Part shown: one piece after another, positions 1 to 64,000 of the stretch
How the letters are laid out: each line of letters begins with the position of its first letter
How positions within the stretch are numbered: the first letter of the stretch is position 1
Virus record (IMG/VR): IMGVR_UViG_3300033146_002242
Coordinates: 54,288 to 118,287 of that record
Source: a virus
DNA length: 64,000 bases
Reading direction: 5' to 3' (one strand)
Made by a program: the position numbers and the translations under genes
The notes under the pieces: model-generated
The model's database searches: none
Told to the model about the DNA's origin: nothing
Seen by the model: the letters and a program-made list of their open reading frames with translations, nothing else

Positions 1-46
1 CAGACCACAAACATTGTAAAATGGCAATGAAAATTGTAGTGGTACG
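1..46 (+). ncRNA. 3' end of a group I self-splicing intron (truncated by window start), inserted in the tRNA-Leu anticodon
   Basis: ACCAC(4-8) pairs with GTGGT(39-43), enclosing two GNRA hairpins CATT-GTAA-AATG and GCAAT-GAAA-ATTGT. Terminal G46 is followed by AAAATCCC, the 3' half of a tRNA anticodon arm. The catalytic core is outside the window. Confidence 0.7.
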
Positions 47-98
47 AAAATCCCTCGTTCGTAAGAACGTGCCGGTTCGATTCCGGCTCCGGGCATCA
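47..98 (+). tRNA. tRNA-Leu (inferred UAA), 3' exon
   Basis: AAAA-TCCC anticodon 3' side, long variable arm CGTTC-GTAA-GAACG, T-arm GCCGG-TTCGATT-CCGGC, acceptor 3' strand CTCCGGGC-A then TCA. An exon starting at A35 implies insertion after U34. Confidence 0.8.
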
Positions 99-120
99 AT
101 TTAATTTAAAAGGAGGATGA

Positions 121-351
121 ATGGAACAACAACATATGTCGAATAGTAAACCCTTATACATACACACATCAGATGGGTGTGTATATCGGGAAGATATATC
201 GTTATATGCCTGTGATATATCATTTGAAGAAGTTATGGAAAAAGAAGTGAACTATTATATAAATAATGGATATAAAAATATCACTCCTAATGGAGTTGAT
301 GTCACTTTTTATCCTCCCAGTCAAATCCTAAAGTTTACTTATAAACGATAG
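121..351 (+). CDS. hypothetical protein (76 aa)
   Basis: ORF with AGGAGG RBS. Confidence 0.6.
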   Translation: MEQQHMSNSKPLYIHTSDGCVYREDISLYACDISFEEVMEKEVNYYINNGYKNITPNGVDVTFYPPSQILKFTYKR

Positions 352-592
352 GATTTAAAAGAATCGACAAAAACTTTTCGTTGTGGTAAATTGTAGTTCG
401 CGAACACCACAACATAGGTGGGTAGATTGCACCTCTCCACCAAAAGTTACAAAACGATTGCCATTCTCGGCCAAGAATGGAAAAAGGTATTATTCGTTTA
501 TTGCTCGGAATGAATAATATGCTTCGGTGAAGGCATCGGAGAATATAAAAAGAATTAAATAGCTTTGAAAATCAGGATTAACAAATATTGAT

Positions 593-818
593 ACTCTCAG
601 ATTGCGAAGCCTCAGAGCTCTTAGATGAGCAGCCGGAGGATAGGCTGAGAGTTGGAGTCGTCGATACAGGGAGTCCAGAGAATACTGTCAAGTCTTAAGG
701 CTTCGGTAGCAGTATTTGATGACGGACCCGGTGCAGTGTAGAAGCTAGTCTGGTAACAGAAGGCAAGGCCACCGAAAGGCGCATGGCCCATGCCTCGGAT
801 TTGCTTGCGGGGCTTTTT
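593..818 (+). ncRNA. unclassified structured RNA, copy 1
   Basis: GC-rich non-coding segment with stems ACTCTCAG/CTGAGAGT, GTCGTC/GATGAC, AATACTG/CAGTATT, AAGTC/GGCTT, TCTG-GTAA-CAGA and a terminal T-run; covaries with copy 2. Confidence 0.65.
651..764 (+). repeat. 114-bp exact direct repeat, copy 1 (copy 2 at 1718-1831)
   Basis: base-by-base identity GTTGGAGTCG...AACAGAAGGC. Confidence 0.95.
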
Positions 819-836
819 ATCCTAAGGAGCGAAATT

Positions 837-1016
837 ATGTTATATGAGTGTAATACCGGACTTAACTGTTCTGAGTGTAGAGGGTGTGCTACGCAACTTG
901 AAGTTTGTTCGGACTTTATCTCCCTTGAATACCTTTCAGAAGAGTGTACGCACAGAAATCTAGAAATGGAGTTGGAAGTGCCTATAACCAGAGAAAAAAC
1001 CCCGAGAATATCTTAG
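837..1016 (+). CDS. small Cys-rich hypothetical protein
   Basis: ATG 837 preceded by AAGGAG; CSECRGC motif. Confidence 0.5.
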   Translation: MLYECNTGLNCSECRGCATQLEVCSDFISLEYLSEECTHRNLEMELEVPITREKTPRIS

Positions 1017-1091
1017 CTACTTGTTAGTTTTGTGGGGCGTAGGGCAAGTTAACTCACGATGTTTTTGAAAAATTGAATAAGGAGTTAGACC

Positions 1092-1529
1092 ATGAAAGTA
1101 TATCTTACAAGACGAGTTGCTAATATGACAGATGGTATGGGGCCCATGCAAATCGACAAGTGCTTTCTTTACGAAGGGCATGCTAACAAGTATATAAATG
1201 CCCAACCAGGAATTATGGGAAGGCGAGCATGTTGGAGCAAGAGAGAGGTTGGAGACTGGGATGTTATCCCTTTAGAAGTTATTGAAGAAGATATTATTGG
1301 TAACACCCGGTCTGCTAATGAGATTAAAATAGAAGACTTGGAAGACTGGACTACGCAAATTTGGAAAGAATACGCTGCCGAATTATATCAAGGGAAATGT
1401 CTGATACTATCGGTTTCTTTGGGAAGAGGGGAATACCAGGTAACTCTTGGTAAAGAAGTTCTCTACCGAGGGTCTGATAAAAGTAAGGCTAAGTATGCGT
1501 ATGAGGAAGTCACAAAACTGGACGACTAG
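1092..1529 (+). CDS. hypothetical protein (145 aa)
   Basis: ORF with AAGGAG RBS. Confidence 0.7.
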   Translation: MKVYLTRRVANMTDGMGPMQIDKCFLYEGHANKYINAQPGIMGRRACWSKREVGDWDVIPLEVIEEDIIGNTRSANEIKIEDLEDWTTQIWKEYAAELYQGKCLILSVSLGRGEYQVTLGKEVLYRGSDKSKAKYAYEEVTKLDD

Positions 1530-1657
1530 GGTTAAAGTTAAGGGTATCTGTGCATAATAGGGTTAAAGTTCCTCCCTGCTGGATGTGTATAAACCAGTCT
1601 ACACTTGGTATAAAGACTAAAGGTGGGGTCGACTCCCATTGCCCGCACTATTTTGAC

Positions 1658-1845
1658 ACCTCTGGATTGCGAAGCCTTGTACCCTTGTTTAGAGGGAGCC
1701 GAGAGGATAGGCCAGAGGTTGGAGTCGTCGATACAGGGAGTCCAGAGAATACTGTCAAGTCTTAAGGCTTCGGTAGCAGTATTTGATGACGGACCCGGTG
1801 CAGTGTAGAAGCTAGTCTGGTAACAGAAGGCGCGGGGCGTTTTTT
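1658..1845 (+). ncRNA. unclassified structured RNA, copy 2
   Basis: ACCTCTGG/CCAGAGGT and CCCT/AGGG replace ACTCTCAG/CTGAGAGT and GCTC/GAGC of copy 1 (compensatory); 114-bp identical core; GCGGGGC + T-run. Confidence 0.65.
1718..1831 (+). repeat. 114-bp exact direct repeat, copy 2
   Basis: identical to 651-764. Confidence 0.95.
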
Positions 1846-2025
1846 AAAAAAATAATAAAATGTATAATGGATATTTATATCTAAGAAAAAATATTAAAAA
1901 ATTAATAAAATTATATAGGCAGTATAATAAAAGTTTTATGAAAAAGGATTGAAAGAAAATATAATAAACATCGGAATAAATATAATTGATTTTTTTTATT
2001 ACATCAAATTAGTTGAGAGGAGATT

Positions 2026-4068
2026 ATGGAGTTTATTGATTTTGTCGGGAAAATAAAAAAGAATTTTGAATATATGAAATCAAAATCTGATATTTTATTT
2101 TATACTACAAGAGATAGAAATAAAATATGGGAAACATATTTACAATCATTTCCAGAAGGATCAAATCCAATATATAAAGAAAGAACTGAACATGATTGTA
2201 ATGCATGTAAATCATTTATAAGACAATTTGGATCCATTGTTGTCATAGATCCATCTGATTTAAAGATGTTATCTATATGGGATATGGAAATAGGTGGTTC
2301 ATATCAAGATGTTGCTGATGCAATGTCACGATATGTTAAATCACATCCTATTGAAAATATTTTTATGCATAATGAAAAAAATATGGGAATTGAATGTAAT
2401 AGACAAGAAGTAGGTGGTAAAATTCTGAAATGGCATCATTTTCATTTAAAAACACCATCTAATATATTAGTCAATAAAGATGTAATAAATGAAATCAAAT
2501 CAGAATCAAGAGCCAACAAAGAAGTATTATATAGAAGTTTAACTGAATTAACAATTGAATCTGCTGAAATTGTATTAGATTTAATTGAACAAAATACATT
2601 GTATCGTGGCCGTGAGCATAAAAAAGTTGTGGAACTATTTATTGAATTAAAGAAACAGTTTAATAAAGTACCAGATAATTTAAAAGATCATTGTTGTTGG
2701 CTAACATCAGTTTCATTTAAATCATTATCAAAAATTAGAAATACTGTTATAGGTACATTATTATCTGATTTATCAGAAGGAAAAGATATTGAAGATGCTG
2801 TAAAAGCATATGAATTTAAAGTAGCTCCTTCGAATTATAAAAGACCGAAAGCTATTGTAACTAAATCAATGATTTTACAAGCTCAAAATACTCTTAAAGA
2901 TTTGGGTTTATTAGAATCATTGGAAAGAAGATATGCAACAATATCAGATATATCTGTTAATAATGTATTGTTTGCAGATAGATCTGTTAAACCAGCAATG
3001 AAAGATGTGTTTGATGAATTATTAGAACAAACACCTGAAAAAATAAAAAAATATGATAATGTTGAAAAAATTCATATTGAAAAATTTATATCTGATGTAT
3101 TACCAAAAATTAATACACTTGAATTATTTATTGATAATAAACATTTAAATAATTTAGTAAGCTTAACAACAGCTGTTAATCAGGATGCACCTTTTTTATT
3201 TAAATGGCCGAATCATTGCGCATGGTCATATACAGGTGACGTGGCAGATTCGATCAAAGAAAAAGTAAAGCAAGCTGGTGGAAAAGTTGATGGTGTTATA
3301 CGGTGTTCTTTATCATGGTATAATACAGATGATTTAGATATACATGTAATTGAACCCAATCAAAATGAGATTTATTATTTAAATAATACTTCATTCACAT
3401 CTGGAAAATTAGATGTTGATATGAATGCCTCTGCACGAAAAGCTGTGAGAGGTGCTGTTGAAAATATTACATGGAACAACAGAAATAGAATGTTGGAAGG
3501 TAATTATGATTTGATTATTCATAATTATAAAGTTCGTGAACGTAATATTGATGTTGGGTTTGAAGTTGAAATTGAACATAATGGACATGTATATAGTTTT
3601 AATTATCCAAAACATGTTAGCCATTCAAAGCCAATTAAAGTTGCAACATTTTATTATAATCCAAGAACAGATGAATTCAAATTAATATCATCCATACAAT
3701 CAACTGAAAATATAAAAGTTATAGATGAATGGAATATAAAAACAAATCATTTTCATAAAGTCCAATTATTATTGATGTCTCCCAATTTCTGGGATAATGG
3801 TAATGGATTTGGTATTGGTAATAAACATTATTTCTTTATGTTAGAAAATTGTAAAAACCCAGATAATTGTCGGGGTTTTTATAATGAATATTTAAAAGCT
3901 GATTTAACTAAGCATAGAAAAGTATTTGAGATTTTAGGGTCTAAAATGAAAGCTCCATATACTGACAATCAATTAAGTGGTATTGGATTTTCAGAGACAC
4001 AAAAAAATAGAGTTATTGTTAAAGCGAGTGGGTCTTTCAATAGGCCATTAGAATTAATTTTCCAGTAA
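2026..4068 (+). CDS. conserved phage protein (680 aa) with a YfaP/DUF2135-like domain in its C-terminal half
   Basis: SLSWYNTDDLDIHVIEP...GKLDVDMN...VENITW pattern; N-terminal HDCNAC possible metal site. Confidence 0.55.
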   Translation: MEFIDFVGKIKKNFEYMKSKSDILFYTTRDRNKIWETYLQSFPEGSNPIYKERTEHDCNACKSFIRQFGSIVVIDPSDLKMLSIWDMEIGGSYQDVADAMSRYVKSHPIENIFMHNEKNMGIECNRQEVGGKILKWHHFHLKTPSNILVNKDVINEIKSESRANKEVLYRSLTELTIESAEIVLDLIEQNTLYRGREHKKVVELFIELKKQFNKVPDNLKDHCCWLTSVSFKSLSKIRNTVIGTLLSDLSEGKDIEDAVKAYEFKVAPSNYKRPKAIVTKSMILQAQNTLKDLGLLESLERRYATISDISVNNVLFADRSVKPAMKDVFDELLEQTPEKIKKYDNVEKIHIEKFISDVLPKINTLELFIDNKHLNNLVSLTTAVNQDAPFLFKWPNHCAWSYTGDVADSIKEKVKQAGGKVDGVIRCSLSWYNTDDLDIHVIEPNQNEIYYLNNTSFTSGKLDVDMNASARKAVRGAVENITWNNRNRMLEGNYDLIIHNYKVRERNIDVGFEVEIEHNGHVYSFNYPKHVSHSKPIKVATFYYNPRTDEFKLISSIQSTENIKVIDEWNIKTNHFHKVQLLLMSPNFWDNGNGFGIGNKHYFFMLENCKNPDNCRGFYNEYLKADLTKHRKVFEILGSKMKAPYTDNQLSGIGFSETQKNRVIVKASGSFNRPLELIFQ

Positions 4069-4104
4069 ATATATTTTTGTTTAATTCCAAACAAGGAGAT
4101 AAAG

Positions 4105-4488
4105 ATGAGTGATGTGAATTTGTTTGAACTTGCAAGTCGTATGAAATTTCGTTTTGATACCACAAAAGGGCAGTTATCCGTAGAAGATTTATGGGATATT
4201 CCCATGACTGGAAAAGTGTCATTAGATGCCATTGCTATTGATTTAAATAAAAAATTGAAGGACACCAATGAAAGTTTTGTAGTCCAAAAAAGCAGTGCTA
4301 ATAAAATTATTGAATATAAATTTGATTTAGTTAAATATGTAATTCAGACCCGCTTGGCTGAAATTGAAGCGCGGCAAAAAGAGAAAGAAAATAAAGAAAA
4401 GAAACAAAAGATTCTACAAATTATCGAAGAAAAGGAAAACGAATCATTGAAAAATATGTCTATTGAAGAATTGAAAAAAATGATTTAA
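4105..4488 (+). CDS. conserved hypothetical phage protein (127 aa)
   Basis: AGGAG RBS; KFRFDTTKGQLSVEDLWDIP motif; coiled-coil C-terminus. Confidence 0.7.
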   Translation: MSDVNLFELASRMKFRFDTTKGQLSVEDLWDIPMTGKVSLDAIAIDLNKKLKDTNESFVVQKSSANKIIEYKFDLVKYVIQTRLAEIEARQKEKENKEKKQKILQIIEEKENESLKNMSIEELKKMI

Positions 4489-4490
4489 TT

Positions 4491-4541
4491 TTATTTTGTC
4501 GAGAGTGGATTAATTTAATTTCCACTCTCGACAAAATAAAT
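4491..4541 (+). terminator. long inverted repeat / probable terminator
   Basis: TTTATTTTGTCGAGAGTGGA ... TCCACTCTCGACAAAATAAA directly after a stop codon. Confidence 0.6.
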
Positions 4542-4642
4542 AGGAGATTTTATAATGGAATCTTTGCAATATAAATATAGTAATGATGTTAATTTTCGTA
4601 AACTTGTTGATAGTTTAGATGCAGTTATAGAGAGAAAAACAA

Positions 4643-4894
4643 ATGAATAAAAAATTAATTATATGTTCGGATTTTTTAAAAAATATAGATGATTTTATAT
4701 ATAATTATAATTTATCATTAAATGAATGTGTAAGAATTGTAAAATATGATTTTTATTATAAAATTCGAGGGTATAAAAATTTACCATTTATTATTATACC
4801 TCCAATAACGTTTATATGTGAATTTTATGAAATTGCTAAAATACAACAATTTTTTGAAATACAAGAAAATCAAATAGAAGAATATTTTTTTTAA
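4643..4894 (+). CDS. hypothetical protein
   Basis: ORF track. Confidence 0.5.
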   Translation: MNKKLIICSDFLKNIDDFIYNYNLSLNECVRIVKYDFYYKIRGYKNLPFIIIPPITFICEFYEIAKIQQFFEIQENQIEEYFF

Positions 4895-4976
4895 AATGTA
4901 TTTTGAACTATATATAATAAATAGTATTATGAAGAATATATTTTTATTATTTTAAAGAACATAGGAATATATAATA

Positions 4977-5192
4977 ATGAAAATGGAACTTCCTGTTAAA
5001 ACGATTTTTAAATGCACCTCATATTGTAATTTTACAATAGAAGTTATTGAAAATGACGATCTTACATGTTCAGATTGCTTTTTTGATGATAGAAAAATAG
5101 ATTATGATTCGGACACAATGTGGTGTCATTTATTAAAATGTGCAAAAGATGAAAGAACTGATCATAAAAATGTGATATTTAAAAGAGTGTGA
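4977..5192 (+). CDS. small Cys-rich hypothetical protein
   Basis: ORF with RBS; CSDCFF...CHLLKC. Confidence 0.55.
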   Translation: MKMELPVKTIFKCTSYCNFTIEVIENDDLTCSDCFFDDRKIDYDSDTMWCHLLKCAKDERTDHKNVIFKRV

Positions 5193-5196
5193 TTAT

Positions 5197-5269
5197 GCCG
5201 GGTTAGCTCAATTGGCAGAGCAGTTGATTTGTAATCAACAGGTTGTGGGTTCGATTCCCATGCTCGGCT
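5197..5269 (+). tRNA. tRNA-Thr(UGU)
   Basis: cloverleaf; anticodon arm GTTGA-TT-TGT-AA-TCAAC; T-loop TTCGATT; no encoded CCA. Confidence 0.95.
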
Positions 5270-5292
5270 TTCAATTTAACGAGGAGTTGAAG

Positions 5293-5604
5293 ATGGATGA
5301 AACTTTAAAAAAAATTTATGGTATGATTCCAAGATTGCCACAAAGACAAGATTCATTAGCAGCACAATTTGCTGATTTAAAAATATTTGCAAATTCAATG
5401 GGAATGTATGATGCTGCTGATGCAATATCTCAATGGATTGTTAATATGCCTAAATTAAAATTTGGGTGTTATTGTGATTTGGAAGAAGGGCATAAACCTG
5501 ATGAATGTGTGATTAATTTGGGTAAAAAATCCAATTGTATATATGCAAAAAATATTGAACGCCCCGAACAATGTGAGTATTGGAGACCTATATCTAATGA
5601 GTAA
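5293..5604 (+). CDS. Cys-rich hypothetical protein
   Basis: ATG 5293 after GAGGAG (the track start at 5212 lies inside the tRNA). Confidence 0.65.
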   Translation: MDETLKKIYGMIPRLPQRQDSLAAQFADLKIFANSMGMYDAADAISQWIVNMPKLKFGCYCDLEEGHKPDECVINLGKKSNCIYAKNIERPEQCEYWRPISNE

Positions 5605-5905
5605 TTGGGTATTTATAATTAAAGTTTGTATTTTATGTCAATTAGTAGTATTTTTTATATGTATGCAAATAAGTAAATATGAGGGGTATCCACCATCAGT
5701 TTGGAATGTTGCGGAATTAAAAACTAATATTATTATCTCAATTATTTTTCCAATTGGGATAGTATTTATTATATATTGGTCTTTAAATATAATTGGTGAT
5801 ATTGTTTCAGACAAAATAGAATACATAAAATCTAAATTGCGAATACATAGCAAATGGCAATATATAATTGATAATATATGGCCAAAGTTAACAAAAAAAT
5901 TATAG
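5597..5905 (+). CDS. small membrane protein (paralogue of 7205-7423)
   Basis: two hydrophobic segments; QL..F.I...I....GYP...W...E....I....IFPIG. Confidence 0.65.
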   Translation: MSNWVFIIKVCILCQLVVFFICMQISKYEGYPPSVWNVAELKTNIIISIIFPIGIVFIIYWSLNIIGDIVSDKIEYIKSKLRIHSKWQYIIDNIWPKLTKKL

Positions 5906-5914
5906 GAGTGATTA

Positions 5915-6238
5915 GTGGCAGATGAAATTTTGGATAATGATTATATATTAGAATTGAAATTATTATCTAGAGTGAGAAAGCGGTGTTTTTTAGATCCAGG
6001 GTTTCTCACGAAAGTAATTCAAGCGGGAGTAGCTGGTATCCAAGAATATGCGGATACACAATCTCGCCGGGCTGCTGACATGGAAACATTCGCGTCAGCT
6101 ATGGCCTTTCTTCAAAAACAAGAAAGATTATCACCAAAATTAAAAAAACAAATGAATGATTTAGCTTTAGCTAAACTAGAAAAATGGATGGGCAAAACAT
6201 CTCTTAGATGGGATGATGATATAATAAAAAAGGAGTGA
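5915..6238 (+). CDS. hypothetical protein
   Basis: GTG start after AGGAG. Confidence 0.6.
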   Translation: MADEILDNDYILELKLLSRVRKRCFLDPGFLTKVIQAGVAGIQEYADTQSRRAADMETFASAMAFLQKQERLSPKLKKQMNDLALAKLEKWMGKTSLRWDDDIIKKE

Positions 6239-6426
6239 TATTATGGATAAATCCCTTAAAAATAAAAATGCTTGGGGTAAATTTTTTGAGCAAATGAAAA
6301 AAGAAGAAAATATAGAAATAACTGTTGATTCTAAAAAACATATGCGGCATATTGAAAAATCATATGAAAAAACTAATCAAGCATATTTACACGCTAGACA
6401 TATGGTGGTTAAATAAAGGATGTAAA

Positions 6427-6690
6427 ATGGAATGGATTGATGTAAAATCAAAATTGCCTATGGAAGAATTAAAAGGTCAAAAAGTTATTGATCGTTATAT
6501 GGTTACTGTTTATCCAAAAGATATGGATCCTGTTGAAGGTCCAAGAGTATTGATTTTATGGTTTTCAGCAGAAAATATGGAATTTTCAACTGAACCTGGT
6601 GGGTTTAAATATGAAAAAATGCACGATCATTTTGTATCACATTGGGCAGAATTACCGTGTCCAGCTAAATTAAATAATGAAAAAAATTAG
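6427..6690 (+). CDS. DUF551-like small phage protein
   Basis: MEWIDVKSKLP start and VSHWAELP end pattern. Confidence 0.5.
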   Translation: MEWIDVKSKLPMEELKGQKVIDRYMVTVYPKDMDPVEGPRVLILWFSAENMEFSTEPGGFKYEKMHDHFVSHWAELPCPAKLNNEKN

Positions 6691-7087
6691 AAGAAAAATT
6701 AAAAGATTAGATTTAGAAAATTGGCAAAAAATGGTATGTGAAATAAATGATAATGATTATGTAGGAATGAAAGAAATAACACCTATAATAAATAAAAATG
6801 GATGTTATTTAGAGGAAAATAAGTGTTGGTTTGAATATAGTGGCAGAGCATTTACATATAACAAGGAGGATTTTTTATACACATTGAAAATTCTATCGAT
6901 GCCAAATTTTAGTGAATTACAAAAAAAATCATTAGAAGATTTTATAAAATATAATAAAAAAATTGCAAGTAAACATCAAAAAGAAATGTTATATATGATG
7001 AAACAAGAGGAAGATTTGAAAAAAGCTATTAGAGATATAAAAAAAATAAAATTCAAAATAAAAAAGATAAAAAAGATGAAAAAATAA
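6677..7087 (+). CDS. hypothetical basic protein
   Basis: ORF track. Confidence 0.55.
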   Translation: MKKIRRKIKRLDLENWQKMVCEINDNDYVGMKEITPIINKNGCYLEENKCWFEYSGRAFTYNKEDFLYTLKILSMPNFSELQKKSLEDFIKYNKKIASKHQKEMLYMMKQEEDLKKAIRDIKKIKFKIKKIKKMKK

Positions 7088-7102
7088 ATTAAATTGTAAT
7101 AT

Positions 7103-7175
7103 GGGTCATTAGCTCAGTTGGTAGAGCAACTGACTTTTAATCAGTAGGTCCGGAGTTCGATTCTCCGATGACCCA
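7103..7175 (+). tRNA. tRNA-Lys(UUU)
   Basis: cloverleaf; ACTGA-CT-TTT-AA-TCAGT; followed by TCA. Confidence 0.95.
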
Positions 7176-7204
7176 TCATTTATTTATAAAAAGAGAGGTG
7201 TTTT

Positions 7205-7423
7205 ATGAAAATACAAATTTGGCAGATATATTTACTGGTAGTATGCATTCAATTATTAACTTTTTTAATAATAAGTCATATAGCTCGAAAATATGGTTAT
7301 CCTATAAAGACGTGGACACTGAGAGAATGGTCATTCGCTATTTTAATGACTTTTATATTTCCCATAGGGTGGTTAGAAATATTCAGAGCTTCTATATGGC
7401 CATTTCTTATTAAAGAAAGATAA
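7205..7423 (+). CDS. small membrane protein (paralogue of 5597-5905)
   Basis: GAGGTG RBS; two hydrophobic segments; GYP..W..E..IFPIG. Confidence 0.65.
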   Translation: MKIQIWQIYLLVVCIQLLTFLIISHIARKYGYPIKTWTLREWSFAILMTFIFPIGWLEIFRASIWPFLIKER

Positions 7424-7447
7424 ATATTTAAAATATTAATTTAATAA

Positions 7448-7536
7448 GGAGAGGTGGTCGAGTTGGTTTAAGGCACCGGTCTTGAAAACCGGCGAGGGTT
7501 TATAGCCTTCCGTGGGTTCGAATCCCACCCTCTCCG
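7448..7536 (+). tRNA. tRNA-Ser(UGA)
   Basis: cloverleaf with long variable arm; CCGGT-CT-TGA-AA-ACCGG; G73; followed by TCA. Confidence 0.95.
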
Positions 7537-7807
7537 TCAAAATATTAATATTATTTAAAAAGGATTAATATGATAAATACAATTTTATTAGTAATATCTA
7601 TAATTGGGTTATTGGTATTAATAGTGTTGGGTATTTTATTTATAATCGAGATAAATAAAATATTTAATCGAGGTATATCAAATGAAACAATCGAAAAAAT
7701 ATTAGATAGAAAACCAATTTTTTGGATACCTCCATTTAATTAAAAAATTTACATTTGCATATTAAGTAAATATGACGATTTATACTTTTTATTTATAAAT
7801 TTAATGT

Positions 7808-7881
7808 GTGGGTGTGGCCTAGTCTGGTAAGGCACCTGATTTGGGATCAGGAAATCGGAGGTTCAAATCCTCTCACCCGCA
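7808..7881 (+). tRNA. tRNA-Pro(UGG)
   Basis: cloverleaf; CCTGA-TT-TGG-GA-TCAGG; followed by TCA. Confidence 0.93.
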
Positions 7882-8046
7882 TCAATTTTGTAATTTTTAA
7901 ATTTGCACTATGAACAATAGTGACAAATAGCAGAGGATTGTAAATGAGGAGATACAGATTGATATATATTATCATTAGTATATATTCCATAATAATTTAT
8001 AAATATTACACATTATACTAATGTGGCGGCTGGCGTTGGATTTAAT

Positions 8047-8283
8047 ATGATTATATATCGATGTGATAGATGTAATAAAAAAATGGATGAAGATGAGAAT
8101 CGTAGAATTGAAGGATTTAATAAATTTTCATCTAATGATATTATGCATTTTACAATTTCAATAAAGCCAGATAATAAACATTTTTGTCATGATTGTATCA
8201 GGCTTATGGTAATCAATGCATTAGAAGATCCCAACAATAATATATTATATGGGTGTAATACAAAATATATTAGTAATAAATAA
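8047..8283 (+). CDS. small zinc-finger-like protein
   Basis: CDRC ... CHDC. Confidence 0.55.
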   Translation: MIIYRCDRCNKKMDEDENRRIEGFNKFSSNDIMHFTISIKPDNKHFCHDCIRLMVINALEDPNNNILYGCNTKYISNK

Positions 8284-8362
8284 ATTTATTTATGCATTAC
8301 ACATTTTAAATGTGACAATATAATATTGTATTATTTTTTAAAAAAAGTGAAAGGAGCTTTGT

Positions 8363-10117
8363 ATGAAGAAAGTTGTTGTGAGAAAATATAGATGTTGGGA
8401 GCCTTTGAATATGGGGCAGGATGTAATTACCCAGTTGTGGTTGCAAAATCAAATGTGGAATAAATTAGTAGAGATGGAACAAAATTTATATAAGAAGTAT
8501 AGAGAAGTTATGTCTACTGATACAGCAGTAGCTGAAATTGAAGAAAAATTAACTCAAAATGATACTGCTATTAAAGCATATATGGAAGAAAGAAATGAAA
8601 TAAGGAAAAAACTTAAAAAGAAGAAATGTGCTGAAACAGCATATTTTGATGAACAAATTAAAGAATTATCAGCAGAATCAAAAGAGCTTCGTAAGATAGC
8701 TCGGGAAAAAAGAAAAGAAGCAAAAGAAAAAGTTAAACCTTTACTTGATGAAATCAATCAAGAAAGAAAGGAAAGAAGAAAAAAAATATATCAAAATTCG
8801 GGGTTGTTTTGGGGTAATTATAACAGAGTCATGGCATCATTTGATATCGCTGTATCAAAATCGATGAAAACTGGCAGCACTTTACGTTTTCATCGATTTG
8901 ATGGAACTGGAATTTTTAAAAATTTCTTGTCCCCCGGCCGAACAAATGATGACATGTTAAATGGAAAGTTAAGTTACTTACATTTACAGGACATTCCTGC
9001 TGAGTCATTTAATGATTATATCGGTAGAAATAATCCATGTAAAATGGTTCTCGGTAGTCGTAGAGAAAGATCACGAAAATATGGGCTTCTCAAATTCACG
9101 ATTTATCGAGGAAAAGATGAAGAAGGAAATAGAATAAATAGAATGTTAGAAATGCCAGTGCTGCTTCACCGTCCATTGCCAGATGATGAAGATTTATTAA
9201 TTAAAGAAGCCGTTGTACGGCGGGAGTGTGTATCACCCGGTGAATATAGATGGTTTTTTATATTAACATATGTTGGTGGTGAATTTCAGCCAGTTCAACA
9301 TGTTAATACTGGTAGTGTTGCTGGTATTAACATGGGTTGGAAAACTGTCAATAATAATACATTGCGAATTGCTACTTTGGTGTCGGATAAAGAAACAGTA
9401 CATTTCATTCTACCAGAAAAAATTATGAAAACATATGATTATTTAAATCAATTAAAATCGGAAGTCGATAGCATGATTAACCATGCTATTGCTAGAATAA
9501 AAGAGATTATGAAAGATGATGATGAACTTCCTGAATCAATGGGAGTTTATTTAACCAGAATAACAAAGGCCAAACGGCCGCGATATGATTTATTAGAGAA
9601 AATGATGTGGGTATGGGATAAAGAATTGTCATATAAACCAGAAGAATTTTCTGAGGCAAAGGCTCATTTTGATTATCTTAATCGTGTTTTATCTGAGATG
9701 AATAATTTGAGAGATAAAGTCCGTGGACACCGGTTAGATTTATATCGGTGTTGGACAAAAATGATTACTCAAAAATATGAAACAATTATTGTTGATAAAT
9801 TAAATTTGGCGCAACTAAGTAAATTGGAGGCCGATGATGGCACTCCCACCAATAACTTACCAGAAGCAGCTCGTAAAAATCGAGTCATTGCATCGGTAGG
9901 TATTTTTAAAGAATGGCTTGATAAACAGGCTTTGAAAGTGGGGTCTGTAATTATTAAGAAATCAATTAAATCATCCACAATCTGCTCAGATTGTGGCGGT
10001 AAATTGATTAGAAAAGACAGTATCATATGGGCGTGCGAAAATTGTGGTAGCGTGTTTGACCAAGATGTTAACGCGGCTACTAACTTGATACGGTCGTATC
10101 AAGAAGAAGCAGCGTGA
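8363..10117 (+). CDS. Cas12m-like (type V-U1/V-M) RNA-guided DNA-binding protein with predicted inactive RuvC
   Basis: Motifs collinear with Cas12m as I recall it: QLWLQN..WNKLVE, K/R-rich helical insertion, LFWGNYN, LRFHRFDGTG, PVLLHRPLP, GINMGW (RuvC-I D>N323), RGHRLDLYR, IIVD (RuvC-II E>D478), CSDC/CENC Zn finger, DQDVNAATNL (RuvC-III D568). Confidence 0.8.
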   Translation: MKKVVVRKYRCWEPLNMGQDVITQLWLQNQMWNKLVEMEQNLYKKYREVMSTDTAVAEIEEKLTQNDTAIKAYMEERNEIRKKLKKKKCAETAYFDEQIKELSAESKELRKIAREKRKEAKEKVKPLLDEINQERKERRKKIYQNSGLFWGNYNRVMASFDIAVSKSMKTGSTLRFHRFDGTGIFKNFLSPGRTNDDMLNGKLSYLHLQDIPAESFNDYIGRNNPCKMVLGSRRERSRKYGLLKFTIYRGKDEEGNRINRMLEMPVLLHRPLPDDEDLLIKEAVVRRECVSPGEYRWFFILTYVGGEFQPVQHVNTGSVAGINMGWKTVNNNTLRIATLVSDKETVHFILPEKIMKTYDYLNQLKSEVDSMINHAIARIKEIMKDDDELPESMGVYLTRITKAKRPRYDLLEKMMWVWDKELSYKPEEFSEAKAHFDYLNRVLSEMNNLRDKVRGHRLDLYRCWTKMITQKYETIIVDKLNLAQLSKLEADDGTPTNNLPEAARKNRVIASVGIFKEWLDKQALKVGSVIIKKSIKSSTICSDCGGKLIRKDSIIWACENCGSVFDQDVNAATNLIRSYQEEAA

Positions 10118-10121
10118 ATAT

Positions 10122-10166
10122 ATTCCCTGACATGAGAATATTTCAAAAATTCTCATGTCAGGGAAT
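10122..10166 (+). repeat. 18-bp perfect inverted repeat right after the cas12m-like stop (terminator or guide-RNA scaffold stem)
   Basis: ATTCCCTGACATGAGAAT / ATTCTCATGTCAGGGAAT, 9-nt loop. Confidence 0.85.
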
Positions 10167-10288
10167 CATTTTTACACGGTAAATACATACAAATCGTGGC
10201 AACTTATCAGGTCAAATATTATTATAATATTTGAATTTTTGAATTTACACATTTAATTAAATGTGATATGTCCTGGGAAGTCAATTAT

Positions 10289-10603
10289 ATGGAAACTTGT
10301 AATAAAGAATGTGATTTATACCCCATGACAATGGGGTGCATAGATTGTAAACATTATGATAATGATTTAGCTGCAAAAAATACTATTCAAAAATTTATAG
10401 ATTCATATAAAGGTGAAATAAATGGTATTCATATGATTATTGCAGCATGTGATTATATGGAATGGAGTTTAGCAATCCCAAAAGAAGAACATATAAATGA
10501 AAATGATAATATAAAAGGTTTGATTATTGGAGAAGAAAATTACGTATCATCTATTTTAGATAAAATAGATGGTGTTAAATTTAACCCAACAAATAAAAAT
10601 TAA
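10289..10603 (+). CDS. hypothetical protein with N-terminal Cys cluster
   Basis: CNKEC...CIDC. Confidence 0.55.
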   Translation: METCNKECDLYPMTMGCIDCKHYDNDLAAKNTIQKFIDSYKGEINGIHMIIAACDYMEWSLAIPKEEHINENDNIKGLIIGEENYVSSILDKIDGVKFNPTNKN

Positions 10604-10883
10604 ATCTAAAAAATCCTATATCAGAAAAAACATTTTTAATAGGTAAAATATGTGGAATTAAAAAACCTGTTATAACAGGTGAATCATTTATTTTAATGAT
10701 TGAACATAAATCACATAAATCAGTTGTGTGGAATATTCCAGCAACTGATGTTGAATTAATATAATTATTGTCCAATATAAAATTGGGACCATACATACAG
10801 CAGCTATTATAACAATATAATCATTTTATTATAAATTATCCAATATTATAATTGGGTCAACGATACAAATAACATTTATTAAA

Positions 10884-10957
10884 TGGGGTGTCGTTCAATG
10901 GTAGGACAACAGCCTTTGGAGCTGTTTATTGGGGTTCGAATCCCTACACCCCAGCCA
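10884..10957 (+). tRNA. tRNA-Gln(UUG)
   Basis: U1-A72; ACAGC-CT-TTG-GA-GCTGT; encoded CCA. Confidence 0.95.
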
Positions 10958-11100
10958 TTTGATATTTACTCTATATAATATATAATAATGGGAAATTAAT
11001 ATTTAAAATATTGATTAAATAATGGAATTTACCAATTAAATTGTTTTAATAACAATTACTTTTTATATATATTGATAAATAAATAGGGTAATTTGTTTAA

Positions 11101-11176
11101 TCCTCGGTAGTTCAGTTGGCAGAACAAGTGGCTGTTAACCACTATGTCGCAGGTTCGAGTCCTGCCCGGGGAGCCA
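11101..11176 (+). tRNA. tRNA-Asn(GUU)
   Basis: AGTGG-CT-GTT-AA-CCACT; encoded CCA. Confidence 0.95.
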
Positions 11177-11684
11177 TTTTTTAGATGAAAGGAATATATG
11201 GATTTTATAACTTGGTGGTTTAATCATCATTATGTAGTATCTACTTTATTAACACCTTTTATGACACTAGCTTGGGTATTTTATAAAGGGCTAGTAATAA
11301 GAGGTATATTTACAGTTATTTGGATTATAATTGAGCTTATTATTATGACAGTCGGATCGTCATAGGCGAATCACATCCGGTATTGGGGTAATTTCAAAAT
11401 TAAGAAACTCTCTGATATACGATGGAAAAAGAAACGGTGTAATTCCGTACCCGACTTTTAAAATCTCATCAACGGACACATCATTAGTATTTTCAGAATA
11501 ACAAATATTGATAAAAATTCGAAAACCCCGATATATGTAGAAGAATTTGAGTTTAGCAGGGATGAATGGAATAGTGAACCACCAGAATGCTTACAAAAAG
11601 CTATAGTTGCATGTAAAAGTAAAACACAGTGTTATCATTGCAGAACTGTGTATTATGCAGCTGAAAAAAAGGAGGATTGTGTTA

Positions 11685-11945
11685 ATGCATGATTCACATG
11701 AGATTTATGAATTTATATATAATGGATTTTGTGTTGAGCGATTGAATAAAAATAAAACAGTATATACAGCTAAATTTAAAAAATGGACCCGTGATCCGGG
11801 TATTGGAATTTTTGAATGTTCTGATGGAAAAAATCGGTATATTCCAACCTGTGCAATAAAAGATTTTGATACACTACATATACATCCTAAACAAGATGTA
11901 AACGTAAAAGAAAAACTTTTGATGTGCAACTCTGCTACATCATAA
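11685..11945 (+). CDS. conserved hypothetical phage protein
   Basis: AGGAGG RBS; WTRDPG...CSDG...IP motif. Confidence 0.6.
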   Translation: MHDSHEIYEFIYNGFCVERLNKNKTVYTAKFKKWTRDPGIGIFECSDGKNRYIPTCAIKDFDTLHIHPKQDVNVKEKLLMCNSATS

Positions 11946-11954
11946 GTGAAATTA

Positions 11955-12031
11955 GGGCCCTTAGCTCAGTTGGTTAGAGCTCCCGGCTCATAACCGGGCG
12001 GTCCGGGGTTCGAATCCCTGAGGGCCCACCA
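11955..12031 (+). tRNA. tRNA with CAU anticodon, most like tRNA-Ile2
   Basis: CCCGG-CT-CAT-AA-CCGGG; acceptor and D-arm resemble bacterial Ile2 rather than fMet; encoded CCA. Confidence 0.85.
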
Positions 12032-12157
12032 TGTAAAAAATTAGTTAAATTTACGCAATACAATGTTGCGGCATTTTATTATTGTTTTTAAATTAAAAAT
12101 AAATATGGTATTTTCAGTATGGTTTTTTATGTAACTTAAATAAAAAAGGAGATCTAT

Positions 12158-12493
12158 TTGGAGACACAATATTTAGCTACACTTAATATCAAATCAGAAT
12201 GGGATACTAGTTTGAGAAATAAATCAAAAGTGTATGAGTTATGTAGAGATATTTACTACAAGCTTTATGATGTGAGAATTAATGGTGAGCCCATTGGATT
12301 TGTTGAGCGGGACATGATTTATGAGTCTCGCCAAGAAATCTTGGATGAATTACGTGTATTAATGTATAATGAAAATGCAAATATTGAAGATCTATCCAAG
12401 ATTATGACATCCCTACATAACTGGGGAAATAAATTGATTCGTATTGACGTAATTAATCATTCTAAATTAGCCGTGTGTAATATAATTATGTGA
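12158..12493 (+). CDS. hypothetical protein
   Basis: TTG start after AGGAG. Confidence 0.6.
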   Translation: METQYLATLNIKSEWDTSLRNKSKVYELCRDIYYKLYDVRINGEPIGFVERDMIYESRQEILDELRVLMYNENANIEDLSKIMTSLHNWGNKLIRIDVINHSKLAVCNIIM

Positions 12494-12508
12494 TATATCA
12501 TTGCATAT

Positions 12509-12537
12509 AAGCGAGGGCAACGCCCTCGCTTTTTTTG
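12509..12537 (+). terminator. intrinsic terminator closing the tRNA/accessory region
   Basis: AAGCGAGGGC-AAC-GCCCTCGCTT + T-run. Confidence 0.85.
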
Positions 12538-12604
12538 TCTTTTTTTTTGTGATCATATCTTATAATCAATACATATCAAACAAGTCGATATTTTAAATTA
12601 CTGC

Positions 12605-12616
12605 GAACACAAAAAT
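12605..12616 (+). promoter_or_regulatory. GAACA(C/T)A(A/T)AAT candidate phage promoter motif
   Basis: recurs at 15701, 25190 and 32860, always intergenic upstream of an operon. Confidence 0.45.
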
Positions 12617-12680
12617 ACACAAATCATTTCCAAAAAGAATATTCCTTTCTTTTTATTAAAATCTAGTCGAGGTAGTCGAA

Positions 12681-14093
12681 GTGAATCAGATTAAATCAGG
12701 TTATGTATGTGCAGGATTTGAATCTTTATCATCCGTATTAAATAGATTTTTAATAGGGCAATCAACCACCAAAGAAAGTAGATATGACAATCATTTTTCC
12801 CGTGAAGATATTGCAAATATGTTTTCTAAAATAATAACGGGATTTTTACATTCTTTTGGACAAGATTTTCCAGGTCGAAAAAAATATCAAAAATATGTAG
12901 ATAAAGAATATAACGTTTTTAAATTAGTTCATGATGAAATATTTCTGACAAAAAATTTATTATATGCTGATTCTGGAGGTTTCCAAGCTTCCATAGGCAA
13001 AATATCAAAAAATGAAACTGAACTGCTAATACAATTATATCATGAATTTCTTCATAAAACACATAATTTATTGGATAGAGCGTTTGTATTAGATTTACCA
13101 CCGGGTCCTGATTGTGTTATTTTTAAAAATTGGAATGATGTTTATAAATGGAATCTAAAGACATATACAATGGCAGCTGAGTTGCCAGATGAAATCAGAA
13201 AAAAAATGATTTATATTCATCATTTTCGTACACCTAATCAATGGGATATTTTTCAAAAGATAAAAAATGATAATAATTTATTTGATAAATTTGACCATTT
13301 TGCAACTGGTGGGATTGTAGCAAATTCAAAAGCAGATGTAACAATTCCATGTATTATTTATGTTATTCCCTTAGTTTGTTTATTAAATGATTGTATTAAA
13401 TATAAAAGAAAAAAATTAGAATTTCATATTCTTGGTGGTGCAAATTTTCGAGATATGCTTTTTTATGAAATGTTTACTATTCATGTTAAGGAAAAACATG
13501 ATATTGATTTAGAAATAACATTTGATAGTAGTGGATTATATAAAGCATTGATGCAAGGAAGAGTTGTACATATATTTGATGAATCATCTAAATCAATTAA
13601 AAAAACAGATATTAGAAGCAATAAAATGAAAATGAGATTTTATAATACTGATTATTTAACGGAAGAATACATTTTAAATAAATTAAATACAATGGCTGAT
13701 AAATTTAATTTAAAATCTCTTTCTTATTTAACAGAATTATATACTGATGAAACTAATACTTTATGGGATGAAGTAAGAGCTTATTTGATGCTTTATATGC
13801 TTGATTTTTATTCAGAAGTTCAAACTATAATTAGAGAATATGTTCATAATGGAGGATATGAGTTATATAAAAATGGAATGATTAATGAATTTAATCATTC
13901 CAATATTGATTTTGTTCGATATTTAAATGGAAAAAATACAAAGAAACAAGTTTTAAAAACAACTATGTTAGCTAAATCATTAGATATATTAACAGATTTA
14001 GACGAAGATTATTGTCAATATTTAGTATATACATATCTAATAAAAGATGAGATAAAAAAATTACATTCAAATTATAATGAAATATTATTTTAA
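12681..14093 (+). CDS. tRNA-guanine transglycosylase-family protein (DpdA-like 7-deazaguanine DNA transglycosylase)
   Basis: LYADSGGFQ, VLDLPP, FATGG, FHILG, TFDSS motifs; QueE and QueD in the same window. Confidence 0.7.
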   Translation: MNQIKSGYVCAGFESLSSVLNRFLIGQSTTKESRYDNHFSREDIANMFSKIITGFLHSFGQDFPGRKKYQKYVDKEYNVFKLVHDEIFLTKNLLYADSGGFQASIGKISKNETELLIQLYHEFLHKTHNLLDRAFVLDLPPGPDCVIFKNWNDVYKWNLKTYTMAAELPDEIRKKMIYIHHFRTPNQWDIFQKIKNDNNLFDKFDHFATGGIVANSKADVTIPCIIYVIPLVCLLNDCIKYKRKKLEFHILGGANFRDMLFYEMFTIHVKEKHDIDLEITFDSSGLYKALMQGRVVHIFDESSKSIKKTDIRSNKMKMRFYNTDYLTEEYILNKLNTMADKFNLKSLSYLTELYTDETNTLWDEVRAYLMLYMLDFYSEVQTIIREYVHNGGYELYKNGMINEFNHSNIDFVRYLNGKNTKKQVLKTTMLAKSLDILTDLDEDYCQYLVYTYLIKDEIKKLHSNYNEILF

Positions 14094-14104
14094 GGGAGTC
14101 ATTT

Positions 14105-15676
14105 ATGATTACAAGTATTTTTATTGATACGTGTTACACTGTTTTACTTAATAAAAACTCTCAATTAAAAAAATCAAAATCTTTTTATTCAGATTTAAAA
14201 GAAATTATTGATTTTTATTTAGATAATTACGAAACACCAGTTATTTTAAAAAATAAGATAGATTGTATTAAACAAATATGTCAAATGAGTATAGATGGAA
14301 AAAATCAAGATTCTATATTTGATAGTATTTCAATGACTCCTAAATATGCTGAATTAATTGATTATATAGAATCAAAAAATGAAATTGATATGTCGATTGA
14401 AGATTTGAATAATTGTATTAAACAAGTTAGAATTCGGAAAAAATATATTCATATGATAAAAAATTATCAACAAGTAACAGAAATTTTAACTTCTATTGAT
14501 GATGGGTCATATGATTCTATAGATGATATGATTGTAAATTATGAAAATTTAGTTAAAGAATTATATTTGAATATTGTTGCATCAAATAGAATTATAGAAA
14601 TAGAATCAGCTTCGTGTATTGATATTATGCATGATGATTATGATGCATTATTAGAAACAATCAAAAGAAAATATGATAAGAAGAATAGAGTTTCAACGGG
14701 TATTGAAGTATTTGATTCTCATATTTTTTATGGTGGTTTAGAAAAATCTCGTATTTACATATTCGCTGGTGGTTCTGGTAGTGGAAAATCTACACTATTA
14801 GATAATATAATGATTCAATCAGCTTTGTCACAAAGTAAAAAGGATATACTTGAAAATTATATAGATCCACGAGTGTATTTATTAATTACTTTAGAAAATC
14901 AAATTGATGAAACTTTCATGAGAATTTATCAAAGTTTATTTAATAAAACAACTAGTGAATTTTTAGCAGATATAAATAATTCTGGTACAAATCAAATTCG
15001 AAAGAAAGTTATTGATAAAATATCAGCTAATAATATAAAATTTATTATAAAATATTTTCAAGCACAATCAATATCACCAATGGATATAGATTCTGTTATA
15101 TCAGAATGTTCTGATATGTATGGAAAAAGTAGTTTACAAATGGTAGGGGTTGATTATCTTGATTTAATGCGTAGTGATGTTTCTAGGGACGCATATAGAC
15201 ATGAATTAGGTGATATAACATTATCATTGAAAACAATTGCTGTTACACATGAAGTACCTGTATTAACGGTTACACAGCTAAATAGAGGTGTATATAGCGT
15301 TAAAACAGCAGAAGAATTGAAATTAGATATGATGGGTGAATCAATGCAAAAGGTTCATCATGCTGATTATATTTCATTACAAGCCAAAGATATTCAGGAT
15401 GATAATATTGTTCATTTTGCAGTTGGTAAAAATAGATCAGGTATATCAGATATAGGACTTGATTTTAAAGTTGATTTTTCAAAATATAAATTTATTAAAC
15501 CTATTTTTAATGCAAATAATAATAACAATAATTCAAATGGTAATTCTAAGTCACCAACATTTCATCCTCAACAACACAAATTTTCTGCAAAAAAACCACC
15601 ATCAGAAACCAATCCATTAGATTTTTCAAAAACTAAAATTATTACAAATGATATGTTCAAACCATTGAGTATCTAA
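14105..15676 (+). CDS. dnaB: DnaB/T4 gp41-like replicative helicase
   Basis: Walker A GGSGSGKST, VDYLDLM, TVTQLNR, VGKNRSG. Confidence 0.9.
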   Translation: MITSIFIDTCYTVLLNKNSQLKKSKSFYSDLKEIIDFYLDNYETPVILKNKIDCIKQICQMSIDGKNQDSIFDSISMTPKYAELIDYIESKNEIDMSIEDLNNCIKQVRIRKKYIHMIKNYQQVTEILTSIDDGSYDSIDDMIVNYENLVKELYLNIVASNRIIEIESASCIDIMHDDYDALLETIKRKYDKKNRVSTGIEVFDSHIFYGGLEKSRIYIFAGGSGSGKSTLLDNIMIQSALSQSKKDILENYIDPRVYLLITLENQIDETFMRIYQSLFNKTTSEFLADINNSGTNQIRKKVIDKISANNIKFIIKYFQAQSISPMDIDSVISECSDMYGKSSLQMVGVDYLDLMRSDVSRDAYRHELGDITLSLKTIAVTHEVPVLTVTQLNRGVYSVKTAEELKLDMMGESMQKVHHADYISLQAKDIQDDNIVHFAVGKNRSGISDIGLDFKVDFSKYKFIKPIFNANNNNNNSNGNSKSPTFHPQQHKFSAKKPPSETNPLDFSKTKIITNDMFKPLSI

Positions 15677-15801
15677 AAGTCATTTTTTTGAAATTTAGGA
15701 GAACACAAAAATGAATACAAATACAACTTACTTTTATATTAGATATATAAAAGAAAATACAAAATTTCCGTGACGATGGAAATAAATTTAGGAGAATTAT
15801 C

Positions 15802-16917
15802 ATGAAATATATTGATGTCTTAAAAGAAAGTTTGCAGGAAGCTGATGTTACAAAAACATCTGATATTTTAGGTCCTATGGTTGAACCAATTCTTGGTTAT
15901 GATGGTGATGGTGATTTAGTTACACATAAAAATGCATCTGACATTCTTAAAAAATATTATTTTGAAAATGATAGTGATGGAATTGTCACTTTAGATGATA
16001 ATACAAAAACTGTTACAGATGGTGAACCTGACCAATCTAAAATTGATAAAGTTAAAAAAACAGTTGAAGATATAATTAAATCGGATGATGAAACTAATCA
16101 ACCAACTGAAAAAACTTTAAAAGAAATGGTTTCTAATTTAGAAGATATTTTAATTGGTGATGAAGATTCTTTATCTGAGAGTGACTCTGTTGTTATAAAT
16201 GTTGAAAATTTATTAGCTGAAGATTCATCCGTTATTAATCAATTAGAATCTTTATTAGAAGAAGAATTAGATGCTGGTTCTAATGGAACAAAAGAAAATG
16301 ATGACAAATCAGTTGAAGATGAAACTAATGAAGCAAGTAAAGATGTTATTATTGATAAAGATACAAAAGTAAAAAGAGAAGCAGATGAATCAGAATCTTC
16401 TGATGAAGAAAATGATGAAGCCGATGAAAAAGAAACAACTGAAGATGGTGAAGAAAAAACACCTTTAGATGTTGATGAAAATTTAAAAGAAATGGATATC
16501 ATCGAATCAATGCTTCAAAATGAATCTGTTGAAACAGCTGATTTTATTTTGAATGATATTGAAACTATTCTTGGTGAACAAAATGAACTAGTTTCATATG
16601 AATCACCTATGACTAGTGCAATTGAAGATGAAAATGATATAGATACAAATAATCCTATGCATGGTAAGGTAACAACTGAAAGTTTGGAAGATTCTATTCT
16701 TGAATGGTTAATTATGGAAATTGAAGATAAAGCTGATAGTAATGACGAGGTTGTAACTGAATCGAATCTTGAAGAAGGTGAAATTGCTATAGAAGAAGAT
16801 ATTTTATCAGAAGCTTTATCAATTTTTGATAATGATGAAGAAATATCTTCTGATATGCCAGATGAATTAAATGATTTTAAAGTTTCAAAAATTGATAGTT
16901 CCAAAATTCGTGTTTAA
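15802..16917 (+). CDS. highly acidic protein, candidate prohead core/scaffold
   Basis: D/E-rich, many (L/I/V)xE(S/A) sites, upstream of portal. Confidence 0.5.
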   Translation: MKYIDVLKESLQEADVTKTSDILGPMVEPILGYDGDGDLVTHKNASDILKKYYFENDSDGIVTLDDNTKTVTDGEPDQSKIDKVKKTVEDIIKSDDETNQPTEKTLKEMVSNLEDILIGDEDSLSESDSVVINVENLLAEDSSVINQLESLLEEELDAGSNGTKENDDKSVEDETNEASKDVIIDKDTKVKREADESESSDEENDEADEKETTEDGEEKTPLDVDENLKEMDIIESMLQNESVETADFILNDIETILGEQNELVSYESPMTSAIEDENDIDTNNPMHGKVTTESLEDSILEWLIMEIEDKADSNDEVVTESNLEEGEIAIEEDILSEALSIFDNDEEISSDMPDELNDFKVSKIDSSKIRV

Positions 16918-16934
16918 GTAAATTTTTAATAAAG

Positions 16935-16978
16935 ATGGGGGGTAATTATTGTGATAGATAATTACCCCCATTTTTTTA
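16935..16978 (+). terminator. intrinsic terminator
   Basis: GGGGTAATTAT...ATAATTACCCC + T-run. Confidence 0.75.
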
Positions 16979-16999
16979 TTTAAGGGTGGCTATATAAAG

Positions 17000-17461
17000 A
17001 TGATTTTATATATTAGACAAGCTGGTTGTAATCTAAGATATAACGGGAAAAATTATCGAACACCTATTAAATTAGTTGTGTCAGCTGGTGAAAGATCTAC
17101 TTTAATAAATATTTTAAAATATAAATCAATTGTTGATTATGAATTTATTGAAAAGGATAAATCAATTGATAAAATTCCTAGAGATGAAAAGAATATCGCA
17201 AATGTAACACAGAGAATGAAAAAATTTTTACAAGTTACAGATGTTAAAGATAAGAAATTATTTGACACACAATCTATTAATAAAAGAAATGTTTTAACCA
17301 GTAGAGTGGTTGATAAAATCGAGGTTTTTAATGGGAAAAATATAAAAAAAGAAACACAATCACATAATAATGAATATCATAGTACAATTGAAGATGAAGT
17401 TGATATTGATATTGATTTATCAACAGATGATATTTTAAAACAACTATTAGATAATATCTAA
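17000..17461 (+). CDS. hypothetical protein
   Basis: ORF track. Confidence 0.6.
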   Translation: MILYIRQAGCNLRYNGKNYRTPIKLVVSAGERSTLINILKYKSIVDYEFIEKDKSIDKIPRDEKNIANVTQRMKKFLQVTDVKDKKLFDTQSINKRNVLTSRVVDKIEVFNGKNIKKETQSHNNEYHSTIEDEVDIDIDLSTDDILKQLLDNI

Positions 17462-17479
17462 ATAAGGGAGTTAATTAAG

Positions 17480-17881
17480 ATGAGCAAAGATGAAAAGTTA
17501 TGTCAAATAAATATTTATAGAAAAGATAGTGATACACCAATTATTTTATATGACAAAACTGAATTAACAGATGAAGAAATATTATCACATTTAGAAACAG
17601 TTTTTTCATCACCAAAAATATCAGTTATTTCTACAAGTAGTGAAACTTTGATTATAAAACCTAGTCAAATTGATGCAATTGGTGTTATTAATAATATTGA
17701 TTTGAAAAGACGAAAAAAATTAATTAAAAAAGATTCCAAAGCAGATTCATTAAAAAAAGTAACTGAACCAGTCACTGATTTAGTAACAATAGAAGTAGCA
17801 GATAATACTGATATAAAAGATGATAATGAAATAGAACAAATAGATATTGGAACAATCAATGGTGAAATAAATGATGATTGA
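17480..17881 (+). CDS. hypothetical protein
   Basis: RBS GGGAG. Confidence 0.65.
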   Translation: MSKDEKLCQINIYRKDSDTPIILYDKTELTDEEILSHLETVFSSPKISVISTSSETLIIKPSQIDAIGVINNIDLKRRKKLIKKDSKADSLKKVTEPVTDLVTIEVADNTDIKDDNEIEQIDIGTINGEINDD

Positions 17882-18302
17882 TAATTATTGGTTATATATT
17901 TGTATTGTTATTATTTTGGAAATAAACGTATATACAATTATATCTATTTTTAATAAAAAAAATAATTTAAATTATTCTATTGAAAGACTAAAAATTTTTG
18001 AAAAATATGAAACTTTATTGGCTTTATATACTGAGAAAGCATACCAAGTAATATACAAAGATCATATTATGGTATATTCTGTAGAAGGAATGTCACCAAA
18101 AGAAGAAGATATTGTTGAAATTCAAAAATTATATTTATCATTATTATTAGAAATAATGGGACCTAAATTAGTAAATGAAATGTTGAATTATTATGGCAAT
18201 GATGATGCATTGTATAAAAATGCATTGATTTATTTTGATTCAGAATATGAAAATGATGCTATAAAAAAATCTGCTATTGATAGACAATTATCTCAAGATT
18301 AA
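17871..18302 (+). CDS. protein with N-terminal transmembrane segment
   Basis: hydrophobic N-terminus. Confidence 0.6.
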   Translation: MMIDNYWLYICIVIILEINVYTIISIFNKKNNLNYSIERLKIFEKYETLLALYTEKAYQVIYKDHIMVYSVEGMSPKEEDIVEIQKLYLSLLLEIMGPKLVNEMLNYYGNDDALYKNALIYFDSEYENDAIKKSAIDRQLSQD

Positions 18303-18304
18303 AA

Positions 18305-18547
18305 ATGAACATACAAGAATTTTTAGATATTATACAAGAATCAAAAAAAACATCGAGGCGAGTTGTTACTTATTCAAGAAAAACAAAAATTAAACGTGCA
18401 ACAGGCCAGATGTCAACAGCATTAGCAAGAAAGAAAAATGATCCAATGTATAAACGAATGATTTATCATAAAAAGCAATATCTAAAATTACGAGATGCAT
18501 TACATAGAAGATATGCATCGAAAGTCCGACAACGGGCCAGAAGATAA
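18305..18547 (+). CDS. small very basic head-module protein
   Basis: R/K-rich; adjacent to portal. Confidence 0.6.
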   Translation: MNIQEFLDIIQESKKTSRRVVTYSRKTKIKRATGQMSTALARKKNDPMYKRMIYHKKQYLKLRDALHRRYASKVRQRARR

Positions 18548-18561
18548 GGAATTTATATAAT

Positions 18562-20469
18562 ATGGTTGATTTTAATAAAACATTTAATGATATAAAATCT
18601 TTATTAATTGGGGTAAAAACCACTAATATAGATAATAAACTGGATACATCTATAAAAGATATTTTATCATATAGAAGTAATTCAGGTAGAGTTGGATATA
18701 TAGATTATTTACAAACTCTTATATCTAAATCTGCTACTGGAATTGAGTCATTTAAAAATTTAAATGAGTTAAATTTTGGTGGCACAGGTATGATGGGGCG
18801 TGAACATGGTCAACGAATTGCTCGATATCAAGCATATGAATCTATAACCCAGTATATAAATTATTGCACCAGAGCGTTGGCGGTGTTAGTTGATAATATA
18901 TTATCACCAGATGATATAGATAAAATTGCTTTGAATGTAAAAGAAAAAGATGTTAGTGGTAGTGATGCAGAATCAGATGCAAAAAATAAAGAAATAAAAC
19001 AATTAATAAAAACATTAAATATAGAAAAAAATATTGAGATGCTTGTAAAAACAACATTGCATCATGGTGATTTTTTTGCAGAAATAACTGATACAAAACA
19101 TGTTTTCACGTCCAAAACTATGCTAACAGAAAGTGAAGATATAACTAATTCAAATACTGAAGTTTTTCAGGAATCGATTCAGTATGTTACTGATACTGCT
19201 ATTGATAAAAAAATATTAAATAAAGATTTAAAAGTTATTTTAGATTTTCAATCGATTGATGATATTACAATAGATGATGAAAAGAAATCAAAAGATCATA
19301 AACATATTGCTAGTCAAAATGTAAAAATAGTATACCACAGAGCTAGTCAAGTAGTAAAATTACAAAGTGAATTGTATCCAATTTGTTTTGGTTATTTAGT
19401 ATTTCCAAGATATACTCTTAGACAATCATTATCAGTAGAGGAACAATATATAAATAATATTTGTAAAAAAATATTAGAAGGTATTAAAAAAAGGGGAATT
19501 GAATTAAAAAATTTAGATGCTCAAACAAATGAAGATTTAAAAGATATTATTTCTAAATTTATTAAAAGTTCAAATCTTCATGAGAATATGACCATTCGTT
19601 ATGTGGAACCTGATAAAATGCAACATTTTATGGTTCCAAGTTTAAAATATTACCCATATGGTGAATCAATATTTGATGCATGTCAATTTACTGCAAAACT
19701 TGTTATTTCTTTAGAAACAGCTTTAACAATTCAAAGAATTAGTCGATCTACTGAAAAAAGAAAAATTGCTGTTGAAATTGGGTTGCCACGTGATGCTGCT
19801 AATCTTATTCAAAAAATGAAAGAAGCATTTAAGAAAAGAAAAATTTCAATTGATGATTTTGGAACTGTTGATACTATTCCATCAAATATATCTACATTTG
19901 AAGATGTTTATATACCACAGAAAGATGGTAAACCATTTGTTGAAATTGATTCATTTGATGGAACTGGTCGTGCTGATATATCTGGTAAAACTGATGAAAT
20001 AATGGTGTTGATTTCTCAATTAGTTGCTTCATTAGGTGTGCCTAGACAATTTATTGGAATAGAAGAAAATACAACTTGGAAAAATACATTGTCAGAAGAA
20101 AATATTTTATTTGCTAGAACTATAATTAAACATCAAAAATATTTAAATGAGCAAATAACAGAATTAATTTATAAAGTATATAAAGTAATCGATCCTGATT
20201 TTGCATTAGATTTTAAAGATAGATATGTTATAAGTTTTTCACCACCACAAAGTTTACAATTTGAAAGACAGAGTAAATATATAAGTGATTTAAGTAGTAT
20301 GGTTAGATCACTTGAAGAAATAGGTGTACCAATAGAATATTCAAGAGAAAAATTTATTAATCAGATTGATTGGGTTGAAGTAGCAAATTATAAAACTAAA
20401 TCAAAAATTAATAAATTGACTGGTGAAGAAAATGATGAAGAACAAGGTGGTATGGGAGGAAGTTTTTAA
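18562..20469 (+). CDS. portal protein (T4 gp20-like)
   Basis: YPYGESIFD, LETALTIQRISRSTEKRKIAVEIG, EDVYIP, LGVP motifs; head-module context. Confidence 0.85.
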   Translation: MVDFNKTFNDIKSLLIGVKTTNIDNKLDTSIKDILSYRSNSGRVGYIDYLQTLISKSATGIESFKNLNELNFGGTGMMGREHGQRIARYQAYESITQYINYCTRALAVLVDNILSPDDIDKIALNVKEKDVSGSDAESDAKNKEIKQLIKTLNIEKNIEMLVKTTLHHGDFFAEITDTKHVFTSKTMLTESEDITNSNTEVFQESIQYVTDTAIDKKILNKDLKVILDFQSIDDITIDDEKKSKDHKHIASQNVKIVYHRASQVVKLQSELYPICFGYLVFPRYTLRQSLSVEEQYINNICKKILEGIKKRGIELKNLDAQTNEDLKDIISKFIKSSNLHENMTIRYVEPDKMQHFMVPSLKYYPYGESIFDACQFTAKLVISLETALTIQRISRSTEKRKIAVEIGLPRDAANLIQKMKEAFKKRKISIDDFGTVDTIPSNISTFEDVYIPQKDGKPFVEIDSFDGTGRADISGKTDEIMVLISQLVASLGVPRQFIGIEENTTWKNTLSEENILFARTIIKHQKYLNEQITELIYKVYKVIDPDFALDFKDRYVISFSPPQSLQFERQSKYISDLSSMVRSLEEIGVPIEYSREKFINQIDWVEVANYKTKSKINKLTGEENDEEQGGMGGSF

Positions 20470-21081
20470 ATGATTGATTTAGCAGCTAAAATTAAATATA
20501 TTTTAGAACAACAAAAACCAAAAGAAGATGAAGAAATACCAGATGATCAAATGGATGCACCGCCTAGTGAAGATGAAACTATGCAACCCACTGATAATAC
20601 TGATAATACTGAACCTGTAGAAAATCAAGAACCAATTGAACAGCCACAGCCAGATGAACAACAAATGGGTGATCCAAATCAACAATATGGTGGTGGTATG
20701 GGTGGTGAACAACCAATGTCACCAGATATGGGTGATATGAATGATCCTATGGAAGGACCATCCTTAGAACAAATAGGCAGAAGTTTTGAATTAAAAAGAA
20801 TATATGATAGATTATTATCTATTAGAACACATTTATCTATTTTTGTTGAAGATGAATTCGATGAATTAAAAAAAACAATATCAAAAGCTATTGATTTATT
20901 TGATTTAATGATAAGTAATTATAAACAATATGAAGATAAAATTGATGATATTATTTTATTATATTATAATTTTATTAATGAAATATATGAAATAGCTAAG
21001 AAGAAATATAGAAAATATACTAGAGATAAAAAAAGTCAAAAATCGCCTTTTGAATCAAATATAGATAACGAATTTAAATAA
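20470..21081 (+). CDS. head-module protein with acidic P/Q/G/M-rich N-terminus
   Basis: low-complexity N-half, helical C-half. Confidence 0.6.
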   Translation: MIDLAAKIKYILEQQKPKEDEEIPDDQMDAPPSEDETMQPTDNTDNTEPVENQEPIEQPQPDEQQMGDPNQQYGGGMGGEQPMSPDMGDMNDPMEGPSLEQIGRSFELKRIYDRLLSIRTHLSIFVEDEFDELKKTISKAIDLFDLMISNYKQYEDKIDDIILLYYNFINEIYEIAKKKYRKYTRDKKSQKSPFESNIDNEFK

Positions 21082-21084
21082 AAA

Positions 21085-21717
21085 ATGATAGAATTTTCTG
21101 ATGCAAAGCAGTATTTGCGGTATCCTGGTTTTCGATTTATGAATACTAAAGGGCCGTATTATATTGTATATATGAGTGAAAGTTCTGATTTTATGAAAGA
21201 TAAACCACGATTGAATTTATATTTTTTAGATTTTAAAGATATTATTATTAGAAATACTGTTTTTCCTAGGACTTATTTAACAGGAAGAATGATACAGGAA
21301 TACCGTGAATCAAATTTAATTGCACATAAAAAAAAGAAACAAATTAATAAACAAAAAAATATTATATATGAACCTAATATTTTTTTTGATAAAATTGACA
21401 AAGAATATGAAGAATACCATACATATCGAAATCATAAAAATGGAAAGTTGGTATATAATGAAATTAGGAAAGCCTTTAGTAATATAAGAGGATATCGAAA
21501 AATATTTTTATATGCAGTTGATGTTGATAAATGTAAAAAAGTATATCAAAATAGAAAAATATTTTTGTTTTTTGATGATTTAAAAAATAAAAATATTTAT
21601 TTTGATGATATGATAATGGTTTTATTTAAAAATAATAAAACTATATATAAAATTCTTATTAAAAATAAAGAATATAATTATAATAGAATTTATGAATATA
21701 TTCGATATTTAAAATAA
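21085..21717 (+). CDS. 210-aa protein paralogous to the N-terminal domain of RNAP beta
   Basis: direct alignment with residues 1-210 of ORF 36135-40262. Confidence 0.8.
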   Translation: MIEFSDAKQYLRYPGFRFMNTKGPYYIVYMSESSDFMKDKPRLNLYFLDFKDIIIRNTVFPRTYLTGRMIQEYRESNLIAHKKKKQINKQKNIIYEPNIFFDKIDKEYEEYHTYRNHKNGKLVYNEIRKAFSNIRGYRKIFLYAVDVDKCKKVYQNRKIFLFFDDLKNKNIYFDDMIMVLFKNNKTIYKILIKNKEYNYNRIYEYIRYLK

Positions 21718-21731
21718 TTGGAGTATTAATT

Positions 21732-22418
21732 ATGTCAAAATTTATTATAGAACAAGCAATTATACAAGAAGCAGAAATTGTTAAAACTGATGATAAAAAA
21801 AATAAAGCTATATTTAGGTGTATTATTCAAACAGCAGATGAACCTAATAAAAATAGGCGGGTATACCCAAGATCTGTATTAGAACAAGGTATGAATGATT
21901 GTAAAGAAAGAATGAAAGCAAGAGCTTTTTTAAGTGAATTAGACCATCCAATTCCATCTGGTAATAGACAATTTGATGCTATTAGACAAACATCAGTAAT
22001 GTTAGATGAAGTATGTCATATGATTACTGATTATCAATTTGAAGGGAATTTATTAAAAGCTGAAATGGAAACAACCTTAACACCCAAAGGATATATTTTA
22101 TATGGTCTTTTAAAAGATAGATCTGGTATAGGATTTTCTATGAGAGGTATGGGTGATTTGCAAATGGTGGCTGGTTATAAAAGTGTAAAATCACCTTTGA
22201 CTATTATATGTTATGATGCAGTTTCAAGACCATCTCATAAAGCAGCTGTGGTTGATTTTAATAATATGAAATTTGAATCTGAACAATTGTGTAATTTAAA
22301 TACTTTAACTGAATCAGATAATGGTTTAATTTGTTGTGGTAATCAATGTTATTTACCAAATTATTTTGATAAATTAGTCGAATCAAGATTAATTAAATTT
22401 TTTGATAAATGGGTGTAA
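21732..22418 (+). CDS. prohead core protease (T4 gp21-like)
   Basis: NKNRRVYP, ELDHP (His), GFSMRGMG (Ser), YDAVSRPS. Confidence 0.9.
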   Translation: MSKFIIEQAIIQEAEIVKTDDKKNKAIFRCIIQTADEPNKNRRVYPRSVLEQGMNDCKERMKARAFLSELDHPIPSGNRQFDAIRQTSVMLDEVCHMITDYQFEGNLLKAEMETTLTPKGYILYGLLKDRSGIGFSMRGMGDLQMVAGYKSVKSPLTIICYDAVSRPSHKAAVVDFNNMKFESEQLCNLNTLTESDNGLICCGNQCYLPNYFDKLVESRLIKFFDKWV

Positions 22419-22443
22419 AATAAATTAGTCAAGGAGAATTGAA

Positions 22444-22743
22444 ATGGAAGTAAGAATAGCTAGTCAAGTGGCTGAATTTAATAAAAGTTTAGATGATAAA
22501 TACAGATTAAAAGAAATAATCAGAGAAATACATGATGTGTGCATATCTGATATTCATTTTCAAAATGATCAACTTCAAAAAATTATTGATGATTTAGAAA
22601 AATCAAAAGAAGCTATCAAATCAAAAAAGATTGTTTTAAATGAATCAATTAAAGCTGTTGATGAAATAAAAAAACGAAATACACAATTAGAAATTTTTAT
22701 AGATGAAACAAGGGAAAAATTATTAGAAGATTTAATGGGATAA
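22444..22743 (+). CDS. coiled-coil hypothetical protein
   Basis: AGGAG RBS. Confidence 0.65.
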   Translation: MEVRIASQVAEFNKSLDDKYRLKEIIREIHDVCISDIHFQNDQLQKIIDDLEKSKEAIKSKKIVLNESIKAVDEIKKRNTQLEIFIDETREKLLEDLMG

Positions 22744-22757
22744 ACGAGGATTAGATT

Positions 22758-23177
22758 ATGATAACCAAAATAACGAATATTAGTGATGTTAATTTATATG
22801 TTGTCGACCCAATAAAAGCAAAAGAGAATCTTGCAACAAATATTATTTCTTTAATGGGACCAATGGTAGATGAAACTATTAGAGAAAGAAAAGAAAATTT
22901 AAAAAAGAATAATCGTCAATTAAAAATGATAGTAAATAATATTGATGAAATGAAAGAGCAATTACAGAATTTAGTTAATAAGTACAAAAGATTAAAATTA
23001 AAAAAATCTTTATTAGAAATTATTGATAAATTAATTTCATCTGGTCTTATTTATCAGAGTACATTAACAGTCGAAGTTAAACAAATTTTGATGAATATTG
23101 ATAAATTGAAAGAAAAAGAATTAACAATATATTATAAAAAATTATCTCTTGTGTTAGATAAGGAGTCTAACACTTAA
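22758..23177 (+). CDS. coiled-coil hypothetical protein
   Basis: GAGG RBS. Confidence 0.65.
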   Translation: MITKITNISDVNLYVVDPIKAKENLATNIISLMGPMVDETIRERKENLKKNNRQLKMIVNNIDEMKEQLQNLVNKYKRLKLKKSLLEIIDKLISSGLIYQSTLTVEVKQILMNIDKLKEKELTIYYKKLSLVLDKESNT

Positions 23178-23223
23178 AGATGGTATGCTTTAATATCATC
23201 TCCATTTTCTCTCCTTTCTCCTT

Positions 23224-23264
23224 ATCTCCCCCTTTTGATAGGTGTCAGTCAAAAGGGGGAGATA
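23224..23264. terminator. hairpin/terminator ending the head operon
   Basis: ATCTCCCCCTTTT ... AAAAGGGGGAGAT. Confidence 0.6.
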
Positions 23265-23291
23265 TCTTTGTTATTGTAAAATCATATCTTT

Positions 23292-23302
23292 GCTATATAT
23301 AT
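23292..23302 (+). promoter_or_regulatory. GCTATATATAT candidate promoter motif
   Basis: exact copies at 41178 and 60156; variants at 4907, 24737, 27171 and minus strand 27130-27141. Confidence 0.45.
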
Positions 23303-23358
23303 CAATAATTGTTATGAGTATTTTATATATTATTTTATAAACAAAAAAGGGGGTTATA

Positions 23359-23679
23359 ATGGATGATAGTGAAAGATGGTATTATATAAAAAAAGGTAGA
23401 AGATATGAACGAGTTGAGATGTGGTGTGGATTTCCAACTGATGGAGTCTGGATTGTAAAAAATGCACCGGGTGTAAAATCATCTAGACTTATGTTGCAAT
23501 TAACATCTGATCCATATCATATACATGACATAATTAATAAAGCAATTACAAAAGATAAAATTGCTGAATTAGTTATAGATGTTTTTTCAAGAAAAGTAGA
23601 AAAAGCAAGATCCGTGGCAGATATAGCTGATGAAGTAGGGGAGAAAATATGGGATGCTTTGCAAGAGGAGAATAATTGA
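23359..23679 (+). CDS. hypothetical protein
   Basis: ORF track. Confidence 0.6.
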   Translation: MDDSERWYYIKKGRRYERVEMWCGFPTDGVWIVKNAPGVKSSRLMLQLTSDPYHIHDIINKAITKDKIAELVIDVFSRKVEKARSVADIADEVGEKIWDALQEENN

Positions 23680-24413
23680 TGACAAGTTTGGGAGATAGAA
23701 TGAAAGGGTATGAGAAAACTTTTTCTCATAAATTAATGAAACGAAACCCAATTATTATTAGATTAGATGGTAAAGCGTTTCATACTTTTACAAATTATTT
23801 AAAAAAGCCATTTGATTATCGTTTTATTATCAGAATGATAATGGCTGCAAAAAACACATGTAATCAAATACAAGGGTTTAAATGTGCTTATGTACAAAGT
23901 GATGAAATTTCTATATTGTGTACTGATTATGATAAATTAGAAACAGAAGGATGGTTTGATTACAAAATTCAAAAAATAGCTTCTATTTCAGCTGCATTTA
24001 TGTCGGTTGAATTTATAAATAATGATTTTATAAGAAATGTTATACAAAAATACCATATTAATAATTTACCTGTTTTTGATTCAAGAGTATTTTCAATCCC
24101 AAAAGATGAAGTTGTTAATTATTTTTTATGGAGATCTAGAGATTGGAAAAGAAATAGTATTCAAATGTATGCAAGAAAATTTTTTTCACATAAGGAATTG
24201 CAAAAAAAGAAACAGGAGGATATACATGAGATGTTACATAAAATAGGAAAAAATTGGACAACTGATTTATCAAATACTATTAAAAATGGAACATTTTTTA
24301 AAAAATATGATAACATAGAAGAAAATCAAACATATCGTTCTAAATATTATACTTCTAATATAGTTATGCCAACATATGAGTCAATATCTATTTTTATGGA
24401 AGGTTTGTTTTAA
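23676..24413 (+). CDS. thg1: tRNA(His) guanylyltransferase Thg1-like protein
   Basis: IIRLDGKAFHTF, YVQSDEISIL, FDSRVF, NSIQM motifs. Confidence 0.9.
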   Translation: MMTSLGDRMKGYEKTFSHKLMKRNPIIIRLDGKAFHTFTNYLKKPFDYRFIIRMIMAAKNTCNQIQGFKCAYVQSDEISILCTDYDKLETEGWFDYKIQKIASISAAFMSVEFINNDFIRNVIQKYHINNLPVFDSRVFSIPKDEVVNYFLWRSRDWKRNSIQMYARKFFSHKELQKKKQEDIHEMLHKIGKNWTTDLSNTIKNGTFFKKYDNIEENQTYRSKYYTSNIVMPTYESISIFMEGLF

Positions 24414-24434
24414 ATAAAAAGAAGAAAATATAAA

Positions 24435-24623
24435 ATGGATAAAAATTTTGATACATCAAAATTGGGGTTTATTAAATGTTTATTTAAACCTGATTATACT
24501 ACATGTGATAAATGTAATAAATCTCATAAACAATTATATTATAGAAGAATATCATTTGAAGATGGTGAATATTACTGTTATGATTGTATATTAAAAGAAA
24601 AAGAATTATGTGAATTTGAATGA
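24435..24623 (+). CDS. small zinc-finger protein
   Basis: CDKC...CYDC. Confidence 0.55.
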   Translation: MDKNFDTSKLGFIKCLFKPDYTTCDKCNKSHKQLYYRRISFEDGEYYCYDCILKEKELCEFE

Positions 24624-24642
24624 AAAGTAGGTAAATAGGTAT

Positions 24643-24719
<77 letters not shown>

Positions 24720-24815
24720 TAAATAAAAAGGTATTTGTTATATATAAAAATGAAGAAATTGTACATAAAAAATTGTATTATTTTAATAACCGAAAAATAT
24801 ATAGGAGATTCCTAA

Positions 24816-25025
24816 ATGTTTAACTCAACACCATATATATTTTCAAGTTTGAAAGCAACTGATTTTATTTGTAAAGGATATTCAATTGAAACGGGAAAAA
24901 AATGGGTCCCTGTTGTAAAAACATTGACTGATGATAATGGTATGAAAAAAATATATCGCCCTTGTTGTGTAGATGATCTGGACGAAGCTTCAAAAGATTT
25001 TCAATACCATCAAGTAAATTTATAA
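24816..25025 (+). CDS. hypothetical protein
   Basis: AGGAG RBS. Confidence 0.55.
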   Translation: MFNSTPYIFSSLKATDFICKGYSIETGKKWVPVVKTLTDDNGMKKIYRPCCVDDLDEASKDFQYHQVNL

Positions 25026-25033
25026 TAACAAAA

Positions 25034-25138
25034 ACATGCCAAAACACCTTATATATATTATATAAGGTGTTTTGGCATGTAGATGAACTATATTATTTTT
25101 TTTATTTATTATTTAAGATCACATCTTAAATAATAAAT
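25034..25138. repeat. two adjacent perfect inverted repeats (22 bp and 16 bp arms, 3-nt loops)
   Basis: 25034-55/25059-80 and 25104-19/25123-38. Confidence 0.9.
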
Positions 25139-25269
25139 GTACTTTGTATATAATAATTTTTATATAACTTCATTTTTTATTTTTTCTGGGAACATAAAAT
25201 TGAATAGAAATATTGAGTGTAGAAAAGTTCTACTTTTATTTAATTTTATATGTTTTTGGAGGAAATAAA

Positions 25270-26724
25270 ATGATGAAACATATCTTAACAGAAGCATATA
25301 AGACCACTCGTAAGTTAACGGGTATCGATCCATCGAAGCCTGGTAACATCAAGCAGGTCTTATATAATGATGATGCCTTCAATATTTTCGTTGAAGGTTT
25401 ATCAGAAAGTATTGAAAACGTGAATCAGAAGGAAGGTTTTAAAACTCTGTGTGAAAACACTCGTATTAACCTTCTGGAAAATTCAATGTTCCAAATTAAC
25501 CCTTATGAATCACTGACTCTTCCAGTTCTTCGTGTTTTTTATCCGAAACTCGTAGCCAAAGAAGCTGTTACTGTTTCACCTATTGATAAGCCAGAGTGCA
25601 TTAAGCCATATCTGACTGCTACATTTGAAAAACACGGTTCTGCTACTAAATATGCTGCTCCGTCTATCACCGAAGATATTTCAAATGGTCCCGGTCTTTC
25701 AACACCTACTTCTGCTAATATTCCTGTTCCGCAGCAAAGTTTTGATTTACTGGCTCTTCTGTCATTAACTTCTGATGAAGTTCATGTCGAAAGAGATTTT
25801 ACTATTGTTGCTGTGCATGATGGTAGTGGTAATGTTGTTAATGTTAATGTTGAACCCGCTGTTGAAGGTCACTTTTCATTTTCAGTTACCGTTAATGGTG
25901 CTGATGATGTTATTTCTGGTCATGTGGACTATCTGAATGGTACTGTCACCGTTGCTTCTGCTACTGGTGTTGTTACTGCTGTCGATGCTGATTTTACATG
26001 TTCACTGGAAGAAAATATGGTCAATCCAAAAGTCAACTTAAAAGTTGATAAGGTTCGTCTGTATGCCAAAGACCGTGAAATCTCGGCCAATTGGTCAATC
26101 CATATGGAACAGGATATGAAAGCTTTATTCGATCTTTCGATGCAAGCTGAGATTGTTTCTGTTCTTGGTCAGCAGATTGCCCTTGATATTGACCGTGAAA
26201 TTATCACATCTCTGATTACTGCTAACTCAAGTCTGAACCCTGCTTCCCATACCCGGACATTCAATAGAACTGCACCGGCTTCTTTCACATGGGGTCAGAA
26301 AGCTTGGCATGAAAACATTCTTGTTGATATGAACTTACTGTCAGCTCAGGTTTACACTGATACCAACATTGACCAAGCTAATACTGTTTTAGCTAATCCG
26401 GTTGATGTTGCCATTCTTGAAGATATCAATACTTTCCGCTATTCTGGTACTTCGAGTGAAAATGGTGAACTTGGTTTCCGTGAAGCTACTGTCAATGGTG
26501 GAAAATGGAAAGTTCTGACTAGTTCAGTTGTTCCTGCTGGTGAAATGGTTATGGTTTATAAGCCTGTCGAAGAGATTAAATGTATTTATCTCTACTGTCC
26601 ATATGTGCCAGTTGTTCTTAGCCCCTATCCTCTGGGTGCAACTCCTTCACTGACCATTCTTAGCCGTAATGCTAATGCAATGGTTAGAAGTGCTGGTATT
26701 GCCTCACTCAAGATTGGACCCTAG
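25270..26724 (+). CDS. major capsid protein (T4 gp23-like, HK97 fold)
   Basis: AKDREISANWSIHMEQDMKAL..L...AEI..VLGQQIALDIDREII and YCPYVP motifs; GGAGG RBS before ATG 25270. Confidence 0.9.
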   Translation: MMKHILTEAYKTTRKLTGIDPSKPGNIKQVLYNDDAFNIFVEGLSESIENVNQKEGFKTLCENTRINLLENSMFQINPYESLTLPVLRVFYPKLVAKEAVTVSPIDKPECIKPYLTATFEKHGSATKYAAPSITEDISNGPGLSTPTSANIPVPQQSFDLLALLSLTSDEVHVERDFTIVAVHDGSGNVVNVNVEPAVEGHFSFSVTVNGADDVISGHVDYLNGTVTVASATGVVTAVDADFTCSLEENMVNPKVNLKVDKVRLYAKDREISANWSIHMEQDMKALFDLSMQAEIVSVLGQQIALDIDREIITSLITANSSLNPASHTRTFNRTAPASFTWGQKAWHENILVDMNLLSAQVYTDTNIDQANTVLANPVDVAILEDINTFRYSGTSSENGELGFREATVNGGKWKVLTSSVVPAGEMVMVYKPVEEIKCIYLYCPYVPVVLSPYPLGATPSLTILSRNANAMVRSAGIASLKIGP

Positions 26725-26772
26725 TATTTAATTAAGCCTCCCCACAATCCTCCTTGTTTGGTTGGTGGTTGA

Positions 26773-26815
26773 GCCCCTCATTCCCTATTAGCCGGGGAAT
26801 GAGGGGCGCTTTTTT
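26773..26815 (+). terminator. intrinsic terminator after capsid gene
   Basis: GCCCCTCATTCCC/GGGAATGAGGGGC + T-run. Confidence 0.85.
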
Positions 26816-26820
26816 CGTCC

Positions 26821-26863
26821 AAAAAAAAAGAAAAATGATAGCGGTTTTATTATCCGCTATCAT
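26821..26863 (-). terminator. minus-strand terminator for the 26872-27084 gene
   Basis: ATGATAGCGG/CCGCTATCAT with an A-run on its left. Confidence 0.7.
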
Positions 26864-26871
26864 GTTTAATT

Positions 26872-27084
26872 TTAGTAGATGATATAGGGAGTAGCTCCCA
26901 ATACCTTAACACAATAGAAGTTGATTAATTTCACTGCCCAAATGGCAATGTCCCATGACCATATTGGAAGATCTGGGATATGATTGTACAATACCCCCAC
27001 ACTTTTGATTAACATTACATCCCATACCATCGATGCAATGATAATCAAAAGACCACTTTTCCACCCTAAGTTATGTCCTTTCAT
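26872..27084 (-). CDS. small membrane protein, only convincing minus-strand gene
   Basis: AAGGAGGTGTC-ATG RBS on minus strand, hydrophobic, own terminator and TATA motif. Confidence 0.7.
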   Translation of the reverse strand: MKGHNLGWKSGLLIIIASMVWDVMLIKSVGVLYNHIPDLPIWSWDIAIWAVKLINFYCVKVLGATPYIIY

Positions 27085-27224
27085 GACACCTCCTTTTAAG
27101 GGTTTAAAATGTAGTCTTCTCTATAAATCAATATATATAGTTTTATGTGATATTTTAAAAAATAAAACGAGTTATATATATTTATTTGCAGTAAACAAGT
27201 TTAATTTTTAGTTAAGGAGGATAT

Positions 27225-27521
27225 ATGGAAACCAGAATAAAAAGAAGAAGCAGGTTTGAATATAGGCGGTGGTCGGGAGGGAAGAATCCTGAAATTCTTT
27301 CCGATGATTTGTTAGCTTGTCCACATTTGGCAGCTCAAAAAGGGTGGCTGGATAATGAAAAAGTTGATCGGAGGAATCATCTTTTTCTGGATGTTTATCA
27401 ATTGATTGTTAAGGCTGGTATGCTGGATCATGAAAATGGTCCGTGTAGTGGCAACATCCAGTCGTTGGATCTTATTTGGACTCTGTTCACCAATATGAGG
27501 TTTAACCCGAATAGTAAGTAA
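27225..27521 (+). CDS. hypothetical protein
   Basis: AAGGAGG RBS. Confidence 0.65.
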   Translation: METRIKRRSRFEYRRWSGGKNPEILSDDLLACPHLAAQKGWLDNEKVDRRNHLFLDVYQLIVKAGMLDHENGPCSGNIQSLDLIWTLFTNMRFNPNSK

Positions 27522-27654
27522 TAACCGCACACCAACGCGGTATAAAAGAGGTCGCAGAACTAAAACTGCGAAAACAAATTTAGATTTCCGAAAAAGGGTT
27601 AGGAAATAAAAGAAATACCCTATATAACTCTTTCTTAATAGAAGGAGCATTATT

Positions 27655-28338
27655 ATGGCCGATATAATTAATGAAAAGAACCAAAAACAAGAGTACAACA
27701 AAGAAGATTTCCCTGTTTTCTTTAAAGGGGCATCTTCCTACGTATTTCCTGCTATTGGTGGTGGTATTGAAGAAATTGCCACCATCACAGAAGTATGGAG
27801 AGGGGCTGATTATGAGGCCAAGAAAGCGATGGCCGAAACATGGGAAAATGTATTTAAATGGGCTGCAGAAATTGCAGCCAAACATAATCTGGTATTTGGG
27901 CGGTTGTTTGGAAAACCGTCTGAAGATGATTTTGTATGTGAAACCTGTCACGGGACAGGGTTTTATCTCAGGTGGGAAATTGCACCACCTGCTGAAAGGG
28001 AATGCCCCGAATGCCGAGGCACCGGGTATCAAATTTCTCGGTGCAATAGATGTGGTGGCACGGGGGACAATGGCGAATGTCCCACCTGCCGTGGTACTGG
28101 TTTTTTCATTTATTGGAAGAGGCCATGTAAAGTGTGTGGCATTGTATCCCCGTCTGGTAACAGAATTCGAGGAATTGGTAAAATTTATATCCCTCAACGA
28201 AGGGTGAAATTTATTACAACCTGTTCAAAGTGTGGGGGATGGGGGTCCCGCCACATCACTAAAAATCCGTTTATGTCAGAGGGTGTGTTGACAGCACGCC
28301 CCCGCATTAAAACGGAAATGGAAACGGAAACGGATTAA
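27655..28338 (+). CDS. DnaJ-type CxxCxGxG zinc-finger repeat protein without J-domain
   Basis: CETCHGTG, CPECRGTG, CNRCGGTG, CPTCRGTG, CKVCG, CSKCGGWG. Confidence 0.8.
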   Translation: MADIINEKNQKQEYNKEDFPVFFKGASSYVFPAIGGGIEEIATITEVWRGADYEAKKAMAETWENVFKWAAEIAAKHNLVFGRLFGKPSEDDFVCETCHGTGFYLRWEIAPPAERECPECRGTGYQISRCNRCGGTGDNGECPTCRGTGFFIYWKRPCKVCGIVSPSGNRIRGIGKIYIPQRRVKFITTCSKCGGWGSRHITKNPFMSEGVLTARPRIKTEMETETD

Positions 28339-28406
28339 AACTTTAAAATGAAGGGAGAATATATTTATTATATTCTCCCTTCATTTATTTTTCATGGAGG
28401 GTACAT

Positions 28407-28835
28407 ATGAAAAGTACCATTGAGTATATTCACCATACAGGATCGAGGGATGATATGTTGTATATCAAGAAATATATCGCCAATTATATTGATGATATTG
28501 ATGAGGCGCTATATTTCGCGGTATATAAATGGTATCAGATATCGAACAAATTAACGTTGAAAAAAATCCAATGGTTAGTGGGAAATAAAAATATAGATCT
28601 GAAATATGTCAAAAATAGATTTAAAATGTTTGGCATATTTGAGCATTTTGATGGGGAGGTTCTTTTCCTTAAATCTTGGAAAAAAAACGGGAAGCCGATC
28701 ATCCCTAGGAATTTTATCAGGGATATTAACCATATTCGATCCATGTACAATCATGGGTTCGAAAAATTTAAATTAACCAATGCCATTACTCTAGTGGATA
28801 AACTGAAAAATGCTCCTATGCTATTTGTGGCATAA
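28407..28835 (+). CDS. hypothetical protein
   Basis: GGAGG RBS. Confidence 0.6.
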   Translation: MKSTIEYIHHTGSRDDMLYIKKYIANYIDDIDEALYFAVYKWYQISNKLTLKKIQWLVGNKNIDLKYVKNRFKMFGIFEHFDGEVLFLKSWKKNGKPIIPRNFIRDINHIRSMYNHGFEKFKLTNAITLVDKLKNAPMLFVA

Positions 28836-28849
28836 GGGCATTTAAATTA

Positions 28850-28885
28850 GTGGGGTTGGAATCAAATCAACCCCACTTTTTTTTA
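28850..28885 (+). terminator. intrinsic terminator
   Basis: GTGGGGTTG...CAACCCCAC + T-run. Confidence 0.75.
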
Positions 28886-28950
28886 AAGATGAATTTCTTT
28901 TTTTTTCCAACATAGAAATACCATAAATATATTAATCATAGGAGGGTTGT

Positions 28951-31900
28951 ATGAATATTAAGAAATCTCAAGGTAATTGTACTGAATGTGTGTTAACTAA
29001 ATACGAATCTTTATTTCCAAATACAAATTCTAAAAAGAATATTACAAAAGTTGATATTTTATTTGTAATAGATTCGTTTTCAAAAAAAGATTTAAAAAAT
29101 AATAAAATTTTATCAGAACAAGATAATAAAGAATTTTATGAAATTTTTGAAAAATATGGATTGAAGAAATTAAAATATATGATAACTTCATTATCATATT
29201 GTGATTGTAATCATATTGAAGATGAAGAACAATTGGATAAAGTATTTGAATGTTGTAAAGAAAATTTATATCACATGATTGATATTGTCAAACCTAAATT
29301 AATTGTTGCAATGGGTTATAATGTTTGTAAATATTTAAAAATAACAAAACCATCTTTAAATAATATTAATTTATTAAGAGGTAAATTTTTTGAATATAAT
29401 AAATCTAATGTTTTAGCTACAATATCTCATAAAAGTTTGAAAGAAAATAAAAACTATGTTAAATTATTAGATAATGATTTTTATAAAATTGCTGAATATT
29501 TTAATTTAACAAATAATATTCATAAGAAAAATAATACTGGTGCTGATATTAAATTTGTAGGAAAAGGTTTACAGTTTTATAATATTCCTGAAAAATATTA
29601 TACTGAACAATATAGATTAGTTGATATTCAATTTTTATATAAAACATCTGAGGTATTATATATTTTTAGAGATAAAAATAATAATAAAGAATACTATAAA
29701 CATAATGATGATTACTATTTTTATAAATCTTCTAATTCAATTGATAAAAAGATAATCGAACAAGATAACGCTTCTGCTTTTATTACTTCTTGGAAGAATA
29801 GATATGATATTGAACCAGACACAACATATGAAGCTGATGTTCGATTACCTATCAAACACGCGATTGATTATGGTATTAAAAATAAAGAAGATTGTTTTGT
29901 TGATTATTTAAATAATTGGTTTTTTGATATTGAATTAGATATGAAAAATACAGAAGCTTTTCCTTCTATTGAGGATGCTAAATTTCCAATCAATATGATT
30001 TCAGTATCTTTTAATGGAAATAATATTATTTACATATTAGATAATAAAACCAAGCCAATAGAAAAAGATGATAAAAATTATGAATATAAAATTTTTGATA
30101 AAGAAATTCCCTTATTAAAAGAATTTATTAATGACTTCAAAAATGCAGATCCTGATACAATTTCAGGTTGGAATACAAATACATTTGACTTACCATATTT
30201 GTATTTTAGATTAAAAAGATTAAATATTGAACCAAGTACATTATCAAAATTTGGTGTATTTGATGTGGATATGCAATGGGGGAGGGTGACTATTGCAGGG
30301 GTAGCTTGTGTTGACCAATTAGAAATTTATAAATTATTTGAATTTGGTAAAAAACCAAGTTATAAATTAGATAGTATTGCGAATTATGAATTGGGAGTTA
30401 AAAAAATTGAATTAGGAGAATCTATTAGTACAATCTATAATACAGATATTAATAAACTTATTCGATACAATATTCGTGATACAGATTTATTGGTTCAATT
30501 AGAAGATAAAATTGGACAAATTAATTTAGTTCACGAAATTAGAAAAGTTTGTTCATCAACAATTTCTGCTATCATGTCAACTTTTGGGCAAGTTGATCCT
30601 TTGATGATTTCTTTTATGAAGAAAAAAGGTTTTGTTGTTAAAAATGCAATTAGAACTGGAAAAGAAAAATTAGTAGGTGCGTTTGTCAAGGAACCAAATC
30701 CGGGTATATATAAATGGTTTGTTGATTTTGATTTCACTTCACTTTATCCAAGTATAATTCGGACATATAATATTGGGGTTAATACATTTGTTTTTAGATT
30801 TATAGATCCACATTTAGGATATGATATAACTTATAATCCAGATAATTTACCAGATGAAATTCCTATTATTTTTGATCCTAACTATAAAGCAAAAGAAACA
30901 ATTGTAAAGAAAGAAAAATTATTAGAACGCATTAAAGAAATGAATTTGGTGTGGACAATTAATGGTTGTTTTTATTTAAATCACAAAGATGAGATATCTG
31001 AACTAAGTGAAATTTTGGATTATTTAATGTCATCAAGAAAAGTATATAAAGATAAGAAATTTGAGGCAAAGGTAAATAAAGATGATTTAATGACTCGTGT
31101 ATATGATACACGGCAATTAGTATATAAAGTTTTAGCTAATAGTTTTTATGGTGTTATTGCAAATGAAAATTTTAGATTTTTTAATATTCATTCTGCTGGC
31201 GCTATTACTGCATCTGGTCAAGAAGCGATTAAAACTTGTGTTATAAATGCACATAATAAAATAGAATCAATGTATGAAGAATCTGATTTTATTCAACCGA
31301 ATATTTTATCTAAAAAAGAAATGTATAGTGATACTTTAGATAAATCAAGAAATACTGATAATGTTATTACAAGTGACACAGATTCTATTTTTTGTTGTTT
31401 TGAAAAATTTGAAAAAACTTCAATGGAAGATATTAGAAAATATTGTGATGAAATACAAACTTTTTTAAATACAGAAGTGATTATAGAATTGTTAAAAAAA
31501 CATAATCATTTTAATAATGAATTCAATTTTCTTAATATGAAAAATGAATTGATTTGTAAAAAAGGTTTATTTGTTTCAAAGAAACATTATGTTATTCATG
31601 TTATTGAACAAGAAGGTAAAAAAGTTGATGATATTGTACATGTGGGAATTGACACCAAACGGTCTGATATTTCTGAAAAAACAAAAGAATTTTTAAATGA
31701 GTTGATTAATATTATTTTTGATGATGATAATATCACAATTAAAAAATTAGTTAATCATATTAAAATGAAAGAAATCGAATTTATTGAATTGTTGAAAAAA
31801 GGTGATAAAACATTAGCTAAGTCAGTTTCATTTACTAAAGATATATCTAAATATAAACGTACAATTCCACAACATATAAATGCTATGTTAAATTGGAATA

Positions 31901-32196
31901 CCCTTGTTTATGAATCTTTTCAAGTTGGTGATAGGGGCAATTTATTTAATATTACGGGTATTGATGAAACAATTGCACCACCAGAAATTGTTCAAAAATA
32001 TCATACACATTTTTTGAAAAAAGGTAGAAAATTAGAAGTAATTGCTGTACCTGAAACAGAACCGTGTTTACCAAAATATTTTATAGTAAATATTAAAGAA
32101 ATGATGCGGGTTGGATTTCATGATAGATATGATATTTTATTAAAACCGATTTTAAAAGTTCAACAACAAACTAAAAATAAAGTTTTAACATTTTAA
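28951..32196 (+). CDS. polB: family B DNA polymerase with N-terminal uracil-DNA-glycosylase-like (family 4 fold) domain
   Basis: Exo FDIELD, GWNTNTFDLPYL, YNIRDT; Pol DFDFTSLYPSII, KVLANSFYG, SDTDS; N-terminal CxxC..ILFV..C..KPKLIVAMG..RG..TISH. Confidence 0.92.
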   Translation: MNIKKSQGNCTECVLTKYESLFPNTNSKKNITKVDILFVIDSFSKKDLKNNKILSEQDNKEFYEIFEKYGLKKLKYMITSLSYCDCNHIEDEEQLDKVFECCKENLYHMIDIVKPKLIVAMGYNVCKYLKITKPSLNNINLLRGKFFEYNKSNVLATISHKSLKENKNYVKLLDNDFYKIAEYFNLTNNIHKKNNTGADIKFVGKGLQFYNIPEKYYTEQYRLVDIQFLYKTSEVLYIFRDKNNNKEYYKHNDDYYFYKSSNSIDKKIIEQDNASAFITSWKNRYDIEPDTTYEADVRLPIKHAIDYGIKNKEDCFVDYLNNWFFDIELDMKNTEAFPSIEDAKFPINMISVSFNGNNIIYILDNKTKPIEKDDKNYEYKIFDKEIPLLKEFINDFKNADPDTISGWNTNTFDLPYLYFRLKRLNIEPSTLSKFGVFDVDMQWGRVTIAGVACVDQLEIYKLFEFGKKPSYKLDSIANYELGVKKIELGESISTIYNTDINKLIRYNIRDTDLLVQLEDKIGQINLVHEIRKVCSSTISAIMSTFGQVDPLMISFMKKKGFVVKNAIRTGKEKLVGAFVKEPNPGIYKWFVDFDFTSLYPSIIRTYNIGVNTFVFRFIDPHLGYDITYNPDNLPDEIPIIFDPNYKAKETIVKKEKLLERIKEMNLVWTINGCFYLNHKDEISELSEILDYLMSSRKVYKDKKFEAKVNKDDLMTRVYDTRQLVYKVLANSFYGVIANENFRFFNIHSAGAITASGQEAIKTCVINAHNKIESMYEESDFIQPNILSKKEMYSDTLDKSRNTDNVITSDTDSIFCCFEKFEKTSMEDIRKYCDEIQTFLNTEVIIELLKKHNHFNNEFNFLNMKNELICKKGLFVSKKHYVIHVIEQEGKKVDDIVHVGIDTKRSDISEKTKEFLNELINIIFDDDNITIKKLVNHIKMKEIEFIELLKKGDKTLAKSVSFTKDISKYKRTIPQHINAMLNWNTLVYESFQVGDRGNLFNITGIDETIAPPEIVQKYHTHFLKKGRKLEVIAVPETEPCLPKYFIVNIKEMMRVGFHDRYDILLKPILKVQQQTKNKVLTF

Positions 32197-32206
32197 GGAG
32201 ATTAAA

Positions 32207-32854
32207 ATGGTTGTAGATGTCGAAATTTTAGATTTCAACGAAACTGATATGATTAATAAAGTGGCATTAGCCTGTTATACATGCACACATTCTGATTTAT
32301 CAAAATTTGTTGATTTAACACTTGATGAAAAAAAGCAATTAATTAAACGAGTTGTATCAAGAGGGCATTTATCTGTTTTAAGACATGCTAATTTTACTAT
32401 TGCTATAATTGGTGGATCCAGAGCTATGACCCATCAACTTGTTCGACACCAAGCTGGATTTAATTTTTCACAACAATCATTGAGATACACTAAAATAAAT
32501 GAAGAAAATGATGATTTTTATAATTTACCAGAAATATTGAAAAAAAGTAGATACAGTAAAAATATTGAAAATGTATTACATGAAATTAAATCATTGTATA
32601 TTGAATTAATTAATGATGGTATAAAAGCTGAGGATGCTAGATATATATTACCAATAGGCACAAAATCAAATATTATTGTAACTGCTAATGGAGAATCATT
32701 ATATAATTTATTTAAATCAAGATGTTGTTCTAGGGCACAATTAGAAATTAGAAAAATAACTCAAACTATTCAAAAATATATGGAAGAAAATTTTCCTTAT
32801 ATGTTTTTTAACACAGGGCCAGATTGTAAAAATTGTAAGGAAAAATGTAAATAA
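32207..32854 (+). CDS. thyX: FAD-dependent thymidylate synthase
   Basis: GHLSVLRH, SRAMTHQLVRH, SQQSLRY, ARYILP. Confidence 0.9.
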   Translation: MVVDVEILDFNETDMINKVALACYTCTHSDLSKFVDLTLDEKKQLIKRVVSRGHLSVLRHANFTIAIIGGSRAMTHQLVRHQAGFNFSQQSLRYTKINEENDDFYNLPEILKKSRYSKNIENVLHEIKSLYIELINDGIKAEDARYILPIGTKSNIIVTANGESLYNLFKSRCCSRAQLEIRKITQTIQKYMEENFPYMFFNTGPDCKNCKEKCK

Positions 32855-32904
32855 ACAAGGAACATATAATTGATACATATTTTATTAGAAGGAGATTATA
32901 TTAA

Positions 32905-33555
32905 ATGAAGTCGATTAGATTAATTGAGTGTATGTCTACTTGGCAAGGAGAAGGGCCGGATACAGGCAGATATATGGTATTATGCCGATTTAAAAAATGT
33001 CAATTAAATTGTTCGTTTTGTGATACAATGGTATTAATGAAAAATGCTGTTGAAGGTGAATATACGTTTGATAGTATTCAGTCAAAAATAAATTCTGTTA
33101 ATGGTGGGTTATTGATTACAGGTGGTGAACCAACTTTATATTTAGATGAAACTGCTAGCTTATTAACAGAATTAGAATATTCAGTGGCTAATGTAGAAAC
33201 CAATGGTCATAAATTAAAAGAATTAATTTTACAAACACCTAAACATTTAAATGTTAAATTCATTTATTCCCCAAAAATATCATTAAATGATGATGAAGTT
33301 AAATCTTTTATTAATAATGAGAAAATTTATTTTAAATTTGTTATTGATAAATACGATGGTGCTGGCCCAACTATTACAACTAGATCATTAAATAAATTAC
33401 AAATTATGGGTTTTGATATGAGTCATGTTTATTTAATGCCAAAAGGTATTAATTATGGTGAATTAAAACAAAATTCAAAAACAGTTTGTGATTTAGCAGA
33501 ATATTATAATTGTAATATTTCAACTAGGATGCATTTAATTTATAATTTTTATTAG
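32905..33555 (+). CDS. queE: 7-carboxy-7-deazaguanine synthase (radical SAM)
   Basis: TWQGEG..G, CQLNCSFCDT, ITGGEP, VETNG, SPK, RMHL. Confidence 0.85.
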   Translation: MKSIRLIECMSTWQGEGPDTGRYMVLCRFKKCQLNCSFCDTMVLMKNAVEGEYTFDSIQSKINSVNGGLLITGGEPTLYLDETASLLTELEYSVANVETNGHKLKELILQTPKHLNVKFIYSPKISLNDDEVKSFINNEKIYFKFVIDKYDGAGPTITTRSLNKLQIMGFDMSHVYLMPKGINYGELKQNSKTVCDLAEYYNCNISTRMHLIYNFY

Positions 33556-33570
33556 AAAAGGAGAGTCGAA

Positions 33571-33882
33571 ATGGAAAAACCTGTTGTAGAGGCATTAGAA
33601 ACAAGAGTTGCCGGAATTCCATTTGAAATTGCTGTACAAACTGCAAGTGGCATTATATGTGATCCACAACAATTGCCACAAGCATATGTAAAAGTTTTAT
33701 CAGTTGGCCCCGAGGTTAAAGGTATTAAGGTAGGAGATATTATTATGGGTCCGAAACATGGTGGACAAACAGTTGTGCATCAAGGAACCATATATAGAAT
33801 ATATGATAAAAATGAAATTTTTGGTATTTTAAATGATGACAATATCAAAATTGATGAAAAACCAATTCTCCATACAGTTTAA
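33571..33882 (+). CDS. groES: GroES-like co-chaperonin
   Basis: TASGII...VLSVGPEVKGIKVGDII..K..G....G..Y......EIFGIL. Confidence 0.75.
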   Translation: MEKPVVEALETRVAGIPFEIAVQTASGIICDPQQLPQAYVKVLSVGPEVKGIKVGDIIMGPKHGGQTVVHQGTIYRIYDKNEIFGILNDDNIKIDEKPILHTV

Positions 33883-33917
33883 TTTTAAAAAATGGATGTG
33901 GCATATATTTTATTAAT

Positions 33918-34112
33918 GTGGCACATCCATTTTTTCACATATTTATTATGAAAAAAATATTAGCACCTTTTATTATTTTTGGTTATTGTATAGGATTGAT
34001 AGTAACAATTTTATTTTGTTTAATATTATCCATATTTACAATTCCTTTTAAATATTTATCTAAATTATATTTTCAATATAAATTTAAAATGAATAAGGTA
34101 AAAAATGAATAA
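33918..34112 (+). CDS. small membrane protein
   Basis: single hydrophobic segment. Confidence 0.45.
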   Translation: MAHPFFHIFIMKKILAPFIIFGYCIGLIVTILFCLILSIFTIPFKYLSKLYFQYKFKMNKVKNE

Positions 34113-34239
34113 AAATATTGAATTGATTCCAGTATCAGAAATAAAAATAGAATATGACCCATCTATGACAACTGCATATGATTTTACTGTAGAAGATTAT
34201 TTTACTTTTTGTACAGATGATGGTATTTTTGTACAGGAT
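34105..34239 (+). other. split intein C-fragment (45 aa) ending in Gln-Asp, +1 residue Ser
   Basis: AYDFTVEDYFTFCTDDGIFVQD matches the intein block F/G pattern (vYDltV...F....gi.vHN); directly follows the start Met region. Confidence 0.8.
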
Positions 34240-36138
34240 TCAATGTCAATTATACATCCTCTTTCTGATGAATCACAAGAAGAAATCAGAGAGAAAATGA
34301 ACTCTCCAAAATCTTTAAAATCATTAGATGGTTCAACTACATCATTATCAAAGGATATGTATGTTGGATTATATATTTTAACAAAACCAAAAAAGAAAAA
34401 ATCATCTCCAATTATTATCACAAGTCCAGAGCAATTAAATGATATAACAGACCCATATATTTTAGTTAAATTTAGAGGGCATGTTTGTACCGCAGGATTT
34501 GCAATATATAATTCATGTTTTCCAAGAGATTTTGAATTTCAAACAAAACAAGCAACAAAATCAGAATTAAATCGAGTCACAACAATTTGTTTAGAAAAAT
34601 ATGATAAAAATATTTTTAATGAAATTTTAGATAGATTATGTAAAATAGGATTTAAATGGGCTACAATAGCTGGATCCAGTTTTACTTTAAAAAATTTAGA
34701 TGTTCCACCAGAAATTGAAAAACTAAAAAAAGAAATGGTTGGGAAGGATCCTGAAACTGTATCAGCTTTATTAAATAAAGCTCAAAAAATAATTGAAAAA
34801 TATTTACACGATACTGGGTTAGGTGATATTATTGAAAGTGGATGTGCAAAAGGATATGGGCAATCCATGCAAATTTTGGTGGCAAAGGGATTGATTTCAT
34901 CTATGGAAGGTGGAATTTTACCCGGTATAGGTACATCATTTATCGATGGATTGCCTCCAGATATATTTTTTACAGCCGGTAGTGGTGCTAGACATGGAAT
35001 GGTTGGTAGAGCAATTAATACTGCTGACACAGGTTATTTGGCGAGAAAATTAGTTTATTTTTTAAACAGTGTGGAACTTCATCCTTCATTAGCTGATTGT
35101 AAAACAAATCGTACTTTAAAATTATCTATTATAGATAATAAACAAATCCAAAAATTAAAATTTAGATTTATTGAAAAAAACGGTAAAATAATTCCAATTG
35201 AACAAGCGGGTGTTAAAATTGGGGATGTTATTAATTTGAGATCACCAATTTTTTGTAAATCGCAAAAAATTTGTCATACTTGTCATGGAAAATCTTTTTT
35301 ACGTAAAGCTACACCATATATAGGTGTGACATATGGGCTGATATTAGGTGAGTCAGCAACACAAGCATCAATGGAAAAATTTCATACTGGCGGTGCTATT
35401 AAAATTAAAAAGAAAAACTTGGTTAATGATTTAATATCAAATGTACCTGTTTTGAATAAATCTATAATAAATCAATTTTTTACAACATCAGAAAATTCAT
35501 TAATTACCAAACAAGATTGTAAATTAGAAATTGATGTTGTTGATCTAAAAATGTCTGATGATGGTGATTATTATTATAATGAAGATAGTAAAAAATTGGT
35601 ATTTAAAAATTTAATTTCTACATATACATCTGGAACAACAACATTTCCTGTATTATTTGATTATGTTACTGAATTTGATATTGTTCATGTTATAAATCAA
35701 AATAAAGAAAAAATTGTATTAGAATTTATTAAAGGTGATGTTTTATTAATATCCCCATTAGAAGATACTGAGATGACAGAACTATCACGTTATTTAGATA
35801 GACTGATTGGTGGTAGAATTAAATTTTTTGATGTAGAACATTTGTTTTCAAAAATATATCAACAATATAAAGATTTATCACCTTTACCAATGGTATCGTA
35901 TGAAGTATTATTATCGCAAATTTTAAGATATAAAAAGGATCCTCAATATCCAGCTAGATTAGCTAAAGAATGGGATCCTATTTTATTAAATATGCGTAAA
36001 ACTATTTTTAATGAAGGTTTTATTCAGGGACTTGCTTTTGAAAATATAAATGAAGCAATTAGATCTGGATTAACTAAGAATACAGATGATAATTTGAATA
36101 TTCTGGAAAAAGTATTTACCGGAGAACAATTAAAATGA
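34105..36138 (+). CDS. rpoC: RNA polymerase beta' subunit, C-terminal half (starts immediately after the NADFDGD motif)
   Basis: SMSIIHPLSDESQEE ~ QMAVHVPL..EAQ.E; bridge helix GARHG...NTADTGYLARKLV; Zn site RSPIFC..ICHTCHG; trigger loop LGESATQASMEKFHTGG. Confidence 0.92.
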   Translation: MNKNIELIPVSEIKIEYDPSMTTAYDFTVEDYFTFCTDDGIFVQDSMSIIHPLSDESQEEIREKMNSPKSLKSLDGSTTSLSKDMYVGLYILTKPKKKKSSPIIITSPEQLNDITDPYILVKFRGHVCTAGFAIYNSCFPRDFEFQTKQATKSELNRVTTICLEKYDKNIFNEILDRLCKIGFKWATIAGSSFTLKNLDVPPEIEKLKKEMVGKDPETVSALLNKAQKIIEKYLHDTGLGDIIESGCAKGYGQSMQILVAKGLISSMEGGILPGIGTSFIDGLPPDIFFTAGSGARHGMVGRAINTADTGYLARKLVYFLNSVELHPSLADCKTNRTLKLSIIDNKQIQKLKFRFIEKNGKIIPIEQAGVKIGDVINLRSPIFCKSQKICHTCHGKSFLRKATPYIGVTYGLILGESATQASMEKFHTGGAIKIKKKNLVNDLISNVPVLNKSIINQFFTTSENSLITKQDCKLEIDVVDLKMSDDGDYYYNEDSKKLVFKNLISTYTSGTTTFPVLFDYVTEFDIVHVINQNKEKIVLEFIKGDVLLISPLEDTEMTELSRYLDRLIGGRIKFFDVEHLFSKIYQQYKDLSPLPMVSYEVLLSQILRYKKDPQYPARLAKEWDPILLNMRKTIFNEGFIQGLAFENINEAIRSGLTKNTDDNLNILEKVFTGEQLK

Positions 36139-39100
36139 TATCTTTTGATAACGCAAAAATATATAAAATATATAATGGGTTTAGATTTTATCAGCATCCT
36201 AAAAATCCATATTTTATTACATATTTATCTGAAAATTCATCTTTTTTAAAAGATTATCATAATTTAAATATTTCCAGAATTGATGTAAAAAATATAGTCA
36301 TGCCTATAACAAAAATACCAAGATCATATCCTTCTTCACAAGATAGGCAATTATATAAAAAATATAAATTATATTTATCATCCCCTAGAAAATTACCAAC
36401 TGGAAAAAATGTTATTTTTGATATATCTAAATATTTGTATTTGATTGATAGTACATATAAACCAATGACATATCGGCAAAAAGCTGGTAAAATGATTCAA
36501 AATATTGTTAGAGATGCATTTTATCAAGTACCTTCTAATTATGAAAAAATTCTGATGTATTCAGTTAGAGTTGATAAAGATTTTAATCCTAGTTATATTA
36601 ATAGAAAGATTTTTTTATTTTTAGAAGAAATACATGATAATAATTTTCCATATGATCATTTTATTTTATGTTTAATTTCTGAAAACAATGTATATTATCG
36701 TATTCTGATTAAAAACAGAGAATATTTTTTTAATAGATTGAAACAATATATTAAAAATATTAGAGAAATTGATGTTGAAAAAGAAAGTGAAGAAAATGAA
36801 GAACGTGAAAAATTATCACAAGATATTATAAAGAAAATTACTAACAATATTGAACCTAAAAATAAAGACGTTATAAAAAATGTATTAGCTGATTTTATTG
36901 AACAACATCCAGAAGAAGTAGAAAAAATTGTTAAAGATGATGTAGAAAATAATAAATCAGTGTCAGCATCAACAGCATATGATTTGGTATCAATAGCCAT
37001 TTTAGTTCAGAATAATAGAAATATAGAGAAATCGAAAAAAATAGTTCAAAACACTAATAAAAATCCTCTTGAAAAATTCAAAAAAATTGAAAAACAATTT
37101 GTTGATGAAATAATACCTATTCAAAAACCAACTGTTGATAATGATAGTGTTTTATATGAAAAAGTTAAAATAGCTGATTCAGTAGATAATATAGGACCAG
37201 ATCATATTTTTGAAAAACGTAAAAAAGATTTTACACAAAATCTTAAAAAAGATATTGCTTTAACTTTTAAAAGTTTAGATAATAGAGATGTGCCATTAAA
37301 AATACAATCTGTTAAATTTGAAAATTCACCTGACCAGTCACATAATTTAAATAAATCAGATATAACTGTAGCAGTAATTACACTTTTTGATAAAAAAGGA
37401 AAAAATCATACTGTTAGAATACAAATACCAAAAATTAATAAAGATGGTACATTTTTTATTAATGGTAAACGGAAGTGTTTAATTAATCAAATTTATCAAT
37501 TACCTATTCAATTTCCAAAACCATTTGAAGCTAAATTTGAAAGTTCATATTCAATGTTTTATATTTATAGTAAACATTTGGCAAAGGTAAATTATTTACA
37601 AATTTTTATGGGTACTTATAAATTACCACTGTCTATTGTTATGTTTTATGGTTTTGGATTTGATATTGTTCTAAAAAAGTTTGATATTAAGTATATGGTA
37701 CAAGATGAAGCACCACCTAAAGATACCAAATATGTTTTAAAAATTGATGGGAAATATTATATTTTTCATAATATTCATAAAGAAGTACAGATTCAATTTA
37801 TTAATTCATTGTTACGTGAAGATTTGAATGGAATAGCGAATGATTCTATTGAATTATTTTCTAAAGCATTTTTTAGTAAATTTATAATTAAAGATACTGG
37901 CCGTGTTAATTCAGTATATTTAATTCAAAATAACTTTGATAATATTGTTGATAATATTTCTAAAAGTATTTTGGCTTCTAAAGGTTATCCAACTAAACTA
38001 GCAGATATTATGTATTATATGTCTGTTGGGGCGGTAGAAGGATATACTATAAAAAGAAATGATTTAGATAATCAAAGAATTAGAAGTTCTGAAATTATTT
38101 CCCATTTATTACAGAAAGAAGTTTTGACAGCATATACTATTTATAAAGAAAAATATTTAGCAGGAAATGAAGATGCTAAATTTGAAATGGCTGAAACAAA
38201 ATTGTTATCTGAATTTAGTATGGCTGAAATTGTTGCTAATATGGAATATGCTAATCCAATTGAAGAATTATCTGTTATGACAAGGGTCAGCCCAATTGGT
38301 AAAAATATTGGTGGTGTTCCAAATAAAGATACTATTACTTTAGAAGGTAGAAGTTTACATAAAACATATTTTGGTAATATAGATCCTGTTGATACACCAG
38401 AAGGGCCAGGTGTTGGTGTGACACAACATTTAGCTATCGGTGCGGCTATTTCTACTTCTAGAGGATTATTTTCTGAGCAAAAAGATGCTATGAAAAAACC
38501 AACTACTACAATTTCAACAACAACTGCAATGATACCATTTATGCAAAATAATGATGGTAATAGAGTCATGTTTGGTTCTGGTCAAATGAAACAAGCAGTT
38601 CCGTTAAAAAATCCAGAACCACCTATTGTTCAAACTGGTTATGAATCTATTTTAACTCATAATTTATCTGATAATTTTATTAAAAGATCTGAATGTAGTG
38701 GAAAAGTTTTAAAGATAACAGATTCACAAATTTTCATTCAATGTAAAGATAGTAAAAAAATTGAAAAAATTGATTTAACACCTGTTCATTTATCATCTGG
38801 TTCTGGTAGAGATACTTTAAGTGAATTTAATGTAGTTGTTAAAGAAGGGCAAACAGTAAAACAAAATCAAAGAATAGCCGAAGGTGCATCTATAAAAGAT
38901 GGTTTTCTTTCATTAGGAAGAAATTTATGTGCAGCTTTTATGTCATGGAAAGGGTATAATTTTGAAGATGGGATTGTTGTAAACGAATCAGTTATTAAAA
39001 ATGAAAAATTAAAATCTTTGCATGGTATGGTGGAAGAAGTTCAATTATCAAAAAAAGATAAAATTTTAGATATAATTAAGATTGGTACACATACTAAGCA

Positions 39101-40262
39101 TGGAGATGTTTTATTAAAAAAATCTATTGGTGATTTAGATGAATTATTGGGAATTGATGATAGTGATGATGAAGATTTATTAACTGATTTTGCTGATGGT
39201 AAAATGATAAAAAAATCACCCGGTGGTGTTATAGCAAATATAGAAATTTTTTCAAATGATAAACCAGATAAATTTCCTGAATATGTACAAGAAATAATTA
39301 AAAAAACAAATAAAAGATATGGTAATCCAAAATTATCATATCGAAATAAAAAAGGACCTATTCAAGGAACTTTGATTAAATTTTATATTAATCAAGAAAT
39401 GAATCTGATGCACGGCGATAAAATGACAAATCGACATGGTGCAAAAGGTGTTATATCATTAATTGAAAAAGAAGAAAATATGCCTTTAACACCGTGGGGC
39501 GATAAAGTTGAAATTATTCTAAATCCGGTTGGTGTTATCAATAGAATGAATGTTGGTCAATTATTAGAAATGAATATGGGACTTGTTTCTAAAGTTTTAG
39601 CTTTACAAATTTTAAAAAATAAAAACAGTAAATCAACGGTAATTAAAATTATTAAAAATGTATTAAAATTAATTGATAAAACTAATAAACAAGTAATTGT
39701 ATCATCAATAATATCAACCTTAAATGCAATGAGTAGTACTAAATATAAACAATTTATTGAAGAATTAGAATCATATACATTTTTTCCTATTATTATTCCA
39801 CCTTATAAATCTCCTAAAATTGAAGATATTTATAAAGTTTATTCATATTTAAAATTACCAAAAACTTATCATTTATATTTACCAGAATATAAATCAAAAA
39901 CAATTGAGGATGTTGCAGTTGGTTATATTTATTATGAAAAATTAGAACACATAGGTAATTTAAAATTACATAGTAGAAGTACAGGTCCTGTTATAGCTAA
40001 AACAGGTCAACCAACAGCTGGGAAAAGGAAAGGTGGCGGTGTACGTGTTGGTGAATCAGATGTTTATGCATTATTAGCCCATAATAGTACAACTGTTGTT
40101 AATGAATTGTTTGGGGCAATGTCTGATGGGGCACAGTCTAAAAACGAAGAAATTTCCAACATATTAATGAATGGGCATACTAAATATGTTCATCAAAAAT
40201 CATCACCAACTGGTAATTTATTAAGAGCTTATTTAGTTGCTATGATGATTGAAAAGGGATAA
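36135..40262 (+). CDS. rpoB: RNA polymerase beta subunit with ~400-aa N-terminal extension
   Basis: GTFFING, DPVDTPEG, NDGNRVMFGSGQMKQAVPL, GYNFEDG, GDKMTNRHGAKGVIS, NRMNVGQ, KLEH..KLHSRS, GGVRVGESD. Confidence 0.95.
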   Translation: MISFDNAKIYKIYNGFRFYQHPKNPYFITYLSENSSFLKDYHNLNISRIDVKNIVMPITKIPRSYPSSQDRQLYKKYKLYLSSPRKLPTGKNVIFDISKYLYLIDSTYKPMTYRQKAGKMIQNIVRDAFYQVPSNYEKILMYSVRVDKDFNPSYINRKIFLFLEEIHDNNFPYDHFILCLISENNVYYRILIKNREYFFNRLKQYIKNIREIDVEKESEENEEREKLSQDIIKKITNNIEPKNKDVIKNVLADFIEQHPEEVEKIVKDDVENNKSVSASTAYDLVSIAILVQNNRNIEKSKKIVQNTNKNPLEKFKKIEKQFVDEIIPIQKPTVDNDSVLYEKVKIADSVDNIGPDHIFEKRKKDFTQNLKKDIALTFKSLDNRDVPLKIQSVKFENSPDQSHNLNKSDITVAVITLFDKKGKNHTVRIQIPKINKDGTFFINGKRKCLINQIYQLPIQFPKPFEAKFESSYSMFYIYSKHLAKVNYLQIFMGTYKLPLSIVMFYGFGFDIVLKKFDIKYMVQDEAPPKDTKYVLKIDGKYYIFHNIHKEVQIQFINSLLREDLNGIANDSIELFSKAFFSKFIIKDTGRVNSVYLIQNNFDNIVDNISKSILASKGYPTKLADIMYYMSVGAVEGYTIKRNDLDNQRIRSSEIISHLLQKEVLTAYTIYKEKYLAGNEDAKFEMAETKLLSEFSMAEIVANMEYANPIEELSVMTRVSPIGKNIGGVPNKDTITLEGRSLHKTYFGNIDPVDTPEGPGVGVTQHLAIGAAISTSRGLFSEQKDAMKKPTTTISTTTAMIPFMQNNDGNRVMFGSGQMKQAVPLKNPEPPIVQTGYESILTHNLSDNFIKRSECSGKVLKITDSQIFIQCKDSKKIEKIDLTPVHLSSGSGRDTLSEFNVVVKEGQTVKQNQRIAEGASIKDGFLSLGRNLCAAFMSWKGYNFEDGIVVNESVIKNEKLKSLHGMVEEVQLSKKDKILDIIKIGTHTKHGDVLLKKSIGDLDELLGIDDSDDEDLLTDFADGKMIKKSPGGVIANIEIFSNDKPDKFPEYVQEIIKKTNKRYGNPKLSYRNKKGPIQGTLIKFYINQEMNLMHGDKMTNRHGAKGVISLIEKEENMPLTPWGDKVEIILNPVGVINRMNVGQLLEMNMGLVSKVLALQILKNKNSKSTVIKIIKNVLKLIDKTNKQVIVSSIISTLNAMSSTKYKQFIEELESYTFFPIIIPPYKSPKIEDIYKVYSYLKLPKTYHLYLPEYKSKTIEDVAVGYIYYEKLEHIGNLKLHSRSTGPVIAKTGQPTAGKRKGGGVRVGESDVYALLAHNSTTVVNELFGAMSDGAQSKNEEISNILMNGHTKYVHQKSSPTGNLLRAYLVAMMIEKG

Positions 40263-40264
40263 AA

Positions 40265-40864
40265 ATGGATACTAATAAAGAAATAGAAAATAATTTTTTT
40301 ATAAGTGGATATACACTAGGAGATGTTTCAGAAATAGATGAAGAAGATATTGAATTAAAAAGAGAAGCTGGTGTATATGCTTATGATGGTTATAATTTTA
40401 TAGATGCATTTGATGATCCAAATTTTGAATCTATTTTTTATTTAACATATGAATTAATAAAAGAATTTTCTCTTAATGATTTAAGAATTATTTGTCGGGA
40501 TTTAATAGATTTAGTTTTTAAAAAATTTGAATATCAAATAGTACCAACACCTGTATTTGGTACATTTGGTGATGTGGATGAATTTTTAGATTTTATTAAA
40601 TTTTTAAAATTTGATAATGTTAGTTTTTTATTTGATTTAATAACTGATATGAATTTAGATATAAAAAAAGTTGTTGAATTAAAAGATTTGAATTCTTTAG
40701 GACATTTACGAATTATTAATCATATTGAACATATTTCATTTAAATATAAGTATAATAAATATATTTATAATTATATAATTTCACATGCAAAAAAACCATT
40801 TATTAAATGGATAAATCAAATATTCATCGATAATAAATCAGATGTTTTATTAGAACTAATTTAA
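40265..40864 (+). CDS. hypothetical protein in RNAP operon
   Basis: ORF track. Confidence 0.65.
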   Translation: MDTNKEIENNFFISGYTLGDVSEIDEEDIELKREAGVYAYDGYNFIDAFDDPNFESIFYLTYELIKEFSLNDLRIICRDLIDLVFKKFEYQIVPTPVFGTFGDVDEFLDFIKFLKFDNVSFLFDLITDMNLDIKKVVELKDLNSLGHLRIINHIEHISFKYKYNKYIYNYIISHAKKPFIKWINQIFIDNKSDVLLELI

Positions 40865-40877
40865 GTCAAGGAGAATT

Positions 40878-41159
40878 ATGATGGCTGATGTTAAAGAAGT
40901 AAATAAAGAACAAGTAATTGAAATTAATGATGCTGGATCTAGTTTTACAATTGATCGAGCTTGTATGAAAAATTGTACTGAAACACCAGATGGTTTTTCT
41001 ATTCAGTTATTAAATGGTCTAATGATTTTATATGAAAATACTAATATGCCAGCTACTTCTAGAAAAGCTGTTGTGCATGCATTGTTGCAATATGTAACTG
41101 TTAAAAAAATTACAATTAATTTGAGAGATTATATTAAACCAGTTAAAATTGTAGCTTAA
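40878..41159 (+). CDS. hypothetical protein in RNAP operon
   Basis: AGGAG RBS. Confidence 0.65.
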   Translation: MMADVKEVNKEQVIEINDAGSSFTIDRACMKNCTETPDGFSIQLLNGLMILYENTNMPATSRKAVVHALLQYVTVKKITINLRDYIKPVKIVA

Positions 41160-41341
41160 TTTTAAAATTTACCCGTTGCTATATATATTTAATTTTAAAT
41201 AAACATCTTATTTAAAAATTATATCGTTTTATTTTCTATTCTGTAATATTTGCAGAATAGAAAATAAAACAAAAACATTATTTAAAATATATTTGTAACA
41301 GGGTATTATTTTTTTCTTTTTAATTTTTTAAAGGAGTTGAA

Positions 41342-42391
41342 ATGAGTAAAGTTGATTTAGGTAAATATTTAAACATGGGTGATGTAAATCCAAACACAGA
41401 ATTACGAGAAAATGAACCTAAAAATGATGTTCCACCAGAAGAAGAATTATTTCATGCTATTTATATTAGTGGGAAAACACGTACAGAACCAACTTTAAAT
41501 AATAAGAAAATTTATGGTGGTTTTTTACAAGTACGTGGTGTGGAATATAATTTAGAAGAAGTTTATATGATGCCATATTATAAAAGAAGTTTATTGGTTA
41601 AAAATGAAAAAATTGGAAAATATGATTCCACAGTTTGTTTTTCATTTTTTGATTTTGATGAAAAAGGAAATCAAATTTCGACTAGTGGATTTCCATGTCC
41701 ACCAACTTCACCTGATAGGAAAGAAGTATCTTGGTGTAATAATTGTAAAATGCATATTGTTATTATTGGTTTTCTATGTGATGAAAATGGTAAAGTAAAA
41801 AGGGATTCAGATGGAAACCCATTCAATGTATTTCTCCGTGTTAGTGGTTCAAAAGTCGGAGATGTGATGAAATATTTATTTGAATGTAAGGAATTAGAAG
41901 TTCCTTATTTATTTCCTGATGGAAATGAAGAAGCTAAAAAACAGGAAATTGAATATTTTAATATTTTGAGAAGATGTATTAAAATTACTGTGGAAGAAAC
42001 TCCTACTTATGTAGATGGTGCATATGATCAGAATAAAATGAGATATGCATATAAGCTTGAAGGTATGAGCGAATTACCACCTGAAAGTATTTTCAAATTA
42101 CTTGATTATGCAGAAAATCTTGATGAAGAAATTAGAGAAAAATTTGATTGGTCTGAAAAAGCTAAAAAGAATGTTAAAAAAATTAAACAAAAATTGCAAT
42201 CATTTCAAGCATCTCCTATTTTTAGAGATGCAAATCCCGATTTTAAACCAAGTGGTGGAGCCCAATTTATGACATTTGATGATCCACCAGTTACACCACC
42301 ATCTAAATCAAATAAAGAATCAACATCGCAAGCATCATCATTTTCATCTGAAAATAATAATGATTTTGATCCAGATGATATTCCATTTTAA
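41342..42391 (+). CDS. putative single-stranded DNA-binding/annealing protein
   Basis: low-complexity linker and acidic C-terminal DDIPF tail; Cys cluster. Confidence 0.55.
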   Translation: MSKVDLGKYLNMGDVNPNTELRENEPKNDVPPEEELFHAIYISGKTRTEPTLNNKKIYGGFLQVRGVEYNLEEVYMMPYYKRSLLVKNEKIGKYDSTVCFSFFDFDEKGNQISTSGFPCPPTSPDRKEVSWCNNCKMHIVIIGFLCDENGKVKRDSDGNPFNVFLRVSGSKVGDVMKYLFECKELEVPYLFPDGNEEAKKQEIEYFNILRRCIKITVEETPTYVDGAYDQNKMRYAYKLEGMSELPPESIFKLLDYAENLDEEIREKFDWSEKAKKNVKKIKQKLQSFQASPIFRDANPDFKPSGGAQFMTFDDPPVTPPSKSNKESTSQASSFSSENNNDFDPDDIPF

Positions 42392-42418
42392 CTAATTTAT
42401 TTAATTAGTATATTTAAT

Positions 42419-42453
42419 TCCCCTCCCCTTAATCTTTAAGGGGAGGGGGTTTT
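42419..42453 (+). terminator. intrinsic terminator
   Basis: CCCCTCCCCTTA/TAAGGGAGGGGG + T-run. Confidence 0.75.
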
Positions 42454-42481
42454 TGCGTGAAAACAAAAAACTAAAAGGGAG

Positions 42482-43678
42482 TTGTTAATGCAAAAAACTG
42501 AAATGACCTATGCATCACGTTTGGGCATGCCTATATTACAAATTAATCAGATTAAAAAAATTATTTTTGAAGATATAAGAAGAAGTATTGAAAATAATAA
42601 ATTAGATGAAGAAAAACAATGCTTTCATATAGTAGGTCCTGCCGGGGTAGGTAAGACTCAAATTACATTTCAGATTGCAGAAGAATTGACGGAATATTTT
42701 AAAAAACCTTTTCATATAAAAAAAATTAATGCACCTGTTTTATCCAGAGATGATTTTTTGATTCCATATCCAACATCGGATTCTGATTTTAAAATGTTAT
42801 ATTCTAATTATATTCCAAAAGAAGATGAACAATATGGTATTTTTGTTATTGATGAAGCTTCACGTGGAGATCAACAATTACAACAAATGATGTGGCAAGT
42901 ACAAAATGAATGTCAGTTACACACCTATAAATTTCCAAAAGGATGGTTTGTCATATCTATTGATAATCCTGATGATGATAATTATCAATTAAATAATATG
43001 GAAGATGCCGCTGGACTTCGTAGATGTTTACATTTTTATACAAAAGTTTCTACAAAGGCATTTTTAAATCATGCTTTAAAAAATAATTTTCATAAACATG
43101 TTATTGGTTATTTGAAATCACACCCTGAAAAATTATATGACTTTGATGGTCAAAAACAAGGAAGAATTTTTGCTAATCCAGCTTCATGGGAAAAAGTGTC
43201 AAATCATTTATATAAATATGATAGTGATATGACAAATAATATTCCTTTAATAGAAGCATTATGTGCGGGATTGTTAAATATATATGAAGGTAAACAATTC
43301 TGTGATTATCTTCGTAATGCAAGTGGTGTTGTAATCAAACCTTATGATATTTATAATAAATACAAATCTGTTCAAAAATATATTAAAAATTACACCAAAG
43401 ATGGAATGAATGACAAATTGTATGAAATTCTTACATCTTTTATTAATTATCTTTGTGATGAACAACCCGAACAAACATATACTAGAGTCATCAATACATT
43501 GAATTTTTTAATGGATCTTCCAGCTGATATAGCGGCTGGATTTGTTACACATTTAAATAATCTGACATTGGGATCAAAAGAACATTTGTATATTATGAGT
43601 TTATTAGTTGCTATGAATAATGAAAGTCAAGATTTTAAAAATAACTTTTTTGACAAATTAATTAATTTAGGTAAATAA
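42482..43678 (+). CDS. MoxR-like AAA+ ATPase
   Basis: GPAGVGKT, FVIDEASRG, AGLRR, ANPASWEKV. Confidence 0.8.
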   Translation: MLMQKTEMTYASRLGMPILQINQIKKIIFEDIRRSIENNKLDEEKQCFHIVGPAGVGKTQITFQIAEELTEYFKKPFHIKKINAPVLSRDDFLIPYPTSDSDFKMLYSNYIPKEDEQYGIFVIDEASRGDQQLQQMMWQVQNECQLHTYKFPKGWFVISIDNPDDDNYQLNNMEDAAGLRRCLHFYTKVSTKAFLNHALKNNFHKHVIGYLKSHPEKLYDFDGQKQGRIFANPASWEKVSNHLYKYDSDMTNNIPLIEALCAGLLNIYEGKQFCDYLRNASGVVIKPYDIYNKYKSVQKYIKNYTKDGMNDKLYEILTSFINYLCDEQPEQTYTRVINTLNFLMDLPADIAAGFVTHLNNLTLGSKEHLYIMSLLVAMNNESQDFKNNFFDKLINLGK

Positions 43679-45085
43679 ATGTATGAATCTATAGATGATT
43701 TATTAGCATCATTAACAATGAAATCATCCTTTTGGGCAATGTGCTTGTCTAAAATAAAAAAACAAGCAAATACTCAAAAATTACCAGATTTTATTGTTGG
43801 TGTCGGTGCAGATTCAAATGGAGATTTATTTTTAGAATATGATTTTGATAATTTAAATCAATTTGATGATGTGGCTATAAATAGTTTTTTAAGACATGAA
43901 GTAGAACATTTATTAAATAATCATATTACTAGGGGAAATGAATTAAAATTAGATGCATATAATTTTGATTTATTTTCTATAGCTGCTGATATGGCTATTA
44001 ATTGTAATAACCCAGAATTGAAAGAAGAATATATATTGAATGGTAAACCTTTTAAACCATATTTTCCAAAAAATTATGGTTTTGAAAATGGTTTATTAGC
44101 GGAAGAATATTTTAATTTATTAAAACAAAAAAATCCATCTGAATTGGGTTTAAATCCACCAGATAATGAATCTGAGGAATCACAAGAAAATGGTGAAAAC
44201 TCACCATCAAACAATGGTGATGAATCTACATCAAAGGAAAATGGTGAAAACTCACCATCTAATAATGATTCATCAGATGAAAATAATAATCAAAACAATA
44301 CAGAAAATAGTAGTCAATTAAATTCTCAACAATCTCATCAAGTTTGGAAAAATTCATCTGATGATCCGACTATGGAATTTATTATTGATAATAGTATACG
44401 AAATTTGGTTGATACAACTGCAAAAGATTATCATAAAGCATTTGGTTCATTACCGGGTGATATTGAAGAAAAAATAAATCAATTATTAAAACCACCTAAA
44501 CTTCCATACTACTATTTGATTAAACGATATGTAATAGGTAGTAGGTTGGGCAAAGAAAAAATTTCATATTCAAAAATTAATAGAAAAAGAATGTTTATTT
44601 TTTCTAAAGAAAATAAATTAAAAAATATATCATACATACCCCCATTTCCAAGTCATAAAAAAGATAAAACTTTTTATATAGGGGTATTGTTAGATACATC
44701 TGCTTCAATTCCAATTGATGATGATGGTATTTATGAAGCATTGAGTGGTGTTGAAAGTATAATAAAAGATGATAAATTATCAAAAATAATATTAATTCAA
44801 AATGATACAAAAATTATAGAAGAAAAGGAAATTAAACATATTAGAGATATTAATCGAATTGTTATCAAAGGGCGGGGTGGTACTAATCTATTACCCGGTT
44901 TACATAGATTTAAAGAGTTGAAAACTGATGTTGTTATAGTATTTACTGATGGATTTTTTCAAGATTTATCACAATATATTTATTCATTACCTAAAAAAAT
45001 TATTTGGGTATTACCCGAAAATAAATCAACAACTAGAAATATTGGAAAGGTGGGTCATATAGTTGAATTTCCAGTTAAAAAATAA
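43679..45085 (+). CDS. HExxH metallopeptidase-like + vWA domain protein (DUF2201 type)
   Basis: LRHEVEH, AADMAIN, LDTSASI MIDAS, GRGGT, FTDG. Confidence 0.8.
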   Translation: MYESIDDLLASLTMKSSFWAMCLSKIKKQANTQKLPDFIVGVGADSNGDLFLEYDFDNLNQFDDVAINSFLRHEVEHLLNNHITRGNELKLDAYNFDLFSIAADMAINCNNPELKEEYILNGKPFKPYFPKNYGFENGLLAEEYFNLLKQKNPSELGLNPPDNESEESQENGENSPSNNGDESTSKENGENSPSNNDSSDENNNQNNTENSSQLNSQQSHQVWKNSSDDPTMEFIIDNSIRNLVDTTAKDYHKAFGSLPGDIEEKINQLLKPPKLPYYYLIKRYVIGSRLGKEKISYSKINRKRMFIFSKENKLKNISYIPPFPSHKKDKTFYIGVLLDTSASIPIDDDGIYEALSGVESIIKDDKLSKIILIQNDTKIIEEKEIKHIRDINRIVIKGRGGTNLLPGLHRFKELKTDVVIVFTDGFFQDLSQYIYSLPKKIIWVLPENKSTTRNIGKVGHIVEFPVKK

Positions 45086-45099
45086 GGATTTTAAAAATT

Positions 45100-46887
45100 A
45101 TGTCTGAATATAATTCTAATCATATTAGTGTTTTGGATGGATTGTCGCATGTACAATTAAATCCAAATATGTATATTTCAACAACTGAGAACCCCTGTCA
45201 TTTAATTGAAGAAGCATTTGATAATGCTTTAGATGAAGCATTAGCAGGATATGCTGATATTATAGGTATTGCTATTGATACTAGTACAGGTAAATGTATT
45301 ATTATTGATAATGGCAGGGGTATTCCAATTGATAATGATACACCTAAAACAATTTCTACCCAATTGTTTTCAGGTGGTAAATTTAAGGGGAAGAAATATG
45401 CTTATGAAATAAGTGCTGGTACACATGGTATAGGGTTGGTTGCTATTTTTGCATTATCAAAAAAATATATTATTGAAATTTATAGAGATAAAAAACATGT
45501 TAAATATTCAAAAAAAGGTAATGATTTTATAAAAATTGTTGAAGAAGATTTTATTGAAGATACACCATATTCTACTAAAATTGAATTCATAGCTTCAAAA
45601 AAATATTTTGCTGATATTATTCCCGATATTGATAGAATCAGAAGAAGGATGGTTACAGCATCAGTTGAATTACCCAATGTTAAGTTTTTATTACAAATAG
45701 ATAAAAATAAAGAATTGATTCATTATGATTTAAAAGATTTTTTTGAAAAAGAAGTTTTAAATAATAAATTAGATAATATATCTGATATTGTTACATTGTC
45801 TACTTCTAAAAAAAATGAAAAATTATCAATAACATTTTGTTATGATTTTGAAGGAAATTCAACACCAAAATATCTATCATCGGTAAATATTTTACCAGTT
45901 AAAAATGGTGGAAATCACATTAATTTTATTAATGAAATTATTAAAAATTATTTTGTTTCAAAAGCAAAAAATAATTATCAGTTTAATCCAACTGATACTT
46001 TATCAGGATTAAGATGTTATGTATCTTTGTATATAAAGGATCCTAAATTAAAAGGGCAATCTAAAGAAAGTTTAGAAAGCACCAAAGAAGATTTAAATCA
46101 TTTATTATCTGATTTTCAAAATCAATTTGTTTCTTATTTTAATAAAAATTCAGAATATGTAACATTTTTATTGGAGCATTTTCATAATTATCGAAAAAAG
46201 ATAAATATGAAAAAAATGAAAATATCAAATTCTAATAAAGGACGCGGCTTAAAAAAATTTACTAAATTGAGAGATTGTCAATCTAGAGTAGGAGAGTTGT
46301 TTATTGTTGAAGGTGATTCTGCCGCAGGTGGTATTATACAAGCGAGGGATCCTAAAACAGTAGCAGTTTTACCATTAAAAGGTAAAATAGCGTCAATAAC
46401 AAATAAAAAAAATATTTTAGAAAATAAAGAAATTGGTGAAATGATAAGTGCATTTGGAACTGGTATAGAACCTGATTTTAATATGGATAATTTTAGATAT
46501 GATAAAATTATTTGTTGTTGTGATGCTGATGCTGATGGTGGCCATATCGCTACCTTGTTAACAATGAATATAGCTATGTTAACCCCTGAAATAATCAAAC
46601 AGGGTCATTATTACATAGCACATACCCCATTATATGCAATCAATGAAAAGAAGGTATTTATTCCTCTATGGACACCTGAAGAGTTGGAAAAAGCCATAAA
46701 AGATAATAGAAAAATAACGAGATACAAAGGATTGGGTGAATTAAATACAAGTGATTTAAAAACATGTTTATTAGATAATAAAACTCGGAAATTATTTAAA
46801 GTACAATGGACTGATAAATTAGACAAATTAGTATCTTTATTAAATAATGTTGCTGATAAAAGAAAATTGTTAAAGGGGAATTTTTAA
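45100..46887 (+). CDS. type IIA topoisomerase ATPase/TOPRIM subunit (GyrB/ParE-like)
   Basis: EAFDNALDE, DNGRGIP, GTHGIG, LFIVEGDSA, PLKGK, DADADGGHI, RYKGLGE. Confidence 0.92.
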   Translation: MSEYNSNHISVLDGLSHVQLNPNMYISTTENPCHLIEEAFDNALDEALAGYADIIGIAIDTSTGKCIIIDNGRGIPIDNDTPKTISTQLFSGGKFKGKKYAYEISAGTHGIGLVAIFALSKKYIIEIYRDKKHVKYSKKGNDFIKIVEEDFIEDTPYSTKIEFIASKKYFADIIPDIDRIRRRMVTASVELPNVKFLLQIDKNKELIHYDLKDFFEKEVLNNKLDNISDIVTLSTSKKNEKLSITFCYDFEGNSTPKYLSSVNILPVKNGGNHINFINEIIKNYFVSKAKNNYQFNPTDTLSGLRCYVSLYIKDPKLKGQSKESLESTKEDLNHLLSDFQNQFVSYFNKNSEYVTFLLEHFHNYRKKINMKKMKISNSNKGRGLKKFTKLRDCQSRVGELFIVEGDSAAGGIIQARDPKTVAVLPLKGKIASITNKKNILENKEIGEMISAFGTGIEPDFNMDNFRYDKIICCCDADADGGHIATLLTMNIAMLTPEIIKQGHYYIAHTPLYAINEKKVFIPLWTPEELEKAIKDNRKITRYKGLGELNTSDLKTCLLDNKTRKLFKVQWTDKLDKLVSLLNNVADKRKLLKGNF

Positions 46888-47180
46888 TGAAAAATTTTGA
46901 TATAAAAAATATATCAAAACCTGATTGGAAATTACATGAAGGTGGTATATCAGTTTGTGATGCAAATAATCAATTAGTTGCATCTTGTGGTTTTTTACCA
47001 AAAAAATCTATTTTTGAATCAAAAGCAAATGCTAAATTAATTAGCATGTCTCCAAAAATGTTTAAAGAAATTGAAAAAGCAATTGGATGGATTGAAAAAT
47101 TTCATTTACCTGATAATATGAAACCAAATTGGTATATTAGTATGAAAAAAATATGTGATGAACTTTATAAAGGAGATTGA
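46887..47180 (+). CDS. hypothetical protein
   Basis: ORF between topoisomerase genes. Confidence 0.55.
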   Translation: MKNFDIKNISKPDWKLHEGGISVCDANNQLVASCGFLPKKSIFESKANAKLISMSPKMFKEIEKAIGWIEKFHLPDNMKPNWYISMKKICDELYKGD

Positions 47181-47181
47181 A

Positions 47182-47472
47182 ATGAAAAAATTAGATATTA
47201 AATGGGGTTGTATGATATGTTTTTTCTGTGGTGTATTGGGAAATACTTTTTTTAATTCAGCAGTAGATGCCATCACAAATCACGGATGGAAAAACTATTT
47301 GATAGGTTTTATATTTTTGGTAGTTTGTTTAATATTTGTTGGATTAAATGTTTATGTATTAACATTTCTTGATAAAAGTTATATTTCGTGGGGAGTCTTA
47401 CACGAACAAAAATTAAAACAATATGCAGGAAAAAAATTTAATGAACGATTGAGAAAATATGATAGTGATTAA
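47182..47472 (+). CDS. small membrane protein
   Basis: AAGGAG RBS, two hydrophobic segments. Confidence 0.55.
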   Translation: MKKLDIKWGCMICFFCGVLGNTFFNSAVDAITNHGWKNYLIGFIFLVVCLIFVGLNVYVLTFLDKSYISWGVLHEQKLKQYAGKKFNERLRKYDSD

Positions 47473-47483
47473 GGAGTAATTTA

Positions 47484-48836
47484 ATGACAGAAACTATTAT
47501 TGACATGTATGATTTTATAACTTCTAGTTATAAAGAATATGGCGATCAAGTAAATAAAAATAGAATGATGACTTTATCTATTGATGGGTTGAAACCTGTC
47601 GAAAGAAGAGTTTTAATGTCAGCATACAATATTGCCCGACATAAAATGGTGAAAAGTGTCCAAGTAGATGGATATTGTCTTGGACATTATCATCCACATT
47701 CTATGTGTTATGGCACAATTGTTCAAATGGTTAAACAAGGATTTTTAGAAGGGCAAGGGCAATTTGGGTCGAACATAGGTACAGATCCAACAGGTCCTGC
47801 CGCATCGAGATATACCGAATGTAAATTATCAAATGATACAGAAAAAATGGCATTTGAATTAATAAATTATGTACCGTTTTTTGATTCTGAAATATCATCT
47901 GAAATAAAAGAACCATTATACTTACCAACAAAATATCCGTTTTGCTTAATAGGCAATACACCATCTGGTGGGATTGGTTTTGGGTATGCTGCTTTAATCC
48001 CATGTTATAAAAAATCAGATTTAAAAAAACGATTGATGTGGTTATTAAAAAAGCGAAAAACAGAACCTATTATATGCCCTATTACTGATTGTGATGTTTT
48101 AAGTGATAATAAAACTTTACAACAGTTATTGACTACCGGCAAGGCTTCTTTGGAATACAAGGGTAGGTATGAAATTGATAAAATAAAATATAATATTATT
48201 TGTAAATCATTGCCACCAAAAGTTTCATTTCAAAAAATATATGAAAAATTGCAGAAAAAATATAAAGATTTAGCAATTATTGATTTATCATGTGATGAAC
48301 ATGGTACACAAGTAGTGTATTATTTAGATAGAGTTAGAAATCAATCACAATTGTTTAATGAATTAGTTGATGATTTTGATAAAATTATTTCTCGCAATGT
48401 TAGTTTTGAAAATAATCAGATAAAATATAGCGATACTGATAATATTGATGATATGTATTTATGTTGTATGGGTATTGATGAAATGATATTATCAACGTTT
48501 GAAAAATATGAAAATAATTTTGATAAAATGTTGTCGCATCAAATAACTATAAGAGAACATAAAATAAAGAATTTGATTGTATTAGCCAAAATAAAAAAAG
48601 TTCTGCCAAAATATTTAGAAAAAATTAAAATAAATCCAGATGAAGTAATTGAAAAAATATCAAAAGAAATAAATATTTCTATTGATACCCTAAATAAGAT
48701 TTTTAATAAATATACTATTATGAAATTATTGAAGATACAAGTTGATTCTGATAAATTAAAACATGAGATAAAAAATTTAAGAGATATCAAAACCAACTTA
48801 AGACAACACATAATAGAGGTGGAATATAATGATTGA
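47484..48836 (+). CDS. type IIA topoisomerase breakage-reunion subunit (T4 gp52/GyrA-like, no CTD)
   Basis: DGLKPVERR, YHPH, AASRY catalytic Tyr, GIGFGY. Confidence 0.9.
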   Translation: MTETIIDMYDFITSSYKEYGDQVNKNRMMTLSIDGLKPVERRVLMSAYNIARHKMVKSVQVDGYCLGHYHPHSMCYGTIVQMVKQGFLEGQGQFGSNIGTDPTGPAASRYTECKLSNDTEKMAFELINYVPFFDSEISSEIKEPLYLPTKYPFCLIGNTPSGGIGFGYAALIPCYKKSDLKKRLMWLLKKRKTEPIICPITDCDVLSDNKTLQQLLTTGKASLEYKGRYEIDKIKYNIICKSLPPKVSFQKIYEKLQKKYKDLAIIDLSCDEHGTQVVYYLDRVRNQSQLFNELVDDFDKIISRNVSFENNQIKYSDTDNIDDMYLCCMGIDEMILSTFEKYENNFDKMLSHQITIREHKIKNLIVLAKIKKVLPKYLEKIKINPDEVIEKISKEINISIDTLNKIFNKYTIMKLLKIQVDSDKLKHEIKNLRDIKTNLRQHIIEVEYND

Positions 48837-49452
48837 TAAATCATTCTTTGAAAAAGAAAATGTTATTATATCAAATGAAGGTGCTGAACCTAGTTTGAAA
48901 TATATTATGGCAAAATATTATTCATTTTATTTTAATCACGATATGGAAGCAGGTTTTAAAATTGCTGAAATATATATAGAAAAATTATTACAGGAAAATA
49001 TGTTAGGAGAAAATTTTATGGATACTTTTATTTTAAGAAAAAGATTTAAATTACCAATTGGGCATAGATTATCAAAACACAATGGTCTTTGTAAAAACAT
49101 ACATGGTCACAATATTGTTTTAGAGGTGGCTCTTAAATCGTGTATATTGGATAAAAATGATATGATTATTGATTTTTCTGATGTTAAAAAATTAATGTTA
49201 GATATAATTGAATCTTTGGATCATTGTTGTTTATTAAATGAAACTGATATTGATGAAATAGAATTTATGAAAAAAAGAAATATGAAAGTTATTCCTTTTT
49301 CTGGTGATCCAACAGCAGAAAATTTATCAAAATATGTATATCAAAATTTAAAATATCAAATTGAAAACACAGAAGGATTACAACATGTTTCTGTGTATGA
49401 AGTTAGAATATGGGAAAATGAAAATTCTGATATATCATATTCTTGTAAATGA
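48829..49452 (+). CDS. queD: 6-carboxytetrahydropterin synthase
   Basis: GHRL..H.G.C.NIHGHN, MIIDF, LDH..LN, PTAENL, WENE; probable internal start ATG 49018. Confidence 0.88.
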   Translation: MIDKSFFEKENVIISNEGAEPSLKYIMAKYYSFYFNHDMEAGFKIAEIYIEKLLQENMLGENFMDTFILRKRFKLPIGHRLSKHNGLCKNIHGHNIVLEVALKSCILDKNDMIIDFSDVKKLMLDIIESLDHCCLLNETDIDEIEFMKKRNMKVIPFSGDPTAENLSKYVYQNLKYQIENTEGLQHVSVYEVRIWENENSDISYSCK

Positions 49453-49465
49453 GTGAGGTGGATAA

Positions 49466-49726
49466 ATGCTAGATAAATTGAATATTTCAATATCTAGATA
49501 TAATATATCTATGTTATGTCATATTTCATATCTTTGTGGTTTTGGAGCATGTTTTTGTTTGGTTTTTGGATTATTAATTATAATACCTCAAAAATATATT
49601 ATTTTATTTTTATCACATACTTATTTATTAATTGGGTTATCTATTATTTATTCAGTATGTATTTTTATATATATAAAAATTTCCATGATATCAAAACGTT
49701 TAGAAAAAAATAAAATAATTTTTTAA
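49466..49726 (+). CDS. small membrane protein
   Basis: two hydrophobic segments; GAGGTG RBS. Confidence 0.55.
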   Translation: MLDKLNISISRYNISMLCHISYLCGFGACFCLVFGLLIIIPQKYIILFLSHTYLLIGLSIIYSVCIFIYIKISMISKRLEKNKIIF

Positions 49727-49738
49727 TCAAAGGAATGG

Positions 49739-51169
49739 TTGATGGATAAATATTTTGTATTTCAAGATAGATTGGGTTATAGAATACCCGCTAAATTCAA
49801 AGATCAATTTTATTATCAAAATATTAAAAAACATTTAACTATTAAAAGTAGAGATTATTTTTCAAAAGAATATATCACAAATAAATATTATTATGAAACA
49901 GATAAAGCATTGTTGTTACCAAGATTATTTCCTATTAAAAAATATATTCATCCAGAATCTATAGCTCCAAAAGAAACTTATAAAGCAAAGAAAATAAAAA
50001 TAACATCTAAAATAGTACCCCGTAATGAATTACAGAAAGATTCTATTGAATATTTAATGACTCACCCAAATACTTTATTACAATTATCCCCTGGTTCTGG
50101 TAAAACTATTATTACTATTGATGTAATATGTAAATTAAAATTTAAAACTATAATTTTTATTCATCGTGATGCATTATTATCACAATGGCATGACAGATTA
50201 ATATCATTTACAGATATAACAGAAAGTCAAATTGGTGTGTTGTCATCAAATACATATCAAGAAGTAATTGAAAAAGCAGATATAATATTAGCCACAGTTC
50301 AATCATTTAATGCTATTTTAAGAAATGATAAATATAAAATTGATTTTTTGAAAAGAATGTATCATTCTGGTATTGGATTGATGGTGGGTGATGAAGTTCA
50401 TACAACAGTTGGGGCCCCAATGTTTTCTATTGCATCTTTATTGACCCCTTGCCACAGAACAATTGGTTTATCAGCGACGCCTGATAAAAATGATGGAACA
50501 TTCAAAATTATTAAATATCATTTGGGAGAAGTATACGAAAGTCCATTTGAATCTGATACAATGCCAGCAGAAGTTCATGCTATATTATTTGATTTTGATT
50601 TATTAAAAGGTCGTGAACGTTGGCTATTTTGGAATGGACAATTTCAATTATCAAGATATTTTCAAATTTTAAGAAAATCAGATAGATTTATGATTGTTTT
50701 GGGTGCTACTATAGAATATTGTATAAATGAAAATCGACATTTAATAGTGATGTGTGAGAGAATTAAATTAATAGATGAATTAAAAAAACAATTTAAAGAT
50801 TATGATTGCACTTCGTTTACAGCATCTGAAAAATCTGATGTATTGAATCATAAAATTGTTTTTACAACCCCCGGTAAAATGCGAGATGGTATTGATGCAC
50901 CGTGGAAAGATTCTATTATTTTAACATCTCCAATATCTAATATTGACCAAGCAGTTGGAAGAATAGTTAGAACCGAAAAAGATAAAAAACAACCTATTGT
51001 TTTTGATTTGGTTGATACTGGAATTGATAAAATTTCATCAACATTTGTTAAAAATAGACTGCCATATTATAAAAAGAAAAAATGGAACATATTATACTAC
51101 ACATTAGAAGGTTCGAAAGTGATAGATATATCACAAGGAAAAGCTTTAAAATTAACAGGTGCGAAATAA
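49739..51169 (+). CDS. superfamily 2 helicase (UvsW-like)
   Basis: SPGSGKT, DEVH, GLSATP, QAVGRIVR. Confidence 0.85.
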   Translation: MMDKYFVFQDRLGYRIPAKFKDQFYYQNIKKHLTIKSRDYFSKEYITNKYYYETDKALLLPRLFPIKKYIHPESIAPKETYKAKKIKITSKIVPRNELQKDSIEYLMTHPNTLLQLSPGSGKTIITIDVICKLKFKTIIFIHRDALLSQWHDRLISFTDITESQIGVLSSNTYQEVIEKADIILATVQSFNAILRNDKYKIDFLKRMYHSGIGLMVGDEVHTTVGAPMFSIASLLTPCHRTIGLSATPDKNDGTFKIIKYHLGEVYESPFESDTMPAEVHAILFDFDLLKGRERWLFWNGQFQLSRYFQILRKSDRFMIVLGATIEYCINENRHLIVMCERIKLIDELKKQFKDYDCTSFTASEKSDVLNHKIVFTTPGKMRDGIDAPWKDSIILTSPISNIDQAVGRIVRTEKDKKQPIVFDLVDTGIDKISSTFVKNRLPYYKKKKWNILYYTLEGSKVIDISQGKALKLTGAK

Positions 51170-51418
51170 ATGTGGAATAAAATAGAAGAAAAACCGATAC
51201 CTAAAAATCGATATGTTTTGGTATCTGATGGATTATGTGTGCCAGAAATTGTTAGATGGCAAGATAAAAGGATACATCCATATAATAATTATAATACGAA
51301 ATTTTATGATATTCCAGCAGGATGGTTTAAGACTGATAAAACTCGTCTAATCAGAATACATAGTAATGATTTAAAATATTGGATGGATATTCCAAAAACA
51401 CCGAATCAGGAGGATTGA
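51170..51418 (+). CDS. DUF551-like small protein
   Basis: MWNKIEEKP...YWMDIPKTP. Confidence 0.5.
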   Translation: MWNKIEEKPIPKNRYVLVSDGLCVPEIVRWQDKRIHPYNNYNTKFYDIPAGWFKTDKTRLIRIHSNDLKYWMDIPKTPNQED

Positions 51419-51419
51419 T

Positions 51420-51677
51420 ATGGGTGGCAATGAATTTATAGATTTATATTTTAAAATCAATGTTATTGAAATGGCTAAAAAAGCATACACATCATATTGT
51501 GAATTTACTAATTTTAAATCTTTAGTCACAGGTGATGATTTACCAAAGTGGGATGTATTGCCAAATAATATTCAAGCGGCATGGAAACATTCTATATCTG
51601 AAACTATGGTAGAATGTATTAATGATATATTATGTAGTTATAATATTAATATTAAAAATAAGGATGATAACAAATGA
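51420..51677 (+). CDS. hypothetical protein
   Basis: GGAGG RBS; LPKWDVLP..IQAAW. Confidence 0.6.
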   Translation: MGGNEFIDLYFKINVIEMAKKAYTSYCEFTNFKSLVTGDDLPKWDVLPNNIQAAWKHSISETMVECINDILCSYNINIKNKDDNK

Positions 51678-52693
51678 ATAGAGCTGTTGTAACAGCAGAT
51701 TTACATTTTTCATTATATGGGCAAGATTCAAAAATGGAAAATGGTATGGGTGAAACATTATATTATTTAGATAATGTAATGAGAAATTCTATTTTGAAAT
51801 ATGCTGATGATGAAAATATTTCCAATTGTATTATAGTTGGGGATATTTTCCATAATAAAAGTATTATTCATGCAAAAGCATTAGCAGTATTTATTGATAT
51901 TGTTAATGATTTTTCACATATTAATTTTATACTTCTTGATGGAAATCACGATCATTCAAAAATGTCGGGTGATGATGTTACATCATTAAAATCTTTGGAA
52001 AATACACCAAATGTTAATGTTATACATGATGCTGTACAAAAAAATAATTTATATTTTGTACCGTGGAATAATAAATTAATTGAAAATATAAAAAATCCCC
52101 CCAATGGAGTTGATTATTTATTTTCCCATTTTGGATTAAATGAAGGCACACTAAGTTCTGGTATTTCAATTATTAGTGATATTGGTTTGAAAGATTTGAA
52201 ACCATATAAATATGTTATTTTAGGCCATTATCACAAACCACAATATATAAAAAATGATTTTTTAGAACTATATTATGTTGGATCTCCTATTCAATTAGAT
52301 ATGGGAGAAAGAGATGAAGAAAAAAGATTTTTAGATATTAATTTTGAAACAAATGAAATTAAATCTATTAAAACAGATGGGTATAAAAAATATTATAAAA
52401 TTGAATTAGCAAAACAAGATGCACAAATAATCAAAGAAATTGAATTTTTACAAAAACAAGGGCATGATGTTCTTGTAGAAATAACAAATGATATTGATAC
52501 ATCATCTATTCCAGAAAATGTAAGAATTGTTAATAAAGTAGATATTGATATAACAAATCGGGGTATATCATTGGATATGTCCGAGTCAGAACGATTAGAG
52601 GCATATTTAAATATAAAAGAAATACCAGATAATAAAAAAGAAGATTATTTATCAATTGCTAAATATATAATAAATTTCTCAAAGGAGAGTTGA
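51674..52693 (+). CDS. Mre11/SbcD-like nuclease (T4 gp47-like)
   Basis: ADLH, GDIFH, GNHD, SHFG, GHYH, GSP. Confidence 0.9.
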   Translation: MNRAVVTADLHFSLYGQDSKMENGMGETLYYLDNVMRNSILKYADDENISNCIIVGDIFHNKSIIHAKALAVFIDIVNDFSHINFILLDGNHDHSKMSGDDVTSLKSLENTPNVNVIHDAVQKNNLYFVPWNNKLIENIKNPPNGVDYLFSHFGLNEGTLSSGISIISDIGLKDLKPYKYVILGHYHKPQYIKNDFLELYYVGSPIQLDMGERDEEKRFLDINFETNEIKSIKTDGYKKYYKIELAKQDAQIIKEIEFLQKQGHDVLVEITNDIDTSSIPENVRIVNKVDIDITNRGISLDMSESERLEAYLNIKEIPDNKKEDYLSIAKYIINFSKES

Positions 52694-52694
52694 G

Positions 52695-55127
52695 TTGAAA
52701 TATATTAATTTTGTGTCAGTCAAATTTGAAAATTATTGTAATTATATAGATCCAATGGAATTTCAATTTGAAAATGGTAAAATAACATTGATTACTGGGC
52801 CAAATGGAATTGGTAAATCAACTATATTTGGGGCAATTCCATTTGCTTTATATGGTGTGACCCCAACAGGGCAAAGACCAGATGATGTATTGAATAATAA
52901 AACACAAAAAAATTGTAGAGTTGATTGTTTATTTGAAATAGATAATGACAAATATATGGTTAGTAGAACAGTGAAATATAAAAATGTTGGTTCTACAGCT
53001 TTTGTTTATAAAAAAGGAATTAAAGAACCTCTTGCAAAAGGGTATAGAGAAGTAACTAATTTTATTGAAAATTTATTGATTCCTAAAGATTTATTTCTTA
53101 ATACAGTATTGTTTGGACAAAAAGTAAAAACGTTTTTTACAGATTTACCAGATTCTAAACAAAAAGAAATTTTTAGAAAAATATTACAGCTTGATAATTA
53201 TGTAATGTATCAAAAGAATGTAAATTCTATAATGGATGATTTAAAAATTGAATTAAATGAATTACAACATAACAAAGATATAATTCTTTCTAAAATTGAT
53301 GTTATTAAGATTGATACTATTGATACTATAGAAGGAAAAATCAAACATAAATTAACTGAAATTGAGAATTTGAAATGGAATAACAATTTAATTAAAAAAG
53401 ATTTAGAAGAAGAAAAAGAAAAATTAATAAATTTAAAAGAATCTGAGATAAAACTAGAATTTGATAATTTAACGAATTTAATTAATTCTTGTAATAATCA
53501 ATTAGATAATTTGAATAGTTTATTAGATTCTAAAAAAAATGAACTTGAAAATGAAAAAAAATTAAAAATTTCTGAACACAAAGAAAAGATATTACAGATT
53601 GAGAAAACACAAAATGATTTAAAAAATAATATTATAAAAAAATTATCAAAAGCTGCTGAATCTAAAATTGAAATTAATCAACAAAAATTAGAAGATTTGA
53701 GAGAAAAATATCTTGAAGAAAAAAATATTATTGTTGATAATTATAATGAACAAATAAAAAAAATAAAAGATGAATTTGCACAAAAAATTGAATCTAATAA
53801 TTTTAAAATAAATGATGCCACGAATTTTATTAATGAAATAAATGTAAACCAATCAAAACTATCAACTGTTATTGATTTTGCTTCAACAAAAATAAAAGAA
53901 TATAAAAATGCAATTGATAATAAACAATCTATTTGTCCTACTTGTTTTCAGCAATGGGATGATGTTTCACATATACAAAAATTAATTGATGAACAAAATG
54001 AAATTATAATTGAAAAAACAGCTGAACTGAATAAACTATTAGATGATAAAAAACATTATCAAGAAATCATTAATCAATTAACTTCTGAAAACAATGAATA
54101 TAATAAAAATTTAGATTTGTTGATATCTGAATTAGAAGATAAATTTAATAAAGAAAAAGAAAAATTTGATTTATCTTTTAAAGAAAAGGCTGAATCAATC
54201 AAAATTTTAATTTCAGAAATTAAAGATCAATTAAAACAAGAAATTGAAAATATAGAGAAAGAATTTTCTGGTAAAATGTCTGCATTAAATGAAGATTTAG
54301 TTAGAATTGTTGATGAAATTACAATAGCACATCAAATTAATTTACAAGATGTTTTGGAAAAATTTGGTGAAAAAAGAAATAAAATTTTACTTGATATTAA
54401 AGATTATAAAGAAAAATTAAGTAATTTAAAATTAATATTAAGTCAAATAGAAGCGGTTAAAAATAAAATAACTACCTTTGAAAATGATATAGAAAAAAAT
54501 GAATATAGTATTAATGATATTAAAAAACAAATTGAGGAACATAAACAAGAAATAAATAATTGTGTGGTTAAAATAGAAAGTTTATATAATGAAATAGGGG
54601 AACATATTAATAGAATTGATGCTATTAAAGAAAATATTAAAATATGTAATTTCTGGAAGGTTGGATTTTCTTCATCAGGTATACCTTCTATGTTAATTGA
54701 TGAATCAATTCCTTTTATGAATGAAAGAATAGGAAAATATTTAGAACAGATGTCACATGGTAGATATCATGTGACATTTGATACATTAAAAGAAACAAAG
54801 AAAGGTGAATTTAGGGATAAAATATCAATTCATGTATATGACTCTGTTACTCATTCTAATTCCAGAGTTAATTTTTCTGGTGGTCAAATTAGATTAGTTG
54901 ATATAGCTACTATATTAACTTTATCTGATTTACAAGAAGATATTCACAAATTTAAAATTAATATATCATTATTTGATGAAATTTTCGATGCTCTTGATGA
55001 CCAGAATACTGTAAATGTTTCACATTTACTTAGAAAAGTTTTAATAAAAGACAAAGCTATTTGTTTAATTACGCATCGTTTAATTGACCAAATAGAAGCA
55101 GATAACATTTATGCATTAGAAAGTTAA
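52695..55127 (+). CDS. Rad50/SbcC-like ATPase (T4 gp46-like)
   Basis: GPNGIGKS, coiled coil, CPTC zinc hook, FSGGQ, LFDEIFD. Confidence 0.92.
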   Translation: MKYINFVSVKFENYCNYIDPMEFQFENGKITLITGPNGIGKSTIFGAIPFALYGVTPTGQRPDDVLNNKTQKNCRVDCLFEIDNDKYMVSRTVKYKNVGSTAFVYKKGIKEPLAKGYREVTNFIENLLIPKDLFLNTVLFGQKVKTFFTDLPDSKQKEIFRKILQLDNYVMYQKNVNSIMDDLKIELNELQHNKDIILSKIDVIKIDTIDTIEGKIKHKLTEIENLKWNNNLIKKDLEEEKEKLINLKESEIKLEFDNLTNLINSCNNQLDNLNSLLDSKKNELENEKKLKISEHKEKILQIEKTQNDLKNNIIKKLSKAAESKIEINQQKLEDLREKYLEEKNIIVDNYNEQIKKIKDEFAQKIESNNFKINDATNFINEINVNQSKLSTVIDFASTKIKEYKNAIDNKQSICPTCFQQWDDVSHIQKLIDEQNEIIIEKTAELNKLLDDKKHYQEIINQLTSENNEYNKNLDLLISELEDKFNKEKEKFDLSFKEKAESIKILISEIKDQLKQEIENIEKEFSGKMSALNEDLVRIVDEITIAHQINLQDVLEKFGEKRNKILLDIKDYKEKLSNLKLILSQIEAVKNKITTFENDIEKNEYSINDIKKQIEEHKQEINNCVVKIESLYNEIGEHINRIDAIKENIKICNFWKVGFSSSGIPSMLIDESIPFMNERIGKYLEQMSHGRYHVTFDTLKETKKGEFRDKISIHVYDSVTHSNSRVNFSGGQIRLVDIATILTLSDLQEDIHKFKINISLFDEIFDALDDQNTVNVSHLLRKVLIKDKAICLITHRLIDQIEADNIYALES

Positions 55128-55131
55128 AAAT

Positions 55132-55989
55132 ATGATACCCATTATTACAGTCATTGACAAAGGTTATTATGATTTATTCATGATATATTTACATAGTTTA
55201 AAACATTTGTCAAAAAATTTATATTTAATAAATGTTTTTTTAACAGATGAGCAACTAAAAAATATTGAAAAATTTAATGTTAATATTTTAAATGTTAAAG
55301 ATGAGCATGTTAGACATGCACAATATTTAAGAATACCAATTCCAATGTATTTAAAAGCACGTTTACAAGATTACATTCCACATGATGTTTTTTGTTTTAC
55401 AGATAGTGATATGTGGGTATCTAATATAAATGCATTTGAAAAATTATTGAAAAAACATATTAACACTAAAAAATTTTTAATAGTTGAATCAATACCTCAT
55501 ATTTATCAACATCAAAATTGTTTTTCAGAAAAACATCGATTAACTGTATATAATCGATTTTTTAAGAAAACAAATCATTATAATTCTTCATTTTTTATAA
55601 TAAATTCTGGATTTTTTATATCAAATAAAAATAATCCCATATTAGAAAAATGGTTTAAATATTATATAACAGAAGATTATATTGGGAAAGGTAAAGATCA
55701 ATTTGCATTAGAGACTGTTTTAAATTTAGAAAAATCATATAAATATTTTGATTTAGACAGTATAACATATCAATATAATTGGTTAATGTATTATGGTTTA
55801 CCTAAATATGATTTAGACCAAAGAAAATTTATTCACCCAATAGAAGAAAAAGAAATTTATATATTACATAATTTATTAATTAATAAGTGGAATAATATTA
55901 CTTTTCAAACTACTAATAAAAATATTACTGTAAAAACAGAGATAGATATATATGGAAAATTAAATTTAATTGAATCTAGGATTAGATAA
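55132..55989 (+). CDS. GT-A glycosyltransferase (GT8-like)
   Basis: TDSD (DxD), INSGFF, DQFALE, YNW..Y, ILH. Confidence 0.65.
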   Translation: MIPIITVIDKGYYDLFMIYLHSLKHLSKNLYLINVFLTDEQLKNIEKFNVNILNVKDEHVRHAQYLRIPIPMYLKARLQDYIPHDVFCFTDSDMWVSNINAFEKLLKKHINTKKFLIVESIPHIYQHQNCFSEKHRLTVYNRFFKKTNHYNSSFFIINSGFFISNKNNPILEKWFKYYITEDYIGKGKDQFALETVLNLEKSYKYFDLDSITYQYNWLMYYGLPKYDLDQRKFIHPIEEKEIYILHNLLINKWNNITFQTTNKNITVKTEIDIYGKLNLIESRIR

Positions 55990-56303
55990 TGAAAAAAATT
56001 GAATATTATTTAAAACCATATTTTAAAGTTTCTGTATTTGATATGACCATTGATATAATTATTAATGGTTATATCATTTACAGAAAAAAACAATGTAATA
56101 TAAAAACTATCAAAACTCATACAGGACCAAAGTTCATTTTCGAATATTATTTAGAAACAACTGAAAATATGGAAAAACTATTGGAATTTATATCTCCAGA
56201 ATTAATTAAAATAGTCAATAATAATTTAATATCTTACAATGGTGATGGAAATGAATGGACTGGTATCATCGACACAACCGACCTTAAAACAAATATCCCC
56301 TAA
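55989..56303 (+). CDS. hypothetical protein
   Basis: ORF track. Confidence 0.5.
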   Translation: MKKIEYYLKPYFKVSVFDMTIDIIINGYIIYRKKQCNIKTIKTHTGPKFIFEYYLETTENMEKLLEFISPELIKIVNNNLISYNGDGNEWTGIIDTTDLKTNIP

Positions 56304-57324
56304 AAACAAATTACAGATTGTTAATTGGTTATTAACTCGTAAGTGTAATTTAAATTGTTCTTATTGTGGACTTGTCAAAAATCCATTAACAAAAAAATAT
56401 AGTGGTATAAAACATTATCATGCTAATGAAATGTCACCCTTATATATAAAAAGTTGTTTAATTGAAGCATATCGAATCAATCCACATTGTTTTCATATTT
56501 TTTATGGTGGTGAACCTTTTCTTTATCCATATTTAGATGAAGTAATTTTATTTTGTAATCAAAACAATATATATTATACAATAATAACAAATAACACCGA
56601 TAAAATTAAACCTCTTATTAAAAAGGTTTTAAATAAAGTTGAGCGATTTTTTGGGTTATCGGCATCAATAGACCCGATAATATATACCGATAATACCGAA
56701 TTAAAATTATCTGATAGATATAAAAAAAGTATTGCGGGTTTACAAAATTTAAAAGCTTTAAAACCATTTGTAGATGATTTAGTTGCTGAAATAACTATTG
56801 ATGCATCTAATATTAAATCTGTATATAAATTAGTTGAACATTTATCAGAGAATGGTATATGGGCAAGTATTACTTTTATTGATGTTCAGAAAAACAAATA
56901 TTATGATTTTTCAAATATTTCTCAATCAAAAGTTGAATTGCAAAATATAATTATTTCTCAAACTGACGAAGTTTATGATTTATTACAATCTATGATAAAT
57001 GCTGGATTTTTAATTCATATGGGAGAAGATTTACTTGATAGAATATATAATATTTTGCCATATAATTTAGATTGTAAATTAGAAGAATACAACCATAATC
57101 TAACTATTGATGCTGATGGTACTCTTAGATTATGTTTAAGAATAAAAGGGGTGGAGTCACAAAAATATAAAGCGCTTGATTATTTTTTAAATTTTGAAAC
57201 ATGTCATTCGGCCATGATAAAAGATAAAAAAAATTATTGTAATGGATGTTGTTGGACATGTCCTATTATGAGTCGATTGGCTGTTGAAGAAGATATGGTT
57301 ACAGATATTTTACACAATAGTTAA
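56239..57324 (+). CDS. radical SAM protein with C-terminal Twitch/SPASM-like Cys cluster
   Basis: CNLNCSYC, GGEP, TIDADG..RLC, CNGCCWTC. Confidence 0.85.
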   Translation: MVMEMNGLVSSTQPTLKQISPKNKLQIVNWLLTRKCNLNCSYCGLVKNPLTKKYSGIKHYHANEMSPLYIKSCLIEAYRINPHCFHIFYGGEPFLYPYLDEVILFCNQNNIYYTIITNNTDKIKPLIKKVLNKVERFFGLSASIDPIIYTDNTELKLSDRYKKSIAGLQNLKALKPFVDDLVAEITIDASNIKSVYKLVEHLSENGIWASITFIDVQKNKYYDFSNISQSKVELQNIIISQTDEVYDLLQSMINAGFLIHMGEDLLDRIYNILPYNLDCKLEEYNHNLTIDADGTLRLCLRIKGVESQKYKALDYFLNFETCHSAMIKDKKNYCNGCCWTCPIMSRLAVEEDMVTDILHNS

Positions 57325-57336
57325 AGGAGAAATAAA

Positions 57337-57669
57337 ATGGCTATATTAGATAAAGCTATTGATTTTTTATCAATGGTTGCAGAAGATGATTATGTTTATA
57401 TTTATTTTATTAAAAAAAATGGTGAAAAACGATTAATGAAAGCTACATTAAATTTTAAAAAAATACCAAAAGAACATCATCCAAAAGGATATAATTTAAA
57501 AGGAATTTTGAAAAAAATAAAATCATCTAAAATGTTAAGTGTGTATGATTTAGAAAAACAAGGTTGGAGAAGCATCAAATTAGAAAAAATAATTTGGGTC
57601 AAAAATAGTAAAAATAAAATATTTGAGTTTAAAATACCCATGTCATCATTTCAAAATATAGGTGTTTAA
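57337..57669 (+). CDS. WYL/SH3-like domain protein
   Basis: F.KKNGEKR.MKATL ... VYDLEKQGWRSI. Confidence 0.65.
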   Translation: MAILDKAIDFLSMVAEDDYVYIYFIKKNGEKRLMKATLNFKKIPKEHHPKGYNLKGILKKIKSSKMLSVYDLEKQGWRSIKLEKIIWVKNSKNKIFEFKIPMSSFQNIGV

Positions 57670-57925
57670 TTTTATTAAATTGTTGCTAGGAGAAAATAAT
57701 ATGAATATTTCCACATTTGTTAAAAAACTTCGGAATATCCAAGATAATGTTTTGAACGATACTGATAAAGTTGTTTTAAAATTAGGGCAGATGGAATATG
57801 AAATTGATTATGTTTTGATTAATGAACAAGCAAATAAATGTGTTTTGAAAATTGATGATACTGCTGAATTGGATATTGTTCATCGAATTATCGAATCATA
57901 TAAAAAAACAAACGAAGATAAATAA
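57662..57925 (+). CDS. hypothetical protein
   Basis: ORF track; internal ATG after AGGAG. Confidence 0.55.
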   Translation: MFNFIKLLLGENNMNISTFVKKLRNIQDNVLNDTDKVVLKLGQMEYEIDYVLINEQANKCVLKIDDTAELDIVHRIIESYKKTNEDK

Positions 57926-60147
57926 TGAATGATTTGTTTAATTGGGATGATATTAAATTTAATAAGTTTGAAGAAAAAAACAGACACTGTGGATATGTAA
58001 GTATCATTTTTAAAACTACTGACACGTGGAGTGCAGGTGTTTTTTATGATACAGAACAAGAAGATACTTTTAAATTCATAGCTTATTTTAGAGTTATGTT
58101 AGATGAAGATGTTGTATTTATTGGTAAATGGCAAGATAATACGTACCGTGGAGAAACTTCCCGGCAATTTGTTGCAGAATATGTTGAAAAAAATTTGCAA
58201 TTTACACAAGATGGGTTATATAGATTTCTTAAAAATAATCCAGATATAAAAGGGATTGGTGATAAAAAAGCCAAAGCAATATCAGAAAAATATTGGAGTA
58301 ATTTTGATGATGTTATTTCAAACACACCACATTTGATAGAACATGATTTAAAAATTAAAAAAGATATAATTAATAATTTGCAAAAAATATGGATAAAAAA
58401 TAAACATGCAAATCTAGTTACAGTTGCTTTATCTGAATTTCCATTGACACAATCAATTATATCTAAAATTATTGAATCTTATGGTGCTAATTCAGTTGAT
58501 ATTGTTAAAAAAAATCCATATGCGTTGATTCCATTTATTAGTGGATATAATTTTAAAACTGCAGATGGTGTTGCCTTATTCTTAGGATGGAAACCTGAAT
58601 CCAAAGAAAGAATAGAAGCTGCTATAATTCATATTTTGTTGGATGAAATTCAAAATGGATATGATGGATCACATTGTTGGATTGAAATCAACGAATTAAT
58701 TGAATATGCGATAAAACTTCTTGATATTGATGCTTCGTATATTACTTCATATATAAAAAATGATTTAAAAGAAGATGAAATTAAACTTTTTGAACATGAT
58801 GATATATTAAAAGTATCCCATTCATATGTGTTTTATCAAGAAGATTATGCAGTGAAATATATTGTAGAAATAAAAGATAATTCATTAATTAGAAATGGTT
58901 CAGAAGTATATCAGCTATATAAAGATGACCTTGATATTTTAAATGAAAAACAAAAACAATGTATAACAAATGCTTTGAATTATGATTTTTCTATTATTAC
59001 TGGTAAAGCTGGTACTGGTAAAACATTTGTTATTAAATATTTGTTACATATATTTAAAAATTTATCATATTCAGTTTGTTTACTAGCTCCTACTGGAAAA
59101 GCTGCTAGAAGAATGACTGAATCAACGGGATATAAAGCGTCAACTATTCATAAAATATTAGGGTATAATTCATTAGAATATACCTACCATGAACATAATA
59201 AAATATATGATTATGATGTATATATTGTTGATGAATTTTCAATGATTAATAATAATTTAGCTTATAGATTATTTTGTGCATTACCTGATAATGTTAAAGT
59301 AATTATTGTTGGGGACCATAATCAATTACCACCAATTGGGCCGGGATTGTTATTTAATCATTTATTGTTTTGTAAAAAATATAATTATCATATTACTGAA
59401 TTATCTGATATTGTTAGACAAGCTGGGAATTTAAAAACTAATTCTGTTAAAATTTTAAATAGCGAAATGAATACAGAACAATCAGATGATTGGAATGTAT
59501 TAATATCAGAAAAATTTGATTCACATGAAATAATATTAGAATTGTTATTAGATAATTTAGAAAAATCAGAAGATGCATATGGTTTTCAAAATGATGATAT
59601 TCAAGTTATAACTCCTATGAAAAAAGGAGTGATTGGTGTGCATAATTTGAATATATGTATACAAGAAATGATTCAACGAACAAAATATGGAATTGATGTT
59701 GAACCAGTAAAAAATATAGAAAGACCTAAATTTTATTTACATGATAGAGTTGTTCAAATGGCAAATGATTATGATATTGATGTTATGAATGGAACTCTTG
59801 GTAAAATAATATATTATAATACACATTCTGGTTCTATGAAAATTAAGTTTGAAAATGATAAAATAGTTGAATATGAAAAAAATAGTGAAAAATTAGATAA
59901 TGTAACATTGGCTTATGCATTAACAATTCATAAAACACAGGGTTCGGAATTTCCTTGTGTTGTTGTTTTATTACACCATTCTCAATATATAATGTTAAAT
60001 AAAAATTTATTATATACAGCTGTAACCAGAGCTAAAAATAAATTATTTTTAATGGCAAATAAAAAAGCTGTTAATATAGCTTTATCTCATATTAATACTA
60101 TAAATAAAAAAACTAATTATGATTACATTATTGAAAATATTAATTAA
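57925..60147 (+). CDS. recD2: RecD2-like SF1 helicase with HhH domains
   Basis: IKGIGDK, NPYAL, GKAGTGKT, VDEFSM, GDHNQLPPIGPG, YALTIHKTQGSEF, LYTAVTRAK. Confidence 0.9.
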   Translation: MNDLFNWDDIKFNKFEEKNRHCGYVSIIFKTTDTWSAGVFYDTEQEDTFKFIAYFRVMLDEDVVFIGKWQDNTYRGETSRQFVAEYVEKNLQFTQDGLYRFLKNNPDIKGIGDKKAKAISEKYWSNFDDVISNTPHLIEHDLKIKKDIINNLQKIWIKNKHANLVTVALSEFPLTQSIISKIIESYGANSVDIVKKNPYALIPFISGYNFKTADGVALFLGWKPESKERIEAAIIHILLDEIQNGYDGSHCWIEINELIEYAIKLLDIDASYITSYIKNDLKEDEIKLFEHDDILKVSHSYVFYQEDYAVKYIVEIKDNSLIRNGSEVYQLYKDDLDILNEKQKQCITNALNYDFSIITGKAGTGKTFVIKYLLHIFKNLSYSVCLLAPTGKAARRMTESTGYKASTIHKILGYNSLEYTYHEHNKIYDYDVYIVDEFSMINNNLAYRLFCALPDNVKVIIVGDHNQLPPIGPGLLFNHLLFCKKYNYHITELSDIVRQAGNLKTNSVKILNSEMNTEQSDDWNVLISEKFDSHEIILELLLDNLEKSEDAYGFQNDDIQVITPMKKGVIGVHNLNICIQEMIQRTKYGIDVEPVKNIERPKFYLHDRVVQMANDYDIDVMNGTLGKIIYYNTHSGSMKIKFENDKIVEYEKNSEKLDNVTLAYALTIHKTQGSEFPCVVVLLHHSQYIMLNKNLLYTAVTRAKNKLFLMANKKAVNIALSHINTINKKTNYDYIIENIN

Positions 60148-60178
60148 AAGATAAAGCTATATATATTTCATTATAATA

Positions 60179-60222
60179 AAACCACCTTGTTAATTTATGT
60201 TGGATTAACAAGGTGGTTTTTT
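60179..60222 (+). terminator. 16-bp hairpin / probable terminator
   Basis: AAACCACCTTGTTAAT/ATTAACAAGGTGGTTT + T-run. Confidence 0.7.
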
Positions 60223-60242
60223 CATCGTAAGGAGGTAGTTTA

Positions 60243-60587
60243 TTGAAACACTGGATGGGAAATTGTTATTTATTTCCGTGGAAAAATAAAATAACAATTT
60301 CAACAGATCATAATTTTGAAATAATAATTAAATTAAAAAATGGTTATAAGTTTAGTTATAATAAAATTATTAATAATAAAAAGGAATATATTTTACCATG
60401 CGAGGAAATCATTATTAAGAAATTTAATAATGATTCCACTAAAATAACTGGATATGAAAATTTTATATCAAATCTGAGTATTCTTTTTAAAAAATTTATT
60501 ATTAAAAATAAAATAAAAGATGAGAAATTAAATACATTTTATAAAATGGTTTTTAATCTATGTAAAGAAATACTTAAAAATATCTAA
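60243..60587 (+). CDS. hypothetical protein
   Basis: AGGAGG RBS. Confidence 0.55.
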   Translation: MKHWMGNCYLFPWKNKITISTDHNFEIIIKLKNGYKFSYNKIINNKKEYILPCEEIIIKKFNNDSTKITGYENFISNLSILFKKFIIKNKIKDEKLNTFYKMVFNLCKEILKNI

Positions 60588-60597
60588 AGGAGAATCA

Positions 60598-62997
60598 ATG
60601 GAAACTGTTAGATTAAATTTTTTAGAACCAAATATAGATATAATGTTAAGATATCATAATGCAGACAATTTTAATAAATATATACAACCCATTGCCGTAG
60701 ATTATGATATAGTTTATAAAAAATTAATTAAAGACTCAACTTATACAAATACTTCTAAAATTCCATATACTTTTTTAATCGAAGAACGTTATGATCATTT
60801 ATCTTGGGACAGATATTATTTAGCTAAAAAAAAGATGTATTCTATATTGGTATCAGAAATATTTTTTAATGAATTTTTTTCTAATTTATCTAATTTTCAA
60901 GATATAAAAAATAAATGTAAAATAAAAACAAAAATATATCAAATAAAAGTATATTTACCTAATATGGTATTTATTGTCTGTAATTCACATAATAGACTCG
61001 CTGAAAAACAATTATTAAGATTACAAGTTGGAATAGTGGATAATAATTTTGATAATATATATAGAATGATTTTACCAAATTCATATGATGATGGCAATGT
61101 ATGCCACACAAACATATTATCTATTAAAAATCATTATGAAAATATAAAAACACAAAAATTAAAACCTATTGATGAAATTTGTGCTTATTATATAAATTGT
61201 TATTTTGAATCTATTTTTAATACAGATTTATTACCAACAAGATTTTTTAAAAATTTTGATTTTTCCATGAGAACATTTTATCAAAAATGTTTATTTCATG
61301 ATAAAAATTTTATAAAAAAATTAGATCACCTTTATAGTAATTTTTCTAATAGATTATCATCAGAATTAGCTTTTAAATCTTTTAAAAGAATCCATCCATT
61401 GCCATTTCCACAAAATCATTATTTTACTGCTGATAATATATTAAGAAGTGATGAAAATTGCCAAGAAGCAGTATTATATAATTTAATTGTACTTCCTAAT
61501 GGAATTGTGTTGACTAAAGGCGACAAATTTTATTTTAAAGATGAAAAATATATTATTATTAATTTTTTAAATATTTCAGAAATTAAATATGTATCTAAAT
61601 ATAATATAAGAAGTAGTAGTGCTATAGAATGTTTGCATATTAAAACTAATACTATCAAAACAATAAAAATAATAGATATTTTAGAAACTCCTATAAATTT
61701 TGATTATAAAATTGTTAAAATTGATTCTAAAAAATTTATTGATGTTGAATTTGATTATGGATCTTCATACAACCCAATTGAGTATTTTTATTTAAAATCA
61801 GATCAATATTTAAATATCAATGATATTTGTTATTTATATTCAAATGAATTGAATTATTATTTTATGAATGTAAAAAAAACTGTTTCAAATAAAAATTTAA
61901 GTGAAGAAGAGTATACATTACTTGATTCAACAATTCTAACATATCTTAATGATAATGACATTTCTTTTCCTATTGTTGTATATGATAAATCTCATAATGT
62001 TTCACATATAACAACACAATTGGATTTGAATAAATTAGCTAATTTTCATATGGATTATCCTGTATATAATAATAAAAAATCTTTTAAAATTTATAATAAT
62101 ATAGAAGAATTAAAAAAAGATTTAAATGGTATTGGAGTAAAGACAAATTTTACCTCAAAAAACTATTCTTTTTTAATAAAAAATATGTTTTACTCATTGA
62201 TTGATTTACAAATAATGAAACATATATATTATCTACATCAAGATGCACTTTTTGTATTTGACGCTGGGGATATAGTATATACGAAAGATGCATCACCTAT
62301 TGGAAAATTCGATCCATTTTCTGAATCTACTGTATCTACACATTATCCGACTCCAAAAATATGGCATAATATAGCAAAATCATATTGTGATAATGGTTAT
62401 TTAAATATAGTTACAGAACAATTTATTACTATAAATAAAGATACATTATTCATTGATTATTTTTCTAGAAATGGTTTCCAATCATTAGAAACGAGAGAAA
62501 ATTTATATGGTAAAAAATGTTATCTAAAAAAATTAATTAGTTCTACAAAAGATGAAACGATTATCGCTGAATTATATTATCCAGAAGAAAATGCAATACA
62601 TGAATTCAAAATTTCTATTAACCGCAGTATAACATTATTATTATCTTTATTTGCATCAAAAGAAAATATAGTAGAAGATTCTTCTTATAATGGTGCTTAT
62701 ATATTTTTAAAAGATGAAAATTTTACTGCCAAAAATGGTTTACCGAAAGGTGTTTATCAAATAAGATATCATATTGAAAATAATAATATACCAAAAAATA
62801 GCTACCAATTTTTATTACATAATAATGTAAATATTATTTGTCAAGATGGTGATTTTGAATTAGTTGAGAAAAAAAGATTGGTTAAAAAAATGTTTTATCC
62901 TTGGCGCAATCCTAAATTTAATGATTTCGAAGTTTCGTTAACAAGATTGTTGGGGGTATATTATGCCACAGCATCTTCATTTGAGTCTAGTTTTTAA
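60598..62997 (+). CDS. large N/I/K/Y-rich hypothetical protein (799 aa)
   Basis: long ORF, AAGGAG RBS; no recognised motif. Confidence 0.7.
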   Translation: METVRLNFLEPNIDIMLRYHNADNFNKYIQPIAVDYDIVYKKLIKDSTYTNTSKIPYTFLIEERYDHLSWDRYYLAKKKMYSILVSEIFFNEFFSNLSNFQDIKNKCKIKTKIYQIKVYLPNMVFIVCNSHNRLAEKQLLRLQVGIVDNNFDNIYRMILPNSYDDGNVCHTNILSIKNHYENIKTQKLKPIDEICAYYINCYFESIFNTDLLPTRFFKNFDFSMRTFYQKCLFHDKNFIKKLDHLYSNFSNRLSSELAFKSFKRIHPLPFPQNHYFTADNILRSDENCQEAVLYNLIVLPNGIVLTKGDKFYFKDEKYIIINFLNISEIKYVSKYNIRSSSAIECLHIKTNTIKTIKIIDILETPINFDYKIVKIDSKKFIDVEFDYGSSYNPIEYFYLKSDQYLNINDICYLYSNELNYYFMNVKKTVSNKNLSEEEYTLLDSTILTYLNDNDISFPIVVYDKSHNVSHITTQLDLNKLANFHMDYPVYNNKKSFKIYNNIEELKKDLNGIGVKTNFTSKNYSFLIKNMFYSLIDLQIMKHIYYLHQDALFVFDAGDIVYTKDASPIGKFDPFSESTVSTHYPTPKIWHNIAKSYCDNGYLNIVTEQFITINKDTLFIDYFSRNGFQSLETRENLYGKKCYLKKLISSTKDETIIAELYYPEENAIHEFKISINRSITLLLSLFASKENIVEDSSYNGAYIFLKDENFTAKNGLPKGVYQIRYHIENNNIPKNSYQFLLHNNVNIICQDGDFELVEKKRLVKKMFYPWRNPKFNDFEVSLTRLLGVYYATASSFESSF

Positions 62998-63014
62998 TTA
63001 TTTAAAGGGTACTG

Positions 63015-64000
63015 ATGGAAAAATTTTGTTTAGAAATTAATGATAATAGAAAAAAAAGTAATTTATTAAATAATTTTTATTTTAAAATAACTCCAAATCC
63101 AAATATTACATTATTATATAAATTTTTTAATGGGATTTATTTTCATATAATTTATAAAATAAAAAAAAATTTTCATTTAATAAAAATAAATAATGATAAT
63201 AAATATTTATATCTACCTGATGTAGTAGTTGATGTTAGAATAAAAACATTTAAAAAAATTGAAGTAAAATTATATTTTGTTATTTCTGATAATATTAAAA
63301 AATCTTTTATATATGCAGAACCAGTAATAATTGATTGGTATGAAAATCAGGAAAATTTTAATTACAACATAAATAAAATAGTACATTATTTATTTAGCTA
63401 TGTTAATTTTAAATGTCATAATGACATTATGACATTATGTGGTATAAATGATATAGATTATTTATCAATTCAAAATTATAAAAATATCAAATTTAATAAA
63501 TTTTATAATTTGCCAAATGAAAAAAGTATTAATGAAATAATTAATACTTATATTTCTGAATATGAAAATGCTCAACCAGATGTACCATCACATATAATTT
63601 TAAAATACTATTCTTTATTGAATAAAAATTATCCCGCCAAAAGTGTGAAAAATACTAAGATGTTTTTTGACTCTATTTCTACAAATTGTGGAATAATAGC
63701 CAAGAATAAAATTTTAAAAATTAAAAAAGAACCATATGTAATAAATAAAATTATTTCACCTTTTAATATTTCAACAGGTGAATATAATATTGCAAAAACA
63801 AAAATAGAATTATTTAATCTTGATAATAAAACTATTAAATATATTAATTTTATGAGATATTTATTAAAGTTAGTAGATAATATAAAATTAGATGATAAAT
63901 TGAAAAATATTCACCGTTATAAATATCTATTATATAAAAATAGATATTATTTTATATATGATAGATATGTTGATGATGTTACAATTAAATTATATATTGG
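63015..64000 (+). CDS. N/I/K/Y-rich hypothetical protein, truncated by window end
   Basis: ATG 63015, frame appears open to the end of the window. Confidence 0.6.
   Translation, partial: MEKFCLEINDNRKKSNLLNNFYFKITPNPNITLLYKFFNGIYFHIIYKIKKNFHLIKINNDNKYLYLPDVVVDVRIKTFKKIEVKLYFVISDNIKKSFIYAEPVIIDWYENQENFNYNINKIVHYLFSYVNFKCHNDIMTLCGINDIDYLSIQNYKNIKFNKFYNLPNEKSINEIINTYISEYENAQPDVPSHIILKYYSLLNKNYPAKSVKNTKMFFDSISTNCGIIAKNKILKIKKEPYVINKIISPFNISTGEYNIAKTKIELFNLDNKTIKYINFMRYLLKLVDNIKLDDKLKNIHRYKYLLYKNRYYFIYDRYVDDVTIKLYI

Follow-up and report, generated by a model that had tools for sequence, protein, structure and literature searches.

The window analyzed here, a stretch of 64,000 nucleotides, covers the 3′-terminal part (64 kb) of an IMG/VR virus record that is 118 kb long and estimated to be 38% complete. 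The record derives from a giant, uncultured phage with a T4-type portal, a Gp23-type capsid protein, a family B polymerase, and pieces of its own multisubunit RNA polymerase. Its capsid protein shares at most 27% identity with that of any isolated phage and 59 to 67% identity with those of 25 uncultured IMG/VR records. The phage has eight tRNA genes, and the RNA element that is the subject of this work lies within the tRNA region. Against a genomic GC content of ≈27%, the element is embedded in a GC-richer island (35–50% from roughly −250 to 1850, with ≈350–1850 at 40–50%), and its copies reach 52 to 53%. Immediately upstream, a gene for an HNH endonuclease is found together with a tRNA-Leu-like gene into which a group I intron is inserted (RF00028; 76.9 bits). 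This combination of a GC-richer stretch, an HNH endonuclease gene, and an adjoining intron-bearing tRNA gene marks the neighborhood of the element as a hotspot for mobile elements. In a synteny comparison, a homologue of the 680-residue neighbor was absent from five related phages. The cassette under study consists of two ORFs bracketed by two copies of the RNA, which is ≈180–230 nt long:

586–818, + strand: RNA copy 1, the full-length form, with 5′ tail, 5′ hairpin domain, core, 3′ hairpin, and terminator-like hairpin
837–1016, + strand: ORF of a 59-residue, Cys-rich orphan, with the ribosome-binding site AAGGAG at 826–831
1092–1529, + strand: gene of a 145-residue protein, the conserved neighbor of the RNA
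1651–1845, + strand: RNA copy 2, the short form (223.6 bits with covariance model R1)

A first-pass annotation, made from the sequence alone, had described an exact 114-bp core common to copies at 593–818 and 1658–1845. This is what we find: 651–764 equals 1718–1831, with 114 nt as the longest exact run and an offset of 1067 nt between the exact shared runs of the two copies. Around the core, 636–764 and 1703–1831 align as an ungapped 129-nt block with 96% identity. The annotation also held that the diverged 5′ parts keep their pairing, and the alignment agrees. Helix P1 reads ACTCTCAG/CTGAGAGT in copy 1 (593–600/645–652) and ACCTCTGG/CCAGAGGT in copy 2 (1658–1665/1712–1719); both partners differ at five of the eight pairs, with Watson–Crick pairing kept throughout. 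For the P2 hairpin, copy 1 has GCTC/GAGC and copy 2 has CCCT/AGGG, as had been noted, and the strands GATTGCGAAGCCT and GAGGATAGGC, said to be conserved between these stems, are so; from P1 to P2, both copies have the same strands GATTGCGAAGCC and GAGGATAGGC. The 42 extra nucleotides attributed to copy 1 are located at 765–806, between ...AGGC and GCGGGGC plus the T-run. In copy 2, AUUGCGA is found at 1666–1672 and P2 at 1682–1696, and the core at 1718–1831, identical to that of copy 1, runs directly into GCGGGGCG (1832–1839) and then T6 (1840–1845). Copy 2 has neither the 3′ hairpin nor the 5′ half of the terminator-like hairpin.

R1, a covariance model trained on the two phage copies only, scores 222.9 bits on copy 1 over 591–766, and a search of the whole 118-kb record revealed these two copies only. 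The copies are noncoding, being separated by indels of 2, ≈20, and >30 nt, and for every reading frame at least one copy contains stops. The sense strand is +, on which alone the GNRA/GAAA loops, the G-U pairs, and the U-runs are meaningful. Folded singly, the sequences have unremarkable energies (z = 0.10 and −0.28), so the case for an RNA rests on comparison of the copies rather than on thermodynamics. In copy 1 coordinates, the parts of the element are as follows:

586–592, + strand: conserved tail UUGAYRC (DNA TTGAYRC)
593–652, + strand: irregular 5′ hairpin domain, with P1 (593–600/645–652), P1b (610–613/636–639), and P2 (617–630)
653–669, + strand: linker UGGAGUCGUCGAUACAG, nearly invariant in three sequences
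670–729, + strand: core, in which P3 encloses P4 and P5
730–764, + strand: conserved joining strand GGUGCAGUGUAGAAGCUAG (730–748), then P6, then AGGC
762–794, + strand: three-part 3′ hairpin (GGCA/UGCC, GGCCA/UGGCC, and CC-GAAA-GG), present in copy 1 and in the L005 copy described below only
792–818, + strand: intrinsic-terminator-like hairpin, GCCUCG(10-nt loop)CGGGGC plus U5, with a 6-bp stem and −11.1 kcal/mol

A third, diverged copy of the RNA occurs on ENA contig L005 (941 bp), a metagenome contig unrelated to the phage record, directly upstream of a homologue of the 145-residue ORF and on the same strand. R1 matches L005:22–256 with 76 bits (E 1e-18), and the contig keeps the whole fold at ≈70% identity. 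Helices P1, P1b, P3, P4, and P6 are all retained through two-sided changes. P1 and P1b are CUCGUGC/GUACGAG and CUUAUC/GAUAAG in L005. P4 is AAUACUG/CAGUAUU in the phage versus AUUUCUG/CAGAAAU in L005, P3 is GUCC/GGAC versus GCCU/GGGC, and P6 is UCUG-GUAA-CAGA versus CCUG-GAAA-CAGG. At the positions of P2 and P5, L005 has other, longer hairpins, the one in place of P5 being CUUCUCAA/UUGAGGAG. The 3′ hairpin is present with one-sided changes, from A-U to G-U and from G-C to G-U, that leave its pairing intact, and the terminator-like stem reads GUCCCG...CGGGAC (−11.7 kcal/mol) versus GCCUCG/CGGGGC, with one double change.

In an alignment of only three distinct sequences, fitted to a structure that was itself derived from those sequences, 96.8% of the pair cells are paired, versus 33 to 44% when the 3′ partners are slid by one to three columns. 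Double-sided changes occur at 17 of 44 pairs in this three-sequence, structure-fitted alignment, and 0 of 500 shuffles reach these values. The RNA family is rare, with two loci known, and its statistics are thin. The earlier reading that covariation points to selection on RNA structure is nonetheless upheld by L005, which keeps the helices through compensatory changes. The element is a real family of structured RNAs: its helices are conserved, its strand is +, and the same gene adjoins it in both loci.

The third copy also bears on how the two phage copies are related. Because L005 carries the 3′ extension of copy 1, copy 1 is the complete form and copy 2 a deletion derivative. The 114-nt identity next to strongly diverged, yet compensated, 5′ stems is a mosaic pattern, and this pattern together with the foreign base composition suggests that the cassette of RNA, ORF, ORF, and RNA arrived by, or was reshaped by, recombination. 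Taken further, the repeat might be only a by-product of DNA rearrangement, in which a foreign, GC-richer cassette left behind two direct repeats and the RNA is now functionless. The GC-rich stretch in a 27% GC genome, the adjoining HNH endonuclease and intron-containing tRNA genes, the resemblance of the identity pattern to a mosaic produced by recombination or gene conversion, and the absence of the element from related phages would all fit such an origin. Nevertheless, five double changes in the diverged 5′ parts keep pairing and the L005 fold is kept at ≈70% identity, which requires selection on the structure at least until recently, and a functional RNA can also ride on a mobile cassette, so the two ideas are not exclusive. 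We therefore consider a functionless relic improbable.

In the 5′ hairpin, the stems vary freely and two internal loops are fixed. P1 keeps its pairs in all three sequences, with changes on both sides at six of eight pairs, and P1b has double changes at four of four. The strands AUUGCGA (601–607) and AUAGG (640–644), which lie opposite each other, are invariant in 3/3 sequences, and AGA opposite AGCCG forms the second fixed loop. A long-range pairing of CGAAGCCU (605–612) with AGGCUUCG (698–705) was dropped, as L005 has a local hairpin there. We likewise discarded a reading of the TTGAYRC tail as a Bacteroidota-type promoter on account of unfit spacing.

Within the core, P3 pairs GG-A-GUCC (670–676) with GGACCC (724–729) and shows one double change, P4 pairs AAUACUG (681–687) with CAGUAUU (710–716) and shows two, and P5 is a hairpin at 690–703 with a UUAA loop. 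Downstream, GAAGCUAG within the joining strand (730–748) is invariant, and P6 (UCUG-GUAA-CAGA, 749–760) has one double change and keeps a GNRA loop, GUAA here and GAAA in L005. Of the helices drawn in the first-pass annotation, GTCGTC/GATGAC is the least supported: it is 88.9% paired, L005 has two mismatches in it, and none of its pairs changes on both sides. We retain GUCGUC (657–662, in the linker) with GAUGAC (718–723) as a candidate helix only, which would form a pseudoknot with P3. The element is short enough for in-line probing or cryo-EM, and its invariant loops are clearly marked.

The annotation had been unable to place the element in any RNA family that it knew, and searches of Rfam 15 bear this out, with no match to the element at gathering score or at E ≤10. 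Across the whole window, the 4227 models returned only eight tRNAs at gathering score. With permissive filters and E ≤10, the region 350–2050 gave chance-level matches only (snoMBII-202, DicF, and RFPL3-AS1_2, all with E >2), and the full texts searched contain no description of the element. Taken together with the compensatory changes, these results make it very probable that the element is a genuine structured RNA, that its fold is under selection, and that it falls outside all described families. Large folded RNAs without a described family are rare finds, and phages have provided several of the strangest, including GOLLD, ROOL, and HEARO.

One known class that was compared is the group I introns of subgroup IC3 found in tRNA-Leu and tRNA-Ile, of which a true member lies 0.6 kb upstream. 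The element could be a decayed fragment or derivative of such an intron, given that AUUGCG and GGUGCAG..AG.CUAG resemble the P4 and J6/7–P7 consensus of IC3 introns (the likeness consists of short stretches, AUUGCG and GGUGCAG...CUAG) and that the upstream intron reads GGUGCAGAGACUAG. However, the covariance model Intron_gpI (RF00028) gives no match on 350–2050 at E ≤10, whereas it scores 76.9 bits on the neighboring tRNA-Leu intron, which served as a positive control; the short resemblances are thus superficial. The helix topology of the element also differs: its helix order is unfit for the P3/P7 topology, the 3′ strand of P7 is absent, and the UGCAG segment is not conserved in L005. An origin from a group I intron is hence largely refuted already and has very little left to recommend it.

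Further copies were sought widely. With copy 1 and the L005 RNA as queries, blastn against 50,697 phage records returned nothing real. Exact-pattern scans of IMG/VR gave no real homologue and three chance matches in coding region, a pattern scan of JGI metagenomes gave 36 chance matches and none real, and scans of GTDB genomes gave zero and then five chance matches, the latter without a covariance model match. Covariance model searches detected no RNA in 19 phage records with a related capsid gene, at 16 loci and in 10 whole records carrying the N-domain family of the 145-residue protein, or in 156 bacterial genomes (5 from GTDB and 151 Bacteroidota); the same route recovers both copies in the phage's own record. 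One JGI contig, L033, has two copies of an element sharing GGAGTCNTCGATTTAGGGAG at a spacing of 1063 nt. It was rejected as unrelated because this is the duplicated upstream region of paralogous toxin–antitoxin-like operons on a bacterial contig, with no covariance model match. The RNA is an accessory, patchily distributed module and not part of the backbone of this phage lineage. Since the two loci known are homologous and syntenic, they amount in effect to one observation of a link between the RNA and the gene.

The gene so linked encodes the 145-residue protein, which in a search of 5.8 billion proteins has one close homologue, P0002, with 62% identity. P0002 is encoded on L005, 40 nt downstream of the L005 RNA. 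Residues 1 to 65 belong to a widespread family of uncharacterized small phage proteins (197 representatives at E ≤0.001), whose members are found in cyanophages and jumbo enterobacterial phages. The RNA is absent upstream of other members of this N-domain family at the 16 loci searched. No Pfam, PHROG, NCBIfam, or PADLOC model matches the protein or its N-domain family. AlphaFold gives confident models, with a pLDDT of 82.8 for the whole protein and 95.6 for the N-terminal domain. With the whole model, Foldseek found nothing in the PDB at E ≤0.001 and weak rows for double-stranded RNA-binding domains at E >0.1. For the C-terminal domain, VIA-align gave a best Z of 6.0, below trust level, for a β-sheet-plus-helix likeness to AP2, integrase-arm, and WGR domains, and for the N-terminal domain a best Z of 4.7, also below trust level. 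A BFVD search returned uncharacterized phage proteins only. The 59-residue ORF at 837–1016 has no homologue besides the window's own call starting at 783, and whether it is a genuine gene is uncertain.

The 3′ end of copy 1 suggests how the RNA might act on these genes. The distance from the end of its U-run is 7 nt to AAGGAG and 18 nt to the ATG at 837, too short for a separate promoter to fit in between. The terminator-like hairpin at 792–818 was missed by a consensus terminator scan, whose loop limit of 8 nt is exceeded by its 10-nt loop. In both loci, the 3′ hairpin and the terminator stem overlap by 3 nt. The predicted terminator conformation (−22.4 kcal/mol) is slightly favored over the alternative (−18.6 kcal/mol), and the computed energies favor the terminator together with most of the 3′ hairpin. 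The competing pairings differ in L005, which has a 23-nt insert. Given the small energy gap and these nonidentical pairings, a switch between terminator and 3′ hairpin is a conjecture.

Since a putative terminator stands right before the ribosome-binding site, an alternative hairpin overlaps it, and the same gene follows the RNA in both loci, we tentatively favor a cis-acting leader or attenuator of the small-gene cassette as the likeliest single mechanism. In such a leader, the 5′ and core folds would bind something, either a small ligand or a protein such as the 145-residue product encoded downstream. Binding would decide between the terminator and the competing 3′ hairpin with which it shares three bases, and that choice would set transcriptional read-through into the cassette (837–1529). 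Should the element be such a switch, it would uncover a signal sensed by a giant phage in the course of infection.

This arrangement parallels riboswitch and attenuator leaders that have an intrinsic terminator, such as c-di-GMP-I, T-box, and ykkC. Like these, the element has a conserved multihelix fold upstream of, and on the same strand as, a gene, with variable stems, invariant internal loops, and GNRA loops available for tertiary docking. It also has a GC hairpin and U-run just before a ribosome-binding site and an overlapping alternative hairpin. A fold upstream on the same strand is present for copy 1 and L005, which are syntenic homologues, and an intrinsic-terminator-like hairpin lies between fold and ribosome-binding site in copy 1, with an equivalent in L005. 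The element differs in matching no Rfam class, in having two known loci, and in a copy 2 that lacks an expression platform and is not at a gene start. Copy 2, followed by ≈180 nt of AT-rich, promoter-like DNA before the next gene and without an intact terminator, is unfit for a leader. Situated at the far end of the cassette, it is a truncated second copy, without the 3′ hairpin and one half of the terminator, and probably arose through duplication or recombination within a mobile, GC-richer island. Further points against a leader are a possible promoter (TTGACT...) that L005 has between its U-run and the ORF, and the absence of the RNA at the 16 loci of the N-domain family.

A more specific proposal, which we regard as unlikely, is that the element belongs to a ligand-sensing riboswitch class, or is a ribozyme, not described before and carried by giant phages on a mobile cassette. 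The loops AUUGCGA/UAGG and AGCCG and the strands GGAGUCGUCGAU and GAAGCUAG would then form the binding or catalytic pocket. As a self-cleaving or self-processing ribozyme, its two flanking copies might cut the cassette from a longer transcript. Two direct copies do bracket two ORFs, the possible pseudoknot and the invariant joining strands would suit a catalytic fold, and small ribozymes are common in phages. Yet the element matches none of the known ribozyme families, a length of ≈175 nt would be unusually great for a self-cleaver, there is no conserved site at which cleavage could be proposed, and the 3′ terminator is left unexplained; the position of the RNA beside a terminator and a ribosome-binding site points to a leader or a small RNA instead. 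The ribozyme suggested in the annotation has no specific support and only a slim chance of being correct.

The main competitor of the cis-acting leader treats the two copies as separate small-RNA genes that act in trans, each with a U-run of its own at the end. Such RNAs might form a particle with the 145-residue protein or neutralize it, or they might target a host factor in the way of the stable RNAs of the T4 tRNA cluster. Both copies end in a U-run and copy 2 lies away from a gene start. The element also sits in the phage tRNA region, where stable RNAs are encoded. The order of RNA, terminator-like hairpin, and protein gene is kept in L005 and recalls type III toxin–antitoxin loci. The patchy distribution, including absence from 19 related phages, suits an accessory module, and the C-terminal domain of the protein is weakly similar to nucleic acid–binding folds (Z 6.0, below trust level). 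Against this, no promoter is evident upstream of either copy, and the space after the terminator is too small for the ORF at 837 to have its own promoter. Because copy 2 lacks an intact terminator hairpin and is not at a gene start, stand-alone small RNAs explain it better than a leader does. Overall, we hold this reading to be possible though doubtful, and nearly as likely as the leader.

Two known systems can be compared with an RNA of this kind. In T4, the tRNA gene cluster encodes the species 1 and 2 stable RNAs (rnaC and rnaD); here, too, two stable-RNA-like genes lie in the tRNA region, in a phage with T4-type portal and capsid genes. However, R1 run with filters off on the T4 tRNA region detected no homology to rnaC or rnaD, the best score being 8.3 bits with an E of about 0.09. 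Moreover, rnaC ends in a tRNA-like arm, whereas the phage element ends in a terminator-like hairpin. Type III toxin–antitoxin systems (ToxIN, CptIN, and TenpIN) share the order of RNA, intrinsic terminator, and small protein gene as well as a patchy, mobile distribution. Their antitoxin RNAs are tandem repeats of 34 to 40 nt, whereas this element is one fold of ≈230 nt; the RNA contains no tandem repeat, and the copies, 1067 nt apart, are each one large fold. The 145-residue protein matches no PADLOC or Pfam model, ToxN/AbiEii included, and the fold searches gave weak matches overall, none of them ToxN-like.

A guide RNA for TnpB or Cas12 (omega RNA or tracrRNA) was considered and rejected. 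The variable parts of the RNA are base-paired stems and not a free guide, a Cas12u1/Cas12f-like gene is located at 8363–10117, 6.5 kb away, and the record showed no CRISPR array in a simple scan with 20-mers. If the RNA and the 145-residue protein form an RNA–protein module, the element would provide a first handle on that protein's family.

The neighbourhood of the two structured RNA copies holds the following features (G000:C1 denotes coordinates on the whole 118-kb record, and L001 coordinates on a part of it that spans the window start).

G000:C1:50288-51200, starting point of the list some 3-4 kb ahead of the window: second island of high GC content (41-50%, vs about 24%)
L001:106-636 (G000:C1:53485-54015), shortly before the window start: HNH endonuclease gene, free-standing (HNH_3 in Pfam, E 1e-12)
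Window about -266..97 (G000:C1:54022-54383; L001:643-1004): intron-split tRNA-Leu-like gene
Window 352-590: hairpin-rich noncoding DNA of ~240 nt, 5' of RNA copy 1
Window 783-1016: 77-aa ORF, public gene call
Window 1092-1286: N-terminal domain (residues 1-65) of a 145-aa protein
Window 8363-10117, + strand: Cas12u1/Cas12f-like (TnpB-related) protein of 584 aa (PADLOC, Pfam)
Window 10120-10172: strong hairpin terminator, 3' of the Cas12u1/Cas12f-like gene

The noncoding DNA preceding copy 1 contains several hairpins, including TTGTGGT..ACCACAA, GGTGG..CCACC, CCATTCTCGGCCAAGAATGG and GCTTCGGTGAAGGC, has no match in Rfam, and could lie on one transcript with copy 1. On the other side, the public start of the 77-aa ORF falls within the 3' hairpin of copy 1; a start at 837, after AAGGAG, is more plausible. 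The protein encoded by this ORF is an orphan with six cysteines. In the neighbouring 145-aa protein, the N-terminal domain (consensus MKVYxxxRNADMTEGRGPMVxDxxFL...GVMGRxxKWS..YGDWxI) defines a family of small proteins that is widespread among phages and has no model; Synechococcus phages S-CRM01 and B3/B23 encode members, as do jumbo phages of Salmonella, Escherichia and Klebsiella.

We also considered as a relative of the phage RNA a noncoding element of ~250 nt that is duplicated on a bacterial contig, L033 (JGI Ga0075158_10011553; 700-1150 and 1760-2080). Each copy lies 5' of one of two paralogous small-ORF pairs, the larger ORF of which looks PIN-like when judged by eye. The element forms hairpins of its own, and we rejected it, attributing the shared 20-mer to chance.

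The tRNA-Leu-like gene, which straddles the window start and is only partly inside it, comes directly after the HNH endonuclease gene. It is split at the anticodon region by a group I intron at L001:676-927 (RF00028 in Rfam, 76.9 bits) and was not called by ARAGORN. The tRNA region of the phage also houses the Cas12u1/Cas12f-like gene, whose product matches PADLOC Cas12u1 over its full length (E 3e-87) and carries a Pfam TNB domain (E 5e-10). A simple 20-mer scan of the 118-kb record found no CRISPR array. The GC-rich island before the window is probably acquired DNA, and its one long ORF, on the reverse strand, looks like a membrane protein.

Follow-up and report, generated by a model that had tools for sequence, protein, structure and literature searches.

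Type V-M effectors, namely MmCas12m2, GoCas12m, PmCas12m and the N-D-D variants (PMC10442227, PMC11013384, bioRxiv 10.64898/2026.03.26.714355), are the described proteins that the phage effector analysed here most resembles, being alike in size, fold, possession of a REC2 insertion and conservation of residues H269 and R270. In Cas12m2 these two residues read the end of the repeat, whose scaffold has a G.A closing pair, five further residues (Y141, W152, N156, Q195 and Q197) read the PAM, and the guide-target duplex comprises 17 bp (PMC10442227). PmCas12m is known to cut its pre-crRNA at guide nucleotide 17–18 (bioRxiv 10.64898/2026.03.26.714355), and two N-D-D variants among the Cas12m proteins tested do not cleave DNA (PMC11013384). 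The presence of Cas12m on prophages and phages has already been recorded (PMC11656645; bioRxiv 10.64898/2026.09.14.751636), as for MvCas12m of myxophage MV-1, which lacks adaptation genes and for which no spacer targets were found (bioRxiv 10.64898/2026.09.14.751636), and for the protein of Virus Rctr197k (KX853510.1); both of these are D-E-D proteins with an adjacent regular array, unlike the N-D-D locus described below.

Two other sets of elements are relevant to the comparison. TldR proteins (dead TnpB repressors, PMC10705468) are likewise nuclease-dead, RNA-guided, carried on a mobile element and probably repressive; however, they descend straight from TnpB and use a long omega-type RNA, whereas the phage protein has a CRISPR ancestry and the REC2 insertion. 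Also, lone or loose degenerate repeats have been described in phages, as solitary viral repeat units and Racr/Cracr arrays (PMC11656645; bioRxiv 10.1101/2023.03.03.530964; 10.1101/2024.10.29.618823), but these act on host Cas proteins, while here the phage itself encodes the likely partner. A literature search that had most subscription journals outside its scope yielded no publication dealing with a minimal, AT-rich handle of Cas12m or with Cas12m handles placed before phage start codons.

The phage and its Cas12m protein

The 64,000-nt stretch of DNA analysed (hereafter the window) spans positions 54,288 to 118,287 of IMG/VR record IMGVR_UViG_3300033146_002242, a linear virus contig of 118 kb with 26% GC that is about 38% complete. 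Its genes include those of a major head protein, a portal, an RNA polymerase subunit and a DNA polymerase of family B. The best match of the capsid protein is Yersinia phage phiR1-37 (27%), and the phage carrying cas12m would appear to be a phiR1-37-like jumbo phage. The cas12m gene (window positions 8363..10117, + strand) is a real and complete open reading frame of 584 intact codons, and it lies within a cluster of seven tRNA genes extending from 5197 to 12031, both in agreement with the preliminary description of this DNA. That description had also reported the absence of cas1, cas2 and a transposase, and indeed we find no cas1, cas2 or Y1 transposase gene, nor a second TnpB-like gene, across the 118-kb contig; since this corresponds to about 38% of the genome, the absences apply to the contig fragment only. 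The GC content at third codon positions is 0.26 in cas12m, against 0.10–0.13 in most core genes (0.28 in the capsid gene), which fits an acquisition from a higher-GC source. We found no close relative of the phage, so that there is no empty site with which the locus could be compared.

Comparison with known structures establishes the family to which the protein belongs. The best five PDB sequence matches are all Cas12m (top E 3e-49), and the AlphaFold2 model (pLDDT 81) matches Cas12m with TM 0.73–0.74, while TnpB reaches 0.42 and CasPhi lies near 0.3, so that the Cas12m identity proposed earlier is borne out by both the sequence and the fold. Indeed, the succession of WED, REC1, coiled-coil REC2, RuvC and TNB domains is that of Cas12m proteins of the ~600-aa class. 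Alignment to homologs places N323, D478 and D568 at the RuvC-I, RuvC-II and RuvC-III positions and contains the four cysteines of the TNB zinc finger, and the long helical insertion noted from the primary sequence is REC2-like in the predicted model. The resulting N-D-D triad falls within the described Cas12m classes (D-E-D, H-D-D and N-D-D) and is common to the six nearest relatives (45–52% identity) and to 30 of 104 aligned homologs. In a midpoint-rooted FastTree phylogeny of 104 rows, from which proteins shorter than 500 aa and weaker matches were excluded, the phage protein is sister to P0005 within an N-D-D clade with support 1.0, in which two loci (L005 and L006) carry arrays and two others (L001 and L002) end in a repeat. 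This position inside the N-D-D clade indicates that the dead site was inherited and is not a phage invention. The lack of DNA cleavage that had been claimed is supported as a prediction, from the N-D-D triad and from the non-cutting behaviour of N-D-D variants (PMC11013384), and we consider it very probable that the protein is a non-cutting type V-M Cas12m. Because a dead triad and missing cas1 and cas2 genes are ordinary in type V-M, these features alone do not make the locus an undescribed system, as had been suggested.

Other identities were considered and rejected: an IS200/IS605 TnpB, as there is no D-E-D triad, no transposase and a single copy on the contig; a Cas12j (CasPhi), as the protein does not have the fold of a 700–800-aa active nuclease and the TM value is about 0.3; and a TldR-like TnpB, as the tree nests the protein among array-bearing Cas12m.

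A related possibility, in line with the preliminary description, is TldR-like repression in which a single long, structured guide would come from the region downstream of the gene, at 10118-10285. This region does fold strongly (z −7.9), an IS200/605-like four-base end motif is found near 10283, and reversion from an array to a single guide has been described for Cas12f-derived proteins (PMC10691335). However, the longest helix consists of one 18-bp hairpin directly after the stop codon (10122..10166, + strand), where relatives have a long hairpin before the array, the supposed guide would be formed by the beginning of the following open reading frame, and there is no substantial Rfam match, no transposase on the contig and a single copy; the Rfam search yielded tRNAs and one group I intron only, and there is no close phage for comparison. 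Moreover, the protein shares the REC2 insertion of Cas12m and descends, within an array-bearing clade, from crRNA-using ancestors, and probable repeat-derived handles occur on the contig. The downstream guide is thus not supported, and we regard a TldR-like repressor as very unlikely; the 18-bp hairpin is probably a terminator or leader, long hairpins following the gene in relatives as well.

Several further features of the contig were noted. A group I intron (Rfam RF00028, 77 bits) interrupts a tRNA-Leu-like gene missed by ARAGORN (L011:16030-16380, or about 54,030–54,380 of the contig), which overlaps the window start and has an HNH endonuclease gene just upstream. A GC-rich direct repeat of 129 nt (window 636-764 and 1703-1831, 96% identical) is apparently non-coding, has no Rfam match and does not fold unusually, and within the tRNA cluster there is a GC-rich stretch (window 11350-11460) with a 6-bp closing stem, a folding z of only −1.7 and no Rfam match. 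An orphan open reading frame of 310 aa (L011:12266-13198, minus strand) has 45% GC in this 26% GC genome and no homolog among 5.8 billion proteins. Finally, the family B polymerase (window 28951-32196) has an N-terminal uracil-DNA-glycosylase-like domain, which together with a QueC gene (L011:13483-14094) suggests a modified-base genome.

Handle-like hairpins and a remote degenerate array

The preliminary description held that there was no CRISPR array, and this does not stand for the contig. A hairpin motif was first seen three times around cas12m, and a search with its relaxed version then revealed a degenerate array of nine units on the + strand, at contig (C1) positions 52,821–53,393 (L011 14,821–15,393), whose 3′ end is about 895 nt before window position 1 and which is 9.3 kb upstream of cas12m. 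Exact-repeat and tandem-repeat searches either missed this array or saw part of it. In each unit, two T and a purine precede a 6-bp stem, whose loop has about 3–6 nt (mostly 5 in the array), and a purine-led two-base end follows; the units are separated by spacers of 26–62 nt. The first 17 nt of the spacers, a length that agrees with the 17-bp duplex of Cas12m, average 38% GC as compared to 12% beyond, a contrast that is partly trivial, since the AT-rich tail is the 5′ part of the next repeat. A segment of ~75 nt, comprising the end of the upstream primase-polymerase-like gene and repeat 1, recurs within the array, which indicates that the array grew by duplication at least once. The gene in question (L011:14140-14820), LigD-type on a weak Pfam match, directly adjoins the array, and the part of it that is duplicated there is its 3′ end.

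This is not the array of a typical V-M locus. The canonical feature, an adjacent array of near-identical 32–37-nt pseudoknotted repeats, is absent at cas12m, and a search of the contig with the relatives' repeats and a pseudoknot-aware model evidences no canonical GC-rich Cas12m repeat, the best score being 14–16 bits against a median of 32–42 for true repeats. In comparison with type V-M systems, the array is remote and heterogeneous, the repeat seems reduced to a short-loop AT-rich hairpin, and lone units precede gene starts. It had been anticipated that a standard array elsewhere in the genome would reduce the locus to a known phage type V system: an array does exist, but it is strongly non-standard.

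A strict descriptor of the unit, which was framed after the hairpins had been seen and follows the published Cas12m scaffold, yields 13 matches: five array units, six around cas12m on the gene strand and two elsewhere. In 1000 shuffles the cas12m region gives a mean of 0.04 and a maximum of 1 against the six observed, and the genome null is 1.8. The lone units, all on the + strand, are placed as follows. The first (7754..7776) is 30 nt before tRNA-Pro; the second (7902..7924) ends 19 nt before a putative 25-codon micro-ORF with a Shine-Dalgarno-like run (7944..8021, + strand), whose stop codon falls within the third (8005..8027), which in turn ends 19 nt before a 78-aa Cys-rich ORF (8047..8283, + strand), a candidate small phage zinc-finger-like protein (score 0.94, to be taken as a lead only). 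The fourth (8296..8316) belongs to the leader of cas12m, with 46 nt between it and the start codon, and overlaps a sigma70-like consensus that is not enriched over shuffles. Beyond the gene, the fifth (10244..10267) ends 21 nt before a 104-aa orphan ORF (10289..10603, + strand; the public gene call has the same length), and the sixth (12050..12072) follows tRNA-Met, its stem being the repeat stem of relative L001 bar one wobble. Three of the six therefore end 19–21 nt upstream of an ATG with a Shine-Dalgarno-like run, a spacing for which the local intergenic background is 4% (post hoc p of about 0.001). A cut 17–18 nt past the handle, as in PmCas12m, would part the ribosome-binding site from the start codon.

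The structure of the units suggests that they are related to Cas12m repeats. In all 15 the whole 6-bp stem is paired, and positions 2 and 5 each occur with three types of pair; such compensatory changes denote selection on RNA structure; also, the unit stems differ from the repeat stems of the nearest relatives mainly in a compensatory manner. The closing purine pair is G.A in 10 units, as in the Cas12m2 scaffold, A.G in three and A.A in two. The phage units carry TT/AA in register with the pseudoknot CC/GG that L002, L005 and L006 have in their repeats; the A-U pseudoknot of 2–3 bp is weak and cannot be formed in four of the six lone units, and the loops are 2–4 nt shorter than those of any relative (7–9 nt). 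The phage protein retains both H269 and R270, and the terminal base that these residues read is C in eight of the 15 units. In sequence, the unit resembles a minimised Cas12m repeat, and we infer that the hairpins are probably the handles of the phage Cas12m, to which the protein would bind.

The units could instead serve another effector, either a Cas12j (CasPhi)-like nuclease encoded in the unseen part of the genome or a type V protein of the host, for which they would be decoys (Racr) or regulatory guides (Cracr), the proximity of Cas12m reflecting a shared variable region. The repeats of CasPhi terminate in a hairpin with a short loop and with flanks similar to those of the phage units, and the array is 9.3 kb away from cas12m. 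Phage Racr units and multiplexed Cracr arrays have moreover been described (PMC11656645; bioRxiv 10.1101/2024.10.29.618823). We nevertheless consider this quite unlikely, as the contig has no second TnpB-like gene, four units are directly upstream of cas12m, one of them in its leader as in relatives, and the differences from the relatives' stems are mainly compensatory.

PAM-reading residues, targets and proposed action

On the PDB sequence alignment, and as counted by hand, two of the five PAM-reading residues of Cas12m2 are retained (W150 and N154), while Y141, Q195 and Q197 are replaced by R139, F188 and S190. Most of the nearest relatives retain the equivalents of these three residues, which P0005 has lost too. 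The replacement of three residues out of five points to a changed PAM, which on this sequence comparison is likely. It would also fit an anti-CRISPR, a dead protein which sequesters the type V crRNAs of the host or whose binding is confined to RNA and involves no targeting of DNA, as has been proposed for a dead phage Cas9 (PMC11656645); yet the K/R-rich REC helices and W150/N154 are retained and the spacer composition fits guides, which makes such a role highly improbable. An RNA-guided binding role of the phage Cas12m is, by analogy with its family, the likely one.

Searches for spacer targets gave none above shuffles within the contig and none in phage and plasmid collections. Among 401 genomes, which represent the phylum around a Geobacteraceae relative, the best match is that of spacer 1 to an unannotated ORF at 21 of 22 nt; position 2 is mismatched and the PAM side is rich in purines. 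This match was rejected, since we estimate that chance would give about 0.1 matches of this quality.

The observations can be combined in a mechanism which draws on the computed sequence, fold, phylogeny and motif statistics, and which takes the lack of cleavage, the 17-nt guide and self-processing from knowledge of the family. A phiR1-37-like jumbo phage would have gained Cas12m horizontally, the protein binding DNA without cutting it, and in a 26% GC genome the crRNA repeat would have drifted to a minimal AT-rich handle, in which two T and a purine precede a 6-bp stem with a 3–7-nt loop and a purine-pyrimidine end follows. From the remote nine-unit array Cas12m would generate crRNAs whose guides are about 17 nt long, and the complex would block transcription or replication of DNA of the host or of rival elements, probably under an altered PAM, the array growing by duplication and mutation and not through Cas1-Cas2. 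The lone handles would be remnants of flanking arrays, maybe kept as cis-sites, where binding or cutting by Cas12m 17–18 nt past the handle may cover or remove the ribosome-binding site of the next gene. Taken as a whole, from a V-M Cas12m with a drifted handle to guides from the remote array and remnant lone handles, we judge this explanation to have an even chance of being correct, and the same balance applies to the array still yielding working guides. Regulation of phage messenger RNAs by the lone units, including those of the small genes and of cas12m, is a tentative proposal that we hold to be somewhat unlikely. A full two-level regulator with a new minimal handle almost devoid of a pseudoknot, in which a Cas1-independent array growing by duplication provides short guides that silence host DNA under a changed PAM, and lone handles control phage messages including that of cas12m through binding or removal of ribosome-binding sites, is a speculative possibility and rather improbable.

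Should the link between protein and hairpins hold, a CRISPR effector would be applying pre-crRNA processing to phage messenger RNA, a guide array would be maintained without Cas1-Cas2 and overlooked by standard array finders, and other 'orphan' Cas12 genes could have hidden guides; should it fail, the locus adds another example of Cas12m carried by a phage. With the link in place, a handle as short as about 23 nt, together with the altered PAM residues, would also be of interest for Cas12m as a compact binding platform.

Loci of Cas12m relatives

We have analysed 55 loci of relatives with enough flanking sequence using a repeat model that misses some divergent arrays, and observed arrays in 20, a single repeat in 17 and none detected in the remaining 18. 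A repeat is located 27–88 nt before the cas12m start in L005, L006, L098, L116, L117, L128 and L175. Among viral records, two lone repeats whose stems are compensated occur in G405, which lacks an array, and a second array of G406 is remote from cas12m, at a distance of 17 kb; in contrast, Virus Rctr197k has a Cas12m and no lone repeat copies within 15 kb. The lone-repeat pattern thus recurs but is not universal. We found no second phage with the minimal handle.

These loci bear on another scenario, in which the phage Cas12m is ordinary or orphaned: either the 62% of the genome beyond the contig would contain a canonical array or the guides would have been lost, and the hairpins would be relics or unrelated signals by which transcripts of the tRNA region are processed or terminated. 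In line with this, the contig is 38% complete, a remote array exists in G406, no repeat is detected by the model, with the limit stated above, in 18 of the 55 loci, and the unit at 12050 also scores as a terminator. The phage protein furthermore departs at 19 positions that are invariant among the six nearest relatives, but departures are as numerous in P0005 (23) and P0007 (25), its reading frame is intact and its RNA-binding residues are retained. The compensatory stem changes imply selection on RNA structure, and outside the array the units cluster at cas12m and nowhere else. The ordinary or orphaned case is for us unlikely, and we favour a Cas12m that uses the drifted handle.

Some observations on the relatives merit a record of their own. 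The 17 single-repeat loci (among L092-L190) each hold one repeat and one spacer, and six of them are in the sister clade of the phage protein. Two single-repeat D-E-D loci from different samples (L099:6502-6566 and L176:6780-6844) share a 14-nt spacer core, as if it were a conserved regulatory guide, and L109, L122, L141 and L183 have the first 11 spacer nucleotides in common. In the upstream array of a near relative (L006:84-235) a spacer is duplicated with an added 19-nt prefix, which again points to array growth by duplication. Near a Cas12m provirus (L275:4390-7930, record G408), dispersed imperfect palindromes occur 4–6 times, a few hundred nucleotides apart, and resemble cassette boundary sites. 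In Virus Rctr197k, a second protein, transposase-like and of 467 aa (L280:7939-9834), has its own, different array of four repeats, 5.5 kb from the Cas12m locus.

Follow-up and report, generated by a model that had tools for sequence, protein, structure and literature searches.

The locus described here raises the question of how a large, uncultured phage could produce the beta' subunit of its RNA polymerase from a gene that begins with what looks like the tail of an intein. In the window, which is the whole stretch of 64,000 nucleotides analyzed (positions 54,288 to 118,287 of IMG/VR virus record IMGVR_UViG_3300033146_002242), an open reading frame located at 34105..36138 on the plus strand codes for 677 residues: a 45-residue intein C-half (IntC), a serine, and then the C-terminal part of beta'. 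Pfam searches of this ORF placed Rpb1_3 and Rpb1_5 within residues 146-457, and the C-extein matched PF04998 (E 1.7e-13) and PF04983 (E 4.6e-5). The start of the beta gene overlaps the beta'-C stop by 4 nt, and this gene order recurs in relatives. The features of the locus are collected in Table 1.

A first-pass annotation, made from the letters of the window, had read this ORF as one of two beta' pieces joined by protein trans-splicing. Its division of the protein start into 45 residues and then Ser, in the run S-M-S-I-I-H-P-L, agrees exactly with the sequence. The coordinates it gave to the intein half, 34105-34260, are right at the start and wrong at the end: IntC proper stops at 34239, and 34260 lies 7 codons inside the C-extein. 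As it had also stated, the genes upstream, a weak Cpn10/GroES-like ORF and a 64-aa ORF of no family, contain no intein N-part, and no ORF of the window bears NADFDGD; a six-frame scan of the window gave no DFDGD-type motif. The 64-aa ORF, which gave no Pfam family and no intein or endonuclease signal, occupies the position where relatives have a homing-endonuclease gene. The Cpn10-like neighbor gene is also present in the syntenic relative L010.

Table 1. Features of the split beta' genes and their neighbors (positions in the window, except for the last line).
Feature	Position	Strand	Basis or remark
GroES/Cpn10-like gene, upstream neighbor	33571..33882	+	Pfam Cpn10, E 4.7e-4, 20.6 bits against a cut-off of 21.1
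64-aa hydrophobic ORF	33918..34112	+	Stop overlaps IntC start
Shine-Dalgarno-like AAGGT	34095..34099	+	5 nt before the IntC-beta'C ATG (6 nt from GG); read from sequence
IntC, 45 codons, ends Gln-Asp	34105..34239	+	Sequence, family alignment, PDB profile matches, predicted IntN interface
Ser46 codon, +1 nucleophile, first C-extein residue	34240..34242	+	Comparison of +1 residue across relatives
C-extein, 632 C-terminal beta' residues (Rpb1 domains 3 and 5) and stop codon	34240..36138	+	Pfam and alignment
RNA polymerase beta gene, 1375 aa	36135..40262	+	Pfam Rpb2_6, E 1.3e-47; Rpb2_3, E 2.1e-10
beta'-N and IntN gene, 507 aa	G000:C1:10367-11890	-	Same 118-kb virus record, outside the window

The remainder of beta' was found on the same virus record. 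The first-pass annotation had predicted a distant beta'-N gene with NADFDGD, a Cys or Ser and an IntN of about 100 aa; the 507-aa ORF contains NADFDGD at residues 372-378, and the 129-aa tail after this motif opens with Ser and runs to a stop codon. This ORF is the single Rpb1_2 match in the 118-kb record, which also has a single Rpb1_5 match, and a six-frame HMM scan of the record identified exactly one IntN and one IntC. The beta'N-IntN and IntC-beta'C genes are separated by 76.5 kb and lie on opposite strands. The halves have no endonuclease gene between them: their neighbors are ORFs of 95 aa and 64 aa without endonuclease signal. The 95-aa ORF, located after beta'-N, was considered as an endonuclease remnant and rejected, as it is unlike the DUF7487 protein found at related loci, unlike the ORF of relative L012 at the same place, and has no Pfam match.

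The arrangement is best explained by a naturally split intein of class-1 type, inserted directly after the last Asp of the NADFDGD Mg-binding loop of a phage beta' and acting by trans-splicing, a reading to which we assign a probability of about 80%. The two beta' proteins most likely have to be joined after translation.

The element has the properties of an in-frame insertion: it is absent from close homologues and its exteins, 378 residues on the N-terminal side and 632 on the C-terminal side, sum to an uninterrupted protein of 1010 aa. The intein-free relatives (n=98) are contiguous single genes of 990-1020 aa (median 1005), and at the join they read NADFDGD-[T/Q/A]-M-A. The alignment with these relatives maps the insertion directly after NADFDGD, where the first-pass annotation had placed the junction.

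Residue 1 of the intein, the block A nucleophile, is Ser379 of beta'-N (S 28, T 3, C 1 in the family). Block B reads S-D-D-H (beta'-N residues 471-474), corresponding to the Thr-x-x-His pattern of inteins; in the family it takes the form S/T-x-D-H, with S/T in 130/133 and His in 130/133 aligned sequences. In IntC, block F has a Y-D pair and block G ends G-I-F-V-Q-D, with Gln44 as the penultimate and Asp45 as the terminal residue; Asp26, Gln44 and Asp45 are invariant in the IntC family alignment. Ser46 supplies the +1 residue, a position taken by Cys, Ser or Thr in inteins. Residues 4 and 6 of IntN are non-catalytic cysteines and residue 72 (beta'-N His450) is an invariant extra His.

Block G does not end with the usual His-Asn pair. 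All 76 relatives compared have Asp as the last residue, preceded by Q, Y, F, W, M, V or N and never by His; the block-F His is also absent, with Phe or Tyr in its place. The last step of splicing is left without three of its usual helpers, the final Asn, the His before it and the His of block F. Inteins ending in Asp, Gln or Glu splice by cyclizing that residue, and about 5% of functional inteins have no penultimate His (Mills, Johnson and Perler 2014, PMC4031507), which is in agreement with the remark of the first-pass annotation that a terminal Asp is rare yet known. The Gln-Asp ending is atypical but lies within this documented functional variation and is compatible with an intein.

Identity among relatives was 61-77% for IntC and 44-61% for IntN, where the whole C-half proteins were 41-63% identical; the 45-53 N-terminal residues kept 61-77% identity even in relatives with exteins merely 41-43% identical. 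In these alignments, the intein halves are conserved at least as strongly as the exteins.

The resemblance to intein blocks F and G, on which the first-pass annotation had relied, is beyond chance. A profile of seven IntC-like N-termini had only three sequence matches in the PDB, all of them inteins (two TFIIB mini-inteins and Mja KlbA; E 0.09-0.5) and all aligned on block F. Pfam gave no intein family at threshold for either half, the best match being PT-HINT (E 0.082) at the C-terminal end of IntC, and IntN found nothing meaningful in the PDB, whether searched alone or as a profile of 5 sequences. The miss of the curated profiles is a matter of sequence divergence and no argument against the fold. 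For the AF2 model of IntN alone (pLDDT 73), the eight best Foldseek matches were all inteins (E 0.02-0.17). Alignment of this model to three inteins with VIA-align gave Z 6.0-6.3 and rmsd 2.9-3.2 A over 78-82 residues; a Z of about 6 is modest, and the tool warns that this range can be a common arrangement.

IntN and IntC were predicted to dock with an ipSAE of 0.83 (best control 0.00), a value that may partly reflect a similarity to solved split-intein complexes; the ipSAE mark applied is reached by 58 of 80 solved complexes and by 2 of 110 mismatched pairs. Contact agreement between the runs was at least 90% and partner pLDDT at least 74. The predicted interface comprises residues 4-19 and 21-46 of IntC-beta'C, with both splice junctions inside. 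For the HINT fold, this predicted two-chain complex and the relatives with LAGLIDADG domains in cis offer additional support.

The tight association predicted for the halves could also serve merely to bring the beta' pieces together, with no chemistry or with N- and C-terminal cleavage and no ligation, resulting in a non-covalent two-piece beta' of the phiKZ or AR9 type. Jumbo-phage RNA polymerases do function with beta' as separate polypeptides, although the known split lies after the DPBB domain and not within the Mg-binding loop (PMC7598289). The loss of the three last-step residues would suit such a role; a 174-residue HINT domain retained at the catalytic loop, however, would fill the active centre. 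Neither association nor cleavage would need a +1 nucleophile, yet this residue is T (56), S (19) or C (1) in the intein-bearing relatives, nucleophilic in 76/76, whereas the equivalent residue of the 98 intein-free relatives is T (49), Q (32), A (15), S (1) or M (1), that is S/T in 50/98. Residue 1, moreover, is always S, T or C, the block-B His has been kept, and the terminal Asp is a known splicing-competent variant. We regard such a non-covalent beta' as improbable.

The split might, on the other hand, be unreal in the living phage, if assembly or rearrangement had produced it artificially, if the two genes were pseudogenes in decay, or if they duplicated an intact beta' located in the 60% of the genome that the record does not cover. 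The virus record is a linear fragment with a CheckV completeness of about 38%, so that a second, intact beta' may be located elsewhere in the genome, and all data are metagenomic. Against this reading, both ORFs are intact, with the stop directly after IntN and a start codon and Shine-Dalgarno-like motif before IntC, and their catalytic residues are conserved. The same termini recur in independent assemblies, in at least 12 C-halves and about 25 N-halves, and the nine closest C-halves form one clade with 100% support. One clade member, 63% identical and recovered from another sample, shows synteny over the radical-SAM gene, Cpn10, IntC-beta'C and beta; its sample also yielded a beta'-N of 68% identity, carried by a different contig. 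The dispersal of the halves is no assembly artefact, and we regard an unreal split as very improbable.

Relatives of the proposed split intein were collected with an IntN profile, which gave 107 matches among 1.8 billion representatives. These share the [N/G]ADFDGD insertion site, and among them are inteins in cis, either mini-inteins of about 175 aa or longer forms of 450-536 aa; in 6 of the 7 larger relatives scanned, Pfam LAGLIDADG_3 was located between the halves, which is the classical intein architecture. Four phage contigs (L005, L007, L008 and L013) show a fractured-gene layout, in the order beta'N-IntN, DUF7487 protein, IntC-beta'C and beta, the DUF7487 protein having weak Vsr, DUF559 and HNH matches. 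For the extensions of 45 and 129 residues, the lack of a significant Pfam or PDB sequence match for either piece could suggest terminal domains of a two-piece beta' that are peculiar to this lineage and unrelated to inteins. This is scarcely credible, since related proteins have both pieces in cis at this site, one on either side of a LAGLIDADG domain, the best structural and profile matches are inteins, and conservation extends to the +1 nucleophile and to the pattern of blocks A, B, F and G.

One insertion site shows every proposed stage of intein evolution: LAGLIDADG cis inteins, cis mini-inteins, genes fractured by a free-standing endonuclease at two different positions, and fully dispersed halves.

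A tblastn search with IntN found nothing in 50,697 GenBank phage records, among which no relative of the beta'-C protein exceeds 25% identity. The LAGLIDADG-bearing relative P0291 has isolate matches solely outside its intein. In a scan of genome contigs for NADFDGD followed by S, T or C, the matches listed were mostly NADFDGD-T, from bacteria or MAGs; among them were one giant fused RNA polymerase carrying a cis intein of this family (L019) and no archaeal RNA polymerase.

We infer that ligation of the exteins takes place and that the terminal Asp takes part in the release of the intein. In the proposed mechanism, IntN and IntC would first fold into one HINT domain. Ser1 of the intein would attack the Asp378-Ser379 bond, generating an ester, and the N-extein would then be received by Ser+1 (Ser46 of the C-half protein) via transesterification. 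Asp45 would cyclize to an anhydride, in place of the usual Asn succinimide, releasing the intein, and an O-to-N shift would establish the peptide bond in ...NADFDGD-S-M-S-I-I-H-P... The product would be a beta' of 1010 aa, pairing with the beta subunit encoded by the adjacent gene. In this lineage, the homing endonuclease known from related loci is gone and the halves have moved 76.5 kb apart onto opposite strands. With the endonuclease lost and the halves dispersed, the element would be fixed and indispensable to the phage.

A wider reading is tentative and, in our opinion, doubtful: the family would be specialized on the RNA polymerase catalytic loop, with an obligatory terminal Asp replacing the Asn/His pair and an anhydride step operating without helper histidines. 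Under this reading, splicing might respond to Mg2+, pH or docking to beta, given that position -1 is occupied by an Asp that binds Mg. The separate, opposed gene blocks could then let trans-splicing time the appearance of the phage polymerase, and endonuclease-driven fracture could be one route to the permanently split beta' genes of jumbo phages. The first-pass annotation also suggested a gating of polymerase activity by the splicing arrangement and a useful, orthogonal intein; both suggestions are speculation.

A full-text literature search found no description of an intein at the NADFDGD site of phage RNA polymerases. Intein mentions in jumbo-phage papers concern PolB, GyrA, RNR or terminase. 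The intein family and its insertion site are new; the kind of element is known. If splicing occurs as proposed, the only recognizable catalytic RNA polymerase subunit of this virus requires the ligation, at the metal-binding loop, of two proteins encoded by distant genes, which places a strict post-translational dependency within the viral transcription machine. As the terminal Asp is invariant and the usual histidines are missing, the family offers many natural variants in which the Asp route of the last splicing step, so far little studied, can be tested. Split inteins that use Ser or Thr and no Cys are wanted for protein engineering, and natural Ser1/Ser+1 pairs are candidates, with two non-catalytic cysteines in the present case.

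Among the known systems are the fractured genes of Dassa et al. 2009 (PMC2677866), in which the halves of a split intein are separated by a free-standing gene for a homing endonuclease of the Vsr-like or GIY-YIG type. The four fractured relatives described above have exactly this layout, whereas the genome of the window has no endonuclease between halves that are 76.5 kb apart and on opposite strands. The hosts of the published cases are enzymes of DNA metabolism or packaging (e.g. IMPDH, DnaE, NrdA, NrdJ, ligase, terminase), the term 'RNA polymerase' is never mentioned, and those inteins have a terminal Asn and Cys nucleophiles (PMC2677866), in place of the Asp and Ser/Thr of the present family.

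A parallel in layout is Ssp and Npu DnaE: an essential polymerase subunit encoded in two genes and joined by trans-splicing, with no endonuclease, and an intein split at the canonical position into a long IntN and a short IntC. The dnaE halves are likewise far apart on the cyanobacterial chromosome. There is no detectable sequence relationship, however, and the Npu DnaE structure aligned to the IntN model with a Z of only 2.9. DnaE combines Cys1, Cys+1 and Asn, and the intein described here combines Ser1, Ser+1 and Asp in an RNA polymerase host. To our knowledge, no natural split intein ending in Asp has been characterized.

Inteins ending in Asp or Gln share with this one an end other than Asn, which is expected to cyclize, and the missing penultimate His (PMC4031507). 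The examples named there are Gln-ending cis inteins (Pab and Mma Pol II, CIV RNR); the present family differs in its invariant Asp (76/76), in a penultimate position where His never occurs, and in the absence of the block-F His.

Oxyester chemistry based on Ser1 and Ser/Thr+1 is known from two cysteine-independent split inteins of phage or metagenomic origin, Aes123 PolB1 and PolB16 OarG (Pasch et al. 2023, PMC10189870). The structure of fused Aes123 PolB1 was the top Foldseek match of the IntN model, PolB16 OarG aligned to it with Z 4.4, and IntN His72 (beta'-N His450) could correspond to the 'motif NX' His of these inteins (PMC10189870). They differ in host protein and insertion site and end in Asn, which is mutated in their structures (N159A and N183A). 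The break in PolB16 comes after 15 residues, that in the present intein at the canonical site (129 + 45), and the present intein contains non-catalytic cysteines.

Finally, inteins in the largest RNA polymerase subunit have been described in archaea (Mja rPol A' and A'', Nph rPol A''), in Nucleocytoviricota and in Anaeramoeba (PMC1635734, PMC10710043). These interrupt the same host protein family as the intein described here, but they splice in cis.

In the window, the beta'-C gene was found to open with the 45-residue intein head reported in the first-pass annotation. Residues 1-45 of its 677-aa product (IntC, the C-half of the intein) end in G-I-F-V-Q-D and are followed by S-M-S-I-I-H-P-L, the Ser being the first C-extein residue (+1); Rpb1 domains 3 and 5 of RNA polymerase were matched by Pfam at residues 146-457. 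The annotation had also found no ORF with NADFDGD, the Mg-binding catalytic loop motif of beta', and no DFDGD motif is in fact encoded anywhere within the 64-kb window. On the upstream side are a gene with weak similarity to Cpn10 and a 64-aa ORF, which had no family match in Pfam and in whose place no gene was called in the syntenic relative L010. The radical-SAM gene adjoins a 215-aa gene and a family B DNA polymerase gene; L010 shows the same placement of the radical-SAM and polymerase genes.

Coordinates of the intein-bearing genes, their neighbours and the DUF7487 genes of related loci
Feature	Coordinates	Strand	Basis or remark
IntC-beta'-C ORF, 677 aa	window 34105-36138	+	ORF call and Pfam
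IntC proper	window 34105-34239	+	45 N-terminal residues of the 677-aa ORF
Beta subunit gene	window 36135-40262		Pfam; next after the IntC-beta'-C gene
64-aa hydrophobic ORF (ATGAATAA)	window 33918-34112		stop overlaps start codon of the IntC-beta'-C gene
Radical-SAM / 4Fe-4S protein, 216 aa	window 32905-33555		just upstream; QueE-like by size and motifs
Beta'-N-IntN ORF, 507 aa	record 10367-11890	minus	single Rpb1_2 match
DUF7487 gene between intein halves	L005 1903-2976		
DUF7487 gene between intein halves	L007 1726-2916		
DUF7487 gene between intein halves	L008 1007-2980		
DUF7487 gene between intein halves	L009 409-1497		
DUF7487 gene between intein halves	L013 4612-6000		

The whole virus record is linear, with 118,287 bases, 26% G+C and an estimated completeness of 38%; the window spans its bases 54288-118287. 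A Pfam search of the whole record gave one match to Rpb1_2 (E 2.4e-20) and only one to Rpb1_5. The Rpb1_2 match lies in an ORF that fits the distant partner postulated earlier, a beta'-N ending in NADFDGD, then C or S and an IntN (the N-half of the intein): residues 372-378 read NADFDGD and are followed by Ser, 128 more residues and a stop codon. This tail includes S-D-D-H-S-M-I, the equivalent of block B (T-x-x-H), and the TTG start is consistent with the N-termini of relatives. The N-half gene is located 76.5 kb from the C-half gene, in the opposite orientation, and a six-frame scan of the record with profiles of both halves detected each of them exactly once.

The closest database proteins of the C-half fell into two groups: about a dozen of 672-705 aa, which span the entire query including the 45-residue head, and many of approximately 1005 aa, each carrying both Rpb1_2 and Rpb1_5. 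Contiguous intein-free relatives (n=98; 990-1020 aa, median 1005) read NADFDGD-x-M-A, with x being T in 49, Q in 32, A in 15, and S and M in one each. Since the N-extein (378 aa) and the C-extein (632 aa) sum to 1010 aa, this reading places the insert exactly after the motif's final Asp and before the residue that follows, where the joint had been proposed. Together, IntN (129 aa) and IntC (45 aa) are as long as a mini-intein, at 174 aa.

Neither half reached threshold with the Pfam intein models (PT-HINT, E 0.08 on IntC), and IntN had no match among PDB sequences. A profile of seven IntC sequences gave three hits in the PDB, all inteins, aligned on block F, where this family has Phe or Tyr in place of the usual His. 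For IntN modelled alone (AlphaFold2, pLDDT 73), the eight best Foldseek matches were inteins (E 0.02-0.17). VIA-align superposed the model on three inteins (Pho PolII mini-intein, PI-PfuI and one further archaeal intein) with Z 6.0-6.3 and rmsd 2.9-3.2 Å over 78-82 residues, modest values that are expected from half a domain. The two halves, each supplied with its own alignment, are predicted to form a complex with an ipSAE of 0.83, versus 0.00 for the highest-scoring of three controls; the score shows likeness rather than binding and may partly reflect resemblance to the split-intein complexes present in the PDB. Of 80 solved complexes, 58 attain the docking mark, as do 2 of 110 mismatched pairs. 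Contacts were at least 90% alike between runs, partner pLDDT was at least 74, and the predicted interface covers both junctions (chain 1 residues 377-385, chain 2 residues 21-46).

N-half proteins that share the IntN tail number about 25 and are 501-532 aa long. All family members collected were aligned with the IntN and IntC profiles and their residues tallied. Intein residue 1 is S in 28, T in 3 and C in 1; at block B, S/T and His each occur in 130 of 133 aligned sequences, and a further invariant histidine was found at IntN residue 72 (beta'-N His450). The terminal residue is Asp in 76/76, preceded by Q (51), Y (16), F (3), W (2), M (2), V (1) or N (1), and by His in none of the 76. The +1 residue of intein-bearing members is T in 56, S in 19 and C in 1; a nucleophile is thus present at this position in all of them, versus 50 of the 98 intein-free relatives, as transesterification would require and mere association or cleavage would not. 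Identity to relatives is 61-77% for IntC, 44-61% for IntN and 41-63% for whole C-half proteins; the intein halves are at least as conserved as their host protein. In L007 (IMG/VR, 53,189 bases) extein identity to the window's beta' is only 34-36%, against 50% for the IntN and 69% for the IntC, which suggests intein transfer between distant polymerase lineages.

The combination of Ser1, S-x-D-H, the block-F Asp, the terminal Asp and Ser+1 fits the class-1 pathway, which would proceed through oxyester intermediates. Inteins with a terminal Asp, Gln or Glu follow the same steps, that residue cyclising in step 3, and the penultimate His is missing from about 5% of functional inteins (Mills, Johnson and Perler, PMC4031507). 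An Asp terminus that is invariant across the family, together with the absence of both histidines that normally assist step 3, is unusual. IntN His72 might be the counterpart of the motif NX histidine, which is specific for Ser1 inteins according to Pasch et al. (PMC10189870). We conclude that this phage RNA polymerase carries at its active site a genuine and conserved natural split intein, which very probably ligates its exteins in trans (probability about 0.8). The regulatory gating and the practical orthogonality proposed in the first-pass annotation are speculative.

Searching 1.8 billion representative proteins with the IntN profile gave 107 hits (E up to 0.001), and those with upstream residues all follow (N/G)ADFDGD or a close variant. 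Four forms were distinguished: cis mini-inteins of approximately 173-176 aa, for example in a 1146-aa beta'; larger cis inteins of 450-536 aa, some within polymerase proteins of 2000-3000 aa, of which 6 of 7 scanned with Pfam have a LAGLIDADG_3 domain separating the IntN-like from the IntC-like part; split forms resembling that of the window; and more than 30 protein clusters whose ORF opens, near intein position 26, with M-K-L-F. In L013 (ENA ERZ27247916 contig, 3382-8346), the one instance of this fourth form that was inspected, beta'-N ends in NADFDGD and a 31-residue IntN, followed by a 462-aa DUF7487 gene and then by a gene starting with a 152-residue IntC, which begins M-K-L-F and contains block B. 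The same intein family thus has a second, atypical split point.

Cis inteins of this family, approximately 450-525 aa long and located after x-D-F-D-G-D, were also observed in giant RNA polymerase proteins of 2000-3082 aa (P0332, P0333, P0338, P0341 and P0342) and, among the matches listed, in an RNA polymerase frame of more than 2600 aa in L019 (DAOQAF010000001.1, binned as Bacteroidales). The giant proteins probably represent fused beta-beta' or giant-virus-like subunits, and in some of them the join is followed by H-V-P-V-S, as in archaeal/eukaryotic-type enzymes. Two NCBI "hypothetical proteins" (P0142, P0144) from Candidatus Izimaplasma and "bacterium" MAGs are N-halves of split beta', and L041, L067 and L081, among the matches listed, are Mycoplasmataceae-binned MAG contigs with NADFDGD followed by S or T. 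These may be mis-binned phage contigs.

Three IMG/VR loci (L005, L007 and L008) showed the order beta'N-IntN, an intervening gene of 358-658 aa, IntC-beta'C, beta. The intervening proteins match DUF7487, with weak DUF559, Vsr, PvuRts1I-like or HNH_3 hits; the Vsr, DUF559 and HNH_3 matches lie at the C-terminal ends. In L009 (1493-2804), the IntC frame stops two codons past the splice site (V-Q-D-T-N-stop) and the beta'-C domains resume in another ORF from 1602, reflecting either a frameshift or a further interruption.

On a FastTree phylogeny of the C-exteins of 80 proteins, the window's clade has nine members (100% support), and its sister group consists of three intein-free proteins. The remaining three split-at-45 proteins lie on short branches, each beside intein-free relatives, and the one inspected locus among them (P0013 in L005) has the fractured layout. 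To explain the well-supported branches, at least four gains or losses are needed; a mobile element gives this kind of patchy distribution. A 63%-identical C-half from another sample (L010) lies in the order PolB, radical-SAM gene, Cpn10, IntC-beta'C, beta, as in the window, and a 68%-identical N-half from that sample is on a separate contig; within the clade of the window, the halves are stably dispersed. No endonuclease remnant was detectable adjoining either half in the window's genome.

Full-text literature searches found no paper on inteins at this site of phage RNA polymerases, no IntN relative occurs among GenBank phage records, and a review of jumbo-phage RNAPs nowhere mentions inteins (PMC7598289). 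Inteins of the largest RNAP subunit have been reported from archaea, giant viruses and Anaeramoeba (PMC1635734, PMC10710043). The layout of L005, L007 and L008 is that of the fractured genes of Dassa et al. 2009 (PMC2677866), in which Vsr-like free-standing endonucleases are encoded between the halves; the hosts named there are only DNA-metabolism and packaging enzymes, and the words "RNA polymerase" are absent. The DUF7487 proteins, of "unknown function" in Pfam, look like the free-standing homing endonucleases of such genes, an identity that, if true, would assign DUF7487 a function. Precedents exist individually for split inteins, for fractured genes, for dispersed halves (DnaE) and for non-Asn termini. 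As far as we found, the novelty lies in three features: the location of the intein (a bacterial-type beta' of phages as host protein, the catalytic loop as site), a sequence family that curated models do not recognise, and an Asp terminus throughout that family.
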